From: Schmidtea polychroa
Lineage: Eukaryota
NCBI GenBank assembly: GCA_044892525.1
Contig: CM097887.1
Span: forward strand, 55,614,001 to 55,678,000
Direction of reading: 5' to 3'
DNA: 64,000 nt
Shown here: positions 1-64,000 of the stretch, piece after piece
Layout: each line of letters begins with the position of its first letter
Numbering within the stretch: position 1 is the stretch's first letter
Made by a program: the position numbers and the translations under genes
Notes under the pieces: generated by a model
Seen by the model: only the letters and a program-made list of their open reading frames with translations
Told to the model about the DNA's origin: nothing
Databases searched by the model: none

Positions 1-199
1 ATGATCCTCACTTGAATAAATTCCCTCTTTACTAGATTAATAAATTTGATTTGATGATGAACTTTACTTCGAACAAATTGCCTCTTTAATAAATTATCGC
101 AAAACGATTTGATTCATCATAATGATAAAATGTCTTTATAATCAGTACTGACCTTATTATATAATCGACCGAATCTCATGGTGTAATGACATAATCTAA

Positions 200-645
200 G
201 CATATTCCTTTCAGTGTTCAAACTGTTTGAGAACCTACGGAAAGACCGAGAAGAAGCACAAAAACAGGCCGAGGATCTCCGAGCCCGAGTGGACAAACTC
301 AAGGGACGGTGCCGGGAACTAGAAAACACCTGGTTTAGTCCCGAGGATATGAAGAAGAAGGTGGCGCAGGTCCTCCAACTGCAAACCTAAGCGGCACAGG
401 ATCAGATGGAGATCCGGGCCTTGAAGCTCCAACTCCGTGCGTTAGAAACCGAACGCAATGAACAAGTGGTTCATGGAGCCGCAATAAGTCAAATCCGGCC
501 GTTGACCGTGGAGTTGGCAGCAATGTATCCTCCGGCCGCGAAAGACAAACCCAAAAGGAAGCGGCTGGGACGGAACATCCAGGAAAAATTGAAGAAAGCT
601 AGACTGGCCGAGTATGAACGCCAAGAATGGTCGACGTCCACGTAA
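200..645 (+). pseudogene. Coiled-coil 'WFSP' accessory ORF copy with one in-frame stop (TAA 388-390)
   Basis: Reads FKLFENLRKDREEAQKQAEDLRARVDKLKGRCRELENTWFSPEDMKKK...*...MEIRALKLQ...KPKRKRLGRN; colinear with the ORFs at 37869-38306 and 61283-61792. Confidence 0.8.
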
Positions 646-779
646 TCTCCGCAATATGAACAGTTATTTAGGCTATACGCCTTGAATTTTCTTTTGTTAT
701 TGTTATGGGTAAATACATTTGCGTTAGAGTATTGTATGAGGTATGTTGTTCGCAAATATTGAGTGATTGAGAATGAGTG

Positions 780-1038
780 TGTTGAGATTTTGGGAAAACA
801 ATCTCGATAAGGGACCGAAAGAAATCGGACACATACCTTCTATCGGTAGTCCGTGAACCCATAGAGTACTCGACAATTATAGTGCCTCGATGCGCTCACT
901 TTTTGCGAGTACTCAACCCTTGGTTCAGTACCAACGTTGATTACTCAACAGGTGCCAAGTGGAAAGAAAATGTTGTATTCTGGGTTACGCTGGTAACAGC
1001 ACTGAATAACAAACACCTGACCACCTGTAACCCACCAA
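780..1038. repeat. Non-coding terminal segment of the WFSP cassette, ending CCACCTGTAACCCACCA
   Basis: Reverse-complement homolog of ~37453-37700 and ~60900-61140; all three stop at the same TGGTGGGTTACAGGTGG boundary. Confidence 0.75.
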
Positions 1039-1044
1039 TAGTTA

Positions 1045-1625
1045 TTCTTTATTAAAGAAATATTTAAAAAAACTAGTGCATTTAATGTTGCAGGACTCAT
1101 TCTGTTTCTAAGTTTATTGCAAAATATCCCAGCAATAGAAAATATACGTTCCGATGCAGTAGATGTTGGTTTCACCGTCAGTAAGGCTTGATATAATTTC
1201 ATATAATCTCTCTGTTCAAGATCCATTATTTGCTTCTAATAGCTTTAACTCTTTCTCAACTGTTAGTGTAACACTATTTTCAGGAGTTTGATTTGTGAAC
1301 TTAGCAATACATTTTTGAAATACTAAATATTCACTACCTGTATCTAAATATTCGTCGGATTGTAATTTTAGTCTATCTAATTCATTAGTATTGCTTAGAA
1401 ACAAACGTACGATTAACGAAGCTGCCAATTGCTTGATTACAGCTTTCGAGGCGCAGCAAAAGAATTCGTTAAATATTGGGTACACTCCATTGTGCAATAG
1501 CATTAACAATGACGTCAAATCCTTATTTCTGCGTTGGTCAACACGTATTTTTAACGAATTTTTCAACTCCTCTGCTGAAGGTGTTACTTTTACTTATCAC
1601 TTATTTAATGGCTTAAAGTTTGTAT
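1045..1625 (-). mobile_element. hAT transposase remnant (C-terminal dimerisation domain), frameshifted
   Basis: LLTVKPTSTASERIFSIAGIFCNKLRNRMSPATLNALVFL matches the hAT C-terminal motif (P.TS...ER.FS.AG......R..L). ORFs 1216-1566 and 945-1226 are joined by a frameshift. Confidence 0.85.
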
Positions 1626-2631
1626 ACACAAAAAATTTAAATGACAAAAGGAAAATTAAATTTTAAATAGTTTTTACATATACATTATAGCAACCACCCA
1701 CAAAGCCTACTTATATAAAATTAATAGAAATAAACTTATTTTATTATAAATTCATATTCAAACCAATTGGGATGGCTAATAGCACCGTCTGCAAGAGTAT
1801 TGTATTGTAAGTGATAGAAATTATGAACAATTTCAAATGAGAAATATGATGTGAAAATTATTTGAACATCAATAATTTGTTATCCGGATATCCGATTCAA
1901 TTACCTGGGTAATAAAATACTCGAAAAAACACTCAAATTATCGGGTACCCGAATTGGAAATACTAATTGCAAGGATTGCAAATAATGAGATATATATAAT
2001 AAATCAGTGGTGACCCACTAAAAAAATCATTTTAAAAATTACAAATAAATTTAATTGTGGAAACCAAGATCGATATAATTAAAATGAGATTATTCATGCC
2101 TAAAAATCAATTATATGATTATTTTGCAATTTTTATCAATTTCTATCCTTTACGTTCTTTTAAATTTTTGTTACCGACCCAGTGTTCGAGGGATTGAATA
2201 TAGCAATCACAACGGAACCAATTCTGTTTTCTAGACCTGACTCTAGATACATATGGCAGTTTCGATACGATTGGAGTTGGACTTTCATATAGATAAAGAA
2301 GAGTAATAACGTACAAATCACAATCAATTATGATCCATGAGAAAATGCACTATATTACAAGAAACTACTGGCAGTATGTCACTCCAACAGCCTTATCGGA
2401 TATGTTAAAAATATTTCATGGCCCAAAATTCTAATTTATATTTAAGTGTGTCATTACAATAGCTTAGGAAAAAACTAAAAAAACCAATCTTTCAAAAAAT
2501 AAAAATATTTAATTTACGCTGACAAATTATAAGTAAAATATCAAGTTAAATTTTTTAAATAATTATAAAAAATAAAACAAAAGTATTCAAATTTCAAATA
2601 CACTTTTCAATATAAAAAATATATATTGACC

Positions 2632-3320
2632 AAGCTACAGGATGGAATTAAAAACCATAAAATGTGTTGAAACAATAAAATAATTATGTATCACACCTTA
2701 TTTGTGCTAATAACAAAAAAAGAAAAAATTTTGAACATAAACAATTAAATCACGAGAAAATATTTACATTAATTATGGCATTTTTACGCTGCTCAAATTG
2801 ACAATTGTAAAATTTTGTACTTGGCATTCAATTTTCATCATTTTGTAGTTATTTTTATCTAAATATAAAAAATATAATGAAGACATGATAATAATATATT
2901 AATATTAAAAATAAATAATAATAATAAAATAATAATTAATAATAATAAATAATAAAATAATAGAAATAAATAATAGTAATAAATAATAATTAAAAATAAA
3001 TAATAATAATAATAAATATAATAATAAATAAATAATAATAAAAATAAGTATAATAAAAAATCATCCATAAGCTACAGAATGGAATTAAAAACCATAAAAT
3101 GTGTTGAAACAATAAAATAATTATGTATCACACCTTATTTGTGCTAATAACAAAAAAAGAAAAATTTTTGAACATAAACAATTAAATCACGAGAAAATAT
3201 TTACATTAATTATTGATTATGGCATTTTTACGCTGCTCAAATTGACAATTGTAAAATTTTGCACTTGGCATTCGATTTTCATCATTTTGTAGTTATTTTT
3301 ATCTTAATATAAAAAAATAT
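2632..3320. repeat. ~240-bp direct duplication separated by an (AAT)n-like low-complexity tract
   Basis: AAGCTACAG.ATGGAATTAAAAACCATAAAATGTG... at ~2632-2870 recurs at ~3068-3320, next to an N gap. Confidence 0.8.
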
Positions 3321-3338
3321 AAATATAAATATTAAATA

Positions 3339-3513
3339 NNNNNNNNNNNNNNNNNNNNNNNNNNNNNNNNNNNNNNNNNNNNNNNNNNNNNNNNNNNNNN
3401 NNNNNNNNNNNNNNNNNNNNNNNNNNNNNNNNNNNNNNNNNNNNNNNNNNNNNNNNNNNNNNNNNNNNNNNNNNNNNNNNNNNNNNNNNNNNNNNNNNNN
3501 NNNNNNNNNNNNN
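3339..3513. other. Assembly gap (N run); further gaps at 4426-4636 and 63528-63739
   Basis: N characters. Confidence 1.
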
Positions 3514-3515
3514 TA

Positions 3516-6500
3516 TCAGAAATAAAAATTACCAGCTTGATAGATATCAGCCGGCAAAAATAGGGTTATTTTAGGAGATGAAAGATTTTTGTTGACATTA
3601 CTCGCGGGGAAAATGAAATTATCGGAATGGAAGGTGACAAAGTACAGGGTATCTGGCTGGCGATCGATATCGTTAATGAAGTTATCGAAAAGCGTATAGT
3701 CCTTGATTCTAGGATATATTTCCAGCTGACCGGATTTCATTTCCCGCTTCCGTTTCATTTTATTCATAATCACCGTATTGTCCCGGAATTTAGATTTCTT
3801 ATAAATCGATTCGAATTCTTTGTTGAAAATTTGGGATTTCAGTTTTGCGTTTTGTAATCGATCGTAAACCTTTACCGATTCCGCCTTGAATCTTAAACCC
3901 CAACTGTTGAGTTCTCTCGTCAATCTGAGAGTTTCGTTGATGTTCAATCCGCTTGTGTTGTTGCATATGTGACTGTTGAGAGCTTCCGATTCGGTGGCAT
4001 TCTCAAGGATGGAGAACAGAGTTCTACCGATTCGACTGTCACTGTCTGCGTGAGAAAGAAGAGATAGAGTTGTTTAGAATCGTATTTTATAATCAATAAT
4101 CACAACTTACTGACTAATTGTTTCCCAGAAAAGGAACTAGGAATAATTGGATAATCGTTTTTAAATATTGGAATATTTTTTTCGATTGGAGCTTTATAGA
4201 AGGATGAAACAATGGAATTCAATGAGTTGAAATTAAAGGTGAGAATGATAAATATTCCTAGAATGGTTGTTGATGCAGCTGTGGCTTTCAAGGCTTTACT
4301 TTTATTAATCGTTTCTGGACCTGGACGAATTACTGTTCAAATATTCAAATGAATTAATAATATTAATATAAAAAATTAATCAAATAAAATCACAATAATA
4401 AAATAATAATAAATATAAAAAAATANNNNNNNNNNNNNNNNNNNNNNNNNNNNNNNNNNNNNNNNNNNNNNNNNNNNNNNNNNNNNNNNNNNNNNNNNNN
4501 NNNNNNNNNNNNNNNNNNNNNNNNNNNNNNNNNNNNNNNNNNNNNNNNNNNNNNNNNNNNNNNNNNNNNNNNNNNNNNNNNNNNNNNNNNNNNNNNNNNN
4601 NNNNNNNNNNNNNNNNNNNNNNNNNNNNNNNNNNNNTTTATTAAAATTATTTATTCCTTGTTTCACTTTTTGCCTCTCTAAATCATAATAACGTTCTCGC
4701 CAAGTTTGAATATCTCGTTTCAATAATTGATTATCCTGTTCCAAAGCACTAAAACGTTCTCGAATATCATTAATTTGACTTTGTAAAAAATGATTTTCTT
4801 GTTTCTGTTGTTCCACTTTATGTTCCAATCTCTCGACATACTGAAATATATATATATATATATATAATTATTTCAATAAATTAACATATTTAATTTAATA
4901 AGTGGCAAGCACTCAAAAATCAATGAAATACTTCTTTTTTCCTCTGTCGACTCAAACTGGCAGCTTGGCGATTTTTAATCATTCTCTCTTGCTTTTTCAC
5001 CATCCGATCGTAATGATGGGCATCTAACACCCCATCGCAATTCGATAAAGTTTTATAAATCGAAGAGCTTTGAGTAACTTTATTTCCTTGGTTGGCATTG
5101 TAAATATCAATATACGATGGACAGTCGGGAGATTTGTAATCATCTATCATAGAAATGTCCATAAATGATGATTCATCTTTATTTTCATATAAATCGAAAT
5201 CGTGATAACTGGGAAATGAAGACAAATCATCATTAATGGAATCTTCTTTCAAAAATATATTATTGTTATTATTATTATCAGAAATAGAATTTTTGGAAGA
5301 AAACAAATCATAGCAGGAATCATTTTCATTTTTAATAGCTGCAGTTTTATTAGGAGTTTCATTGAGTTTGATTTGCTTGATGGCTTAATTGAATTAATAA
5401 TCAAAATTGTTATTAATATGAAATAAATGTTTAGAAATTATCAAAATATGGAGCAATTAATTACTTTTTCAGATTTATAATTGAGAAATTATTATTGATT
5501 TTGGAAATGTTTAAATAGGACAATCCTAAATTGGCATACTTTACTTTTAAATCTTATGCTTGCTGTACTTAAATTCTATTTTTTATACGGTTGCCGTAGT
5601 AACTCATGACATACTTATTTGCCTACGTTTCTATGGCCTATGTCTGATACATTTAGCTACTTCATTAATCGTTAAACGAAATCAAAGTTTGTATTTGTAT
5701 AAAAACTATCCTTCTCAGAATTTATATTGATTTATAATTATTATTTTCGTTAGCTAGACGCTGACACTTCTCCTTACGATGAGGAATAACAATAACAATA
5801 AAACATCGAACGCGCCGACAAACGTTCAATGCTTCATGTATTAAACCGCTACATTGTTGTCAAAATAGTCCTGGTTTCATGATTTTAAAGAAGAAATACA
5901 ATATTGGGAATATAAAACAGGTATTGCAAGTCGTGTTTTGAGTACTTTTCCGAAAATCAGAAAAATGGATTATTATTACGCGATTTATTATAATCTTCAT
6001 AAAAAATTATTAAAAATGAAATAAATTTAATAAGTTTAACTTGACCTTTAGATATATTAAAAAAAATCAAAATTATCCTACCGGAATTTTTTATTTCGTA
6101 ATAAGTAATTGGTTCCTTCTTAGAATTACTATCACTAACAATTACTGGAAATCCATCGTTACTTTTTAACAACTTTATTGGAGTTATCTTTGGAATTGTT
6201 TTTTGTAAATCCTAAAATATTATAACAAATAAATTAAAAATTAAAAATACTTTTTTGGTTTCAACAGTTTTAATAGACACAGAATGAGATTTGATAAAAT
6301 TTGGTTTTGAATTTTGGTAGTCAGAATCAACTACTTTTGGAATGATATTATAAATATGTTGCTTAACTTCTAAACCTTTTTTACTGATAAATGAGATTGG
6401 TCTTTTGACTAATTTATTTTCGTTTGATAAACAGAGTTTGCTATTTTCTGGTTTAACAACTGATACGCAGTTATTTAATTTGGAGATTTTTTCATGAGAT

Positions 6501-6841
6501 GGCAAAGAGTCAGATAATAAAAAATCTGGAGTTATTAAGGCACCATTAACATAACTATCAGCACTAATTCCACTATCACTATCAGATCCATCAACATGTC
6601 CATCGACTTTTTTCTTATCAAGATCTGCTTTTGCTGTTTCAAATGATTTAGTGACATCTTTAAGAAACTGAAATGCAAAAAAATAAAACAGATTATTTTA
6701 CGCAAAAGTAATTACAGGTTCTATATCAGGAAAAATATCAACTAAGCCACCTAAATAATAAATAAATAGTAAAAATTATGCAATATATTTACATAAATCT
6801 CCAAAATCATTTTCTTCGTAATAAAATTCATTTTCATTCAT
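3516..6841 (-). CDS. atf6: ATF6-like membrane-bound bZIP transcription factor, multi-exon and spanning an N gap; last exon(s) not resolved
   Basis: bZIP basic region QERMIKNRQAASLSRQRKKE (4930-4990); leucine zipper LEHKVEQQKQEN...LEQDNQLLKRDI (4650-4830); TM TTILGIFIILTFNF (~4230-4270); luminal motif IDRQPDTLYFVTFHSDNFIFPASNVNK...PKITLFLPA like ATF6 (RRDDTFYVVSF..DHLLLPA...PKMSL). GT-AG introns; candidate ATG at 6841. Confidence 0.88.
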
Positions 6842-7599
6842 TAAGAATTTGTTTTTAAAAATTATATAATATTATTATAAAAATAAATGTTTATTCAGAT
6901 TTTCAAATAATAAAACAAGAGATTTTGCATAACTTTTAAAATTACTGTTTCATGTGATTGTACTACCGTCTACCACTTGATCTCAAGAGGTAAAAACTAT
7001 TTTTAATATAATTAACCAATAAAAATAAATATAAAATAAATAAAATGACGGATGTTGTGTTAGGTTATTATGACTTTGCTTGACTCCAGTGTTTTTTTAA
7101 ATTATGTAATTAAAACGTACAAATTTGATATAACTGATTAAGTTGGTGATTAGAATATCGAATCAAAATTTAATCTCAAGAATCAATTATCTCGTAAAAT
7201 TGGTTCCTCAAATAAATATAAAAACATAAAAAATAAAATAAAAAATTTTTGTAGTGTTTAAAATTTTCGATAAAGGTCGTTCAAATATCTAGCTAGTGCA
7301 AATAGTAAAGGCTATGAAATCCAAGAAATCAGACAGACTGGAACTTAGATGTAGGAATATAAAAGTCACCTAGTTTAAATTCGAAGCCTAGATGAAAAAT
7401 GTCGGGAAATGAGTAAATCATATCATGTAATAACAATTAAGTCAAAAGTCAACGTCACACAGCGAAAAAAAATAATTAAATTAGAATGCACAACAACCAC
7501 ACGCGAAACATATTGCTAAGAGCAAAACAAAAAATCGCTAAAGAGAAAGACAAAGAAGTCAAAAAAATAAAAGGGCGACCGTATAAAAATGCATGGTGA

Positions 7600-8475
7600 T
7601 GTTGGCGCTCAAGGCTGTGTTATTTTAAATTTGTTAGGGGTATTTATGGATCTTTTTGTGACTCCTTTCAAAACGCCTTCATGATTATTGTCTCTATGCC
7701 ATCTGTATACCCATGACGATAACCATGTTGGTGCTGTACACAGTAGTTGAAAATCCATGAGCAGGTGAGCTCTACTGCTAAAACTACTCCTCGTGATATT
7801 TTCATTTTCGGGTTCTGTACTGCCGATAGAAAGTTTTACGTCGTTGTTCATTATCTATTTCTTTCTTGGATTATTGTTGTTGATTCATGTAATTATGGTC
7901 CTCCTTACTATATGCTTTCTAATGTTATCTCCCAAAATTTTGTGCAGGGATCCGCCCGTATTTCCCAGTATAAAGAGCCATGTATACTTTCTCCAATACT
8001 CGTGAATATATAGCTTATCCTTCAAAAATTTGAGCAGGGATCTGCTTATATTTCCAATTCTGACCTATTTGACACCCAAACCACTCGTAGGTTCTATTAT
8101 ATTGCCCAAACTTAACTTTATCTACTTCCAACCGATCTCAGTTACTCTATCATTACTCCTAACTCAATAATATTCACAAAAATAACGGTGACGGAATCGT
8201 TCTATGCTACCTCTATTTAAAACAATGCTCCAAACTGTCCAACATCCGCTGTCGCATCTGCACGAGTCCCAACAGTTCATAAACATCTTTCAATTTGAAG
8301 ACTTTAAAATCATAAAAATCATAAAAATCAAATCAAATAACATTCATGTAAACTGTAAACATTACTAAAATTCAAAAGCGAAATAAACAATAAAAATAAC
8401 AAAACAACGAAAAAATTAACTAAACTAAATTGAACTTAAAGTTTTATTAAATCATGATATAACATAAAATTACTT
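7600..8475. repeat. LTR-like repeat starting TGTTGGCGCT; second copy at 55004-55890
   Basis: Colinear ~880-bp similarity with 55004-55890; TGTTGG terminus; contains the GTGAGC...GCCGATAGAA motif. No TSD found. Confidence 0.65.
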
Positions 8476-8971
8476 AGGGGAAAAACCTTCCTTATCCTCC
8501 CGAATTCTCCTAAGCTTCCTTCACGATTTGATATTCATCTCCCTTACGTGTGCCCATGATGATAAGTCATGTTGGTATTGGCACGCAGGTTGGAACTTGC
8601 GAACAGGTGAGCTCCTGTGTTAGAACTACTCTTCGCAACATTCACGGTACGGGTTCCTGAAGGCCGATAGAAGGACTTACATCTTTACACTGTCTGTCTG
8701 AGCTATGTCTCTATTTAATCCTCTATTTACCGGGACGTTAATAGGCATCAAGGAAAATTACAACTTCTCAACCAAACGCATACTTACAAGCATAAACACA
8801 AAGATCTTTTAATAAATTATATTCTACAGATAGTACAGAACGATGTTATTAAATCACGAAAGAATTTTCATGTTAATTGTCTGCTTTTATATCAAACGTG
8901 ATCGGCACGCTCAAGCAAGCAAGATGTCTTCGCTACAGAGGCGTGACGCTGGCTTACTTATATCGTTTCTC

Positions 8972-10057
8972 TGTTGGGGTTCAGTAGGAACCGGAATTGA
9001 AGGTTCGAAATTAAATAATAATTAATTAGAAGTATAACAAAAATAGTAATAAAAAATTACCGAAAATAGAAATTAAATACTAAAATTAAAACTAAAATAT
9101 AATTAGTAATAAATAATTACTAAAAATAAAACTATAGAAATTATTTAAAATATATAATAAAAATAGTAATTAAACAATTACTATTAATAGAATTATGGAA
9201 ATAAAATTTATATAAATACTAGTTAAAAATTAGATTACAGGAGGAGAAGAAATTAGAGACAAGAAAAATCAGAAGAGAATCCCTATAGTTATAAATAGAT
9301 ACGATCAGATCATTTTAATTCGGCATTCTTGACATTTAGAATTTAACCTAAAATTTTGGGAAATTTCATTTTGTCTATTGAATCAAGAAATTTCCATAGG
9401 AATATCGATCAAGAAATTAATTACTGGAATTATATTTATCACGAAATTCCTCGGAACCAAAGGATATTTTTATCAGGATTTTTCGCATCATCTATATAAT
9501 ATCGTAACTCCAATATCTATTGGAGTATTAATTAAAGTAAAAGGAAGAAATATTAGTAACCAGTTCGACAACCAATCTGTGGTTTCTCTGGCCCTTGTTG
9601 GAATAATTAATTAGTTAGTATTTTTGATTTGAAATAGATATATACATATAAATATTTTCATTTATTTAAATTAATATTAAAAGGGATTGCAACGTCAGCA
9701 CATATTTTTTGTAGTTGTTTCGTTTCAAATATAATTTAAAGAGTTAACCAATTTCTGGGTTGACTCTATAGCGTAAAATTTGGTGAACTACCCTGCTTCT
9801 TTTCCTTACACCTATATCGGGCTGTTGGCGCATTTAGGGCCAGCCTTGATTCGTAGAAATATTCTTCAGGGCGGTTTGAATAACCGTTTTCTTTACTTAG
9901 AAAAAGGCAGCGTGGTGTAAACGTGTAACTAACTTTTTATTGATAAATAAATATTTAAAACATATTTCTTATTTATTACCTATACGCATAAATTATTTAT
10001 TGGAGTCAGATAGAACGTTTTTGTGTTAGTTCGACTACCTACCCATCGAACCTAACA
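8972..10057 (+). repeat. 5' LTR
   Basis: TGTTGGGGTTCAG...CCTAACA; same length as 22812-23897, with about 4 substitutions seen by eye. Confidence 0.97.
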
Positions 10058-10060
10058 TTT

Positions 10061-10077
10061 TGGTGAGCCCGACGTGA
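10061..10077 (+). promoter_or_regulatory. Primer-binding site, tRNA-Trp
   Basis: TGGTGAGCCCGACGTGA lies 3 nt after the LTR. Its reverse complement TCACGTCGGGCTCACCA matches the animal tRNA-Trp 3' end (TCACGTCGGGGTCACCA) with one mismatch. Confidence 0.9.
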
Positions 10078-10156
10078 TAAAATTATCAGCGGGTAGATAT
10101 TGAAATAAAACAAAATAGCGTTAGGAACTAGAGCCAGAGTAAAACTGGATAATCAA

Positions 10157-11575
10157 ATGGCAGAGGAAGCTAATGTAAATGCATTTGCCAGATATCCCGC
10201 TCTGCCCGTAAAGGCATTCAGCGGTGATCCGGGAGAATTCCCAGAGTTTATGTCTGAATATTATCAGATGGCCAAAGCATATGCCTATCCAGATAATATC
10301 ATGATACAAAGGTTACCTATATATTTGAAGGGGCTGACAAGAGAAAAATATAACGATATAATGGCATTACCAGTTGCTCAAGCACCAAAAACATGGGCGG
10401 AAATGAGAGAACAAATGACTGCCCGAATATTGCCCGGAGATGCGGGAAGAATATTTAGACAACAATTTTATCATAGAAAACAGAATATCAATGAACATGT
10501 GGGGGAATTTGCACACCAGCTATCATTAATTGCTGAAAGAGCATTTGGACCAAAAACCACATGGGCAAAGTCAACAGAATTGTTAGTTAATGATCAGCTA
10601 TGGGCAGGACTTACTCCTACAATGAGGAACGCTCTAATATTACATACTAGTGATGATTTTGACGAATTGACACGGAAAGCTGTCGTAATTGAAAGCAGCT
10701 TGGAAAAGTCAACTATGTTCCTAGTAAACAGTGAAAGAACACCGGTAGAGTGTTTCAATTGCCATAGAAAAGGGCATATAGCGAAAGATTGTACCAGCAG
10801 GAAAAGTATGGACAATCGCAAAAGTATACAATGTACCAAATGTGGACGGAATAACCACGGTGCGGAAAATTGTAGAGTGCAGAATTTGCAATGCGAAAAA
10901 TGTAAACGTAAGGGACATGTGGCTGCAGTCTGCAAGACTAGAAGCCCTCAGAACAGCAATAATTTTAGCACAATTAAAAGAGATGATGTAAATTCATCAG
11001 GAAAGATAAAATGTCACGGATGTGGGAAATTCGGACATATGATGAGGTCATGTCCTCAGAATCAGAGTGGAAATACGGGTCAGTTCAATAAAAATACCGA
11101 TAAGGCTAATGTGAACAAGCCTAAGACAACTTTTATGGTTAACCAGGATCAAGGGTTAACTTATCTGCAACAACTGGAAATGGAAATCCAGGAGGAAAAG
11201 AATAGGTTGGCTAGATTAACCGACCAAGAAGGTACCATCTTTATGGTAGAAGTTGGAAGAGATGAATTTCTCAGAAAAAAGGACTCCGTTAGGGAGGACC
11301 TTCAGGAAACGGAATCAGAGGAGAGTTCCGATGATGAACCTAGTATGCCCACCATACTAAGCGAGTTCGATAGAACCTTGCCAGGGAAAGCAAAGGTAAA
11401 AGAAGGGTCAGATACCCTAACAAAATGTTTAAAACTGGTGGATTCCAGATATGAGTACCAGCAGAAGCTGGCCAGACAATTGGGAAAATTGGGAGAAACA
11501 GAAATTAAAATTCATGAAATCGATACAGTAGTAAAACTGATATCGCAGGTCGAAGAAGTATCCAAAATATCATAA
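10157..11575 (+). CDS. gag: Gag (capsid plus four CCHC zinc knuckles); ends at a +1 frameshift
   Basis: Retrotransposon gag-like N-terminus (F.G.P.EF..F...Y...A.A...LP.YL.G); CX2CX4HX4C four times (CFNCHRKGHIAKDC, CTKCGRNNHGAENC, CEKCKRKGHVAAVC, CHGCGKFGHMMRSC). Confidence 0.93.
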   Translation: MAEEANVNAFARYPALPVKAFSGDPGEFPEFMSEYYQMAKAYAYPDNIMIQRLPIYLKGLTREKYNDIMALPVAQAPKTWAEMREQMTARILPGDAGRIFRQQFYHRKQNINEHVGEFAHQLSLIAERAFGPKTTWAKSTELLVNDQLWAGLTPTMRNALILHTSDDFDELTRKAVVIESSLEKSTMFLVNSERTPVECFNCHRKGHIAKDCTSRKSMDNRKSIQCTKCGRNNHGAENCRVQNLQCEKCKRKGHVAAVCKTRSPQNSNNFSTIKRDDVNSSGKIKCHGCGKFGHMMRSCPQNQSGNTGQFNKNTDKANVNKPKTTFMVNQDQGLTYLQQLEMEIQEEKNRLARLTDQEGTIFMVEVGRDEFLRKKDSVREDLQETESEESSDDEPSMPTILSEFDRTLPGKAKVKEGSDTLTKCLKLVDSRYEYQQKLARQLGKLGETEIKIHEIDTVVKLISQVEEVSKIS

Positions 11576-11825
11576 CGACACGTACAAAATCCTAAGGAAA
11601 TTAGGAAAACTCATGGAACATGAGTGGAATCTCCAAGATGCCCAGCTCAATATAAAACTCCCACAGGATAGAGAGTATAATCTCGATATAAATGTAAGAA
11701 GTCGAGCCGATAAATTAATGGAAACGTTGACAAGTATTAAGCATCAAGGATATGACTTATACTTATGTGGAATAAAATAAGAAGCAAACCAAACACTTCT
11801 ACAGAACGGGATACTCCCAGGTAGA

Positions 11826-14800
11826 GTGACTAAGCTCACAGCAAAGAGAGCACAAAAGCCAGTAGCAGTAATGGATCAAGATAGCGTATTCTTGATTACT
11901 CAAATGGAAATAGAGAGTTTGGAAGAAACTCAACAATTAACCCACCGACTAGGGTTGGAATTGCAGAAATCTCCACGAGATGGAGAAACTATAAAGGAAA
12001 TACTGGACTGGATGTTAGTATTACGAATACCAGTAGATTTGTTGGAAGCAATAATTCCACTTATACTACCAGTGGTAAAGGAAACAAGCCCATTCCAGAC
12101 GCAAATCGAAGCGCTGATGAGGAAAAATGGGAAAGCTATCCGAAGTCAGCCTGATAGACAAGGCAACATTAATCTAGACGTGCGAATGATGGGAAAAGAA
12201 CCATTAACAATGATTTATAATTGTTATATCAAGGTCAAAATATTGAGGAGAGATGTGATTGCCACCGATCAAACTACAGGTATATTTCTGATAATGGTCC
12301 ATGGTAGGCAAGTTGATGATGATGAGTATCTAGTGGATGTGGGTTGTCTACCGTTGGCAACAACCACGGTAATGATCATCCCAGTAACTCCACCGGAGTC
12401 CCAGTGGTCACTAATGAGACTTCCAGATATAGCAAACGAAATTGTGGAAGAGATTGAGGAAATAAGGCTAGAGGAAATTAATCCCTGTCAAATGGTGGAC
12501 ATTGACGAGGAAGATTACTTCTCAGAGTACGTCAGATTAAATCCAGGAGAAACAAACGTAGGAGCTACTACGTCACAAGCTATAACAAATCCGGAGACTG
12601 AAAAACCTCCGGAGAAAGTGAAAAAAGATGGACGAGGACGTCCTAGAAAGGATCAAATGAAACCTCCACCCAAGGAGCAGTTAAATCCGGAAACGATTCG
12701 GAAAATTCAGTTAAAAACATTAGCAGGGATAGCTCAAGAAATGGACGACCAGGCGGGAGATGAGACAACGTCAGAAAGGTCGTTATTGTGGCAACGTATA
12801 CAACAAATGATCGGGATTATCAGGCCCGAATGGAGAATTTCAAAAACCAAGGGGATCGAAGTTAAGAAGATAACAAAAGAAGTCAAAAAGTCAATGGATA
12901 GGATATCCAAAGATGTATCAACAGGAGATATTCAGGATACCATAGAAGCATTCGTACAGCAAGGATTAACAAGAGGGAAAGTGTTAACATCACTATCATT
13001 GTTAATTCAAAATGCCTTAGCCCGAGTATGGGATGATAAAAAGCTTATAGAACGAGAAATCGATCAAATAGTCGAAATGGTAGATTATTACCTGGAGGTA
13101 TGGATGACCGTAAACAAATTTTGGGAAAAGGAAATTATTCCAAAACCACGATATGAAGTCGTGGAAGAAGCCATAAATAATGGTAGTTCAGGCACAGGAA
13201 ACATGACAAGCATGATCCTGATGTTCCTAGTAATGATGGGCATATTAAAACAAACAAATTCATTAACAGTATTTGACTGTGGAAATCCCAAATTATCTCG
13301 GGTATATTCGCTAGTAGATGCAATTGAGTGCAAAGAGGCGTATCCCGAGAAGGTCCAGCAAGGGGAAAAGGTAGAATATTATGTCTACCAAGAGAGTGAA
13401 TTCTATAGAACTACGATAAAGGAATGTAGAGTTCAGAGAGCTACATTCGAATATTATTGCGGTAGTAATAGCTATTCTGCTTTTCTATCCGCGACATTAA
13501 TACCAAGGCCGGTAAACATAATGCCCGAAGATTGCTTAGATGCATTTCGAAAAGGAAGTGTGAGGATAGACAACGAGGTATCAATCTCAGCAGAAATCGG
13601 GAAAACATTGGGAATAACAATCACTAGAGGAGGAACCATTGCCTCAGATGGAACATGCGAAGGTAGAAAGAAAATTCGCGGTAGCAATTTAGTTTCCTAT
13701 GTGGTAGACATAGAAGATTACTCAGTGGAGCTACGAGAATACGAGGGAACATTCGATGTGGCCACAGGAAAATTGATGGCACATCCGCAATGCAATGCCA
13801 AGTTCGGTAGTTGTAAAACGGGAACCACTACATTAATTTACGAACAAATGAGAGATCATTGTGAGTTGGCTTTTCTCAAGAAAATTCCTTTAGGAAAACT
13901 AAATGGAACTAAATATCGGGATTCCCGGAATCCACAAAAGGTTTGGGATAAAGCAAAAACGTTGAAGAAAATCAACAAACAAGAGAAGGAAGATATTGGA
14001 GAGGAAAACACACCTCTAGTATTGATATCGGAAGATAAGACGGAAGCAATTCGATTTGTCCGAAAAGATAAAAAGACTAAATGTGGGAAAAGAGTATACG
14101 AGACGAACTACAAAGGAATTTTTCTGTCAAGAGAATATATTCGAAATTCCAAGGTCCTCCATGTAAAGGATATCAAAATCACGAATTATATAAATAATAA
14201 AGTAGATTATTTATATCATGACTTGCAAGGACAAATGCAAGATATGTATCAAGAGGTGATACTAAACGATTGCAAGCTAAATCGTGAAATAGTTCGAAAT
14301 AGATTAGCAATATCTATCGTTAACCCAGAGTTGGTTACTCCAATGTTATTGGAAGATGGAATGTTTGGTAGAATCATGGGAGAAGCTATATATAGCTATG
14401 AGTGTAAACCAGTGGAAGTACAATTAGCCAGGTTTAATCAATGCACTTTAGAACTGCCAGTGTCTTACCAAGGAAAATTGAGATTTGTTATGCCAGTAAC
14501 CAGAAAGTTACTTGAGGAAAACGCTAAACCCCAACCAGCTATATGCAACCCGGCAATATCACCATTATACAAAATAAATGACATGTGGATATCTCTTCCG
14601 GAAAGAAAACCATCTACACGACAAGTAGAGACCTTGGAGGTAACTAAGTTAAAAGATAATATGGAATTCAAGTCATTAGACGAATTAGCAAAAGGAGGGA
14701 TTTATACTCCCGACGATATCGAGGAAGCAAGAAGGACATTGCTATTCCCACAAATCAGAGACAGAGGTATCACGGAAATTATAAGAACAATTTATCATGA

Positions 14801-16460
14801 TAGCTTAATCAGACCAGACTACAATTTATTATTTGGACCGGAACACTATAAAGAAGCAGCAAAGAACGTGATGATGAAAATATGGGGACGATTCACCAAT
14901 TTTGGTATTTTCGTCGCGGGATGTTCAGGAATTTACGCAATATTTGTAATTTTAAAGCTGATAATTACACAACTGATGTCAACATATAGCATATTCAAAA
15001 TTGGAGGATGGTCATGGAAACTGCTATTAGGACTATGTCCTATGTGTGCAGAGTTTGCATTATTCAAACATCACAGAAAGGAAATTAAAGAAATTAGACA
15101 GAAACATTTGGTCAAGCATGAAGTAATTGGAACAGAAATGGAGGAGTATTCTAGTTATCGGGACGATAACAATTCAAAGGGAGGAGGTAATGGAGGCTCT
15201 CGTGAAACATCTTCAAGATCAAATCAATCACGAAAACAGAACTACAACAAAAAACCGAATCAGCAACAAAGAAAATCGAGATTTAAGGAATATCTTCCTC
15301 CATATGACCAATCAAAGGAAATCTACGGGAGAAAACAATCCTCAGAAGGAGAATATGACAGTTCCGACCAAAAATTCGACATAAGGTCACCCAGATTTAA
15401 GAAAAGTCCAAGATATGTACAATTGCCAACTTTGAGGAGTTTACCATCCGCACCAAACGAAGGGCGGGAACATTCAAGGGAAACAACACTCAGAACAGGA
15501 CGACACCAATGGAAAATCGGTGAAGATACCATATTTAATAATCTGACATGTTCAACATTGCCAGAATTACCTAAAGTGCATTATCCAAAGGAAGCGTTAG
15601 AATCAATTAAAGCTAAATTTAAAGAGTATAATCCTCAACTGAGTGATCCTGAATTACTGGAAGCAGAACAAACGAGAGCAAATACAATCGGTATCTCGCA
15701 TGATACTATCTTGATGGTCAATAACCCAGTGAACTTGGATAAAAAGCCAATGATAAAAATAAGAGTGAACCGACATACAGTTAATGCGGTGATAGACTCA
15801 GGAGCAGACGGTACCATAATAGAAGCTAAATTGTTAAACCATCATGAACTGCAGTCGCTAAAACCGGCAGGAGTAAAATTAACAGGAGCAAACGGATCAT
15901 CATTAAACGTAATAGGGTCATTATCCTGCCAGATTAAGCTATGTGACCAGGAGCTCCATCACGACATCATAGTGATGAGAAGTCTCCCAGCCGAATGTCT
16001 ATTGGGTATGGACGTTCTAAAAAGACTACGAGGAGTAGTATTCGATTGTGCATCTGGATTGTTAATCCGAGCACGAGGTAAAAAGAGAAAAATTTACAAC
16101 GATGATACAGCTTATATAGATCATACAACTATCATACCACCCAGAGCAGAAACAGTATGCTTTGTAGCTACAAGCAATAATTGGGAAGGGGAAGTTGTAT
16201 TTGAACCAGACGAAAGATTTTCGGAGAAATACAATATACCAGTTACGCATAGCGTTGGTTTAATAGTCAATGGCAGAATACCAATCAGGGTAGCCAATCT
16301 GGACATTAAACCACTGTACTTATATCCAGATACCAGAGTGGGCAGAATCTGGAAACAAAACGAACCACAAGCCACGAGAGAAGGGTCGATACTCACCGTA
16401 AAGGCAGAAGAAAGAGATCCAGACATTGAGTACTATGATGCTCCTACAGCAAATATTTGA
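11826..16460 (+). CDS. 1544-aa ORF: Gag-linker + chuvirus-like glycoprotein + aspartic protease
   Basis: The frame is open upstream to ~11541 apart from TAA 11778. It contains an AT-hook-like GRGRPRK, an internal signal peptide, a Cys-patterned ectodomain, a TM region, then VIDSGADG protease. Confidence 0.9.
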   Translation: MTKLTAKRAQKPVAVMDQDSVFLITQMEIESLEETQQLTHRLGLELQKSPRDGETIKEILDWMLVLRIPVDLLEAIIPLILPVVKETSPFQTQIEALMRKNGKAIRSQPDRQGNINLDVRMMGKEPLTMIYNCYIKVKILRRDVIATDQTTGIFLIMVHGRQVDDDEYLVDVGCLPLATTTVMIIPVTPPESQWSLMRLPDIANEIVEEIEEIRLEEINPCQMVDIDEEDYFSEYVRLNPGETNVGATTSQAITNPETEKPPEKVKKDGRGRPRKDQMKPPPKEQLNPETIRKIQLKTLAGIAQEMDDQAGDETTSERSLLWQRIQQMIGIIRPEWRISKTKGIEVKKITKEVKKSMDRISKDVSTGDIQDTIEAFVQQGLTRGKVLTSLSLLIQNALARVWDDKKLIEREIDQIVEMVDYYLEVWMTVNKFWEKEIIPKPRYEVVEEAINNGSSGTGNMTSMILMFLVMMGILKQTNSLTVFDCGNPKLSRVYSLVDAIECKEAYPEKVQQGEKVEYYVYQESEFYRTTIKECRVQRATFEYYCGSNSYSAFLSATLIPRPVNIMPEDCLDAFRKGSVRIDNEVSISAEIGKTLGITITRGGTIASDGTCEGRKKIRGSNLVSYVVDIEDYSVELREYEGTFDVATGKLMAHPQCNAKFGSCKTGTTTLIYEQMRDHCELAFLKKIPLGKLNGTKYRDSRNPQKVWDKAKTLKKINKQEKEDIGEENTPLVLISEDKTEAIRFVRKDKKTKCGKRVYETNYKGIFLSREYIRNSKVLHVKDIKITNYINNKVDYLYHDLQGQMQDMYQEVILNDCKLNREIVRNRLAISIVNPELVTPMLLEDGMFGRIMGEAIYSYECKPVEVQLARFNQCTLELPVSYQGKLRFVMPVTRKLLEENAKPQPAICNPAISPLYKINDMWISLPERKPSTRQVETLEVTKLKDNMEFKSLDELAKGGIYTPDDIEEARRTLLFPQIRDRGITEIIRTIYHDSLIRPDYNLLFGPEHYKEAAKNVMMKIWGRFTNFGIFVAGCSGIYAIFVILKLIITQLMSTYSIFKIGGWSWKLLLGLCPMCAEFALFKHHRKEIKEIRQKHLVKHEVIGTEMEEYSSYRDDNNSKGGGNGGSRETSSRSNQSRKQNYNKKPNQQQRKSRFKEYLPPYDQSKEIYGRKQSSEGEYDSSDQKFDIRSPRFKKSPRYVQLPTLRSLPSAPNEGREHSRETTLRTGRHQWKIGEDTIFNNLTCSTLPELPKVHYPKEALESIKAKFKEYNPQLSDPELLEAEQTRANTIGISHDTILMVNNPVNLDKKPMIKIRVNRHTVNAVIDSGADGTIIEAKLLNHHELQSLKPAGVKLTGANGSSLNVIGSLSCQIKLCDQELHHDIIVMRSLPAECLLGMDVLKRLRGVVFDCASGLLIRARGKKRKIYNDDTAYIDHTTIIPPRAETVCFVATSNNWEGEVVFEPDERFSEKYNIPVTHSVGLIVNGRIPIRVANLDIKPLYLYPDTRVGRIWKQNEPQATREGSILTVKAEERDPDIEYYDAPTANI
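13203..15065 (+). CDS. env: Envelope-like glycoprotein domain, chuvirus-G / class III fusion protein-like (within the 1544-aa ORF)
   Basis: Signal-like MTSMILMFLVMMGILKQTNS. Motifs FDCG..SL...EC, C......YYCG, G...DGTCEG, YINNKVDYL...Y..V....C.L, G...GEAIY...C.PVEV......C..ELPV, GGIYT.DD...., and C-terminal hydrophobic WGRFTNFGIFVAGCSGIYAIFVILKLII...GWSWKLLLG follow the chuvirus-type glycoprotein pattern as I recall it. Confidence 0.8.
15735..16060 (+). CDS. Retropepsin-like aspartic protease domain
   Basis: PMIKIRVNRHTVNAVIDSGADGTII (Asp codon 15795), flap GANG, and CLLGMDVL motif. Confidence 0.92.
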
Positions 16461-19400
16461 AGTGCTAACCAGAAAGGAAAACATTCAAGTAAATATGCTG
16501 TTGAGGAAATATGACCAGGTATTCGCGAAACATGAATACGATCTGGGAAAAACAAACCTGTTAGAACATGAGATTGTTCTCACCAATACAAAACCTATAA
16601 AGTTGAGACCATACCGTATTCCATTCAGTCTGGAGGAATCAGTAGATAAACAGGTGAAATTGATGTTAAAACATGGCATAATCAGACATAGTAAATCACC
16701 ATATCAGTCACCAATGATAGTGGTGGCCAAGAAGGATGGATCAGTACGATTATGTAACGACTATCGCATGGTTAACGAAGCAACATGCAAAGATAGCCAT
16801 CCATTGCCATTGTTAGATTATATCTATGGACGCATGAGGAATGCTAGGTTCTTCTCAGTAATGGACGCTCAAAAGGGATTTTATCAAATTAAGCTAAAAG
16901 ATGAGACTATACCAATAACAGCATTTTCTACGAGTATGGGCCATTACGAATATAACGTAATGCCATTTGGACTCACCGGAGCTCCAGCCACATTTCAAAG
17001 AGCAATGAATTTGATGCTCATGGATGTACATCATGCGATGGTATACATTGACGACATCATAGTATTCTCGCCAAATTTGGAAAAACACTTGGAACATTTG
17101 GAAGATGTGTTCAAGAGGTTGATCAATGCCAACATGAAAGTGAAACCAACCAAATGTAAATGGGCCGAACCAGAAGTGGTATATGTTGGCCATATTATAT
17201 CACGAGACGGGGTTAAACCCGATCCAGCTAATGTCGAAAAGGTAAAGAATTTCCCGGAGCCTAAAACCGTTAAACATATCAAAGGGTTTTTAGGTCTAGT
17301 TGGATACTACAGAAAATTCATTAGAAACTTTTCGGTTATAGCTTTCCCACTCACGCAGTTAGAAGGCAAAAATGTCAAATTTGTGTGGGGAACAGAACAG
17401 CAAGAAGCATTTGATATGCTCAAGGAAAGACTCATCAAGCCACCTATATTGCGATTCCCAGACTTTGAGAGACAATTTTTGGTTATGACAGATGCCAGCA
17501 CTCGGGGCATAGGTGCTGTGTTAGGTCAAAGAGATGACCTAGGGGACGAGTATGCAATTGCATACGCTAGCAGAGGGTTAAAACCACACGAGAAAAACTA
17601 CGCAATGATAGAACTAGAGGCTTTAGCAATTGTGTATGCTATAACCCAGTTTAGGACTTATCTATGGGGTTGAAAGATCATAGTGTATACCGATCATAGA
17701 CCATTACAGTGGCTGACGAAACACACAATGGATACATCAAAACTGGTCAGATGGGCATTAATTTTACAGCCATATGACATAGAAATCCATTATAGAAAAG
17801 GAGATCATAATGGAAATGCAGACGCTTTATCGAGAATGGACCAGGAGGAGGAAGCAGAAGATGTGAAGGAAGGACGTCTCGAAGGGACTATCTTCACACT
17901 GACTCGAGAAGCCAACCGGCTAGTTGATTTAATGGAGGCACAAAAAGCTGATGAAGAAATCAATGCCATTCGACAAGCCTTAGAAGCGAAATACGTGCCC
18001 ACAGAATTCACGAAATACTGGGAAAAGAATAAAGATAAATTTGTGCTGGAAGAGGGATTAGTTAAATATTCAGATATACGAGATAACATTATAATGGTTC
18101 CTAAGAAATACCGTGAAGCACTCATGTTGCAGTATCACGATGGAGCCTTAGGAGGCCACCTGTCATCTAGAAAAACATTGTCGAGGTTAAAACAAAAATA
18201 TTTTTGGCCCGGTATGAAACAAGATGTTAAAACCTGGTGTCAGACATGTAAGATCTGTATCACCAGAAGAAATACCGGAAAGAAACCACACGTACCGATG
18301 AAGCCGATGCCAGTACCATCTACACCTATGGAAATGACGGCAATGGACGTGTTGGGGCCATTCAAAGAATCTAATAGCGGAAACAAGTACATATTAGTTT
18401 TCTGCGATTACTTGACTAAGTGGCCAGAAGCCTACCCGATGCCTAATCACAAAGCTGATACAATAGCTAGAATTTTCGTTGAACAAATTGTCTTTAGGTA
18501 TGGAGTACCTACGAAGCTATTAACAGATCGAGGAGCTGATTTCATGAGTAATTTGCTCAAAGGAATAAATGATTATTTCGGAGTTCTAAAGTTGAACACT
18601 TCCCCATATCACCCACAGACGGATGGCCTAGTAGAGCGATTTAATGGAACATTAGCTAATATGTTAGCATCATATGTAAATTCAGGGCAAACGGATTAGG
18701 ACATCCACATTCCATCCTGTTTATTTGCATACAGGAATGCAGTACACGAGGGAACAGGTGAAACGCCATTTTACCTAATGTACCTAAGGCAAAGTAAAAT
18801 GCCAGTAGATCTGTTGTTTTTCCCTAAAGCAACAAAGTATTTAGATCAGGAAGATTATCTAATGGAAATGAGGGAAAGAATGCAGGAAGCATGGACTAGA
18901 GCAGGTCTCAGTATAAAATACAATCAGGAGGCATCCAAAGATTATCATGACCGAAAAGCCAAGGATCATGGCATATTGGTTGGAGACCAGGTGATGTTGG
19001 AAAGTCATTATAACAAGAAAGGCTTATCACCAAAACTCATGCGAAATTTCAAAGGGCCATACGAGGTATTGAGAACCACAGACACAAATCTCATATTACA
19101 ACTTGTAGCCAACAGAAAAGCAGAACCAATAATGGTACATGCTAATCGGTGTAAAAAGTGCGAAATCTCAACAAAGGGAACCTCGGGAAATTCAAAAGTA
19201 AAAGCACCAGAGAAACAAGTGAAACTAAACACTACCGAAGAACCACAAGAGCACCGATACCCATTGAGATCACGGGGTGTTCCAAAATCGGTAACCTTTT
19301 TGTTGATAATAAGCGGTATGATGACTTTAGCAATGGCAAAAAGGGATAGAAAGGCATATTTTCAGCCTATGGCTATGCAAGTGGAACACTTACATTTTAT

Positions 19401-20220
19401 AAGAACGTATCACGGAATTAGCATACTCACAACATGCGATAATGCCACAAAATTCAATTTACATTTCTACAACAGGTACTTGCGGATCCGTCAACTCGAT
19501 TCAGAAGAAAAAGAGTGGGATTTATATGATTTAAAAGCAGAGACGGATTATAAACTGCATATTGCAGCGTCACGGTTATATCGGAATGGTTGGTATACCT
19601 ATCACGTATCAAATTGGATCCTACGGACGGCAGATTTCACAAATCGCATATCGATTTCCTACGAAAGGGATAAAGTAAAGTTTAGCCAGCAAATTAACAG
19701 GGAGGAGAAAGTGAAAATCAGCATTCGAGACGGATCAATCACGAGAGGAACATTATGGTTAGACCAGAACTCTCCCTCCCAGGAAATGTATCTAAATCAG
19801 TCAGTAGAATATTCGGTTTTAGTTATATACTATAGTCCGAGGAAACGGGAAGACGATAGGTGTTTCGAGGTATTTGAAGAGATTCTACCTCTGAAACAGC
19901 CTGTTATAACGAAAATACCACCAAAAGTAGTCAGAGAGAACATGGTGATACATCCCGAAATGTGGCAACATCTTAGACAATTGTCACCTATCAAACAAAT
20001 ATCTTGTCAAACGCCCCCAAACCTGACAAACTGTTGTGATTGTAATGCCATCACAAACTTTAATGCAGGATATATCCTGAAAATACCCGTAGGGGTATGG
20101 GTTACGGTATCGGCCGTACTATCGCTAGTAACTACACTGATAGCTATGGGTATTTGGACCAAGCTATATTTTAGACAAGCCATAAGAGCTTACGATGGAG
20201 TACTGATGTCGCAATTATGA
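16426..20220 (+). pseudogene. pol: pol RT-RNase H-integrase plus C-terminal membrane protein; one frame, interrupted by TGA 17671 and TAG 18697
   Basis: RT: RLCNDYR, MPFGL.GAP.TFQR, YIDD at 17044. RNase H: VMTDAS, ELEALAIV, YTDH. IN: H-X-GH...CQTC, MDVLGP, LLTDRG, GLVERFN, FKGPY. ORFs 16426, 17683 and 18778 share a frame. Confidence 0.95.
19291..20220 (+). CDS. Type-I membrane protein fused in frame to the integrase C-terminus (possible FN3-like ectodomain)
   Basis: Hydrophobic signal-like VTFLLIISGMMTLAMA; FN3-like LYDLKAETDYKLHIAA; Cys cluster NCCDC; TM IPVGVWVTVSAVLSLVTTLIAMGIW; short tail. Confidence 0.65.
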   Translation, partial: VTFLLIISGMMTLAMAKRDRKAYFQPMAMQVEHLHFIRTYHGISILTTCDNATKFNLHFYNRYLRIRQLDSEEKEWDLYDLKAETDYKLHIAASRLYRNGWYTYHVSNWILRTADFTNRISISYERDKVKFSQQINREEKVKISIRDGSITRGTLWLDQNSPSQEMYLNQSVEYSVLVIYYSPRKREDDRCFEVFEEILPLKQPVITKIPPKVVRENMVIHPEMWQHLRQLSPIKQISCQTPPNLTNCCDCNAITNFNAGYILKIPVGVWVTVSAVLSLVTTLIAMGIWTKLYFRQAIRAYDGVLMSQL

Positions 20221-20346
20221 CAATTACAGACTCCCCCGAGGGAAAAATCATATATAAATATTTATATATATATTAAAATCTATATTTACGTAGAGCTCCA
20301 GGTAGCATTAAAATTCAGCATATGTAGATCTTTTATAATAAGACTC

Positions 20347-22035
20347 ATGCATATCTTTTTAGCCTATTATGGCATATCAGTATATCTGATATTATGGTTA
20401 ATGATTTTTATTTCAGGAATGCAGAGCCATCCAATATCTCAATACCAAGGAAGACATAGCATTATACGTGCTACGACCTTGCTAAAGGAAAAACTTATTT
20501 ACAAAAACCTGGAGAAGCAGGTTATGGAGCAAGGTAGAAAAGGCCAAAGGCACTGGTTTTACGGTCATTGTTCAGGCATACCCAATAATTTCAAATTTGA
20601 CGAGGCTCCAAAGCGTCAAATGATTATCTCCAGAATCCCGGGTAAGCATAACGGTAGTATTAGGCTTACCGAGGTCATGCCTGAGTTTGGTAGACATAGT
20701 CTGACCAACCACCTGTGGATACACGCCATTAACAAACCAATTACGGTTTATGTTCCTGGCGCCACAAACCCTATTTTGCTACAAAAGCACACTACCCTCG
20801 AAATAGAAAACGGGGACGGAAGGGAAAAGAACATCTCACTGTTATGTGAAGGTATAGATACCATCATAGCAATGGAAATCCTGGAACCTCACAGAGAAGC
20901 ACAAACAAGATGGGTTAATGACCCAAACTGGACATATAATGTCAACGATAACGACATTAAAACATTTAAGTCCTTTGTTAGACAGCGTTTGGACCCTAGA
21001 CAAGATGACAACCTCACCATTTTCGTAGCAGCTCACTATGCTACACTACGACAATTCCTGAAACCGGCAATCGTGGCCATTTCAATCTTACATTTCAATG
21101 GCGATTTGATACTCAACACGAGAGTCACCCCCAGAGCACAGGTCAAACATTACCAATCGCATGCGCATGGTATGACCGAGAAAGAAATAATAGGACAGTT
21201 CGACGGAGAAGACTGTGCCGAACGAATCAGGAAAATCTGCGATGGGAAAATCATCGTGGGATTGCTAGTTAAGGACCTACTAGAAGTTATTAGATTCCCA
21301 ATGCAGCGCGCTCTCGGAATCCGTGAGTTAGGCGCAGCTAAATGTCTCGAAAGTAGGGACCTAAAGAAATGCAACTGGTATTACCGTTTGGCATATTTGG
21401 CAAAGGCAGTCACCGGTAAAGAAGCACATCACTTCTCGGATCTTCAAACGGAGAGTGATGTAACTACCATCAAGGAGATTTACGATAATCTACGGGACAT
21501 CTGGGTCGACGACATTTCACCGGACACCCGGAAAGAGGTGGTGTCTTCACAAATCAAGCAGATGGAACCCGGTACCTCAAGCAGGCAGAAACCACTAGCT
21601 ATGGAGAGCTATGTGAAAGAAGATATCCCCAGGACGAAGTTGTTGAAAATAGTGGAAGAAGATTCCTTGTCGCCGCCAGCCATTTCAATCGCTGATGAAG
21701 ACGACTATGCCACTTGTGAGAGTGCAGACGATAACTGCCTCCAAGTCACCCTTACCAATGACGGTAGAGTGGTGAATTCGGCTAAAATGGAAGTAGAAAA
21801 ACCCCAGCCAGCAGAAAAGTTAGTTGAACGGGTCACCAAGATCCTGAAAGCATTGGCCCCGTTGGGTGAACCCAAACAAGGAGCTGAAGGGGGAACATTA
21901 CCCCAAGCGGTGGCACCATTACTCAAGCTACAAGACTTGAAGTTTAAAAAGAGACCAACGGAGAAACCCCCCCCAGAAAGAGGACAAGGAGAAAAATGTT
22001 CCTACCTCTACAAAGAGGAAAACGGAGATTCCTAA
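20347..22035 (+). CDS. Accessory ORF3 containing a degenerate REX4/ISG20-like DEDDh exonuclease domain (~21015-21490); probable true start ATG 20419
   Basis: AISILHFNGDLILNTRVTPRAQVKHYQSHAHGMTEKEIIG...RIRKICDGKIIVG aligns by eye with REX4-like RVSIVN..G.VLYD..V.P...V.DYRT..SGI....L.......V..IL.G.ILVG. The catalytic DxE is absent. Confidence 0.7.
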   Translation: MHIFLAYYGISVYLILWLMIFISGMQSHPISQYQGRHSIIRATTLLKEKLIYKNLEKQVMEQGRKGQRHWFYGHCSGIPNNFKFDEAPKRQMIISRIPGKHNGSIRLTEVMPEFGRHSLTNHLWIHAINKPITVYVPGATNPILLQKHTTLEIENGDGREKNISLLCEGIDTIIAMEILEPHREAQTRWVNDPNWTYNVNDNDIKTFKSFVRQRLDPRQDDNLTIFVAAHYATLRQFLKPAIVAISILHFNGDLILNTRVTPRAQVKHYQSHAHGMTEKEIIGQFDGEDCAERIRKICDGKIIVGLLVKDLLEVIRFPMQRALGIRELGAAKCLESRDLKKCNWYYRLAYLAKAVTGKEAHHFSDLQTESDVTTIKEIYDNLRDIWVDDISPDTRKEVVSSQIKQMEPGTSSRQKPLAMESYVKEDIPRTKLLKIVEEDSLSPPAISIADEDDYATCESADDNCLQVTLTNDGRVVNSAKMEVEKPQPAEKLVERVTKILKALAPLGEPKQGAEGGTLPQAVAPLLKLQDLKFKKRPTEKPPPERGQGEKCSYLYKEENGDS

Positions 22036-22051
22036 GAGCACGAAAAAGAAG

Positions 22052-22510
22052 ATGCCTAGGATATCCATCCAAGATGAGGATGACGATCTCCTAGAAACCC
22101 ACTATCAGCCACCAGATCCTGCGTTGACCAAGATATTGGCAACAAAGAGTGAACCCACGATTTCAGGAGAGCCTATTATCATAAAGGAAGGCGAGTTCGT
22201 CGGAAGGGGCAATTCGATTAAAATACGGGAAGATCTCGACAGAGAAGATCCTAGTTGGTGGCAGAGACCCGACAGCAAATGGAAACCGCGTATCAAGGAA
22301 TACGACGGAGGCTTAATCCATGAAGTAGCCATATCCAATTTCCCCGATTACGGAGTATTGGAGGCTAATGAGGGCTCGTACATTATCTCCTCAATTGTGT
22401 ACAAAGAGGTAAGTACACGGGAGACTTTGGTGGTCAGTTACAGACCTGACATTGTAGAACAAAGGATCCGTAACGAAAGTGCCAAGGTCATGAAAAGGAG
22501 AAAATACTAG
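22052..22510 (+). CDS. Accessory ORF4, 152 aa, unknown function
   Basis: Intact ATG-started ORF 16 nt after the ORF3 stop, inside the element; basic C-terminus MKRRKY. Confidence 0.6.
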   Translation: MPRISIQDEDDDLLETHYQPPDPALTKILATKSEPTISGEPIIIKEGEFVGRGNSIKIREDLDREDPSWWQRPDSKWKPRIKEYDGGLIHEVAISNFPDYGVLEANEGSYIISSIVYKEVSTRETLVVSYRPDIVEQRIRNESAKVMKRRKY

Positions 22511-22796
22511 CAATTCGGCTATGTGTTCAATGGACCTAGCAATTTGCTATACGTCCTCAATCCCAACACCTTCGACAACTCAATCCAATCCAAATATTCA
22601 GATTGATAGACATTATGAACAACATTTGATAAATCTGATTTTTAATTTTGTTTAACCATCTTTGAGTTTGACTTTGATTACTTTATGTATATACATTTTA
22701 TTCAGTCGTTTTATTTTATTTTTATATTTTTTTAATTTTATGTATTGGCTGCAATTGTCTTATCTTTACCGCTTTAATTTTCGGGACGAAAATCTT

Positions 22797-22811
22797 GTTA
22801 GGGGGAAGACA
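22797..22811 (+). promoter_or_regulatory. Polypurine tract
   Basis: GTTAGGGGGAAGACA immediately before the 3' LTR. Confidence 0.85.
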
Positions 22812-23897
22812 TGTTGGGGTTCAGTAGGAAACGGAATTGAAGGTTCGAAATTAAATAATAATTAATTAGAAGTATAACAAAAATAGTAATAAAAAATTAC
22901 CGAAAATAGAAATTAAATACTAAAATTAAAACTAAAATATAATTAGTAATAAATAATTACTAAAAATAAAACTATAGAAATTATTTAAAATATATAATAA
23001 AAATAGTAATTAAACAATTACTATTAATAGAATTATGGAAATAAAATTTATATAAATACTAGTTAAAAATTAGATTACAGGAGGAGAAGAAATTAGAGAC
23101 AAGAAAAATCAGAAGAGAATCCCCATAGTTATAAATAGATACGATCAGATCATTTTAATTCGGCATTCTTGACATTTAGAATTTAACCTAAAATTTTGGG
23201 AAATTTCATTTTGTCTATTGAATCAAGAAATTTCCATAGGAATATCGATCAAGAAATTAATTACTGGAATTATATTTATCACGAAATTCCTCGGAACCAA
23301 AGGATATTTTTATCAGGATTTTTCGCATCATCTATATAATATCGTAACTCCAATATCTATTGGAGTATTAATTAAAGTAAAAGGAAGAAATATTAGTAAC
23401 CAGTTCGACAACCAATCTGTGGTTTCTCTGGCCCTTGTTGGAATAATTAATTAGTTAGTATTTTTGATTTGAAATAGATATATACATATAAATATTTTCA
23501 TTTATTTAAATTAATATTAAAAAGGATTGCAACGTCAGCACATATTTTTTGTAGCTGTTTCGTTTCAAATATAATTTAAAGAGTTAACCAATTTCTGGGT
23601 TGACTCTATAGCGTAAAATTTGGTGAACTACCCTGCTTCTTTTCCTTACACCTATATCGGGCTGTTGGCGCATTTAGGGCCAGCCTTGATTCGTAGAAAT
23701 ATTCTTCAGGGCGGTTTGAATAACCGTTTTCTTTACTTAGAAAAAGGCAGCGTGGTGTAAACGTGTAACTAACTTTTTATTGATAAATAAATATTTAAAA
23801 CATATTTCTTATTTATTACCTATACGCATAAATTATTTATTGGAGTCAGATAGAACGTTTTTGTGTTAGTTCGACTACCTACCCATCGAACCTAACA
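22812..23897 (+). repeat. 3' LTR
   Basis: Near-identical to 8972-10057 and followed by TSD TCTC. Confidence 0.97.
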
Positions 23898-24690
23898 TCT
23901 CCTTCTGTCAACATGGCGTCGATATCTACTTGCAAATAAGGATCATGCTGAAAAATGGATGTAGTTGAAGGGATCATTCGATAAGAGTCTTTGGTAACAG
24001 GCACGATAGAGTTATTACTGGACACCTTAGCACTCGCCTCTTGAGCTGCGAACAAGGAGGCTTCTAGTGCTGCCATTTCGTTTCGACGACATTGCGTTCG
24101 TTCAGCGCGAGTGGGTCGTTTCCTTTTCCTCGAGTTAGTATTTACTGGGTCAAGCGAGACAATTCAGCCAATGTAGATACTGGAGGGAAATTGACGCGAG
24201 AATCATCACTCAAGATAGGGGCGATGATTGGTGGAAGTTCGGATCCGTGTCCATGACACTTTGATGGAGGCAAGATGGTGACTTCGTCTGTCTGGTGATG
24301 GATCGTGAAGACCTTCGATTTATCTATCACTGGATACTCCTTAACGCGATTCCGCAATTCGGATTCCGAGTAGATTTGATGGAGCGCCTCCCATTGGGCT
24401 TTGAATGTGAGGCTTTGGCACCGATTTTCTTCTAAGAGGCTACGAGGGCAATGTTCTAGCCGTAATATTTTCATATTGGCCTCCTTCATTTGTGGCTGGG
24501 AGAACCAGTGTGTTCTAGCGTATCGATACGCTTTTTCAGAACCCCTATGTATGCTTTTAGTTTATCCATGGCGGCATTTTTATCGGCACATGAAAACAAG
24601 GTTTCGGGCCGCGGTTGAGTAGATTCGGCTCTGGCATACTTAAACGAGAGAAATGAAATCGGCATCGTAAGAACTAATCAACATATTTCC
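23898..24690 (-). pseudogene. Decayed long-form WFSP ORF; the big Gypsy element is inserted into it and the remainder lies at ~8500-8971
   Basis: Minus strand reads KKRIDTLEH(T)WFSQPQMKEANMKILRLE across a frameshift. The other flank carries the family's downstream motif (8602-8683). Confidence 0.65.
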
Positions 24691-25121
24691 CATTCGTCTT
24701 AATATTCATGCTATTTCTTTACGTCAACTTTCGACTCTATCCTATAAAATTAGGTTACTCTATGTAACGCAGTTATTATCAAAAATCTTTTGATAAATCT
24801 AATTTATTTCAGCAGGAGTGGGATTTGATCAACAAATTCAATTCTATCTCCAATTTCTTATTAGAAAAGTATTATGATCTAGGTGACTGGAAGAAAATAT
24901 GTTATCACCCCGGGAATTGGTTTGATTCCGAACAAGTAAATGAAAATGCAGAAGCAACAGGTCCTACTGAGGAAATGTTGTACTCCGTATTGCTATTTCT
25001 TTATAAATAATTAAGTTATCCTTGAATACACCGTTAGAATAAAATCTTTAATAACTAAAACTTGAAACTCGCAAACATGACGATTAGTTGTCATGATGAA
25101 TCTAAGTTGCTTCCCATGCGA

Positions 25122-28100
25122 TTAAACCAATAAAAAACAGACACCATAGTTGTTTAACTGGATAGAATCCATTGAACATTTTATTACGCTATGAAAATAA
25201 TTTTAATTGATTAATAGGGCTAAGTTCAAATTTCATCAAGCATACTTGAACCCAAAAAAAATTTTTTTTTAATTTAATCTGAACTAATATTTATCATTAT
25301 ATTTACAGAATATAAAAACAATTAATAATTTTATTAAACGAAAAATATATTCAAAACACCGACAAAATTCAATAAACATTCTCGATTCACCGTAAAAATG
25401 CTCGATTCACCCCATCGATCCTAGAAATAAAGAGCCAATTAAACAACCAATCAGAAAAACAACCAAAAGCTTTACTTACCGATTCTGAGTCATTTTACCG
25501 AGAAATTTTAGGTAGGCTTTGGGAACATTTTCCGGTTCTAATATTGCCTGAAATTGATTTTTTTTTTAAAATTAAAAAAAAAATTTTTTAAATATTTTAC
25601 AGCGTTAAAAACAATAGCAGTAGAAATGGAGTAGAGGAAAATGATAAAAGGAGTATTGAAATTCTCAGACACGATATCGGAACAGCAGGCCCGGAAACAC
25701 AACTCCACCAATTTCGTGATAGCGTACATGGATATCGACACGCTTGGATAGAATCGATTGGCCAATCCGGCAATAAATCCCGATACGATTGCAAATGTTG
25801 GTCGATAGCCGGTAAATATTTTCCTTTGAATGCATTGCATTGCCTTAATGTAGACTGGTTACCACCGATTATTAGCTGCAACTGTTACCCGAAAGATTAC
25901 TGAGAACGATCCAATAAACATTGCAAGATTATAAAATTTCATTTTCCGAAAAGATTTGGTAAATCTCAATGGTGATTTTATATTTTTTATTAGATTAATG
26001 CCAAATTCAATCAAAATTCCCACAATAAAAGGCTTGTAAAATCCCTAAAAAAATAAATAAATATTAACAAATTTTCTGACGTTATTTTTTTGTTTAATTT
26101 ATTCTGAGTGCTCCTTTGGTAGCAATTAAAACCATTTGAACGAATGAAATGCGTTAGGATATGATTTGAACTGATTATGAATAAATATTTGATAAGAAAT
26201 CAATATAATTATAAATTGATTCTTTATTTTTTTAATCAATAAAATATTTCATTTTATATTTATAATAAATTATATTTTATAGTTTCTTTCTAGCCTTTTG
26301 AGATCTGGCCAATTTTGAAATGAGATCTGTAATATTGATATTTTTTAAACACTCAACAAATTTGTCGTTTAAAACGTAATTTAGATATTATTCAGGATCG
26401 ATTTGATCGAAAAACTATCAACTATGTATAAACGAAAATCAAATGCGAAAGAATTCTGAATTGATCAACATACTGCAAAGAGACCGATTCTCGTTTATCA
26501 TACCTACGTTAGAATACCGATACACGTGCTATGAGACGGGGATTCCCCGGTATTCCGAACGGCTTTAGCAGAGAACACAACACAAGCTATTCAGTGGCGT
26601 AGCTAGAAATTTTGGGCCCCTATGCAATGAGTCATAGATGGCCCCCAATACTGCATACACAAGTGAAATAGGTGCGGAATACCATAGAGCCGCAGGGGAA
26701 AAAATTTTTGGCCCCCTTGGAAGTACCATTGAATTAGACCAGGGTTTCCCAAACTTTTCATGCGACGGAACACTTCGTAACTCTCGAAATTTTGATGGAA
26801 CACCTTGTTTATTTTGTACGGTATGAGACCAGTGGCCTAGAACTACCCAAGATTTTTTTAAGAGGGAGAGGAGAGTGTTAATTGAAAGAAGGGCTTATAG
26901 TTACAGAGGAGTTTTGCGCCGCAGGCAAAACATTTTTTAGAGCTCAATATACAATATAACATTATAAATCGTTATAAAATGATAGTAATGTATCAGGGAC
27001 AAATGTGTATAGCCGACAAGCGAAACAATTTTTTCGACCCCTATATGAATGGGCGATTTACTTAGATAACTAAAGTTGCTTGCTTATACAGTATATTATT
27101 AGCGAGGGAGAGGCTTAGGGGATTGCATAAATAGGTAAAATGAAGGTAAATAATGTACTTAATGCAATAAGTAAACAAAACAGTGGAGCTTTATTACATA
27201 AAACCACAAATCGATCATTTGGAGGTCCCTGTTGACTGGTGCCGACCGTGCCGTTGTTTGACATTGTTTTATGAAGAAAATTAAGGAAATTTTGAAAAAA
27301 GATAATATATCAGTGTCTTGTGGGCCCCTATGGATTGCTTACTCTTGCTATATGCTAGCTACGACACTGCTACTATTCTGCATTTCTTTTTTACAAATAC
27401 AAATTCACATTTGTAGAGAGAAAGAGAGCTAGAGGCATAGAGAACATGGACAAACAAACGAAAACGTGCTTTTTCCTACACAGCATTTTAATACACATAT
27501 TTATGTCTATTAAAACATTTTTTAAATTTTCATTTGCATATTTATACGTTAGGCGCTTTTTCGTGCCCATGGCACGTGCATTGCCTGCCATACCCTAGTT
27601 ACGCCTCTGGTTGTGATGGACCAATTGAATTTCATTTATTAACTTTTACTAAATTTGCATTCATTCTTATTATATTTAATTACAACGACATTCTCACGGA
27701 ACGTGTAGCATGTTTTTATAGATTGATTGATTGGTGTTGGCGGATGATCATTCTGTGAATATCGATTACTTTGATTGTGTCTTTACCATCTAATATATAA
27801 AGATGAAAGTTTGCTTGTTTGTTACCCATCGAATTCCCAACCGTCGGACCTAGGGTGCTGAAATTTGCATGTGCCTCTCATTTGACTCGGGACAGGTCAT
27901 AGGTTATGTTTCACCCCCAGGTGACCCCCTAGGGCACCCTAAGGCGGTTTGTTTGTCTGCCCGGTCAGCAATCTAATAAATCTAATAAACGTTGTTTTAT
28001 GTTTTATTGATCGATTGGCCACTGGTAAATATTGATTTAATAATGAACGCTTTTGGCGGATTATTTATTAGATTGTTTCTTATGGTTAATAATATTACAC

Positions 28101-29396
28101 AGATAACTAGCAAAGTGCACAAAAGATATTAATTGGCTGTGTTCCTTTATTAATACAAACCGCTACATATAGTTCTTTTTAGAGGAATTGTATAAGGAAA
28201 CTATTGATAGGTTGTGGAATTTACAGAGAGACAAAATATCAGTTATGGGAATTATATATTATATTAAATCAATATTTACCAGTGGCCAATCGATCAATAA
28301 AACATAACACAAAGTTTCGGTTCAGTCTTTATCAAATGTCAATTTCAATAAAATATTCATATTAAAAATGAAAATTTAACTTACAGAAAAAATATATTGC
28401 CCACATGAAAAATCATGCCGGCACGCAATTGATTTATAAGGTAAATTTAATCTCCCATGAAATATTGAGCACATTTTATTTATAGCCGAACACAATTTCA
28501 ACTTGATATAGACAATTTTATTAGACGGGATTTTATTCTGATCAACAGATTTTTCACAGCTGTCTTTGATTTCTGAATATCCAAATAAAAACCTACACTG
28601 CTTTATTTATGTCATTAATTAATAAATCAATACCCAAGAAATTTGGTGAGATACGCTGGAGTTTTGTTCGTTCTAAACATTTATATATAGGAAACAAAAA
28701 ATAAAAATTCTTATTACGTAAAAAGAAATAATATTCCTGCAGCAGCAGCACTAAACAATAAAACCTAAATTTATTGAAAGAAAAATAGAATTTTAAAATT
28801 GTACTTCGCCATTTTTAACCGCAGAAACATAACCTCGACTTTTTAGCATCAAATAAACTGTTTGTAATGCCTTAAACGGCAATTAAATAATCTGAAAAAT
28901 ATACAAAAACTACATACAATATTAACCATATAAACTGCTAATTGCTGACGTCTAAAGGAATGTAAATATAAATTCAATTAATACAAACTGAAAACCTTGA
29001 CTTTCTTTCAAAAGCCAGCGCCACACCTGACGCTAAAAAAGACGGAATATAAGCAATAGATAATATATTAAATTTCTGAAATAATCTTATAAAACATATA
29101 AAAATTGAAAATAGTGCTCCATTCAATGAAAGAAATAATGAAGATCTCAAAATATCTGCAGGGAATTTGGAAAAATAGTAATTTGTAGTTTTTCGTGAAA
29201 TTAATGATGAGAGCTAAATTCCATTAAATAATATGAAAAAGTATCGTATTACCGCATAAAAAGTTGTGTAAACTTTAACAGATTCTCTGAATCCAATTTT
29301 CCAAAGAATTAAAAAAGTTTTCAAACAACTATGACACCAAGGATGTACAAAGTCTGAACATTGCACATCTCCGACAATTTTACTAAGAACTGGCAT
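25122..29396 (-). CDS. tmem135: TMEM135 (Tim17-fold peroxisomal/mitochondrial membrane protein), multi-exon; 3' end approximate
   Basis: N-terminal MPVLSKIVGDVQCSDFVHPWCHSC...ESVKVYTTFY resembles TMEM135 MAALSK..HNC.EIGHTW..SC...ESLKIY. Later exons AGLANRFYPSVSISMYAITKLVE and LEPENVPKAYLKFL also match. Confidence 0.85.
26592..27369. mobile_element. Non-autonomous hAT-type element with nested MITE fragments (TMEM135 intron)
   Basis: TIR CAGTGGCGTAGCTAG / CTAGCTACGACACTG (1 mismatch). Internal CAGGGTTTCCCAAAC and CAGTGGCCTAG ends. The 8-bp flanks match at only 5/8. Confidence 0.6.
27790..27980 (+). mobile_element. Short non-autonomous Helitron-like insert
   Basis: 5' ATCTAATATATAAAG; GC-rich 3' end GCCCGGTCAGCAATCTAAT. 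Confidence 0.4.
27995..28307. mobile_element. MITE with ~45-bp terminal inverted repeats
   Basis: TTATGTTTTATTGATCGATTGGCCACTGGTAAATATTGATTTAAT is mirrored by ATTAAATCAATATTTACCAGTGGCCAATCGATCAATAAAACATAA. Confidence 0.75.
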
Positions 29397-30024
29397 ATTT
29401 AAAAGATTTTCTAAAAATATTTTCAATTCATAATTATAAAATTAATTAAATATTACTTGGGAAGCTGTTAGGAGAAAAAAGATGAAAGCAACCATAAACT
29501 TAATTATTGAAGTACAAAATAAAATTTAAAATTTATTTCAAGGTTAAACCTATTCAATTAAACTTTAAGAATGAATGGTTAAAAATAAATTTATATCAAA
29601 TATTAAATTAAATACAATTATTAATGAGTACAGAAAATAGGCAATAAACCTAAAGTTAATAAAATCGAAAATTTCAATTGCAGTACAGTGGCTAGCAATG
29701 AGAAAGTGGGGGATATCTAGCGCTGGCGTCACTCACAGGGAGTGTCAAATGATGGCTAAGAGAAACAAGATTTTCCAGGAATTTTTATTTTGGTGGATTT
29801 CTGTGAAATAAATTTTGAACTAATAATTATTGTAATATAATTAATTATTTTCCATTGATGGCGTTTCGAGGGGTTGTTGGTTATAAAATAGAATGAAGAT
29901 GTCGACTAGGAGGTATCATGAATCAAGATGAGTACATGCTGTTCGGTTATTGGGTTGGTGATAAATTTAAAGTTCTTACTCTGACTCGAAGTGTGTCTTT
30001 GACTGATCCACAAATAACAGTTGT

Positions 30025-30300
30025 GTTGGGGCACTACTCGGTTTACCACCCTTAGTTCAACTTTCTAACCTAGGGGATGAACGCCCGTTACTATTATACC
30101 TGTCATTACTGCGTCACCCCGAGCAGGGCCCGTACATAATCTATACTCCAACATAGCACCCGTGAATTGCTTCACGTTGGAACTGTGCTATGATGGCGAG
30201 GTGCCAGTGAGCAGGTGAGCCACCTCCCTCCGACTACTCCTCATTGAGACCCCGACTTCCTGACCCTGACTGCCGATAGAAGGACTTACGTCTACACATT
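30025..30300. repeat. LTR-like segment (TGTTGGGG terminus) carrying the conserved motif
   Basis: Contains GAGCAGGTGAGC...ACTACTCCTC...GCCGATAGAAGGACTTACGTC at 30209-30292. Confidence 0.55.
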
Positions 30301-30539
30301 CTGTCACCCTGTCACCATACCCTTGGTTTGGATTGCAAATTGAACAATACTCCTCGAATCTCAAAAAAAAAACTCAATGCTATTCACCACTCAATGTTAA
30401 ATCCCTTATGAACGAAAAACAAAACCCGTATACAGACAAAAATTGTTTATTTCAAACATTGCAATACAGGCGCGTCGTAATTTATACATCAGAATTAGAA
30501 TAAGAGAAAACACAAGGACAGGAAACGATATTAGTTGAT

Positions 30540-31358
30540 TCAGGACTCTCCGACGGATGAGGTCATCTCACGGGAAAATCCTCGTTTTTCCCACTCGGAG
30601 TCGGCGAGTAACTCGTCCAAATCGAAGAATTCGGAGGCGTTCTCCTCCCACGTCACCCCAGCGGCAGATATGATCCACCCTAGTGTTCTTGTTGTTAGGT
30701 CAATTACAGCAGGGACGTTATTGACATTACTCCCGAGGTCTGGCAGCTGCTTGGGCTGCTTCGCAGCTATTCGCTCACGCTGTTTCCTTTTGCGTTCAGC
30801 CCTTGATAGCTGCCGACGCTTTGGCTTGGTGGTCGATGAATTGTTTGGGGTTACCGCCGATGTAGAGGCGACGTTAGGCAGTACCCGACTATTTCCAACA
30901 ACAACCACCTCCAGTTGCTTTGGCGAGAGTTGTGTTTCTACGCACGGCCGGCAAGGTTTCTTCGAAGGGAGCGATGATCTGACAGAAGTATCGTGGTGGG
31001 CCGGAAAGAGATTGTCGGCTTCACCGATGGGAATTTTCACTATCTTTCTAGTTGCCGCGGCCTGGATGTACACTTTATGCAGCGCCTCGGACTTCTCCTT
31101 GATCAAACTTCTTTGGGCACGACTCTCGGAGATTAGAGCGTCCCGGCAATGTTCACTTCGGTGTAATTTCTTTTGGGTCTCTTTCATCTGGGCGGGACTA
31201 AACCATGTCCCTCTAACTCGTCTATCTTCTTTTTGTACCGTCCGATCTGGGTCTGCAGGTCCTTGATTATCACGTTCTTGTCGGAACAAGAAAAACAGGG
31301 TCTGAGGACGGTTTTTGCAGTGGGTAACATGTCTGCTAGCTAAGAAGAATAATAACAC
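30540..31358 (-). CDS. Long-form WFSP accessory ORF (272 aa; start uncertain)
   Basis: RVRGTWFSPAQMKE; basic KRRQLSRAERKRKQRER; acidic FFDLDELLADSE shared with the 43.8-44.4 kb copy; AATAAA downstream on the minus strand. Confidence 0.65.
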   Translation of the reverse strand: MLLFFLASRHVTHCKNRPQTLFFLFRQERDNQGPADPDRTVQKEDRRVRGTWFSPAQMKETQKKLHRSEHCRDALISESRAQRSLIKEKSEALHKVYIQAAATRKIVKIPIGEADNLFPAHHDTSVRSSLPSKKPCRPCVETQLSPKQLEVVVVGNSRVLPNVASTSAVTPNNSSTTKPKRRQLSRAERKRKQRERIAAKQPKQLPDLGSNVNNVPAVIDLTTRTLGWIISAAGVTWEENASEFFDLDELLADSEWEKRGFSREMTSSVGES

Positions 31359-32699
31359 TAAATGGGATAGATCAAATTGAGAAAATCATCATTTTTCGCC
31401 ACCATTCGTTAATCAATATTAGACATTTTTTCAGGAAAAGAAAAACGGATTATTTATCAAGAGGGATTTCCTATGCCATCAACCTAGGCGTACTCTGGGT
31501 GTTTATCTACTAGAAAATCAACTGACAACATTAGGCTTTACTTAACGAAGGTTGTACATCATTGTTAAAGAAAAATGAAAATTACATGTTTAAGAGGAAT
31601 TATTGGTGACGGAAATTTTTCTTGAAGAGGGTAAATAGCATTGAAAATTCAACCCGAACTAAATAATTACTAAGTGAAAAGTTAGCTAATCATTATAATG
31701 ATTTTATAGATAATTAGATAAGTTGGTTTTAATTCATCATTAAGTAAAAATATTAAATTTTTGCAGTTCCAGTAACAGACTTGGATTAATTGGGTTGCAT
31801 TTTGTTTGTATTTTATTTAGGCTTTCGATTATATTATCTATAATTTATTATAATTTTGTTTTCAAATCTCACATTTATTTACTATTTTAAAATTAATCAT
31901 TGAGTTGTTGGTGACTCGTATTATCATCACTCATGTCTAGTGCTTTCGGTAAATAGCCGAGATTTTTATCTGACACACCCGGTGGACTTTTCTCAAGTTA
32001 GCCGTTCGCGGTGAATTATCTACTATCGGGTTAGATGACTATGCGATCTCAAGGAACGTATCACCTGGAAGATAGACTCGTAGAATTATGGCTAGTGATA
32101 TCCGTGTTATTATTGGTGAGTACCAGCATGTGGACTTTGGCTATTAGAACTTGCAATGTGTGCATTTACACATGTGTGCGGGTACTCACTTCGTGAGGCT
32201 CTTATCCTATTTGGCAGCTTGCATGAATCATCAGATGTCATATTACATCGTGTTGAATTTCTATCTCTCGTGGAAATTTTGCATAGGCAGATTTTTCGTA
32301 CCGCTATTACTGGATGTAATTCGTTTCATAGACAAACTGGTCAACTATTCAAGCTATAATTTCTACTCCCCTCATGGATTTTATCATCATCAACATGTCC
32401 ACTGTCTATATCGAGTTGGAAGTTTATTAACTATCGCTGGAAATACAATTCGACGAAATGTGGATATTCCATCACCCTCTGTGGCATCTCTAAGACTCGG
32501 ATTTTATTCCCATGGAGGGTCTATCGGATCAGTTACCCCCCATCCTAACTTTGCCTCAGTTGCCACAAACGTTTGGTATTCGATATACAAGGGGACGACA
32601 TGTTTGATTGTTTTTATAAATACATTTTTCCTGACTAGATTCATTATTATTTTATGGTTTATTATTTTTGAGAACTATTTGTTGGTCACAATTCACCAC

Positions 32700-33190
32700 C
32701 AGTAGGTTTTTAGAGAGACGCAGCAAAGTTGATTGCACGTGATGGACATAGATGATGAAAGTAGCAGTTGTGAAGATCCTTAGGCTGAAGGTTTCAGGAA
32801 TAATTTCGAGTGGAATCATGAACGCAGATAATATGCTACAAATGATGTCCAGACTGATCTAACAGAAATTTCTGTATAGATCTTCAGATGATAGTACCAA
32901 TTTCAATTTGATAAAGACAATAGTATGACGCCCTCAATCACTGCGCGAACTCTCGAACAAGATTTTTCCTCATATGACTACACTTCCCATTACTTGATAG
33001 TTACCATCTCTCTACAGTATCGTTCGCATATTTTAGTCGTATCTTCAGCGACGGACCCGTGAGGAAGCCCCCACATTACGGCCCGAATCAGCTGCGTGAT
33101 TGAAATACCCTAGGCCCACCGGTGGAGCTCCCGAAGGCACCTCACACCATGACACTAGAGTATCTCAACGCCACGTTTCTCGAAAAGTTA
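32700..33190 (-). repeat. Decayed repeat related to 47770-48250 and 48850-49420
   Basis: Shared GCCG.AATGTG.GGGCTTC.TC...GTC.GTC core and GTCGCAGTGATTGAG-like segment. Confidence 0.5.
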
Positions 33191-34599
33191 TAATCATTAA
33201 ATAATAATGCATGAAAATCAATCGTAAAAAGTTCATAATAATTCATTTATTAAATAACTAAATCATCTAATTAGCAAATTTATCATTAGGAATCAAACGA
33301 AAAGGAAACTGTTTTCAGTTTAAATTTATAATTACTTCATAAAATTACATGACTACTATTACTTAGATAAAAGTATAAATCGAAAAATTCCTTACCAAGT
33401 AATTTGTATAGATTTATAGGCTGAATCGGAAGGTATCGAATCGAATAAATGGTTACTCGGAATTTACGTTGATTGTCAACTGTTTGATAATATCTCCTGG
33501 TTTCTAGAGTGATTCTCGTACGTTGCTGCTATTCACCTGTAAAGTTGGTTGTTTAACTGTCACTGTTAAAATTTATCTTACCTGTAAAGTTGGTTGTTTA
33601 ACTGTAAGTTTATAATTTTTGTGTTTCCTTATATATTAATTTTTGATGTGTGCGGACCAATCAGAATTGAGTGCCGCTTATTTTTATTGCTTTAATTTAT
33701 TTTTCTTGTTTTTGAGTTATTTTTTCCTATTTTCTTTATTTTTATTGTGTTTTTTATTTATTTTCTTTAATTTCTTTATTATTTACTACATTTTACGTTA
33801 TTTTTTGTCATTCTATTGTCCTATTTCAATTTTCCTTATTTTTATATTTTTTGTTTTAACTCTTATTTTCTAATTTATTATTTTTCTTATATCCTATTCT
33901 ATTTTATTCTTAAATTTGTTTTTGTTTTATTTTTATTTTAATTTAATTATGTTTAACCTAATTTCTTGGATACCCCTCGATTCAGCCCAACACTTGACAA
34001 CAGAAATCTTTATTGATAATCACAAATAATTATCACTTTATACTGACAATCAATTCAACACTCTCCTTGGTGACTACACAATGCTTATTACAACATTCAG
34101 TGAGGAATAGCACTTGTGTATAACACCGAAATGAAAGATCACTAATTACTGATTGGTTTATCAACTGCAGTGGTTCTTTTTGAGGTGGTTCTTTTCTTTG
34201 ACCTACTTCACAACTTTATTCAAATACTCAAGTAACTTCTTTTCTTTTACTTTGTCAACTAATTCTTTTCCTCAAATCTTCTCTAGCAATTATTCTTCAC
34301 AATTGTTTTCTTTATAATTATTCTCCACAAATCGTTTCTCCAATAACGTTTCGTCCGACTTTGTCTAACTTTTATCGTCTAAATTTTTGTTTTTATTTCG
34401 TCTCCCAAAATTTTCTGAATTTGTGTCCACCAATTTCTCTTTATATAGCTTGTTTTATTTGTGGCACTGGACACAGATTTTGTTTTCCCATTTTCATTCT
34501 CATTTGTGTTCCCCGCTACATCAGCCTTATCTCTGACAGATTTCAAGATATATTTCCCTTTCATTTTTTGTTAAGCCACCTTCTCTCGGCAATTCCGCT

Positions 34600-37015
34600 A
34601 TCTTTGACAGGCTGTCAAGATACGGCTTTTTCCCATATTTTCTTTTTCTGGAATTTGAAATTCCACCTTTATTTGTACTTCTTAATTAACAATCACTTTT
34701 GTTTTTATTTCTTGTTTGTTTTCTTTTATTTGATTTATCTTTCTCATTTTAAATTTCTTTTTACTTCCGTTTTCTTTTCTGAGTTCCCATAGATCGTCCC
34801 GTTTGTCATGACGATCTTCCCCAGGTAATTTATTTATTTATTCTGCTATTTATCATTTATGTATCCTCAACAGTAAATAAACCCATGGCTTACCATATTC
34901 AATAAATTCCCATTGCAACCACATAGCTTTGATTTGACCACTGTGTACTAGCTTCTAGGTAACACTAGTAATCTGATTCAATCGGTTGATCTTCTGAAAC
35001 AGACGAGTTCCACCACCAGAAAGGTTAATGCTTTGACAAACCAGGATTCATGAACTGTAACAGAATGTTCATGTTCCCAAATACAGCCATTTGTTACATA
35101 TCTAAAAAAGATTGCAAGAAAATTATAACACTATAAACCAATAATATTTACCTAAAACTAGATGATCTTCTATTTTATTTGACTGAGGCAAATAAACATG
35201 AATAGGTATCGATCGAAGTTGACTTAAAAATCATTAAAAAATACATCAAATAATTTATTAAAAAGAGCATGAAGACTAAAAATCAGTAATATATCAAAAA
35301 AATCGATATATTACTGATTTAAGGTCTTCAAGCTCTTTTTAATAAATTCTTTTGGGCTAGAACTTAATTCTAAACCCAAAATCTTGCAAATGTGACGAAA
35401 TGTGGTGGTACATAACACGCACACCTAGCATTAAGTTTATTCAAATAAACTATATACAACACTAATAAACAACGATAATAATGAGTAAAAAATAACAGAA
35501 AATAAAGACATCTAAATTAAGAAATAAAACGAAACAAATTCAAAAAGTATCACATGAAAATTGACTCAAACATAACAATAAAGCACAAAAGTACAAAAAT
35601 GAACTCGAACGAAGTCAAAAACTGTATGAAATCTAAAATTCTGAACAAAACCCAGAACAATCCTTAAAAATGGCGGAATCCATCATGGCTGCCATTCAAT
35701 ACAATAAAAGTTATCCAAAATAAATAATTTAGTTTTAAAAATAAAAGTCCTAAAAAAATCCACAAAATACGATTCTAAAATAAAAATAAATTAGATATGG
35801 AATGTTCTGGAAAGGCCCGAATCCACCATGGAGGCAAAATTAACAAAAAATAATTCAAAAATAATATTTTAAAAATAAAAACAAAAATTATGGCACAAAA
35901 ATTGCCATTAAACTCGTTAAAAATCAAAAATAGAATGTTCTAGAATTAAGAAGAATTCGAGTTTGTTTTACTGCATCAATACACACACACGTACTCTAAC
36001 ACATAAAATAGGTATATATACTGCCACATTCTCGACATAAGTCACTCTTTTATGCCAAAAATTTTGTAATACTGATTTCAAGCTTAAGTACTAAGGAATT
36101 ACTCGATTATTATTTTATATTAGTTGTATTTTGATCATGATATGATCTTATCAATTATAATTTTTTAACAATGAAATTTTTATTTCTCTGATTTTATGAT
36201 GCAAGAGTGATTAAAATCGCTACGATTCGGAATTTATCGACTATTTTAACCAGTCTTGCATAAAACTTTATCGCAATTTTGTCATTGATGGGTACACAAC
36301 CCCAATGATCGCAGGTCACTGCCTGGCATGCAACTATCTATATTTATATGAATTAGGGTCGTCGGTGGTCGTACTGACTCGGTGGTATAAGCCGCTAGGT
36401 TCGTCGATAAATATCCTCTGGTACGGCGGAGTTCTCGGAATTCGTTATGGTAGTATTTATATCTTGGTAGTATATTACCTACTCACATAACACTAGGGCT
36501 TGTCGTAGTGAGCACAGTGCGGCCAGGAAAACAATCAACTTTCAGTAAATGACTATTTGTTTCACGGACCGGAATGGGAGAGAGCGATTGAAGTGACTCC
36601 GGATGGCCGAACAGGATTGTCAAGGATTGTCACAACCCAACCCAACTCAAGAACAATAATGTGATGATATAATTAGAGTGTCAATAAAATTGTTGTAATT
36701 TTCTACAAGTACGTTACATGTTATATATTTACATGCTATATTTGACGGGCTGTCAAGATACGGCTTTTTCCCATATTTTGTTTTTCTGGAATTTGAAAGT
36801 CCACCTTCATTTGTACTTCTTAATTCACATTGACTTTTGTTTTAATTTCTTGTTTGTTTTCTTTTATTTGATTTATCTTTCTCATTTTTTATTTCTTTTT
36901 ATTTCCGTTTTCTTTTCTGAGTTCCTATAGATCGTTCCGTTTGTCATGACGATCTTCCACCATGTAATTTATTAATGCTATTATTGTTATGCTATTTATC
37001 ATTTAGGTATCCTCA
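34600..37015. repeat. ~270-bp direct repeat (34600-34870 and 36735-37015)
   Basis: TTTGAC.GGCTGTCAAGATACGGCTTTTTCCCATATTTT...GTTTGTCATGACGATCTTCC occurs twice. Confidence 0.8.
35352..36540 (-). repeat. Diverged inverted copy of the 42.1-43.3 kb LTR-like repeat
   Basis: GGGCTAGAAC end, CAGTATATATACCTATTTT and CTACGACAAGCCCTA are shared in reverse complement. Confidence 0.7.
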
Positions 37016-37279
37016 ACAATACTATCAAGAGCTTCAAGCATTATTATTAGTGCAACCACCGACACACCCGTGACAGGGATTGAATGCCAAGTGAAAGGTG
37101 AGTCCTTTAAACGAGGGGATATGTCAAATCTTGCATTGGGCAAAGGATTCAATCGAACAAAGATGATGATACAAGATTGCGAGATAGAGTTGGTTTGTAG
37201 TTTGAGAGATAAGAAAAAGAGCTCAAAACCAGGACAGAGAAAAAGAATGCGGCCATTATCTTGACAGCCTTGAGAGGAA

Positions 37280-37450
37280 TGTTTGATGATGGAGGTAGGC
37301 CGATTTCATCATATGTGTCCTAAACAAATATTATAGGACAGGGAAAAGAAGCTACTGTGGAAATGTAAACGTTGAAGAGCGGCAATAATCCTACAAAGAT
37401 CAAATTCAATCCAAAACGTTCTGTAATTTTGATGACACTTTCTAGACAAT
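37280..37450 (+). repeat. 5' fragment of the TGTT(A/T)GATGATG LTR family
   Basis: TGTTTGATGATGGAGGTAGGCC... matches the LTR starts at 50309 and 57483. Confidence 0.75.
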
Positions 37451-37868
37451 AACTATCTGGTGGGTTACAGGTGGTTGAATGTTTAAGTGCTGTTACCAGC
37501 GTAACCCAGAATACAACCTTGTTTTCCTCTTGGTACCCGTTGAGCAATCAACGTTGGTACTGTACCAAGGGGTTGAGTACTCGCAAAAAGTGAGCGCGTT
37601 AAGAGCACTATAATTGTCGAGCACTCTATGGGTTCACGGACGCCGATAGAAGGCACGTGTCCGATTTATTTCGGTCCCTCATCGAGATTGTTTTCCCCAA
37701 ACGCTTTTCTGCCAACCATCTTGTTTTAGACAACCGCAAAGTTCAATCACATACTCATTAGATAACAAGAATCATTTATTAAGCCACTACTATATTACAA
37801 GGTTTGTTTAGTCAGGAGGGTCGCACTCTCAAACGTCTCTCAGGGTCGTGGATTGGCTTCAGTCTCTT

Positions 37869-38306
37869 TCAATTTCTCCTGCTCGGCCAGCCAGGCCTTT
37901 TCAATTTGTCGCGGGTATTCCGCCCTAGCCGTTTACGTTTCGGCTTGCTTGCCTGGGCTGGTGGGTATATCTTGGCCAGCTCCACGGGAAGTGGGCGAAT
38001 CTGCTCGCAAAGAGTGTCCTGGATGAACCTTTCGTTCAGTTTGCTCTCGAGCGAGCGCACTTGTATCTTCAGTGCTCGGATTTCGAGTTGGTCCTGCTCC
38101 GCCTGGGTCTGGAGTTGCGAGATGTGAGTTGTCCGTTTCTTCATCTCAGCTGGACTGAACCAAGTACCTTCGAGCTCCCGGCACTTGACCTTGAGCTTCT
38201 CGACCCTACTTCGAAAGTCTTCGGCTTGTTGCTGGGCCCGTTCGCGGTCCTTACGTAGGTTTTCGAGCAACTGGTACACTGAATGGAAACAATAATAAAA
38301 TTCCAT
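37869..38306 (-). CDS. Short-form WFSP coiled-coil ORF (ORF-B); 3' end frameshifted relative to the 61 kb copy
   Basis: CRELEGTWFSPAEMKKR; KPKRKRLGRN; closely similar to 61283-61792. Confidence 0.75.
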   Translation of the reverse strand: MEFYYCFHSVYQLLENLRKDRERAQQQAEDFRSRVEKLKVKCRELEGTWFSPAEMKKRTTHISQLQTQAEQDQLEIRALKIQVRSLESKLNERFIQDTLCEQIRPLPVELAKIYPPAQASKPKRKRLGRNTRDKLKRPGWPSRRN

Positions 38307-38604
38307 CGCTCGCTGTCATGTGCGTAAAGGTGATTTGCTTGGTGGTGTAAGATTTATAGCTGAAGGATGAGGAAGGTCCCCCCGACCCTGAAGACACCCC
38401 ATAAACTATAAGGCTCAAATACGATCACAGAGAAAAATAATTTATTATATGAGGAAGACACATGACCAAATATGATATTAATAATTTTAATAAAGTAAAA
38501 ATTCTACAAATTGTCGCATCAGCTACTAAAGAAGTCAAACACAATCACAATAACATTATGTCAGATTGATCACATGGTTTGTTCAAACCACCCCTGCCGT
38601 CGGA

Positions 38605-38973
38605 TTAGGCAGGGTTCTTCCGGGGCCTCCCTCGTTTCCTCGGAGGTGCCTCGGCCTCTTCTAACTCTTCCAGGGACACCCCTTCCCTTTCGGCTCTGAT
38701 CTGTAGGTCTAACTTCTTGAGCCGGGTCTGAGCGGCATCCACATCCCAGGCCGCCTGATCCCGGGCCTCCTGCAACCGGTTATTCTCCGGTTCCACCTTC
38801 ACCCATGCCGGGGCATCTGCTTCGGGGCCTCGTCGGATCACTCTATCCGCGCAGTCCAGGTCCCGCCCCTGACACCATCGATGAATATGGTACCAAATGT
38901 ACCGAGTGCGGAGACGGGTGATCGTCCATCGCTCGTCCTCTTCGATGTTGTTGATATCATTTGGTGGTGCCAT
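38605..38973 (-). CDS. ORF-A, 122 aa, C-terminal AT-hook/NLS-like PRKRGRPRKNPA
   Basis: Intact ATG-to-stop ORF; homolog at 62034-62398 (TRLRTRYIWY.IH.W..G.DLD....IR.GPE.DAPAWVKVEP.NN). Confidence 0.75.
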   Translation of the reverse strand: MAPPNDINNIEEDERWTITRLRTRYIWYHIHRWCQGRDLDCADRVIRRGPEADAPAWVKVEPENNRLQEARDQAAWDVDAAQTRLKKLDLQIRAEREGVSLEELEEAEAPPRKRGRPRKNPA

Positions 38974-39699
38974 GCCTGGAAGTTAACCGTTAAAACCCGT
39001 TTAACCAACGTAACTTACAAATGGTCGTCATGATAAAATATATCGAAATAAATAGCATATCAATGATCAAGTTTACTACAATTGTTATAACTACTTTTAT
39101 CAAAAAAAAATTTGTCTATATATTTTATCAATGTGATTTTTAACTACTTAGATTTAAACAGGATCTTATCCAAATTAAGCATTAATAATTATCATCATTA
39201 CTCTGGTTTGTGGCTTTTTATTTTCGTTGTTTTATCGCGGTAATCGTTATTAAGGTTACGCAATAATTTCCAAATACTATAATGTTAGTCGGCATGGATA
39301 TGATAACGGAAAGAAATTCAGGTATCTAATATTTATATTCTAAAAATTTTCATCGTAGTTTGTTAATATTAGTAGTTGGCCCAGATCTCGATCAGTCACT
39401 ATCGACCGACAATATAATATGGTTCTTCACAAGAGCAAAGAGAGCTTGACGATGCCAAGGAGAAAATTTGGCGATTGCCTCGACCATTGAGTCTATATTA
39501 ATTTATAAAGAAACCCAGTGATTCAGATTAATGAACTCCATTTGGAGTTTTGTGGTTCGATTTGATTCTAAGCTAAAGTAAACCTTCAATTTAAAGATAA
39601 AGTAAATCTTCCTGGTAAAGTAATAATCTTATTTTCACGAGAATGCTTTGATCACGCTAATTTTAAATTTCCGGGAAATTCCCAAATCGATGTCAGATC

Positions 39700-39930
39700 G
39701 ATAAATAATGTTGGTAATGATAATAATATTAACCACAACAGCGATAACAACAAGAATAATAATATCAATAATCATATTAATAACAATGTCAATAATAATG
39801 CTAATCATGACAATAACAATGACAATGCTAATCATATTGGAAATAACAGCAATCATGGCAATAATAGTAATGATGATGATAATTTTAACGATAATAATAG
39901 TGATGATAGGGTTAATAACAATAATGGCAT
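39700..39930. repeat. Imperfect (AAT/GAT/CAT)n microsatellite
   Basis: Run of ATA/ATG/ACA triplets. Confidence 0.85.
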
Positions 39931-39971
39931 AATTTTCTATTTTTCAATTCGGGGTTCCTATTTCCTAATTT

Positions 39972-42900
39972 TTGTGCTGAGTCGAAACATCACTGTCGAC
40001 CGATAAATAAAGTATATGGAGCCATAGCGGAGGGGTTTTATCGACACAACTCCATGGTAGAACCATGAAGTGGCCGACCTCCGATGACCGAACAAAAAAA
40101 ATATATAAGAGATATTGCCTGTCTGCATGTGAAATCGTTATTTGAAAATCAATACTAAATGCAGGACTAAATAGAGACGCACTAAGATGCCGCTGATTAG
40201 TCGAAAAAATATATATAAAAACAAATTAGGTCTTGAGAGTGTTAAAATCGATTAAAATCATTAAAATAATTTGCATTAATGAATCATATACAAAACATAA
40301 AAATATTATTATCAATAATGAAAATGATGAACATCACTCAAAAAAGAAAAACTACTTACTGTTAGTTTTCTTGACAAAATATTTGTTCACAAAATATTGG
40401 CATAAAAAGTGATTCTTGTGACTGAAACGTGTCAGTATATATACCTATTTTGTACACGTGTATGTATTGATGCATTAAAACAAACTCGAATTCTTTTTAT
40501 TCCAGAATTTTCTATTTCGCGATTTGATATTTTTAATGGCAATTTTTTGTGCCATAATTTTTGTTTTTATTTTTAAATTTCAAATTTTTAATTATTTTTC
40601 ATTAATTTTACGTCCATGATGGATTTGGAACGGTTCCAGAACATTCTATATCACTTTTAATTTAATTTTTATTTTAATTGATGTTTTATGAATTTCTTTT
40701 TAAGAATTTTTATTTTTATTACTAATTTATTTATTTTTCTAACTTTTATTGTTTAAGGTAGCTTTTATGATGGTCATCGCCATTTTTATGGAATGTTCTG
40801 GGTTTTTCTGGAATCTTTTACTGTTTTTACCATCTTTTAAGTTATTCGAGTTTGTTTTTTGTAACTCTATGTTTATTTGGTTATTTTTGAGCTAGATTTT
40901 GCATAACTTCTTGCTCTTGTATAATTTTATTTAATTTTTGTGTTTATGCTTTTGTTATTTTCTCCTTTAATTAATATTGTTTATTTGGTGTATTTTTACT
41001 ATTTAACTATACTTGGTGCTTTTTTTTCTTGCTGTGTACCTACACATTTCAGTCACAATTAGTATTTTGGGTCTAAAATTCAGTTCTAGCCCAACAAGCA
41101 TAAGTAAAATCATAGAATCAGAGTTTATACTTCGGAATTTACAGAAAATATAACTTAAATATTTCGAGATTATATACCCAGTTGAAATATCAAACTGAAG
41201 TTATACTTTGGGTATTCAGCCAGATTATAGTTCATACTCAAATACAGATTTAAGGAGATGTATAATACTACATTACAAATTATCGATGGAGGGGATAGAA
41301 GTTATCATTATACCCTTTGACACTCGTGAATTATATTTTCATATAAAAACTCTAGTTTCCAATTTAGATGGCTGTGTATTTCGGTAGTTTATAAGATCCT
41401 ATTGTATATTTCTACATTATATTTTAAAACTGGATTTCGTAATTTACTAAAGTTGTATTTTATCAATTGATACTATTATATAAAATACTTTATACTTTTA
41501 ACGGGGATGTAAAGCCATATTTCTAATTCAATATTAGTAGAGTATAATATAACCTAAAATTATATTTATTCTTTAGCATCATAGTATCTTCATACATTAT
41601 ATTTTAAATAGACATAATGTTATATTTCATAATGTGAGATTTATAGATTATATTTTTAAATACAGTATGAAATTACATGGTTAATAATTATAAATTATAC
41701 TTCTAAGCAAAGTTATTTTCGTAATTTATGAACATTTAGCATTTTTAAATTACATTTTCAAACCCATTAATAAGCCATATTTCATGAATGAAGGGTAATA
41801 CCTATTTATAGGTTATAACTTCGACTACTAATTTGAGCCATAGATTTAGAGAATAATTAAGTACTTTCATTTCATTATTTACGCTTGTCGAACTTCTTTA
41901 CGAGGATTTTTACGTTTACTTCAGAAAAAAAAATTTTAAAATGATATATCTCAATGAAGTTTGACAAACGTATAGACATAATCGAGCTTTTCCATGATGT
42001 TCAACCGACTACATGTGTTTAGTTTGGATCTGAGTTCTACTAAATTATGACCTTAGTGTAAAACTATTGTATAAGATTTTTAATGTTGAGTTTAATTATG
42101 TTCTGCATTCAACTCGGGAAGAATGCTTGCTTACACGGCCCCACTGTGACCGCTACGACAAGCCCTACTGTTGTGTTGAGTCGAAACATCACTGTCGACC
42201 GATAAATAAAGTATATGGAGCCATAGCGGAGGGGTTTTATCGACACAACTCCATGGTAGAACCATGAAGTGGCCGACCTCCGATGACCGAACAAAAAAAA
42301 TATATAAGAGATATTGCCTGTCTGCATGTGAAATCGTTATTTGAAAATCAATACTAAATGCAGGACTAAATAGAGACGCACTAAGACGCCGCTGATTAGT
42401 CGAAAAAATATATATAAAAACAAATTAGGTCTTGAGAGTGTTAAAATCGATTAAAATCATTGACATTAAAATAATTTGCATTAATGAATCAGATATAAAA
42501 CGTAAAAATATTATTATCAATAATGAAAACGATGAATATCACTCAAAAAAGAAAAACTACTTACTGTTAGTTTTCTTGACAAAATTTTTGTTCACAAAAT
42601 ATTGGCATAAAAAGTGATTCTTGTGACTGAAACGTGTCAGTATATATACCTATTTTGTACACGTGTATGTATTGATGCATTAAAACAAACTCGAATTCTT
42701 TTTATTCCAGAATTTTCTATTTCGTGATTTTGATATTTTTAATGGCAATTTTTGTGCCATAATTTTTGTTTTTATTTTTAAATTTTTAATTTTTAATTAT
42801 TTTTCATTAATTTTACGTCCATGATGGATTTGGAATGGTTTCAGAACATTCTATATTACTTTTAATTTAATTTTTATTTTAATTGATGTTTTATGAATTT

Positions 42901-43303
42901 CTTTTTAAGATTTTTTTTATTTTTATTACTAATTTATTTATTTTTTCCTAAATTTTATTGTTTAAGGTAGCTTTTATGATGGTCATCGCCATTTTTATGG
43001 AATGTTCTGGGTTTTTCTGGAATCTTTTACTGTTTTTACCATCTTTTAAGTTATTCGAGTTTGTTTTTTGTAACTCTATGTTTATTTGGTTATTTTTGAG
43101 TTAGATTTTGCATAACTTCTTGCTTTTGTATAATTTTATTTAATTTCTGTGTTTATTCTTTGTTACTTTCTCCTTTAATTAATATTGTTTATTTGGTGTA
43201 AGTTTTAATATTTAACTATACTTGGTGCTTTTTTTACTTGCTGTGTACCTACACATTTCAGTCACAATTAGTATTTTGGGTCTAAAAATCAGTTCTAGCC
43301 CAA
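39972..43303 (+). repeat. Two ~1.1-kb direct repeats (39972-41096 and ~42170-43303) ending in CCCAACA; LTR-like
   Basis: High identity by eye and an LTR-like CA end, but no PBS after the first copy and no PPT before the second. Confidence 0.8.
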
Positions 43304-43769
43304 CATATCATATTTGTCAGTATTGTTTGTTAGCCAAGGAAATTCTGGTATTAGTTGGATTCATTTAGAATCAAGATTTCAAATGCAACGTTTTTATTAT
43401 TTAATCACACTCGCATTTAAACAAATCGAATCATAATTCTTTTGAGAAGTTTCTATAAAAATAATTAATGCATAAGTAAGGATTTCAATATACAGGCAAC
43501 ATACAATAATAATTTATTTATATGTTATAACACCTCACAGTGTTTACTCTCAATAATAATATTTTTAATGTCTTTATCATTTATGTAAATAAGATTTTAA
43601 TCTATTATTTGTAGTGCAAACTTTATTTTATGTAAATAACATTTTTATTTTGTGTTGACTTGTATTTTTGGGATACATATAAATAAATATATAAAAGTGA
43701 TGGGGATAATAATAATAGTGATAAATTATTTTTTATTGTAGTATCAAATGAAATCAACAAGGAATATTC

Positions 43770-44420
43770 TAAAGCCGTGTTTTTCCAGTACCGATAAGAA
43801 CGCGCAAAACATCTTTCTTCATGATGAAAATAGACTATTGCGCACCAAGATTGATAGACTTGAGAGGACATGGTTTTCCCCGGCCAAATGAAAGAAACTT
43901 ACCAGAAGGTGTTCCGACTTGAAAACTGTCGGGACAACCTTATTGAAGAAACCCGGGTTCAGCGCGCTTTGATAGAAATGCAAGTCTACACATAGCATGA
44001 GCTCGAGGCGCATCTCCACAACCTCTTTTTCGCGGTCAAGACGAATCTTTGACCTGCCTATCATCTGGCAGAAGGCACAGTGTTTCCCGATCCTCATCCT
44101 GTACATTGTTTAAAACTTCAGCATCAAGTGCTGTTCCAAAGTCGATTATGATAGATCTTTGCCCCACTAGCCCTCTGGCCAAGATCGTGCCACTGCAGCA
44201 TAAGCGAAAACAAATATCGCGCTCAGAAAGGAATGCAAGAAAGCGGGCGAAACAGGCTATTGCACTTAACTTCCTGTGCAATGACATCAACCCGCCGTAA
44301 TTGGATGGACAGACCTCGAGTTTGGATTTCGCATTGTCACTAGGTTCGAACAGTGTGTTCAACCTAGATCAGCTGTTGGCCGATGCTGAACGAGAAACAT
44401 TTCGAAACCATGCGCAGCAA
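43770..44420 (+). pseudogene. Decayed long-form WFSP ORF, followed by AATAAA and the conserved motif (44509-44593)
   Basis: KPCFSSTDKN...KIDRLERTWFSPA (frameshift) QMKET ... VFNLDQLLADAE. Confidence 0.7.
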
Positions 44421-44892
44421 TGACTCTCGCACCGACGACTCACCCAAACTCAGGAAAATAACGATACATGAAAGTACGAGGACCTTGATTTTGAAACAAT
44501 AAATGTCGATGTAAGATTTCTGATCGGCACTCTCGAACCCATTTCGAGAGTCAAATGAGGAGTAGTCTTAACACAGAGGCTCACCTGTGCTTTAGCTCTC
44601 GACGACTTTGTACATCTCCAACATGGCCGTAACTATGGGTACCTAGTCGGTTTGAAATAATTAAATTGCGGTTTACGGAAGCTCTTTATCATTCTGTGAA
44701 CACACCTAGCTTTTTCATTTCTTCTTCCCGTAAACGCCAACAAACGGGAAAATACTTTCCGATCAATTTCACCAAATAAATGAACTCAAACTTAAAATTT
44801 CCATTATTATTTAATAAATACAAGTAAAAATTTAATAAAATTATATTAAATTTTATTTTATTGATTCATATTAAATTTGTAACAAAATCATT

Positions 44893-45333
44893 TTATTCAT
44901 ATGATAGCTTCTCCTCTTTTTTGAATACAATCAACAACGAAATCATTGAAATCATTTCAATGATATAAAACGATATTTGAAAAGAACTCAGAATTAATTC
45001 AATTCTTAATACATAAGTTTGCCACAAACATATAAAAACAAATATTATCAGACAAAGCCCAGTTAATATAAAAGAATGAATTACTAATTTTACATTTTCA
45101 TCCAAATTAGATCTAACTGAATGATATAAACGTCCAATTTCACAGAATAATAATGAAAATAGAATTAATAATTCCAATATATATGCTTCGGGATGATATC
45201 TTAAATTTCTTTGTTTGTAAACAAATATCAAAATTTCAACTGAAAAATATAACAAATTGTACCACATATGGTAACATAAAAGCAAATGCACAAATCTTGA
45301 ACTTTTAACATTTTCAAAATATGCGGATTTCAT
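44893..45333 (-). CDS. tmem216: TMEM216 / MKS2 ciliary transition-zone protein (TMEM17 family), single exon
   Basis: SSRFVHLLLCYHMWYN..YF.VEILIFVYK...L.Y...EIGRLY....NL...LWQTYVLRIE matches TMEM216 (SSTPLEILFFLNGWYN..YF..ELFIFLYK; EVIRLF..KGNL; LLQTYVLRLE); four hydrophobic segments. Confidence 0.9.
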   Translation of the reverse strand: MKSAYFENVKSSRFVHLLLCYHMWYNLLYFSVEILIFVYKQRNLRYHPEAYILELLILFSLLFCEIGRLYHSVRSNLDENVKLVIHSFILTGLCLIIFVFICLWQTYVLRIELILSSFQISFYIIEMISMISLLIVFKKEEKLSYE

Positions 45334-45397
45334 TTTAAAATTTTAACAAAATATTACATTGAAAATATAATTTTAAAATAAAGTACTACAATAAACC

Positions 45398-45411
45398 ATT
45401 GCCATAACAAT
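45398..45411 (-). promoter_or_regulatory. RFX/DAF-19 X-box-like element
   Basis: ATTGTTATGGCAAT fits RTHNYYWTRRNRAC at 13/14 positions and lies 65 bp upstream of the TMEM216 ATG. Confidence 0.55.
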
Positions 45412-47479
45412 TGTATATTAAAACAATAGCCGCAGTAGTTTTGATGTTTACTATTTAATTATGAAATTTATAATAAATTATCCACATGAATAACTGAGTT
45501 ATGGTATAAAAGATAATTTAAAATTTTATTTAGAAAACTTTATTTTGAATTAAGTTATTTATTAAATAAATTTGAGTCTTTAAAAAGATTAAATCAAGCT
45601 GGAATTTTGTTATGCTACCGAAAAAATTATTTGAATATAGGGAATGAGAATATTAGTAAATGTGGTAAAACGACTGAAAGATCAATGGAGAAATACATAG
45701 GAGCTTCTATAATAAGGTATAAAAGCGAATTTGGATTACAAAATAAAAATTCAAGAACGAATATCAAACGACTCGAACAAACCAATCAAAACAAGCATTC
45801 ACAACTTGAGGAGAGTATTAGGAATGATGCCATAAATGAAATAACCATTTTCCGTGATCGGATCGATCTGAAATTTTGATAGCATGCAGTGTTCTCGACA
45901 AAAAATCTACATGCCAAATTTCAACTCAATCCGATCACGGTAAGTAGGTTAATTTGGCCTCATAAAATTTGCGTGGCACATAAAACATTCAAACATTAGC
46001 AAAGTTGATATATAGAGAGTAATAAAAAAAATTCTTAAAAAATAAAAACAAATATAATAATCATAATTTTGCGCTGAAAACTAAATATTATGATTTTTTA
46101 AGTATTTTTTAGTTTTTCTTTTTGTAATGACACCTGAAAATACAGTGGAAGAGTCGGTAAAATACATAAACAATATAAGGTAAAAATAATAAAATACCAA
46201 AAATATAAAATAAAAATAACAAAATAAGGGCGAATAATAATAAAAAGAAACTAGGAGAAATTAAATAAAGATTAAAAAACGAGAAACAGAAAACATAGGA
46301 AAGAATCCATAAAAACCAAATAGTCAACAATTTATTATGAATCAAGTGAATATTAAAAGGAAAAATTAAAAATAAATGGATAAATTCCAAAAATAGAAGA
46401 AAAATAGAGATCAACAAACAAATAAACGATTTATCTAACAATAATGAACAGGAAAAAAAGAATTTAAAACAATCCAGAAACATTGAAACAAATAATTTTA
46501 AAATAGGTTACAATTGACCAATAAAACAAAGAAAATATTAAACCAAAAAAATAAATTAATAAAAATAGACTGGATCAATTATGATTGGTCAGAAGACCTG
46601 ATCCAAAAACTATATAAACCACTAGCTAAAACGACTATTCCACTATCATTTAAAAACTTTTGCAGGACTTCAACACTTCCTAGACTTCTACAGGAATTCA
46701 ACGTTAGTATTCAGCTCAAACAAATCAAATCGAAATCTAATTCATTTTTGCAAAATCAACCGCTCAATAGTCGAGGCATTCAATTTGTATTCATTTTATT
46801 ACCAGAAACTTTGTAAATCCGTAAATTTTATTATGCATATATAATTTTCATTTGAATGATATCAGTGTAATGTAAGCAATTAAATTTTAGTAAAATAAAG
46901 CCTTCCTTTTCAATCACTTATAATTTAATATTTAATATTTAATTTCTAAGTAACATTTTGTCGTAATGTTTAACATAGTATTTTCATTTTGATAAAATTG
47001 TTGGGTTTTGGATTATTTCAAGTCGGTTCTCTCTGACTCCTAGTGTTCTTTAAATCAAAACAATGAACGACCCAACGTATATTGAAACAACAGGTTCACA
47101 ATTAATTATCACGCTACAATTACTGATCAAAGTTTTATACGATTCTCCGCTAATTAATTAATTAACGTTTTCTGTTTTCATACATTTGAATGTTTTTTAC
47201 CCTTCCTAACCATTTTCTGATAAATCCCGAACCATCATCTTGTTGACCATTAGCTAATCTATACCTGTCCCGTTTTTCCCATTCGATTTCGATGATTTCT
47301 CTATTTATTGATTTTTCTCGGGTTCCCGGATTCTTGCCTTTTGTAATTGCTTTTGGCATTTTCTAATACTGTTTCCATCACACTTTCCTTTACTATTGAT
47401 TCTGTGCACGATCCCGCTTTTATTTGCCTTTTTTTCTTCGCTTACTTTCTATTTGAATTATTATCCTAAATTTTATTTA

Positions 47480-47706
47480 CCGTATATTTCGGCGTATAAG
47501 GCGACCGTCAGATAAGACGAGGTACAAAATTAGAGCAAATTTTTATGATTTATCATATATCGGTTGTAGAGGTATAAATACAACTAGTATAAATACAACT
47601 ACCTGTACTGTAATACTTTCTTTTATATCGGTTGTATAAGACGACCCACAATTTTCAAGGGTGATTTTTTGACTTTAAGGGTCGTCTTATACGCCGAAAT
47701 ATACGG
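47480..47706. mobile_element. pogo/Tigger-like (Tc1/mariner superfamily) MITE
   Basis: TIR CCGTATATTTCGGCGTATAAG(G/A)CGACC / GGTCGTCTTATACGCCGAAATATACGG, flanked by TA on both sides. Confidence 0.9.
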
Positions 47707-47769
47707 TAACTTTTTAATTTAAATTTACAGACCTCAACAAAATAAATTTGTATGTCATTTTGGAATTTT

Positions 47770-49420
47770 TATTATTGGATGGAATCATCAGTGGAGTTGA
47801 GATCCAATGTTCCATGTTTCAAGGTACCTTCGGGATGCTTGGATCGGTGGGAACATTGGTTCTTCAATCGCTCGGTTGACACAAGGGCCGAAATGTGGGG
47901 CTTCTCCAGGTCGGTCGCCGGTAGATGAAAAAGTTGAGAAGTATATTTATCAAACAAATCATCATAATTGAGTTGTAAAGTATGCACATAGAGTAGAACA
48001 CTCAAGAAATCGTTGATGGAATATTGAAGAGAATGTCGCAGTGATTGAGGCGTCGAAGATCCAACACATCAGAAAATTCGGTCTACAAAGTCGTTTACTC
48101 ATGAAACATAACACTATTGAGAATTCTTGTGTGACATCGACAAGCTAAATTACACAGAACATGAGTATGATTTTCAGTTAAGTCCAACGAGAATAGCTAG
48201 GAAAATAATAGAGTGAATCAACAAAAATTCTGAGAATCACTAAGCATATTTTCATTAAGTATATTTTTGGATTATCCACCAAATTAACATAGCATGCAGT
48301 CTTTCAGGCATCACATACTAAGAGAATTTGGTATTAAATTCATGAAATCACCAAACCTCAATGGTCTCTCAAATCACACGTTTAACTCTTGAGCCAAGAC
48401 ACAGCGTTCACAAGAATCAACACAACAGCTGCAGAAATATGAAGGGTCGAGAACATCTCCCCTTCTTCCCGAGTGGGCTCTATGTAATTATAATAAAAAT
48501 TTTGATTTTTTTAGCTCCAGCAAATCGATTTGAAATTCAATTACTTAGATTCTAGGACCTCCATTCGAAAGCCATTTTATATGTAAATATTTTGTAGCTC
48601 GGTAAATTTTTATTATTTTGTTATGTTAAAACTTGTAGATATCGAATAGCATTAGTGTAGTATAAATTAAAATTTAATAATGAAAGCTTTTCTTTTCGAT
48701 CGCAACAATGAATTTAATAATTATTTATTTAATCCTTTTTGTAATAATCACAAATGTAATTGTTTTCAAATAACATGTCGTAACGAGGTTCAATAATGGT
48801 ATTCTGTAAAATGACAAATTCAAAATTTATATTTTCGTTTCGTATATTTTATTGTGATGCCGAATCATCAGCGGAGTTGAGGTCCGATGTTCTATGATTC
48901 AGGGTACCCTTGGGATGCTTGAATCGGCAGGAGCATGGGCTCTTTAATCGTTCAACTTGACACAAATGCCGAAATGTGAGGGCTTCCTCACTGATCCGTC
49001 TCCGGTAGATGAAGGAGCAGAGTAATGTACAGATCGGATACATCTTCACCAATGAGCTACTAAATCTACACTTAGGAATATTTGGGATATATTAGGAAGT
49101 ACAACATCATTAAAACACAATCGCAGAACATCGACGAACTAAATTTCCTGATATTTGAGAACGAGAGATTATAGCCACAACGAGAATGGTGACATAAGTC
49201 GATAGAAGATAGATTAATACAATTTTCATGAGTTTCTGAGTAAAATCGCTGAAATCCAGAAGAAATGCCACAAGAATCTTTCAATAGGTAAGATACACCA
49301 AATTTCGTAGCACACATAATAGGTAAATGCCGATGACGAGCATGGCCAACTGACAATTTACAGATATCCATTAACGATAGCGAATAGACCAACGTCAAAC
49401 AGATCACAAAACACGAATTC
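47770..49420 (+). repeat. Two diverged tandem copies of a decayed ORF-like repeat (47770-48250 and 48850-49420)
   Basis: GAATCATCAG.GGAGTTGAG.TCC.ATGTTC...GGTACC.T.GGGATGCTTG occurs in both; many stops. Confidence 0.65.
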
Positions 49421-49699
49421 ACATTAAGTGTTATCTACGCAGTAGAAAGCTCACAGTGATAAGGGTTAATCAGCATAAATTAACCAAATAGTAGAAAGCG
49501 ATGTAAATAAAATATCTGAGCAACTAGCTGTGAGAGCAATAGAGAATATGCGAGGTAGTAGCTAGCACATGTAGATGATGATTCTAGCGCTTATGGAAAA
49601 CTACACAATTAGTTTGACGATCGTACAAAAGCAATCTAGCAATCATACATAGAATAATTACATTTATTATCAATTACAATCATTTAATAGTGATAAGCA

Positions 49700-50012
49700 T
49701 AGCTTTTTCTCTGGACAAAAAGGTGCCGGAACGCCGATGACAGGAAACAATTTTAATGACGTAGTATATTAATGGCGTATATTTACCGCCAGGTGTATTA
49801 TATAATAGTAATAACACATAGGGAGCACGGAGATAGGATTCACTCGCTTTGGCGTACGACTACTACTTTTAATTTGATTGTAATTGACTATTTAAAATAT
49901 CAGAAATAGAAATATGACAAAAAACCAAAACATGTCAATTTTTTAAAATCATTCAGCGAAAAAAGGTGCCGGAACGCCTTTCCGGAGCGTTCCGTCAGAA
50001 AAAAAAATCACT
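49700..50012. mobile_element. hAT-type MITE
   Basis: Subterminal AAAAAGGTGCCGGAACGCC twice; right end AAAAAAAATCACTG. Confidence 0.45.
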
Positions 50013-50308
50013 GGTAATAAGGTAAATTACATAAATTTTCATTTACCATTTAATTAAATTTACTGTTTAATAAATATACTAATCTCTTTTTTGTAGATAT
50101 AGTAATTGAAATATATTTAATATTTAATTGAAAATTTTTGCAAATGATATTGAGAAGTTTTTCTTGTTCCTCGCCTCTATTCTACGTAATTTTTCTTGTT
50201 GTAATAAGAACTCTCCATTCGAGGGCAACCAATGTACGTCTTAATTCTTCTGACACCTAGAAAAACTGCTTTGTGTATTATACTTATAAGGAATCATGAC
50301 TATTACAG

Positions 50309-51410
50309 TGTTAGATGATGAGGGTAGGCCCATCACTACATTTACCCTAGACAAATACTATAGGACAGGGCCCAAAAAATATAGAGTGAACGTGTACGCC
50401 GAAGAGCGTAGGTAGATAGATGTTCTAACAAGCAACCCAATTTCAGGCAAACCAATTCAATCCAACGATCAGCTTATGAGCCAGAAAATTCAAAATGTTG
50501 ATTCAAAATATTGACAATCATGTGTTGACTAAATTTATTATTTACTTTATGCATCCTGTGTCATTCGTGACTATTCTTTATTTTCGTTATTGGTGTATAT
50601 GTTAATCATTTTTATTTTGTACATATTTTTGAGTAGATTTTAATATATCTTTCTGTATACATATTTAATATTTTTATAAAAGGGTAAATTAAATCATTAA
50701 TAATTAGTTTTATAAGTAAAGATAAATAATATAACAATAAATAAGTTTTAATTAACTTTAATTCGATATTTAACAAAAAAGTTTTATAATTTCGTTAAAC
50801 AGCATAAATTTTAACAATAAGTTTTAATTAATTTTAACAACAAAAAATTTTTATAATTTCGTTAAACAGCTGAAAAATTTTATTCATAAACAGCTGAAAA
50901 AATATTTTAGAAATAATAAGTGTTCTTTAAAACAAGATAATAGTCGTATGAAAAATATTGAATAATTAACAAGTGTCTTTTGAAATAAAATAAAAACTAA
51001 TTATTTTTTAAAACTTAAAAAATAATAATTAATAAAATTATAAGTATTACTAAAATAACAGCTGCCCTAAAAATTAGCATAAATAGCGACAAAAAATTAG
51101 TTTTAGTCGCCCAAAAATCTTGCGAAGAAATTCTTATTCAAAGGTTAATCCTTCGAATAAATTAATAATTGAATCAGCACAGAAAGATTCACACTAACTA
51201 AGCTTGCTAAGATATAACACGCATATATAACAAATAACAAAGACATATATTTTCACACGCATTTCAGTGGAGGATTGGAAATTTCTGTAGATTCGGTAAT
51301 TTTTGATCATAATAAATTTTTATATACACATATTTGTTCTGTTTTGATATATATATATATATATATAAGAACCAGCAAGTTGAGTGTTCCCGAATATCGA
51401 GACCTCAACA
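50309..51410 (+). mobile_element. Solo LTR with 4-bp TSD ACAG
   Basis: TGTTAGATGATG...GACCTCAACA; ACAG at 50305-50308 and 51411-51414; homologous to LTR 57483-58466. Confidence 0.92.
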
Positions 51411-53039
51411 ACAGGAAATTTTCACCATGTATATTTTTCTAGAAAAATGTCTAAACAAACGATTAAGGTCTTACTGGCCTCATACTTCTGTGTGCTTTCA
51501 AGACCAGCATTATAAAAGCTCTCCAGATCCAAATTGGCTTGTTGAAAAAACGAATAGAGCAATTAGAGGGGGCATGTTTATCTCCGACCCAAATGAAGAA
51601 GGTACAAAAGAAGTTATTTCGCAGCGAGCACTGTCACGATAGCGTAGTTAATAAAGAACTTTGTTGTCTAAAATTTGTTAATTTTCTAGAAGAATAGGAA
51701 GTTGAAAGGAGCTACAGTGACAACAAGGAGGGTCTTTGATTACTCATAGGGTCCGGTTCGGTAGGAAGTCTCTGAGAATGTGGTGCGGTAAGAGTCGGAT
51801 GATGTTAAGACGTAAGTCCTCCTATCGGCAGTCGGATGCAGTGATATTGTTGATATCAGGATTGTTTAACATAAAAGGAAAATGATCTGCATTTGTAAAA
51901 GAATCTGAAATCCCCACAAAATAGGTAATGATACGATATTACAAAATATATTCTCCAACGATCGAGGCCAGAGACAGCAATAGGAACATAAATGTGAAAA
52001 AATCGTCGACAACACTGCCATACGGTGTAAACAACTATACATCCATAACACGAATGGTCAGCTTCTTGCATAAACACCGAAGAAATCGATAGGACAAGGA
52101 CGATCATCCGTATAATGTCAAGTCATCTATAGTGCACCAAATATCGTCATTTATTCTGTAAGAACTCGCTGACACAGGTCCAGTCATTGATGACATGAAC
52201 ATTCTATCATTATTATGAACTTTCTTAACAGCACCAAACAAACTACGACACCAGTGCCTTTTGTTACCCACGGCTTACTCCATATATTATTGAATCTGAT
52301 TCACTCACATGCTGATTGTTAACTACACCAAAGTGATCTTAACAGAGTGCAGTTACCCTATGTCGCCTATAGCGAAATATCATGATCACTGTTTCATACA
52401 AATGGATATGTCATCGTGACCCTTATTGATTGCGCTTTGTCATTAGGTGTGCGCTCACCCCTGTAATGACTCCCGGATGGTTATTATTAAAACCTCGCCA
52501 GCCCTCCAAAAACTTGACTTCTCTGGCTTTGTGTCCATCAACCTCAGATCTTGGTCGAAATAGGGTTTCTTGCTGTGTGTTTTCCTAACTCAGTGTGTAT
52601 ACGAATTAATGCGTATAGGTCAAAGTTCGTTTTGTAGTTCTTCCGCCGAATTATAAAGAATATAACGAGATAATAATCTCTTTAAAGAACCATTTGAAAG
52701 AAAAATAATAATTTCAAAAATGTACGGGTTTGACTCTGTGCGTACGTTCGGCCGATATCTTAAACCTACTAAGTCTTTCTTTAGACAAATCCTTAACTAG
52801 TTACCTTTTGTCAAATAACCTCCAACTACCTATTTTTGACCTGGATAACGATTTGGGGAGTGCCTGATAATTCTTCCCCCCTCCGAGCTTAAATGCCACC
52901 CTACAATAGTTCCTAAGAGGAGTTAGGAAATACAAACCTCAATGAACCGAATCATTCCTTGAGGATTTTTGACAACCTCGGGGTTCCCTCCATGGCGAAA
53001 CATAGCGAATAAAATTTCTATTTGGTTTTCGTCTTATTT

Positions 53040-53220
53040 AACCTTCAGTTAAAACCATGTTTCAATTGCACTGAAAAGAACGCCGAAATAGCGCTCATAC
53101 TCGAGGAAAATTGACTCTTCCGTGAAAAAATAGATCGCCTGGAGGGCACATGGTTTTCGCCCTTCCAAATGAAGGAGAGAGTTGAGCACTGTCGAAGCAT
53201 AAAACCCAATTTCAAATAAG
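53040..53220 (+). pseudogene. WFSP ORF fragment
   Basis: KPCFNCTEKNAEIALILEEN*LFREKIDRLEGTWFSPFQMKERVE. Confidence 0.7.
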
Positions 53221-53879
53221 TACGAAAGATATCCAATTCAAAATTTTTGGCCCAGTCGCTACGTTATCCAGACCTTTAATAATTCGTTTCCAGCGCCTTT
53301 AAGTTATCGACCAAACTCACCTCTGCCCAACCAGATTGGCCTACGCTGATTCTTACTGTCATTTAAACATCAACCTTTAGCGCACTCTAGCCATTATTGT
53401 GATTACCATTGCTCATACTTTCCATATTTCACGAATCCCACATCGAAATTTCCAATCGATATCATAACTTTCTTGAATTTTCTTCTAAGCTGACAAAACT
53501 AATTAAAAAAAATTGGTGAGTCAAAACGGAATTTTCAAATCTTAAAGCATCAAGCAAATTTGAATAGGCTAATAGAGGCAGTCACTTGACAACAGTTCTG
53601 AAATACCGTAACTAGGGTTAATATTTGTATAAAATGCATTAGATGGACCTACATTAGATTTATAAATACTTATACGCAGATATCAATAATCATTTCATGT
53701 TGATAGCGATCTACACCGGCCCACCAGGAAATTGTATCAGAATTGTAATCGATATACAATTTCTTGGCCTAAAAATGGTGTCAGCAAACATAGGGGTTGC
53801 ATTTAACAACTAGCTTCAACAGTATTTTTTACTAATTCTTACAATCAAACTTAGAAGAATACTAATAAATTTATTTACA

Positions 53880-54900
53880 TCAAACATGCCTGTTTAACAG
53901 CTCAGGCAATATCCAGTTATTTTTTTCTTCACAATAAACCTTTTCAAATGCAGTTAAAAGACTCAATGCGTGATTTACACCAATTTCATATACACTAATA
54001 CTAATCAAGGAAGTTGCTATTTCATTTTCAGTTAGCATGAGAAACAATGCCTTAGCGATTCCACAACAATCTAACTTTAATTCTTCATTTGAATTAAAGA
54101 AAGTCACATTACTCATTTCACTAAATAACGTATTTGTTTTGAAAAATTTATTAAAATAATAATTCACATGATTTGAAAAATCGACCTATTAAATTAAGTA
54201 ATAAAATATCATTTCAATGAATTAAACCTGCTGTTCAAATGCTGGAAAGCTCGTCAATATTGAAACATTAGAAATTTTCAATTCCAGTACCAGTTTTAAA
54301 AGTTCTTTAGTAAAAATTAAATTCAATCCTTTAATAACAGGAGATCTTTGTTGCAAAACTAATAGTTTCTTTTCAACACATTCATAAATCTAAAAATCAT
54401 TAACATATAAATAATAGAAAAAATTATAACCTGTAGAGATGTAGTAAGTTCGCGAGTTTTTGAAGAACCAACAACAGAAATAACACATTTACTGTCGACG
54501 AAGCCTATATTAATAAAATTAAACGATGAAAGCAAAATATCATTAGATAATTGCGGAATGTGTCCTGGTGATATTGACGGTATAACAAGTGTGTATGAGT
54601 TATTTGCGATACGATGAGTATCACAATTTTTATTAGGATAGAACATTTTTGAAATATTTTCAATAAAGTAAGGAGTTATTTAAACAATAGTCATTTCAAT
54701 AAAAACATAATTATTGAACCACTTACAGCAAATATCATTTAAAATTATATTTCAAATTATTAATGAATATATAAATTCAATTATTAAAAATTAGAAATAA
54801 TAAATTTAATTTTGTCTATGTCATTAATCTAAAGATACAGGGTGATAATTTAAATTCTTGTAGTTTTACTTCCATATGTGTTGGAATAGTTTTTGAGCAA
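53880..54900 (-). CDS. Probable exons of an unidentified host gene
   Basis: Two ~95-codon stop-free, globular-looking frames (53880-54167 and 54359-54646) with intron-like AT-rich spacers; family not recognised. Confidence 0.35.
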
Positions 54901-55003
54901 TAATCAAAAAGAGTATTGTTTATCTGAAACGATAATTCAGCGCTAATATGGGAAAAATGAGAAAACGATGAGAAAACCAAGAAAAAAATAAAAATATAAT
55001 GAA

Positions 55004-55890
55004 TGTTGGCGCTTAGGGGTATGTCATTTTAAATGTGTTAGTGGTACTTGTAGATTTTGAATTGACTTCTTCCGAAACGCCTTCATGATTATTGTACTTT
55101 ATACCATTTGCTTTCCCATGGCGACAACCATGTTGGTGCTGTACACAATGGCTAAAAATCAATGAGCAGTTGAACTCTACTGCTAAAACTACTCATGATA
55201 TTTTCATTTTCGGGTTCTGGACTGCCGATAGAAGGTCTTACGTCATCGTTCATTATCTAGTTCTTTCTTAGATTATTGTCGTTCATTCAGTTAATTGTTG
55301 TCCTCATTTCTGGATGTTTTCTATTGTTCCTTTCTAAAGTTTTGAGCAAGGATCCGCCCTTATTTCCCAGTTTAAGAATGTCATCCTATACTTTCTGCAA
55401 TACTAGTGAATATTCAACTTAATCTCCAAAAATTTGAGCAGGGATGGGCCAATATTTCTAATCCTAACATATGTTTGATTCCAGCTACTCGAGAATTCTC
55501 TAACAGTACTCAAAACTAAACCTTTGCTACTTATCAATGATCTCACTTTCTTATCTCAATAAAATTCATAAAAAGGCATCAACGATTGATAACGATATCA
55601 TTGTGCTACCTATACCCTACTCAAAATACTTACAGTGACGGACTCATAGGAGACCCTCCAATCCGAGATCCAATCAGCTGAAATGATTGAAAACTCCAGC
55701 TGACCTGTAAACAGAAATATCGTACGATCACTTCCGCCGTGGCCACACCGGGTCTCAACACCCTTCTCTGAAATCACTCCAAAAACATCAAATTTAGCAT
55801 TAGAAATAACAATAAAAAGAACATAAAACAAAAAAAACTAAATTGAATTTAAAGATTTATTGACTTAGGACATTACATAAAAATTACTTA
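55004..55890. repeat. Second copy of the TGTTGGCGCT LTR-like repeat
   Basis: Colinear with 7600-8475. Confidence 0.65.
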
Positions 55891-56499
55891 ATCAAAAACA
55901 AACCGACCACAATGGCATAGACCGAAAACTGAGAGCCGGTTAAGACGACACAAAAATTTTGTTTAAAATTTCTTCGAAATAATTGTTTATTCAAAAAAAG
56001 TCTAACAAGTAGTTATTGAACTGAATTTGCAATCAGTATTTATACTGATTTTGATTGCATTCTCTGCTACTAAATCCAATTAGAATGCGGTAAATTTGAA
56101 TTACTTTTACACACATGCATGAGTGTGTGCAATTATTTATTTTTAATTTAATTGATTAAATTATTTAATTAAATTATTTAATTTTTATTAATTTTCACAA
56201 TTTAATTTTATAAATTTTATAATTTAAATAATTTTTTACTAATTTTTTTTTAAATTTTACTATTTTTCCATGTTAATAGAAATTTTTTAGATTCAATTTT
56301 TCAATTTATTTATTTCTTTATTTTATCTCATTTAATCTTTTAAATAAAATTTTCCTGTTCCTTTTCTTAACGTATGCACTCATTGCCATAGTTCCTTCGT
56401 ATGTAAATACGACGAATAATCCTTCTTAAAATTTCTTTTTCACATTATTAATTAATTTATTATCAATTATTATTTTATTTATCATTCCTCTATTTTTCT

Positions 56500-56850
56500 A
56501 GTTGGTAGATTTTTTGAATGCGATATTCCTCTCTTAACTGTGTTGGTGATTGCAACTTGGCTTGATCTTAGAGTTCACGTCCTTATCTATGGTCATCTAA
56601 TGAAGTTGAGTCTCCACCTGGCATTCCTGGAGGCGGAGGGCTCAGATCTCCTCTGATCTTGAGCGCTCCGAAGTTGCAGTTGTTGAATCAACTTCAGGCG
56701 CTTCGGCATTTCGGTGGAACTGAACTATGTGCCTTCCGGTTCTCTGCACTGCCCCTTGAATTTGGCGAGCCTTGTTTGCAATCCCTCGGCCTGTCGTTGT
56801 GCCTGTTCTCACTCGTGCCGCAGGTTTTCGAATAGTTTGAACACTGAATC
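56500..56850 (-). pseudogene. Decayed short-form WFSP ORF
   Basis: FKLFENLRHE*EQAQRQAEGLQTRLAKFKGQCREPEGT*FSSTEMPKR. Confidence 0.7.
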
Positions 56851-57482
56851 AATAATAATGAGATAAACGGGTTCTATCAGTTAGGTTAATAACACGAGTG
56901 GAAAAATTTATTTATTGCAAACGGGAGCCCCGAAAAATTAAGTTTTCCCGAGATGATGGATAGCGAGGTAATAAGTTCCTACAACTATTCTCAATATTTG
57001 ATAATGTTTAAACAAACCGAAATACTTTGGAAAACTAGACATAAAACAGAATATATTGTAAACTAAAAACAGATTAAGTACAGCATTTGAAAAATAACAT
57101 TTAATATTAATACAGTAATAATAAGGGTGCTCATAACAATCTGGATACTTCTAAGGGGATAAAAGGATTCTAGTTAAATCTTTCGTTTAAAGAAGCTCGG
57201 TTTAGATGATTGGTACGTTTAATTGATTCTATTAATATACTCACTGTCCCTATACACGTATACATACAATTATCGGCTATAGAATATGAGGGGGTCGATC
57301 AAAAAAAATTTCAAATTGTATTTTTAAATTAGTATATATTTCAAGGCAATTGAAGGACAGTTTGATTTGCTCAGCTCACCTTTTGTCTGTCACATTTAAA
57401 CAACTACTAAAGAACTGCAGATGGACCTGATTTGTTTGCAAGTTGACAACTCTTTAAAGAGGGACTTTGAAAGTAAACAACT

Positions 57483-58466
57483 TGTTAGATGATGGAGGTA
57501 GACCCATCACTACATTTACCCTAAATAAGTATTATAAGACTGGGCCCAAAAAATATAGAATCAATGTGTGCGCTGAAGAGCGTAAGTAAATCAAATAACC
57601 CAATTCTCCAGCAATCCAATGCATCAAATAGCAACCAACAATTCAATCCCTCAATTAGATTCATCAAATGATGACAATAACTTCTGTGTGATGAATTAAC
57701 ATTGACCTATTCATTTTTCATTCTGTATATAAAATTTTAGTGTATCTTATTGACATTATTCTATGTGCCCTATTTATTTCATTGTGTGACATTTCTATGT
57801 ATTTCTAACTTTATTTATTTCTATTTCTATTTTTATTTGTGATTGTATTGGTAAACACAAAAAATAAATATATATATAAAGGGTAATTAATATTTATAGA
57901 TAATAATAATAATTATTATAACAGTAATAATAATGGCAATAGTAATAGTAATGTTAATGATGATAATAGTAGTGATAATTAATTAATTAATATGAAACAA
58001 AAATATTTTGAATTTAATCAGTCTAACGAGACTGAAAGAATTTAAAAGAGTGAAATTTAATTCTGACGAGACTGAATAAAATTTAAAATAATTAATTTAT
58101 ATGAACCAAAATTCACTATATAAACGACTCACAAAGTCAGTGCAGTCGCCCAAAAATCTAGCGAAGAATTTTTCTTTATTCAAGGGTTAATCCTGCGGAT
58201 AAATTAATAACTGAATCAGTACAGAAAGATTCACAGAATATAAAAACTTACTAAGACATACACGCACACATAACAATTAACAGATACATAATTTTACACG
58301 CATTTCAGTGAAAGAAATCGATCAATAATTGTCAATCTATTTAGAATCGAAATTTGTAGAGATTTGGTAATTTTTGATTTCAATAAACATTTATATACAC
58401 TTATTTGCTTTGTTATATATATAAGAACCAGTATGTTGAGTGTTCCCGAATATCGAGACCTCAACA
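57483..58466 (+). repeat. 5' LTR of a second, truncated Gypsy-like element
   Basis: TGTTAGATGATG...CTCAACA, followed by a PBS and gag. Confidence 0.9.
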
Positions 58467-58468
58467 TT

Positions 58469-58486
58469 TGGTGCCGCGAACCGGGA
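58469..58486 (+). promoter_or_regulatory. Primer-binding site, tRNA-Phe-like
   Basis: TGGTGCCGCGAACCGGGA lies 2 nt after the LTR and resembles the complement of animal tRNA-Phe 3' ends (TGGTGCCGAAACCCGGGA / TGGTGCCCCGAACCAGGA). Confidence 0.7.
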
Positions 58487-58705
58487 CTTTAAAATCAATT
58501 ATTGTTATTCACAATTTGGGGGATAGGAATTGAGATCAGAGGGTTATAGTATTTTATATTGGGAAAATATATTTATAAAAACAATATCATTGATCAATTT
58601 TAAATAAATAAATTCAGTTTTGAAAATTATTAAATAATCTAAAAGGATAAAATAGATAATCAACCCGAAATAGTTTACAATCTCAGAAATAGAATAGTCT
58701 ATAGG

Positions 58706-60946
58706 ATGAATAATAATAATAATAATTACATAAAAGTTTTACCAGTAGAACCATATAGAGGAGAGCCTGAAAAGTTCGACGATTTTTTCACTGAGATCGC
58801 TCAGTATGCAGAAGCTTGTGGTTGGACACCTGATGAATTAAAAATGAGAATCCCATTATACTTAAAAGGTTATGCGTTACAGGCATACAATAACTTAGAA
58901 TGTAAAGGGAATAATTTTGATCAACTCGTAAGATATCTAAGAGCAGAAATAGTAATCGATAGCGATTTGCAAAAAATTAATGTTCAAAAATTTAGAAATA
59001 GATATCAAGGTACTAGAGAATCAGTTGGTGAATATGTATATACAATTACGGAATTAGCGAAAAAGGCATTTGGTGCAGGCGAGCACACAGCGAAATTAAT
59101 TGAGGATCAGTTTTGGAACGGTATACAAAAATATTTATATAAAGCATTAATTATAGTAGAATATGGTAATTTAAATGAATTAGTTCATAAAGCTAAACGT
59201 ATAGAAGCAATACAACGAGATAGATTTAGCTCACATGTAGATGCAATGGAAATTCAAAAACCCATAGAGGTAAAATCTGAGTTAGGTAAGTCTGATGACA
59301 ACATCCCCTGGGAGGAGATGAAGCAACTATATTTGAACTTTGTAAAAAATAGACGAAGGGTAAGCCCGAGTCCTGATAGAAGTCAATCGCCTGAAAACAG
59401 GAGGAGGTTTGATAATGTGAGAAACAGAAACTTTGAGAATAGAAACAATACAAATACTGTTGATAGAGATAATAGATATGAATACAATAGAACTAATTAT
59501 ACGAGAGATAATCGAGTCGATTTTAGTAGAAATAATTTGAGAAATAATAAATATGATAGAAGTAATAGATATGATAATAGAGATAATACAAATGAATTGA
59601 GACGTAGACAGACAAGTCCATATAGACAGAATTCATATAGAGAAAGGCGAGGAAGCCCTTATAATAATGATGGTAGAGATAAAGTAAATTTTAATGGACA
59701 AATCAAATGTTATAATTGCCAGAAATATGGCCACTTAGCTAAAGTATGCAATAATGCACGAAGCGAATCGCCTAATAGAGTGAGATTCAAAAATGAGCCT
59801 GAGATAAAACAGATTAATAGTGCTGAGTTGATATCAGCTAATGATGAAATAAACAGTTTGAGAGAAGAATTAAAAGAATTTAAAACTCAATATGGGAGAC
59901 TTATTGAGAGAAAGTTAGAAATGTCATTAAACGAGTTTCAGTGTTTTACCAATGATGTAGATATAGATAATGATGAGTTTCGTGAAGCAAGAGAAGCGGA
60001 TGAGAAATTTCTTGCAGAAGCAAATAGATGTAAAGAATTAAAGGAGGAATTGAAAGAGACATTAGAAAAATGGCCTTACGATGATAATGAGACATTGCGT
60101 ATAATAAATAGAGTTCAAGTCGAAGGAATTGACTTAGAAAATTTGAGAAATTTGATACCACTAATGGTAAAGAGACAAAATATGACAAGAGTATTTGAAT
60201 TAGAAATAGAATTGAAAGAAATGATAAAATGTTATGGTCAATTTGTGAGAAAAAATCAGAAATTGCATGAGTCATTGAATATAACTATTGAGGCAAAGGA
60301 CCTTTCGAGAATACTTATGCGTAGTACAGGGGTACATGTTTGCACAAAAGTGAATAAAGTGAAACAGATGGCCAGAGCTAATTGGCCCGAGAAATTGAGA
60401 GATAACGATAAAGTAAAACTGTATTTTAATGGTGTAGAAATGATGAATAACGAGTATATAATTGACTATGGGGTAAACGTCATCGATAACAATATAATTT
60501 CCGCCGTAATAGAAAGGCAAGAAAGTAAGGAAACTGATACACCAACTCCATCAGTAGAATTGAGTATAAACGACGAAAACGACTATGATAAATTATTTAG
60601 ATTGTGGGATGCTTCTTCAGGAGGAGCAATGAAGTCACCAACAGCTAGCGATGAAATCTTTAAACCTATCGATACTAAATACGATAATTTACATGAGACA
60701 ATAGAAAAAATTGCGAAGCAGGTAAATATGCAGGATGCAGAGACAATGAGACGAGGTAGAGGAAGGCCTCGAAAATCGGAAATAGCCGAAAAGTCAGATG
60801 ACAGAAAGGCAGCAGAGCGTTTAAGAGATATCGCAAATAATATGAGACAGGAAGTCCCAAAAAATCAGGATAATGACAAAGATATAAAAATGATAAGAGT
60901 GGTGGGTTACAGGTGGTTGAATGTTTACGTGCTGTTACCAGCGTAA
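58706..60946 (+). CDS. gag: Gag plus linker of the second element; truncated at ~60899, so the last codons come from the adjoining cassette
   Basis: N-terminus homologous to the 10157 Gag (LPV..Y.G.PE.F..F....YA.A......RIPLYLKG); one knuckle CYNCQKYGHLAKVC; GRGRPRK...L..IA..M shared with the big element's linker. Confidence 0.88.
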   Translation: MNNNNNNYIKVLPVEPYRGEPEKFDDFFTEIAQYAEACGWTPDELKMRIPLYLKGYALQAYNNLECKGNNFDQLVRYLRAEIVIDSDLQKINVQKFRNRYQGTRESVGEYVYTITELAKKAFGAGEHTAKLIEDQFWNGIQKYLYKALIIVEYGNLNELVHKAKRIEAIQRDRFSSHVDAMEIQKPIEVKSELGKSDDNIPWEEMKQLYLNFVKNRRRVSPSPDRSQSPENRRRFDNVRNRNFENRNNTNTVDRDNRYEYNRTNYTRDNRVDFSRNNLRNNKYDRSNRYDNRDNTNELRRRQTSPYRQNSYRERRGSPYNNDGRDKVNFNGQIKCYNCQKYGHLAKVCNNARSESPNRVRFKNEPEIKQINSAELISANDEINSLREELKEFKTQYGRLIERKLEMSLNEFQCFTNDVDIDNDEFREAREADEKFLAEANRCKELKEELKETLEKWPYDDNETLRIINRVQVEGIDLENLRNLIPLMVKRQNMTRVFELEIELKEMIKCYGQFVRKNQKLHESLNITIEAKDLSRILMRSTGVHVCTKVNKVKQMARANWPEKLRDNDKVKLYFNGVEMMNNEYIIDYGVNVIDNNIISAVIERQESKETDTPTPSVELSINDENDYDKLFRLWDASSGGAMKSPTASDEIFKPIDTKYDNLHETIEKIAKQVNMQDAETMRRGRGRPRKSEIAEKSDDRKAAERLRDIANNMRQEVPKNQDNDKDIKMIRVVGYRWLNVYVLLPA

Positions 60947-61282
60947 CCCAGAATACAACATTGTTTTCCTCTTGGTACCCGTTGAGCAATCAACGTTGGT
61001 ACTGTACCAAGGGGTTGAGTGCTCGCAAAAAGTGAGCGCCTTAAGAGCACTATAATTGTCGAGCACTCTATGGGTTCACGGACGCCGATAGAAGGCACGT
61101 GTCCGATTTATTTCGGACCCCCATCGAGATTGTTTTCCCAAACGCCTCTCTGCCGACCGTCTGGTCCTGGACCATCACAAAGTTTGATCACATATGCATT
61201 AGACAACAAGAATCATTTATTTAATCACTGCTATATTACAAGGTATGTTTTACTCAGGAGGGGTTACACTCTCAAACGTTCC

Positions 61283-61792
61283 TCAGGATCGTGGAGTGAC
61301 TGCGGGCTCTTTCGATTTTTCTTGCTCGGCCAGCCAGGCCCTTTTCAATTTTCCCCGGGTATTCCGCCCTAGCCGTTTACGTTTCGGCTTGCTTGTCTGG
61401 GCTGGTGGGTATATCTTGGCTAGCTCCACCTGAAGAGGACGAATCAGCTCTTGGAGGGCGTCCTGGATGAATCTTTCATTCAGTTTGCTCTCGAGCGAGC
61501 GTACTTGTAGCTTCAACGCTCGGATTTCGAGTTGGTCCTGCTCCGCCTGGATCTGGAGCCGTGAGATGTGCGTTGTCCGTTTCTTCATCTCAGCCGGACT
61601 GAACCAAGTGCCTTCGAGTTCTCGGCACTTGATTTTGAGCTTCTCAACTCGACTTCGAAGGTCCTCGGATTGTTGCTGGGCCTGTTCGCGGTCTTTTCGT
61701 AGATTTTCAAGTAGCTTGTACACTGAAGGAAAACAATAATAAAATTTCGTCGCTCGTTTCCATGTGCATAAAGGTAATTCGATTATTTTCAT
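61283..61792 (-). CDS. Short-form WFSP coiled-coil ORF (ORF-B), intact, 169 aa
   Basis: ATG-started; CRELEGTWFSPAEMKKR; KPKRKRLGRN; AATAAA after the stop. Confidence 0.75.
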   Translation of the reverse strand: MKIIELPLCTWKRATKFYYCFPSVYKLLENLRKDREQAQQQSEDLRSRVEKLKIKCRELEGTWFSPAEMKKRTTHISRLQIQAEQDQLEIRALKLQVRSLESKLNERFIQDALQELIRPLQVELAKIYPPAQTSKPKRKRLGRNTRGKLKRAWLAEQEKSKEPAVTPRS

Positions 61793-62033
61793 AAAATTAG
61801 TACTGAAGAGTAGGGGGGGGGGTCATCCCGTCCCTGGAGACACCCCATACGCATTAAGACTTCTATATAATGGCTAAAAGTTGATTTATTATATTATGAA
61901 TACGCACGACCAAAAAGTTTTAATAATAAAAATCGCTACAGTTCGTCATAGTTGTTACAAAACAAAAAGTCAAACACCACATAGTATCACTAATTAGATC
62001 AAATAGTTCGCACGAATTGTTACTATCGATAAG

Positions 62034-62398
62034 TTAGGCCGGGTTCTTACGGGGCCTTCCCCGTTTTCGTGGAGGGGCATCTGTCTCCTCCAGCTCTTCA
62101 GGAGTTGCTCCCATTATTTCGCTTTGAGTTGGAGCTCGAGTCTCCTCAGCCGCTTCTGGGCCTCTACTACCTCGTCGGCCGCTCGATCGTGGGCTTCCCA
62201 TAACACGTTGTTGGTGGGCTCTACTTTTACCCACGCCGGGGCATCGGGCTCTGGGCCACTTCGGATGACCGGGCCGTAATTATCGAGGTCCAACCCCCGG
62301 TTCCAATCGTGTATCCGATACCAGATGTACCGGGTCCGGAGCCGCGTGATCATTTGATTGTAGGCTTCATCACCGTTTGAGTCGTCAGATTGAGACAT
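62034..62398 (-). pseudogene. ORF-A homolog with a frameshift near its 3' end
   Basis: 62114-62398 gives TRLRTRYIWYRIHDW...APAWVKVEPTNN; the tail PRKRGRPRKNPA is in another frame (62034-). Confidence 0.75.
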
Positions 62399-63403
62399 TT
62401 CTATAATGCAAATCTAATTTAGGTCATTTGGCACAGACTGATATGAGTCTTAAAGGGACTCGAACAACGGGGTTCATAATTAAAATCTTACATTCACAGT
62501 TAAAATTTTTGATAGTTGTATCTTAGTTATAAAGAAATTTAATGAAGAAAAGAAAAAAAAAACGACTGCAATTACAACCTGGATTTTCAAAATTATTTTA
62601 ACAAAAAAAAATTCAATAATCCTGAGTAAAGTTTTCGTAAATCTCATACTTTAACTAAATATATCTTAAATTTAATTAACTTTGTTTAATTCAATCTTTT
62701 AAATTTTCAAAATCTTGTTTACCACTAGCTGGTAATTCAAAATTTAATACTTCACTTTTTCTTTGAATTTAGGAAATCGGATCCTGTTAGTAATTTACCA
62801 CTAAATTCGGGTACACTGGGGCGATAAGTATCACTGACGAGCCTAGCTTCTCATTTTACTTACTTATCCCTCGGTTGTGCTCGTCATGAGTGGTGTAATC
62901 TCCTTTGATTAACTTGTAAGTACTTTATTTATCAATAATAACTTTTCGATTTTAGATATATTTGGTAGAAATCTTTCACTCGGACGGAATTTTATATGAC
63001 TCGGTGTTGGTATCTTTAGTTTGGTTTGTATCAAATTATGTTAGAAATTTTGTTGAATAATTTAATTTAATATTCCCTTTTGATAGCGCTTTTAATTTTA
63101 AGTAAAATGTACTTTTGTCATTTATCGATAATTCATGCAGTGGATTCCGTGGAGTTCAATAGTTGTTATCGGCTGTCTCAATGCATTCCTAGTGTTCTTG
63201 ATGAATTAGTTTAAGTCAACAATGTAGGTTTTACATGGCTTTTAATTTCTGGGGCCGCTAAGTTAATTAAGATGTATCCGTCACTGACAAGCTTGGGTTA
63301 AATTAACTTATTATATACGTATAGTTACCCACGTTTACACACATATCTATATAGATGTATCTACCCATGTTCTTATTTAATTAATAGTCCTAGCATTTTC
63401 TCC

Positions 63404-64000
63404 GAGGGGGGGTGTTACTAAAAATAGACTTTAGGAATTATGATCGTTCTTATTGGGGCAACAGGGTAGGTTCTAAATTTAGTTGTGAGGGGAAATCCTA
63501 AATCGATTATTCAATCAAAGTTGGATTNNNNNNNNNNNNNNNNNNNNNNNNNNNNNNNNNNNNNNNNNNNNNNNNNNNNNNNNNNNNNNNNNNNNNNNNN
63601 NNNNNNNNNNNNNNNNNNNNNNNNNNNNNNNNNNNNNNNNNNNNNNNNNNNNNNNNNNNNNNNNNNNNNNNNNNNNNNNNNNNNNNNNNNNNNNNNNNNN
63701 NNNNNNNNNNNNNNNNNNNNNNNNNNNNNNNNNNNNNNNAGTGATAATACTGACAGTAATAATAATAACAATAATGATAATACTAATACGAATTATATTT
63801 CTTAGTTTAATTTGTATGCATTTAGAATTTATAATTTAACGAAAATTTATATTTCATATCCTTGGCATAGGATCATATCTCTGAAGGTGACTGATATTAG
63901 ACTTTACAAATTGGGCAGGTTACGTTCGGAACCTGGGTAGTTAATATGACTTCTAATTAATATTTTAGGTATGGTTCATGAATTATGTTTCTATACTTTA
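63404..64000 (+). repeat. Candidate PPT (GAGGGGGGG) followed by a possible LTR start TGTTACT at 63413, running into an N gap
   Basis: Purine run directly abutting TGTT; partner LTR not in the window. Confidence 0.4.

Follow-up and report, generated by a model that had tools for sequence, protein, structure and literature searches.

The window analyzed here is a 64,000-nucleotide stretch of Schmidtea polychroa DNA (GenBank assembly GCA_044892525.1, contig CM097887.1, positions 55,614,001 to 55,678,000, forward strand). It contains a retroelement with two long terminal repeats (LTRs), whose features are collected in Table 1. A stop-free frame of 1,559 aa (11781-16460, + strand) contains the segment that the original prediction had flagged as a fusion glycoprotein (13203-15065, aa 475-1095), and the DSG protease indeed follows it in the same open reading frame (aa 1325-1415). 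The window copy carries five defects, namely breaks of the frame near 11.6, 16.4 and 22.0 kb plus in-frame stops at 17671 and 18697, and its Gag and Env are in different frames.

Table 1. Features of the element in the window.
Feature	Position	Strand	Remark
Whole element	8972-23897	+	14,926 bp
Target-site duplication TCTC (4 bp)	8968-8971 and 23898-23901	+	flanks of the LTRs
5' LTR	8972-10057	+	1,086 bp, TG...CA; 4 mismatches to 3' LTR
Primer-binding site	10061-10078	+	pairs with the host tRNA-Trp(CCA) 3' end
Gag with CCHC zinc knuckles	10157-11575 (frame 10109-11575)	+	stops early at frame break in window copy
Gag-Env spacer	11781-13196	+	no Pfam match
Env, predicted fusion glycoprotein of class III (like chuvirus G and herpes gB)	13197-15065	+	profile, hydropathy, fold model, BLAST
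Predicted internal signal sequence of Env	13197-13262 (hydrophobic stretch 13197-13265)	+	hydrophobic stretch
Predicted Env membrane anchor	14898-14996	+	hydrophobic stretch
Charged low-complexity linker, predicted cytosolic	15066-15752	+	no Pfam match; pN/pS 0.08
Aspartic protease (DSG)	15753-16025	+	E 7e-13; shares Env's frame
Reverse transcriptase (YIDD) and most of RNase H	16402-17673	+	frame break before, stop after (window copy)
RNase H remainder, integrase (H2C2, rve), integrase C-terminal part	17674-19284	+	in-frame stop
Second predicted type I membrane protein, polyprotein end	19285-20220	+	signal-like stretch, ~260-aa outer domain, anchor, short tail
Signal-like stretch of second membrane protein	19285-19341	+	hydrophobic stretch
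Predicted anchor of second membrane protein	20071-20169	+	hydrophobic stretch
Splice-acceptor-like site (T-rich tract, AG)	20403-20416	+	two bases ahead of ORF2 ATG
Accessory ORF2	20419-22510	+	frame break near 22.0 kb in window copy; long tail
AlkB/2-oxoglutarate-oxygenase-like fold in ORF2	about 20422-20895	+	low-confidence model
ISG20/REX4-like exonuclease domain of ORF2	about 21020-21515	+
Polypurine tract	22800-22811	+	directly before 3' LTR
3' LTR	22812-23897	+	TG...CA

By its sequence features (LTRs, target duplication, primer site, polypurine tract, pol order and reverse transcriptase) the backbone is Ty3/Gypsy (Metaviridae), as had been read from the RT-RH-IN order and the YIDD motif. 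Pfam matches placed pol in the order PR-RT-RH-IN, and no Pao-type Pfam match was found in the element. The best solved-structure match of the reverse transcriptase (RT) was that of yeast Ty3 (E 2e-80), the best retroviral match reaching 9e-35. The primer site pairs with 15 genomic bases of tRNA-Trp plus the added CCA, and the pairing is exact in 9 of the 10 sister copies. The tRNA-Trp genes themselves were confirmed as a tandem array with a 284-base period (L024; G000:C4 from 55,022,433 on). The tRNA pattern had 856 matches in the genome, and those outside the array include primer sites of LTR elements; the first three matches were rejected as tRNA genes, and one of them (L021) reads as the primer site of another element.

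Elsewhere in the window, a 767-codon frame at 58643-60946 (+) carries a zinc knuckle and resembles the Gag of related polyproteins. Its surroundings gave no match to Env or Pol, and it reads as a truncated relative. Likely host exons were found on the minus strand at 44896-45342 (Transmemb_17, E 1e-21) and 4920-5384 (bZIP, E 2e-5). Three pairs of repeated blocks (37458-38195/60900-61639, 39972-41096/42171-43305 and 7583-8151/54988-55555) are unrelated to the LTRs of the element.

The flagged segment is, on profile and model evidence, a chuvirus-like class III glycoprotein with a gB-like fold, a signal sequence and a C-terminal anchor, which bears out the original assignment. Its Pfam match to PF24664 (Monjiviricetes_fusion; E 7e-87, 292 bits against a cut-off of 27) is far beyond chance for a profile comparison, and BLAST aligned it with the glycoprotein of Tacheng tick virus 4 at 24% identity over 629 aa. 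An AlphaFold2 monomer model built from an 86-row alignment had a mean pLDDT of 89 and has the full class III fold. Among viral folds, this model matched chu-like glycoproteins best (E 1e-42, the six highest-ranking ones having TM 0.5-0.6), and its best solved-structure matches were herpesvirus gB (E 3e-15, TM about 0.40). Against solved structures, the Env sequence alone gave no useful match and the Env profile reached herpes gB at E 0.03 only. The expected architecture of an internal signal, a cysteine-patterned ectodomain and a C-terminal membrane region was recovered in the two hydrophobic stretches of Env and the 14 cysteines ahead of the second one. The Env alignment keeps a full fusogen-type ectodomain of ~540 aa together with its cysteines. 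The ectodomain has one N-glycosylation sequon, and the furin motif R-x-K/R-R is absent from the frame 11781-16460.

We scored 71 of 3,044 candidates from a genome search, window copy included, and all 71 matched at 92-100% identity and were spread over four large contigs. Frames of more than 3,000 codons were present in eight of them, and four were stop-free over 3,366-3,369 aa. Ten copies, picked for their long frames, were fetched, and each of them aligns collinearly with the window. In every one of the ten, the frame continues from the 3' part of Env into protease, RT and integrase; one of them has a stop inside Env. The claim that Env lies in frame between Gag and protease thus stands on the protease side in the window itself; on the Gag side it fails here and holds in sister copies, since Gag runs on into Env in 8 of the 10. 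In such copies, a single frame covers everything from Gag through the class III-type glycoprotein and the protease to RT, RNase H and integrase. The atypical position of Env was upheld, and it is a family trait, found with all 71 scored matches and again in a second family. This second family, located via ORF2, has the same layout in three of the four places fetched (the fourth holds only the 3' end of a third family), and it is 65% identical to the window in Env, 74% in RT and 54% in Gag.

The window copy has five breaks, and its LTR resembles the LTRs of six sister copies at only 75-86%; both could be taken as signs of a one-off insertion, a chimera or an assembly artefact. However, this explanation is refuted by the sister copies. 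The 71 matches on four large contigs speak against it, as do the second family and more distant relatives with the same order and the matching LTRs and target duplication of the window element itself.

LTR pairs were 98.7-100% identical in 13 of 13 copies, which argues for recent copying, and the window element is a young but damaged member of a Ty3/Gypsy family with many copies. The low LTR identity between the window and those six copies, with a middle part that is mostly unalignable, contrasts with internal DNA that is 94-97% identical to the window, suggesting that the LTRs are altered or exchanged at a higher rate than the coding part. Over the ten copies, the mean pN/pS against the window came to 0.06 (Env), 0.047 (RT), 0.057 (RNase H-integrase), 0.12 (Gag), 0.15 (second membrane protein) and 0.07 (ORF2), values that are not independent because all pairs share the window copy. 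Judged by these ratios, Env is under purifying selection as strong as that on RT. Between the two families, dS was saturated.

The original prediction had proposed an independent capture of the glycoprotein. A word-index homolog search found two relatives of Env, and a HMMER scan with Env found 1,424 proteins at E 0.001. Env is followed by protease in the same protein in 11 of the 15 long top matches scanned; among these 15 relatives, five continue to RT and four have a Gag feature ahead of Env. Identity between the window Env and the Envs within other polyproteins was 26-42% among the matches listed. We built a tree (FastTree) of 87 Env rows, comprising the window, the sister family and 85 relatives drawn from the 150 listed of the 1,424 matches. 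The window Env belongs to a group of 17 rows with support 99. Every one of the 15 polyprotein-labelled rows is in this group (for two of them the label rests on their length), together with two fragments; the two named chuvirus proteins and the stand-alone proteins of ~650 aa lie outside it. Our trees included these two named viruses and zero nematode elements. Eight elements had both genes, and each of the three well-supported splits in their RT tree was also present in the Env tree.

A recent capture of a chuvirus glycoprotein by a Gypsy lineage, giving an undescribed gene order, would be consistent with the nearest named viral matches of Env, which are chuvirus-like G proteins. However, Env groups with polyprotein Envs and apart from the named chuviruses, and its tree agrees with that of RT; as a recent event, the capture is very improbable. 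Because the Env and RT trees agree and selection on Env matches that on RT, Env is likely to be an old partner of this Pol lineage and not a fresh capture.

Several relatives showed features of their own. In P0003, P0004, P0005, P0006, P0013 and P0153 (the last 4,844 aa long), two to seven tandem aspartic-protease-like domains follow Env. P0007 is a full Env-PR-RT-RH-IN polyprotein; its record calls it a hypothetical protein from a Flavobacteriaceae genome bin, but it is probably animal DNA in a metagenome bin. P0015 (791 aa) combines an ion-channel domain with pieces like the element's spacer, Env and linker, and is perhaps a gene model spanning an insertion.

The gene order and the Env type are already in print, and the flagged finding as such adds little. 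Ty3/gypsy elements of GAG-ENV-POL order with gB-type Env have been described from Nematoda, Bryozoa and Platyhelminthes (Chary & Hayashi, eLife 2026, PMC13524379), in a paper that credits Sacco et al. (2022) for the nematode case. The order had been thought unrecognised, and it is found both there and in an earlier study (PMC6431247), a further point against a recent capture. On the other hand, elements with the GAG-ENV-POL order are not a single clade in the published Pol tree (PMC13524379), so that more than one origin of the order is possible. The view that class III glycoproteins were captured mainly by BEL/Pao elements has to be given up as well, since gB-type Env is described beside gypsy pol across animals (PMC13524379). 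According to the same source, the chuvirus-like gene known from BEL/Pao elements of mosquitoes (Dezordi et al. 2020) is found next to gypsy pol too.

Six such elements, Smed_errantivirus_1-6, were described in Schmidtea mediterranea, and they resemble the window element in gene order, in a chuvirus-like gB-type Env and in their multi-copy state (PMC13524379). The Env of Smed_errantivirus_4 agrees with that of the window in about 108 of the first 170 residues (~64%, counted by eye over the Env stretch only), an identity that also speaks against a recent independent capture. No LTR or tRNA is listed for these six elements (PMC13524379), whereas both were found in the window element, and the main text of that paper makes no mention of accessory, exonuclease or polyprotein. 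The window element almost certainly belongs to this published kind.

In one group of nematode elements, gag, env, pro and pol are reportedly joined in one continuous frame. These endogenous retroviruses of another phylum likewise have a metavirus backbone with an RNA-virus-type glycoprotein before pol (Sacco et al. 2022, J Gen Virol, doi 10.1099/jgv.0.001739, cited in PMC13524379). The chuvirus-like env of mosquito elements belongs to the same glycoprotein family, but the backbone there is BEL/Pao (Dezordi et al. 2020) and here it is Ty3-like. A similar layout is that of the giant gypsy-like Burro elements of planarians, in which Env in frame between Gag and Pol was called "the first case" (Arkhipova & Yushenova 2019, PMC6431247). 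Burro / GYPSM1 and the window family share a single polyprotein, an Env between Gag and protease, and CCHC knuckles, and matches to mononegavirus fusion glycoproteins were described for Burro (PMC6431247). Burro is, however, larger (>30 kb with a 4,873-aa ORF, against 14.9 kb and ~3,350 aa, the longest frame having 3,369 codons), and it carries MATH, BIR, ankyrin and dUTPase-like motifs for which the window element gave no such Pfam match. The section on Burro mentions no second membrane protein or exonuclease-like ORF (PMC6431247). A Bcl-2-like motif was described before the Burro Env (PMC6431247); in the window, the last part of the spacer (about 12720-13150) is weakly Bcl-2/BOK-like (BOK, E 0.2), and a Bcl-2 match lies ahead of Env in the relative P0001 (E 1e-3). 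A weak match to ubiquitin (E 0.03), a motif type likewise associated with Burro, was seen in the sister family only (copy L025). We regard the window element as Burro-like in layout and do not assign it to Burro.

The polyprotein appears to end in a second type I membrane protein after integrase. It had no Pfam match, and its ectodomain had no match among solved structures. A similar pair of hydrophobic stretches follows integrase in four relatives, with no significant sequence match between their tails and the protein of the window. The predicted cytosolic tail ends in S-Q-L, and the two endings seen in this protein, S-Q-L or E-T-E-V, are ones that we take to fit the class I PDZ-binding pattern.

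Behind the polyprotein, ORF2 forms a single frame of 756-762 codons in 8 of the 10 fetched copies; in the window and in copy L007 it is split at the same place (21941-22035), a break that was either inherited or recurrent at one site. ORF2 most likely starts at 20419, behind the predicted splice-acceptor-like site, and such a site precedes it in 3 of 3 families (that of the window and two diverged ones). It is likely that ORF2 is made from spliced RNA. A signal peptide at its start was rejected, as the sister family has not conserved that hydrophobic stretch, which overlies the splice-acceptor-like tract. Four runs taken as possible RNA proved to consist of contigs; one covers this region as evenly as DNA would, no splice-type junction appeared in them, and they carry no weight either way. 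Poly-A loose ends at 11479, 11488 and 15079 in one of them (X7) were also rejected as RNA ends; they lie at A-rich sites and probably reflect internal priming.

No homologues of ORF2 were found by word-index search. The overall ORF2 model was poor (pLDDT 44), and Foldseek with it gave nothing at E 0.001; only its residues 25-182 could be aligned with AlkB-type oxygenases (Z 10.4, rmsd 3.5, 151 aligned). The second domain resembles ISG20L2/RNase T-family exonucleases (E 0.005-0.008; Atlas score 0.91). An active DEDDh exonuclease carries a D-x-E pair in ExoI and a general-base His. In 3 of 3 families the ExoI acidic pair is absent, with A-H-Y or an equivalent in its place, and no His was found ahead of the last acidic residue of the ORF2 domain. 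As read from these residues, ORF2 does not have the active DEDDh motif, and it may have an RNA-binding, non-catalytic role. Juno and Vesta, LTR elements of bdelloid rotifers, likewise carry a 3' accessory ORF that belongs to an exonuclease family (Rodriguez et al. 2017, PMC5408684). Their ORF3 is DEDDy and RNase D-like with intact catalytic residues (PMC5408684), in contrast to the window ORF2, which is ISG20/REX4-like, has no acidic pair in ExoI and is linked with an AlkB-like fold.

The four hydrophobic stretches of Env and the second membrane protein are placed consistently with a polyprotein that would cross the ER membrane four times, with the Gag side cytosolic; three weaker ones, of which two lie in the spacer and one in ORF2, were judged non-membrane. 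The internal signal would direct Env to the lumen, and signal peptidase would free it from the Gag side. Small residues before the predicted cut sites fit the signal peptidase rule. The Env anchor would return the chain to the cytosol, so that protease, RT and integrase would remain there, and the second signal and anchor would export the second surface protein, leaving its short tail cytosolic. The element protease would release Gag and Pol. Budding particles may then carry trimers of Env and fuse with a further cell, probably of the stem or germ line, in which the cDNA would integrate with a 4-bp duplication. Env was probably inherited with Pol from an old lineage. We put the probability of this explanation as a whole, a family of known layout with enveloped spread and a four-pass polyprotein, at roughly 75%, and the part of it in which Env works as a particle fusogen is fairly likely.

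It should be noted that a single frame would yield equal amounts of Gag, Env and Pol, which is odd for a virion, and no sign of a Gag-excess mechanism was found. The single sequon of Env and the missing furin motif also count against the favored explanation. The equal output would favor a different role, in which Env bridges or fuses neighboring cells, or tethers the polyprotein to a membrane for intracellular capsid assembly, and no free particles are made. The second membrane protein with its short tail of PDZ-binding type would point the same way, and the entry mechanism of gB-type elements is called unknown in PMC13524379. A mere tether, however, would not be expected to keep a fusogen ectodomain and its cysteines at such a low pN/pS, and the full class III fold of the Env model also speaks against it. 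Overall, we consider a role without particles decidedly unlikely and prefer enveloped spread with Env as the fusogen.

It is possible, although somewhat unlikely as a joint reading, that the element combines two-glycoprotein entry and a spliced, RNA-shielding accessory protein with an RNA-virus-like polyprotein build. The protein at the integrase end would then supply the attachment or triggering role of herpes gD/gH/gL, and the AlkB-like/dead ISG20-like protein would bind the element RNA and shield it from decay or silencing. We did not find the second membrane protein or the AlkB-like/dead-exonuclease ORF in the literature searched, which included the two key papers (PMC6431247 and PMC13524379), although Grohme 2018, Jurka 2007 or published figures and supplements may describe them. 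For a compact member of the published group, the present analysis contributes the LTRs, the primer site for tRNA-Trp, data on selection and a topology model. If the second membrane protein is a partner of the fusogen, this would account for the working of a lone gB-like protein in the absence of the herpes co-factors, and the conserved AlkB-like/dead-exonuclease protein would represent an accessory factor of a kind new to retroelements.

Follow-up and report, generated by a model that had tools for sequence, protein, structure and literature searches.

A predicted ISG20-like pseudo-nuclease fused to an oxygenase-like fold in the accessory gene of an env-carrying Ty3/gypsy element from Schmidtea polychroa

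Introduction

Why would an LTR retroelement carry a nuclease-like protein that appears unable to cut? The question is raised by a reading frame at 20419-22035 (+) in a 64,000-nucleotide stretch of AT-rich eukaryotic DNA from Schmidtea polychroa (hereafter the window, to which all coordinates refer). Accessory genes of invertebrate retroviruses are, to our knowledge, barely known. A sequence-only reading had taken this frame to be retroelement-borne and to encode a REX4/ISG20-like DEDDh scaffold without its catalytic residues, and had suggested a pseudo-nuclease that was kept, as an RNA-binding decoy or a suppressor of small-RNA silencing, rather than a copy that had merely decayed. Here, we followed up these claims by profile searches, structure modeling, analysis of relatives and comparison with published elements.

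The carrier element

The reading frame lies within a 14.9-kb LTR element (8972-23897, + strand), which bears out its retroelement-borne status, for the window's copy only. The 5' LTR (8972..10057, with TG...CA ends) and the 3' LTR (22812-23897) are both 1086 nt long and differ at 4 of 1086 bases, and a 4-bp duplication of the target site, TCTC, flanks the element (8968-8971 and 23898-23901). The primer-binding site (PBS; 10061..10078, +), located just 3' of the 5' LTR, presumably resembles tRNA-Trp, and a polypurine tract is present at 22800-22809 (+). Between these signals, gag with CCHC zinc knuckles (10157..11575, +; Pfam zf-CCHC, E 5.6e-10; Retrotrans_gag, E 0.016) is followed by env, a gB/mononegavirus-type fusion glycoprotein (11781..16460, +; PF24664, E 1.1e-87) with a transmembrane segment near 14907 in a TM scan, and by an aspartic protease in the same frame as env, at about 15738-16034 (Pfam gag-asp_proteas, E 6.9e-13). 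Reverse transcriptase, RNase H and integrase occupy 16402..18699 (+; Pfam RVT_1, RT_RNaseH, Integrase_H2C2 and rve). No Pfam match was found for the ∼470 amino acids between gag and the env ectodomain (11781-13200, +).

The integrase C-terminus, with a weak SH3_Tf2-1/MLVIN_C match, leads into an in-frame region that is probably membrane-anchored (18700..20220, +). The integrase frame itself continues for ∼300 amino acids (19282-20220, +), with a signal-like stretch and, by hydropathy, a C-terminal hydrophobic helix at 20098. No Pfam match was found for 19282-20217, and this accessory region, the element's second, is likewise unexplained.

The order LTR, PBS, gag-env-PR-RT-RH-IN, together with the gB-type env and the target-site duplication, is that of GAG-ENV-POL Ty3/gypsy errantiviruses, an arrangement reported for Nematoda, Bryozoa and Platyhelminthes (PMC13524379). 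Because about 67 of 100 env residues, counted by hand, are identical to those of Smed_errantivirus_4 in the supplement of that paper, we regard the element as of the planarian type. It resembles Smed_errantivirus_1-6 (env class C1a) in gene order, gB-type env and similar size, a likeness that rests on order and env; the window copy differs in being defective. The words 'exonuclease', 'nuclease', 'DEDD' and 'accessory' are absent from the main text of PMC13524379. Its supplement file 2 contains six Schmidtea rows that list no LTR or PBS, and the LTR search described there reached 3 kb past pol; a long 3' accessory region like that of the window element might explain these LTR-less rows.

We note that the present copy is defective at several places, probably including the tail of the accessory frame. 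The gag and env frames are separated by a shift in frame near 11540-11575 together with a stop codon at position 11778, the pol frame is out of frame with the protease where the two overlap (16402-16460), and in-frame stops occur at 17671 and 18697. Neither a second copy of the 20419-22035 frame nor any tRNA gene was found in the window.

Several other features were observed in the window. A gag-like ORF of 767 amino acids (58643-60946, +) has a CCHC knuckle and a weak SUMO-like match (PF11976, E 0.091); since a SUMO-like domain is named in planarian Burro elements (PMC6431247), this ORF may be a Burro-like fragment. A dispersed repeat occurs at 37458-38195 and 60900-61639, with related sequence at 24142-24561 and 30540-31385 (-) and pieces 80-97% identical; its coiled-coil ORFs share a 'WFSP' motif, and the repeat is probably another mobile element. 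An older dispersed pair is located at 7599-8115 and 55003-55519, and a near-identical duplication at 39972-41096 and 42171-43305 has a spacing of 2.2 kb. On the minus strand, a host-like ORF without interruptions at 44893-45342 belongs to the TMEM17/TMEM216 family (Transmemb_17, E 1.1e-21), and 4379-5384 contains bZIP pieces in two frames (E 1.7e-05 and 2.3e-04) that are probably exons of a host transcription factor.

The nuclease-like domain and its catalytic positions

On the basis of profile, model and alignment, residues 195-369 (21001..21525, +) would form an ISG20L2/REX4-like DEDDh pseudo-nuclease domain. Single-sequence searches gave little: the domain alone had no Pfam match at E<=1, the only Pfam match of the whole ORF and its domains, PspC (E 0.41), was judged spurious, and phmmer with the query alone against PDB reached ISG20L2 at E 0.0024 and ISG20 at E 0.2. 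The DEDDh match was found with a 44-sequence profile (the query and 43 relatives), which detected ISG20L2 (E 2.5e-32), ISG20 (E 5e-20) and SDN1 (E 4.3e-17). Pfam RNase_T was matched at E<=0.1 by 19 of the 44 aligned members, the query itself not being among them, and the Atlas features pointed to RNase_T at 0.95, 196 of 256 features being in common. An AF2 model built from the 44-sequence alignment had a pLDDT of 91.6 and a pTM of 0.88; the single-sequence model (pLDDT 38.8) was set aside. The modeled domain superposed on ISG20L2 with Z 18.8 and rmsd 2.3 over 158 aligned residues, Z to ISG20L2/ISG20-type structures (PDB 7yw5, 1wlj) ranging from 18.2 to 18.8, at a sequence identity to solved host-type enzymes of 15-16%. 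BFVD returned generic exonucleases and cupins only, with no two-domain match.

The two motifs on which the claim of catalytic loss had been based are located where the sequence-only reading placed them, FVAAHYAT beginning at 21022 and LQTESDV at 21442. With the DEDDh positions in register, the five residues are A204, H206, L287, L342 and D347, that is, four of the five are lost and only D347 (21457) is left. The losses already proposed, of the ExoI Asp and Glu (A204 at 21028 and H206 at 21034) and of the ExoIII His (L342 at 21442), could thus be retained, but the register had to be corrected and one more loss added, that of the ExoII acid: L287 (21277) aligns with the Asp of ISG20 GHDLKHD. The Asp in VKDLL is off by one position. 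Thus, as judged from the model, the DEDDh scaffold resembling REX4/ISG20 is real and lacks the catalytic set, and the protein does not belong to the active REX4/ISG20 family.

The N-terminal domain

Residues 1-159 (20419..20895, +) are predicted to form a double-stranded beta-helix of the 2OG-Fe(II) oxygenase/AlkB-like fold. The closest structures were prolyl 4-hydroxylase (2jij) and OsALKBH1 (5xoi), both at VIA Z 10.6 with rmsd 3.0-3.4 over 139 aligned residues, followed by ALKBH3, 6 and 7 (Z 9.7-10.2). The likeness includes a beta-helix core with AlkB/P4H-type extensions, with Z 9.5-10.6 over 134-150 residues for P4H and ALKBH1, 3, 6 and 7; these values, taken from the two-domain model, exceed the 7-8 typical of chance arrangements.

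At the sequence level, the Hx[D/E]...H iron triad is absent from the query domain, and a loose form of the pattern within residues 41-160 occurred in no more than 4 of 44 rows, its position varying between them. No Pfam 2OG match was found for the domain, and when the family was compared by hhalign with the single sequence of E. coli AlkB, the probability was 0.1%. P55, N56, K59, R66 and E153 are conserved at >=90% among 18 members lacking the nuclease residues (hereafter dead members), and H102 is conserved in the intact ones. A retroviral aspartic protease was also considered, following an Atlas lead (recognition 2009, below 2300; 118-134 shared features), and was rejected: no D[T/S]G occurs in residues 1-165, and the model matches beta-helix folds. 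On the model, the N-terminal domain is therefore oxygenase-like in fold and probably not a member of the AlkB family. It may carry the function of the accessory protein.

Reading frame and expression of the accessory gene

The ORF comprises 538 codons from Met 20419, a start that agrees with those of its relatives, so the length of more than 500 codons previously ascribed to it stands; its intactness probably does not extend to the tail. Downstream of the nuclease-like domain, a low-complexity tail runs to the stop at 22035 and is overlapped by a further frame at 21941-22510 (together 21526..22510, +). Among 592 window frames, this overlapping frame was the best match for the C-terminal 120 amino acids of three relatives, P0001, P0002 and P0012 (E 0.0015, 0.1 and 0.28, respectively), and these matches make a frame break within the 21941-22035 overlap likely, although the evidence is modest. 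The C-termini of P0006, P0017 and P0046 had no match in the same frame. With a pooled C-terminal profile of the relatives, the two frames could not be told apart (E 0.023 vs 0.034).

A splice-acceptor-like site, TTTTTATTTCAG (20405..20416, +), ends 2 nt upstream of the ATG. By a criterion chosen after this site was seen, it is the sole such site on the plus strand within the element, the whole window containing 21 (8 on the plus and 13 on the minus strand). No convincing splice donor was found, the single match lying within the PBS. We infer that the ORF would be translated from a spliced subgenomic RNA, either cis-spliced or SL-trans-spliced.

Relatives of the accessory protein

An exhaustive search among 1.84 billion representatives identified 78 relatives at E<=0.001. 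A word-indexed search with the alignment confirmed 3 of 8000 candidates, 2 of them new and both intact; with a single sequence, none of 889 candidates was retained. Longer fused forms were found in none of 3450, which is weak evidence. All three motifs were present in 63 of the 81 rows, and the 18 lacking a motif were dropped. Three truncated or misaligned rows (P0007, P0020, P0072) were also removed, as were the query and P0074, which is of the cellular REX4 type; 58 relatives could then be scored, with Glu accepted at ExoII. All five residues were kept in 36 of them and none to two in the other 22; not one relative kept three or four. Since a dead sequence served as the seed of the search, the 36:22 ratio is biased and does not represent a census of the family.

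In a tree of residues 41-198, which contains no nuclease columns, the query grouped with P0001, P0002, P0006, P0012, P0017 and P0046 (98% SH-aLRT support); every one of the seven is dead. The proposal that the pseudo-nuclease was kept had been open to the objection that sister copies might retain DEDDh; the six nearest relatives do not, and retention is seen in the more distant members. Identity within this clade is 18-35%, and the ORFs of the six relatives are open over 435-609 amino acids. Of 290 ungapped columns, 16 do not vary, compared with ∼2.5 expected under a rough equal-rate model. The five catalytic positions read AHLLD, ASFLE, AEFLD, SSILM, VGILM, DKINL and ELLDR across the seven members. 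Moreover, at least 7 base differences separate the five codons of the query from catalytic codons, whereas ∼0.03 substitutions, as derived from LTR divergence, would be expected in these 15 bases since insertion, which excludes a recent decay of the query copy. On this sequence evidence, the nuclease residues were lost in the lineage of the element long before the present insertion, and the fold and the non-catalytic motifs stayed constrained. The accessory protein is very probably a kept pseudo-enzyme, as had been supposed.

Intact and dead forms are interleaved within the family, and dead members are on long branches. A branch with 96% support that placed all dead forms on one side was rejected as proof of a single origin, as the catalytic columns were included in that tree. 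Without them, five changes of catalytic state were counted, which is compatible with one origin; the N-terminal tree required seven, of which at least two were forced. Every tree came from a quick search and has long branches. When cellular REX4-type rows served as the outgroup, intact forms were nearest the root, and therefore catalytic loss would be the derived state. Catalysis has probably been lost more than once. The mean identity of the nuclease domain was 26% among dead and 37% among intact members, and the faster divergence of the former fits relaxed as well as changed constraint.

Comparison with known systems

An RNase D-like domain occurs in nematode Cer elements. In bdelloid rotifers, the DEDDy ORF3 of Juno/Vesta LTR elements and Terminons is a DnaQ-like exonuclease encoded by an additional ORF downstream of pol (PMC5408684, PMC6431247). 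The rotifer protein is RNase D-like DEDDy with its residues intact, whereas the product of the window ORF is of the DEDDh type, belongs to a clade of dead members and is fused to another domain; assignment of the latter to the rotifer type was rejected, as intact relatives show H-x4-D and the best structural matches are DEDDh. Similarly, an extra ORF with a 2OG-oxygenase-type domain is found in Phalaenopsis Gypsy elements, where the AlkB/2-ODD protein is an active m6A demethylase (PMC9289625). The Phalaenopsis domain is recognizable by sequence, whereas that of the window keeps the fold only, lacks the iron triad and is fused to a nuclease fold.

Among host proteins, ISG20L2, ISG20 and REX4 share the fold and profile homology with the window ORF, and the 36 intact relatives keep D-E-D/E-H-D; the differences are the loss of four of five catalytic residues, the fusion to a 2OG-oxygenase-like domain and the location inside an LTR element. 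A DEDD fold kept without catalysis is known from PML PXL (PMC13659232, PMC10123124), Exuperantia (5l80; Z 10.5 to our model) and Maelstrom/EXD1. For PML PXL, a dead DEDDh fold, nucleic-acid binding has been shown (PMC13659232), and Maelstrom and EXD1 are cited in PMC5408684 as dead DEDDh folds that bind nucleic acid. These proteins, which the window protein resembles in principle, are products of host genes of other DEDD subfamilies; nucleic-acid binding by the window protein is predicted. The available sections of PMC6338049 and PMC10123124 contain no description of an ISG20-like pseudo-nuclease ORF in an errantivirus, and neither such an ORF nor an oxygenase-nuclease fusion was found in the literature searched, Repbase and further supplements being beyond its scope.

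Possible roles of the accessory protein

The ORF, an accessory gene in an env-carrying Ty3/gypsy element of the planarian type, encodes, as judged from the model, a compact two-domain protein, neither domain of which has a catalytic set. We propose that it would be expressed from a cis-spliced or spliced-leader subgenomic RNA, for which the acceptor-like site before the ATG was counted as evidence. Binding rather than cutting is probable because the lack of catalytic residues in both domains is common to distant relatives, and a non-catalytic nucleic-acid binder is the most likely nature of the protein. Acting without catalysis, it would hold single-stranded RNA in the former substrate cleft; the bound RNA would most simply be that of the element or its 3' ends, shielded from host 3'-5' nucleases and piRNA-pathway factors, or the protein would compete with these factors. 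This more specific role, binding of single-stranded RNA that shields the element from host nucleases or piRNA factors, is plausible, if somewhat short of probable. The near-neutral charge of the nuclease domain (23 K+R, 21 D+E) gives no support to RNA binding, and since the copy is defective, its ORF may make no working protein. None of the results supported the RNA-binding decoy or the silencing suppressor suggested by the sequence-only reading.

Alternatively, the function could lie in the barrel at the N-terminus, which would offer a pocket for a ligand or protein, or a rewired site round R66/H102/E153, with the nuclease fold as a folding partner or docking surface. Conservation of the barrel is the same in dead as in intact members (mean identity 19.6% vs 19.7%), whereas the nuclease domain is relaxed in the former, the conserved barrel residues described above persist among dead members, the high pTM suggests a fixed packing of the two domains, and repeated catalytic loss (at least two and up to seven changes) implies that cutting is dispensable. 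However, P238, R239, D262, G300, R302 and W362 on the nuclease side are also nearly invariant among dead members, and we consider this explanation rather unlikely, if worth keeping in view. If D262, invariant in 18 of 18 dead members, and the retained D347 were instead parts of a rewired site, perhaps with H206, the domain could still be a nuclease, but the five positions vary freely in the seven-member clade, so that no new site is shared, and two-metal DEDDh catalysis requires four acids; this idea can hardly be upheld.

Mimicry was considered as well: as a dominant-negative decoy, the dead domain would replace a host REX4/ISG20L2-type nuclease in a complex, or the intact version from related elements. 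The closest solved relatives are indeed ISG20L2 and ISG20, and intact and dead forms are interleaved in the family, but the low identity to solved host-type enzymes speaks against mimicry, and such a decoy seems improbable. That the domain is simply a relic under little or no selection might be suggested by the about six other breaks in the query copy and the long branches of dead members. Recent decay, however, cannot give at least seven targeted differences, the six relatives combine low identity with full open ORFs and shared invariant columns, and no intermediate catalytic states occur among the 58 relatives, so that decay is very unlikely.

A broader reading would take in the whole family: invertebrate env-carrying retroelements would carry an accessory protein with an oxygenase-fold barrel and an ISG20-like nuclease, once active and repeatedly turned into a double pseudo-enzyme, that antagonizes the host piRNA or RNA-decay machinery as an anti-silencing factor. 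We regard this reading as speculative and, taken as a whole, doubtful.

Implications

Each ingredient has precedents: LTR elements with an additional DEDD or AlkB ORF are known, and so are dead DEDD binders; the function is suggested here from sequence. The joining of a 2OG-oxygenase-like barrel with an ISG20-like domain appears to be unreported, and it occurs in a type of element found in a tractable RNAi model animal. The family also offers a natural comparison on one scaffold, with 36 relatives having the full active site and 22 without it, the losses being probably recurrent. Planarian LTR elements are heavy piRNA targets (PMC8532177), and the family may bear on the means by which transposons withstand piRNA control.
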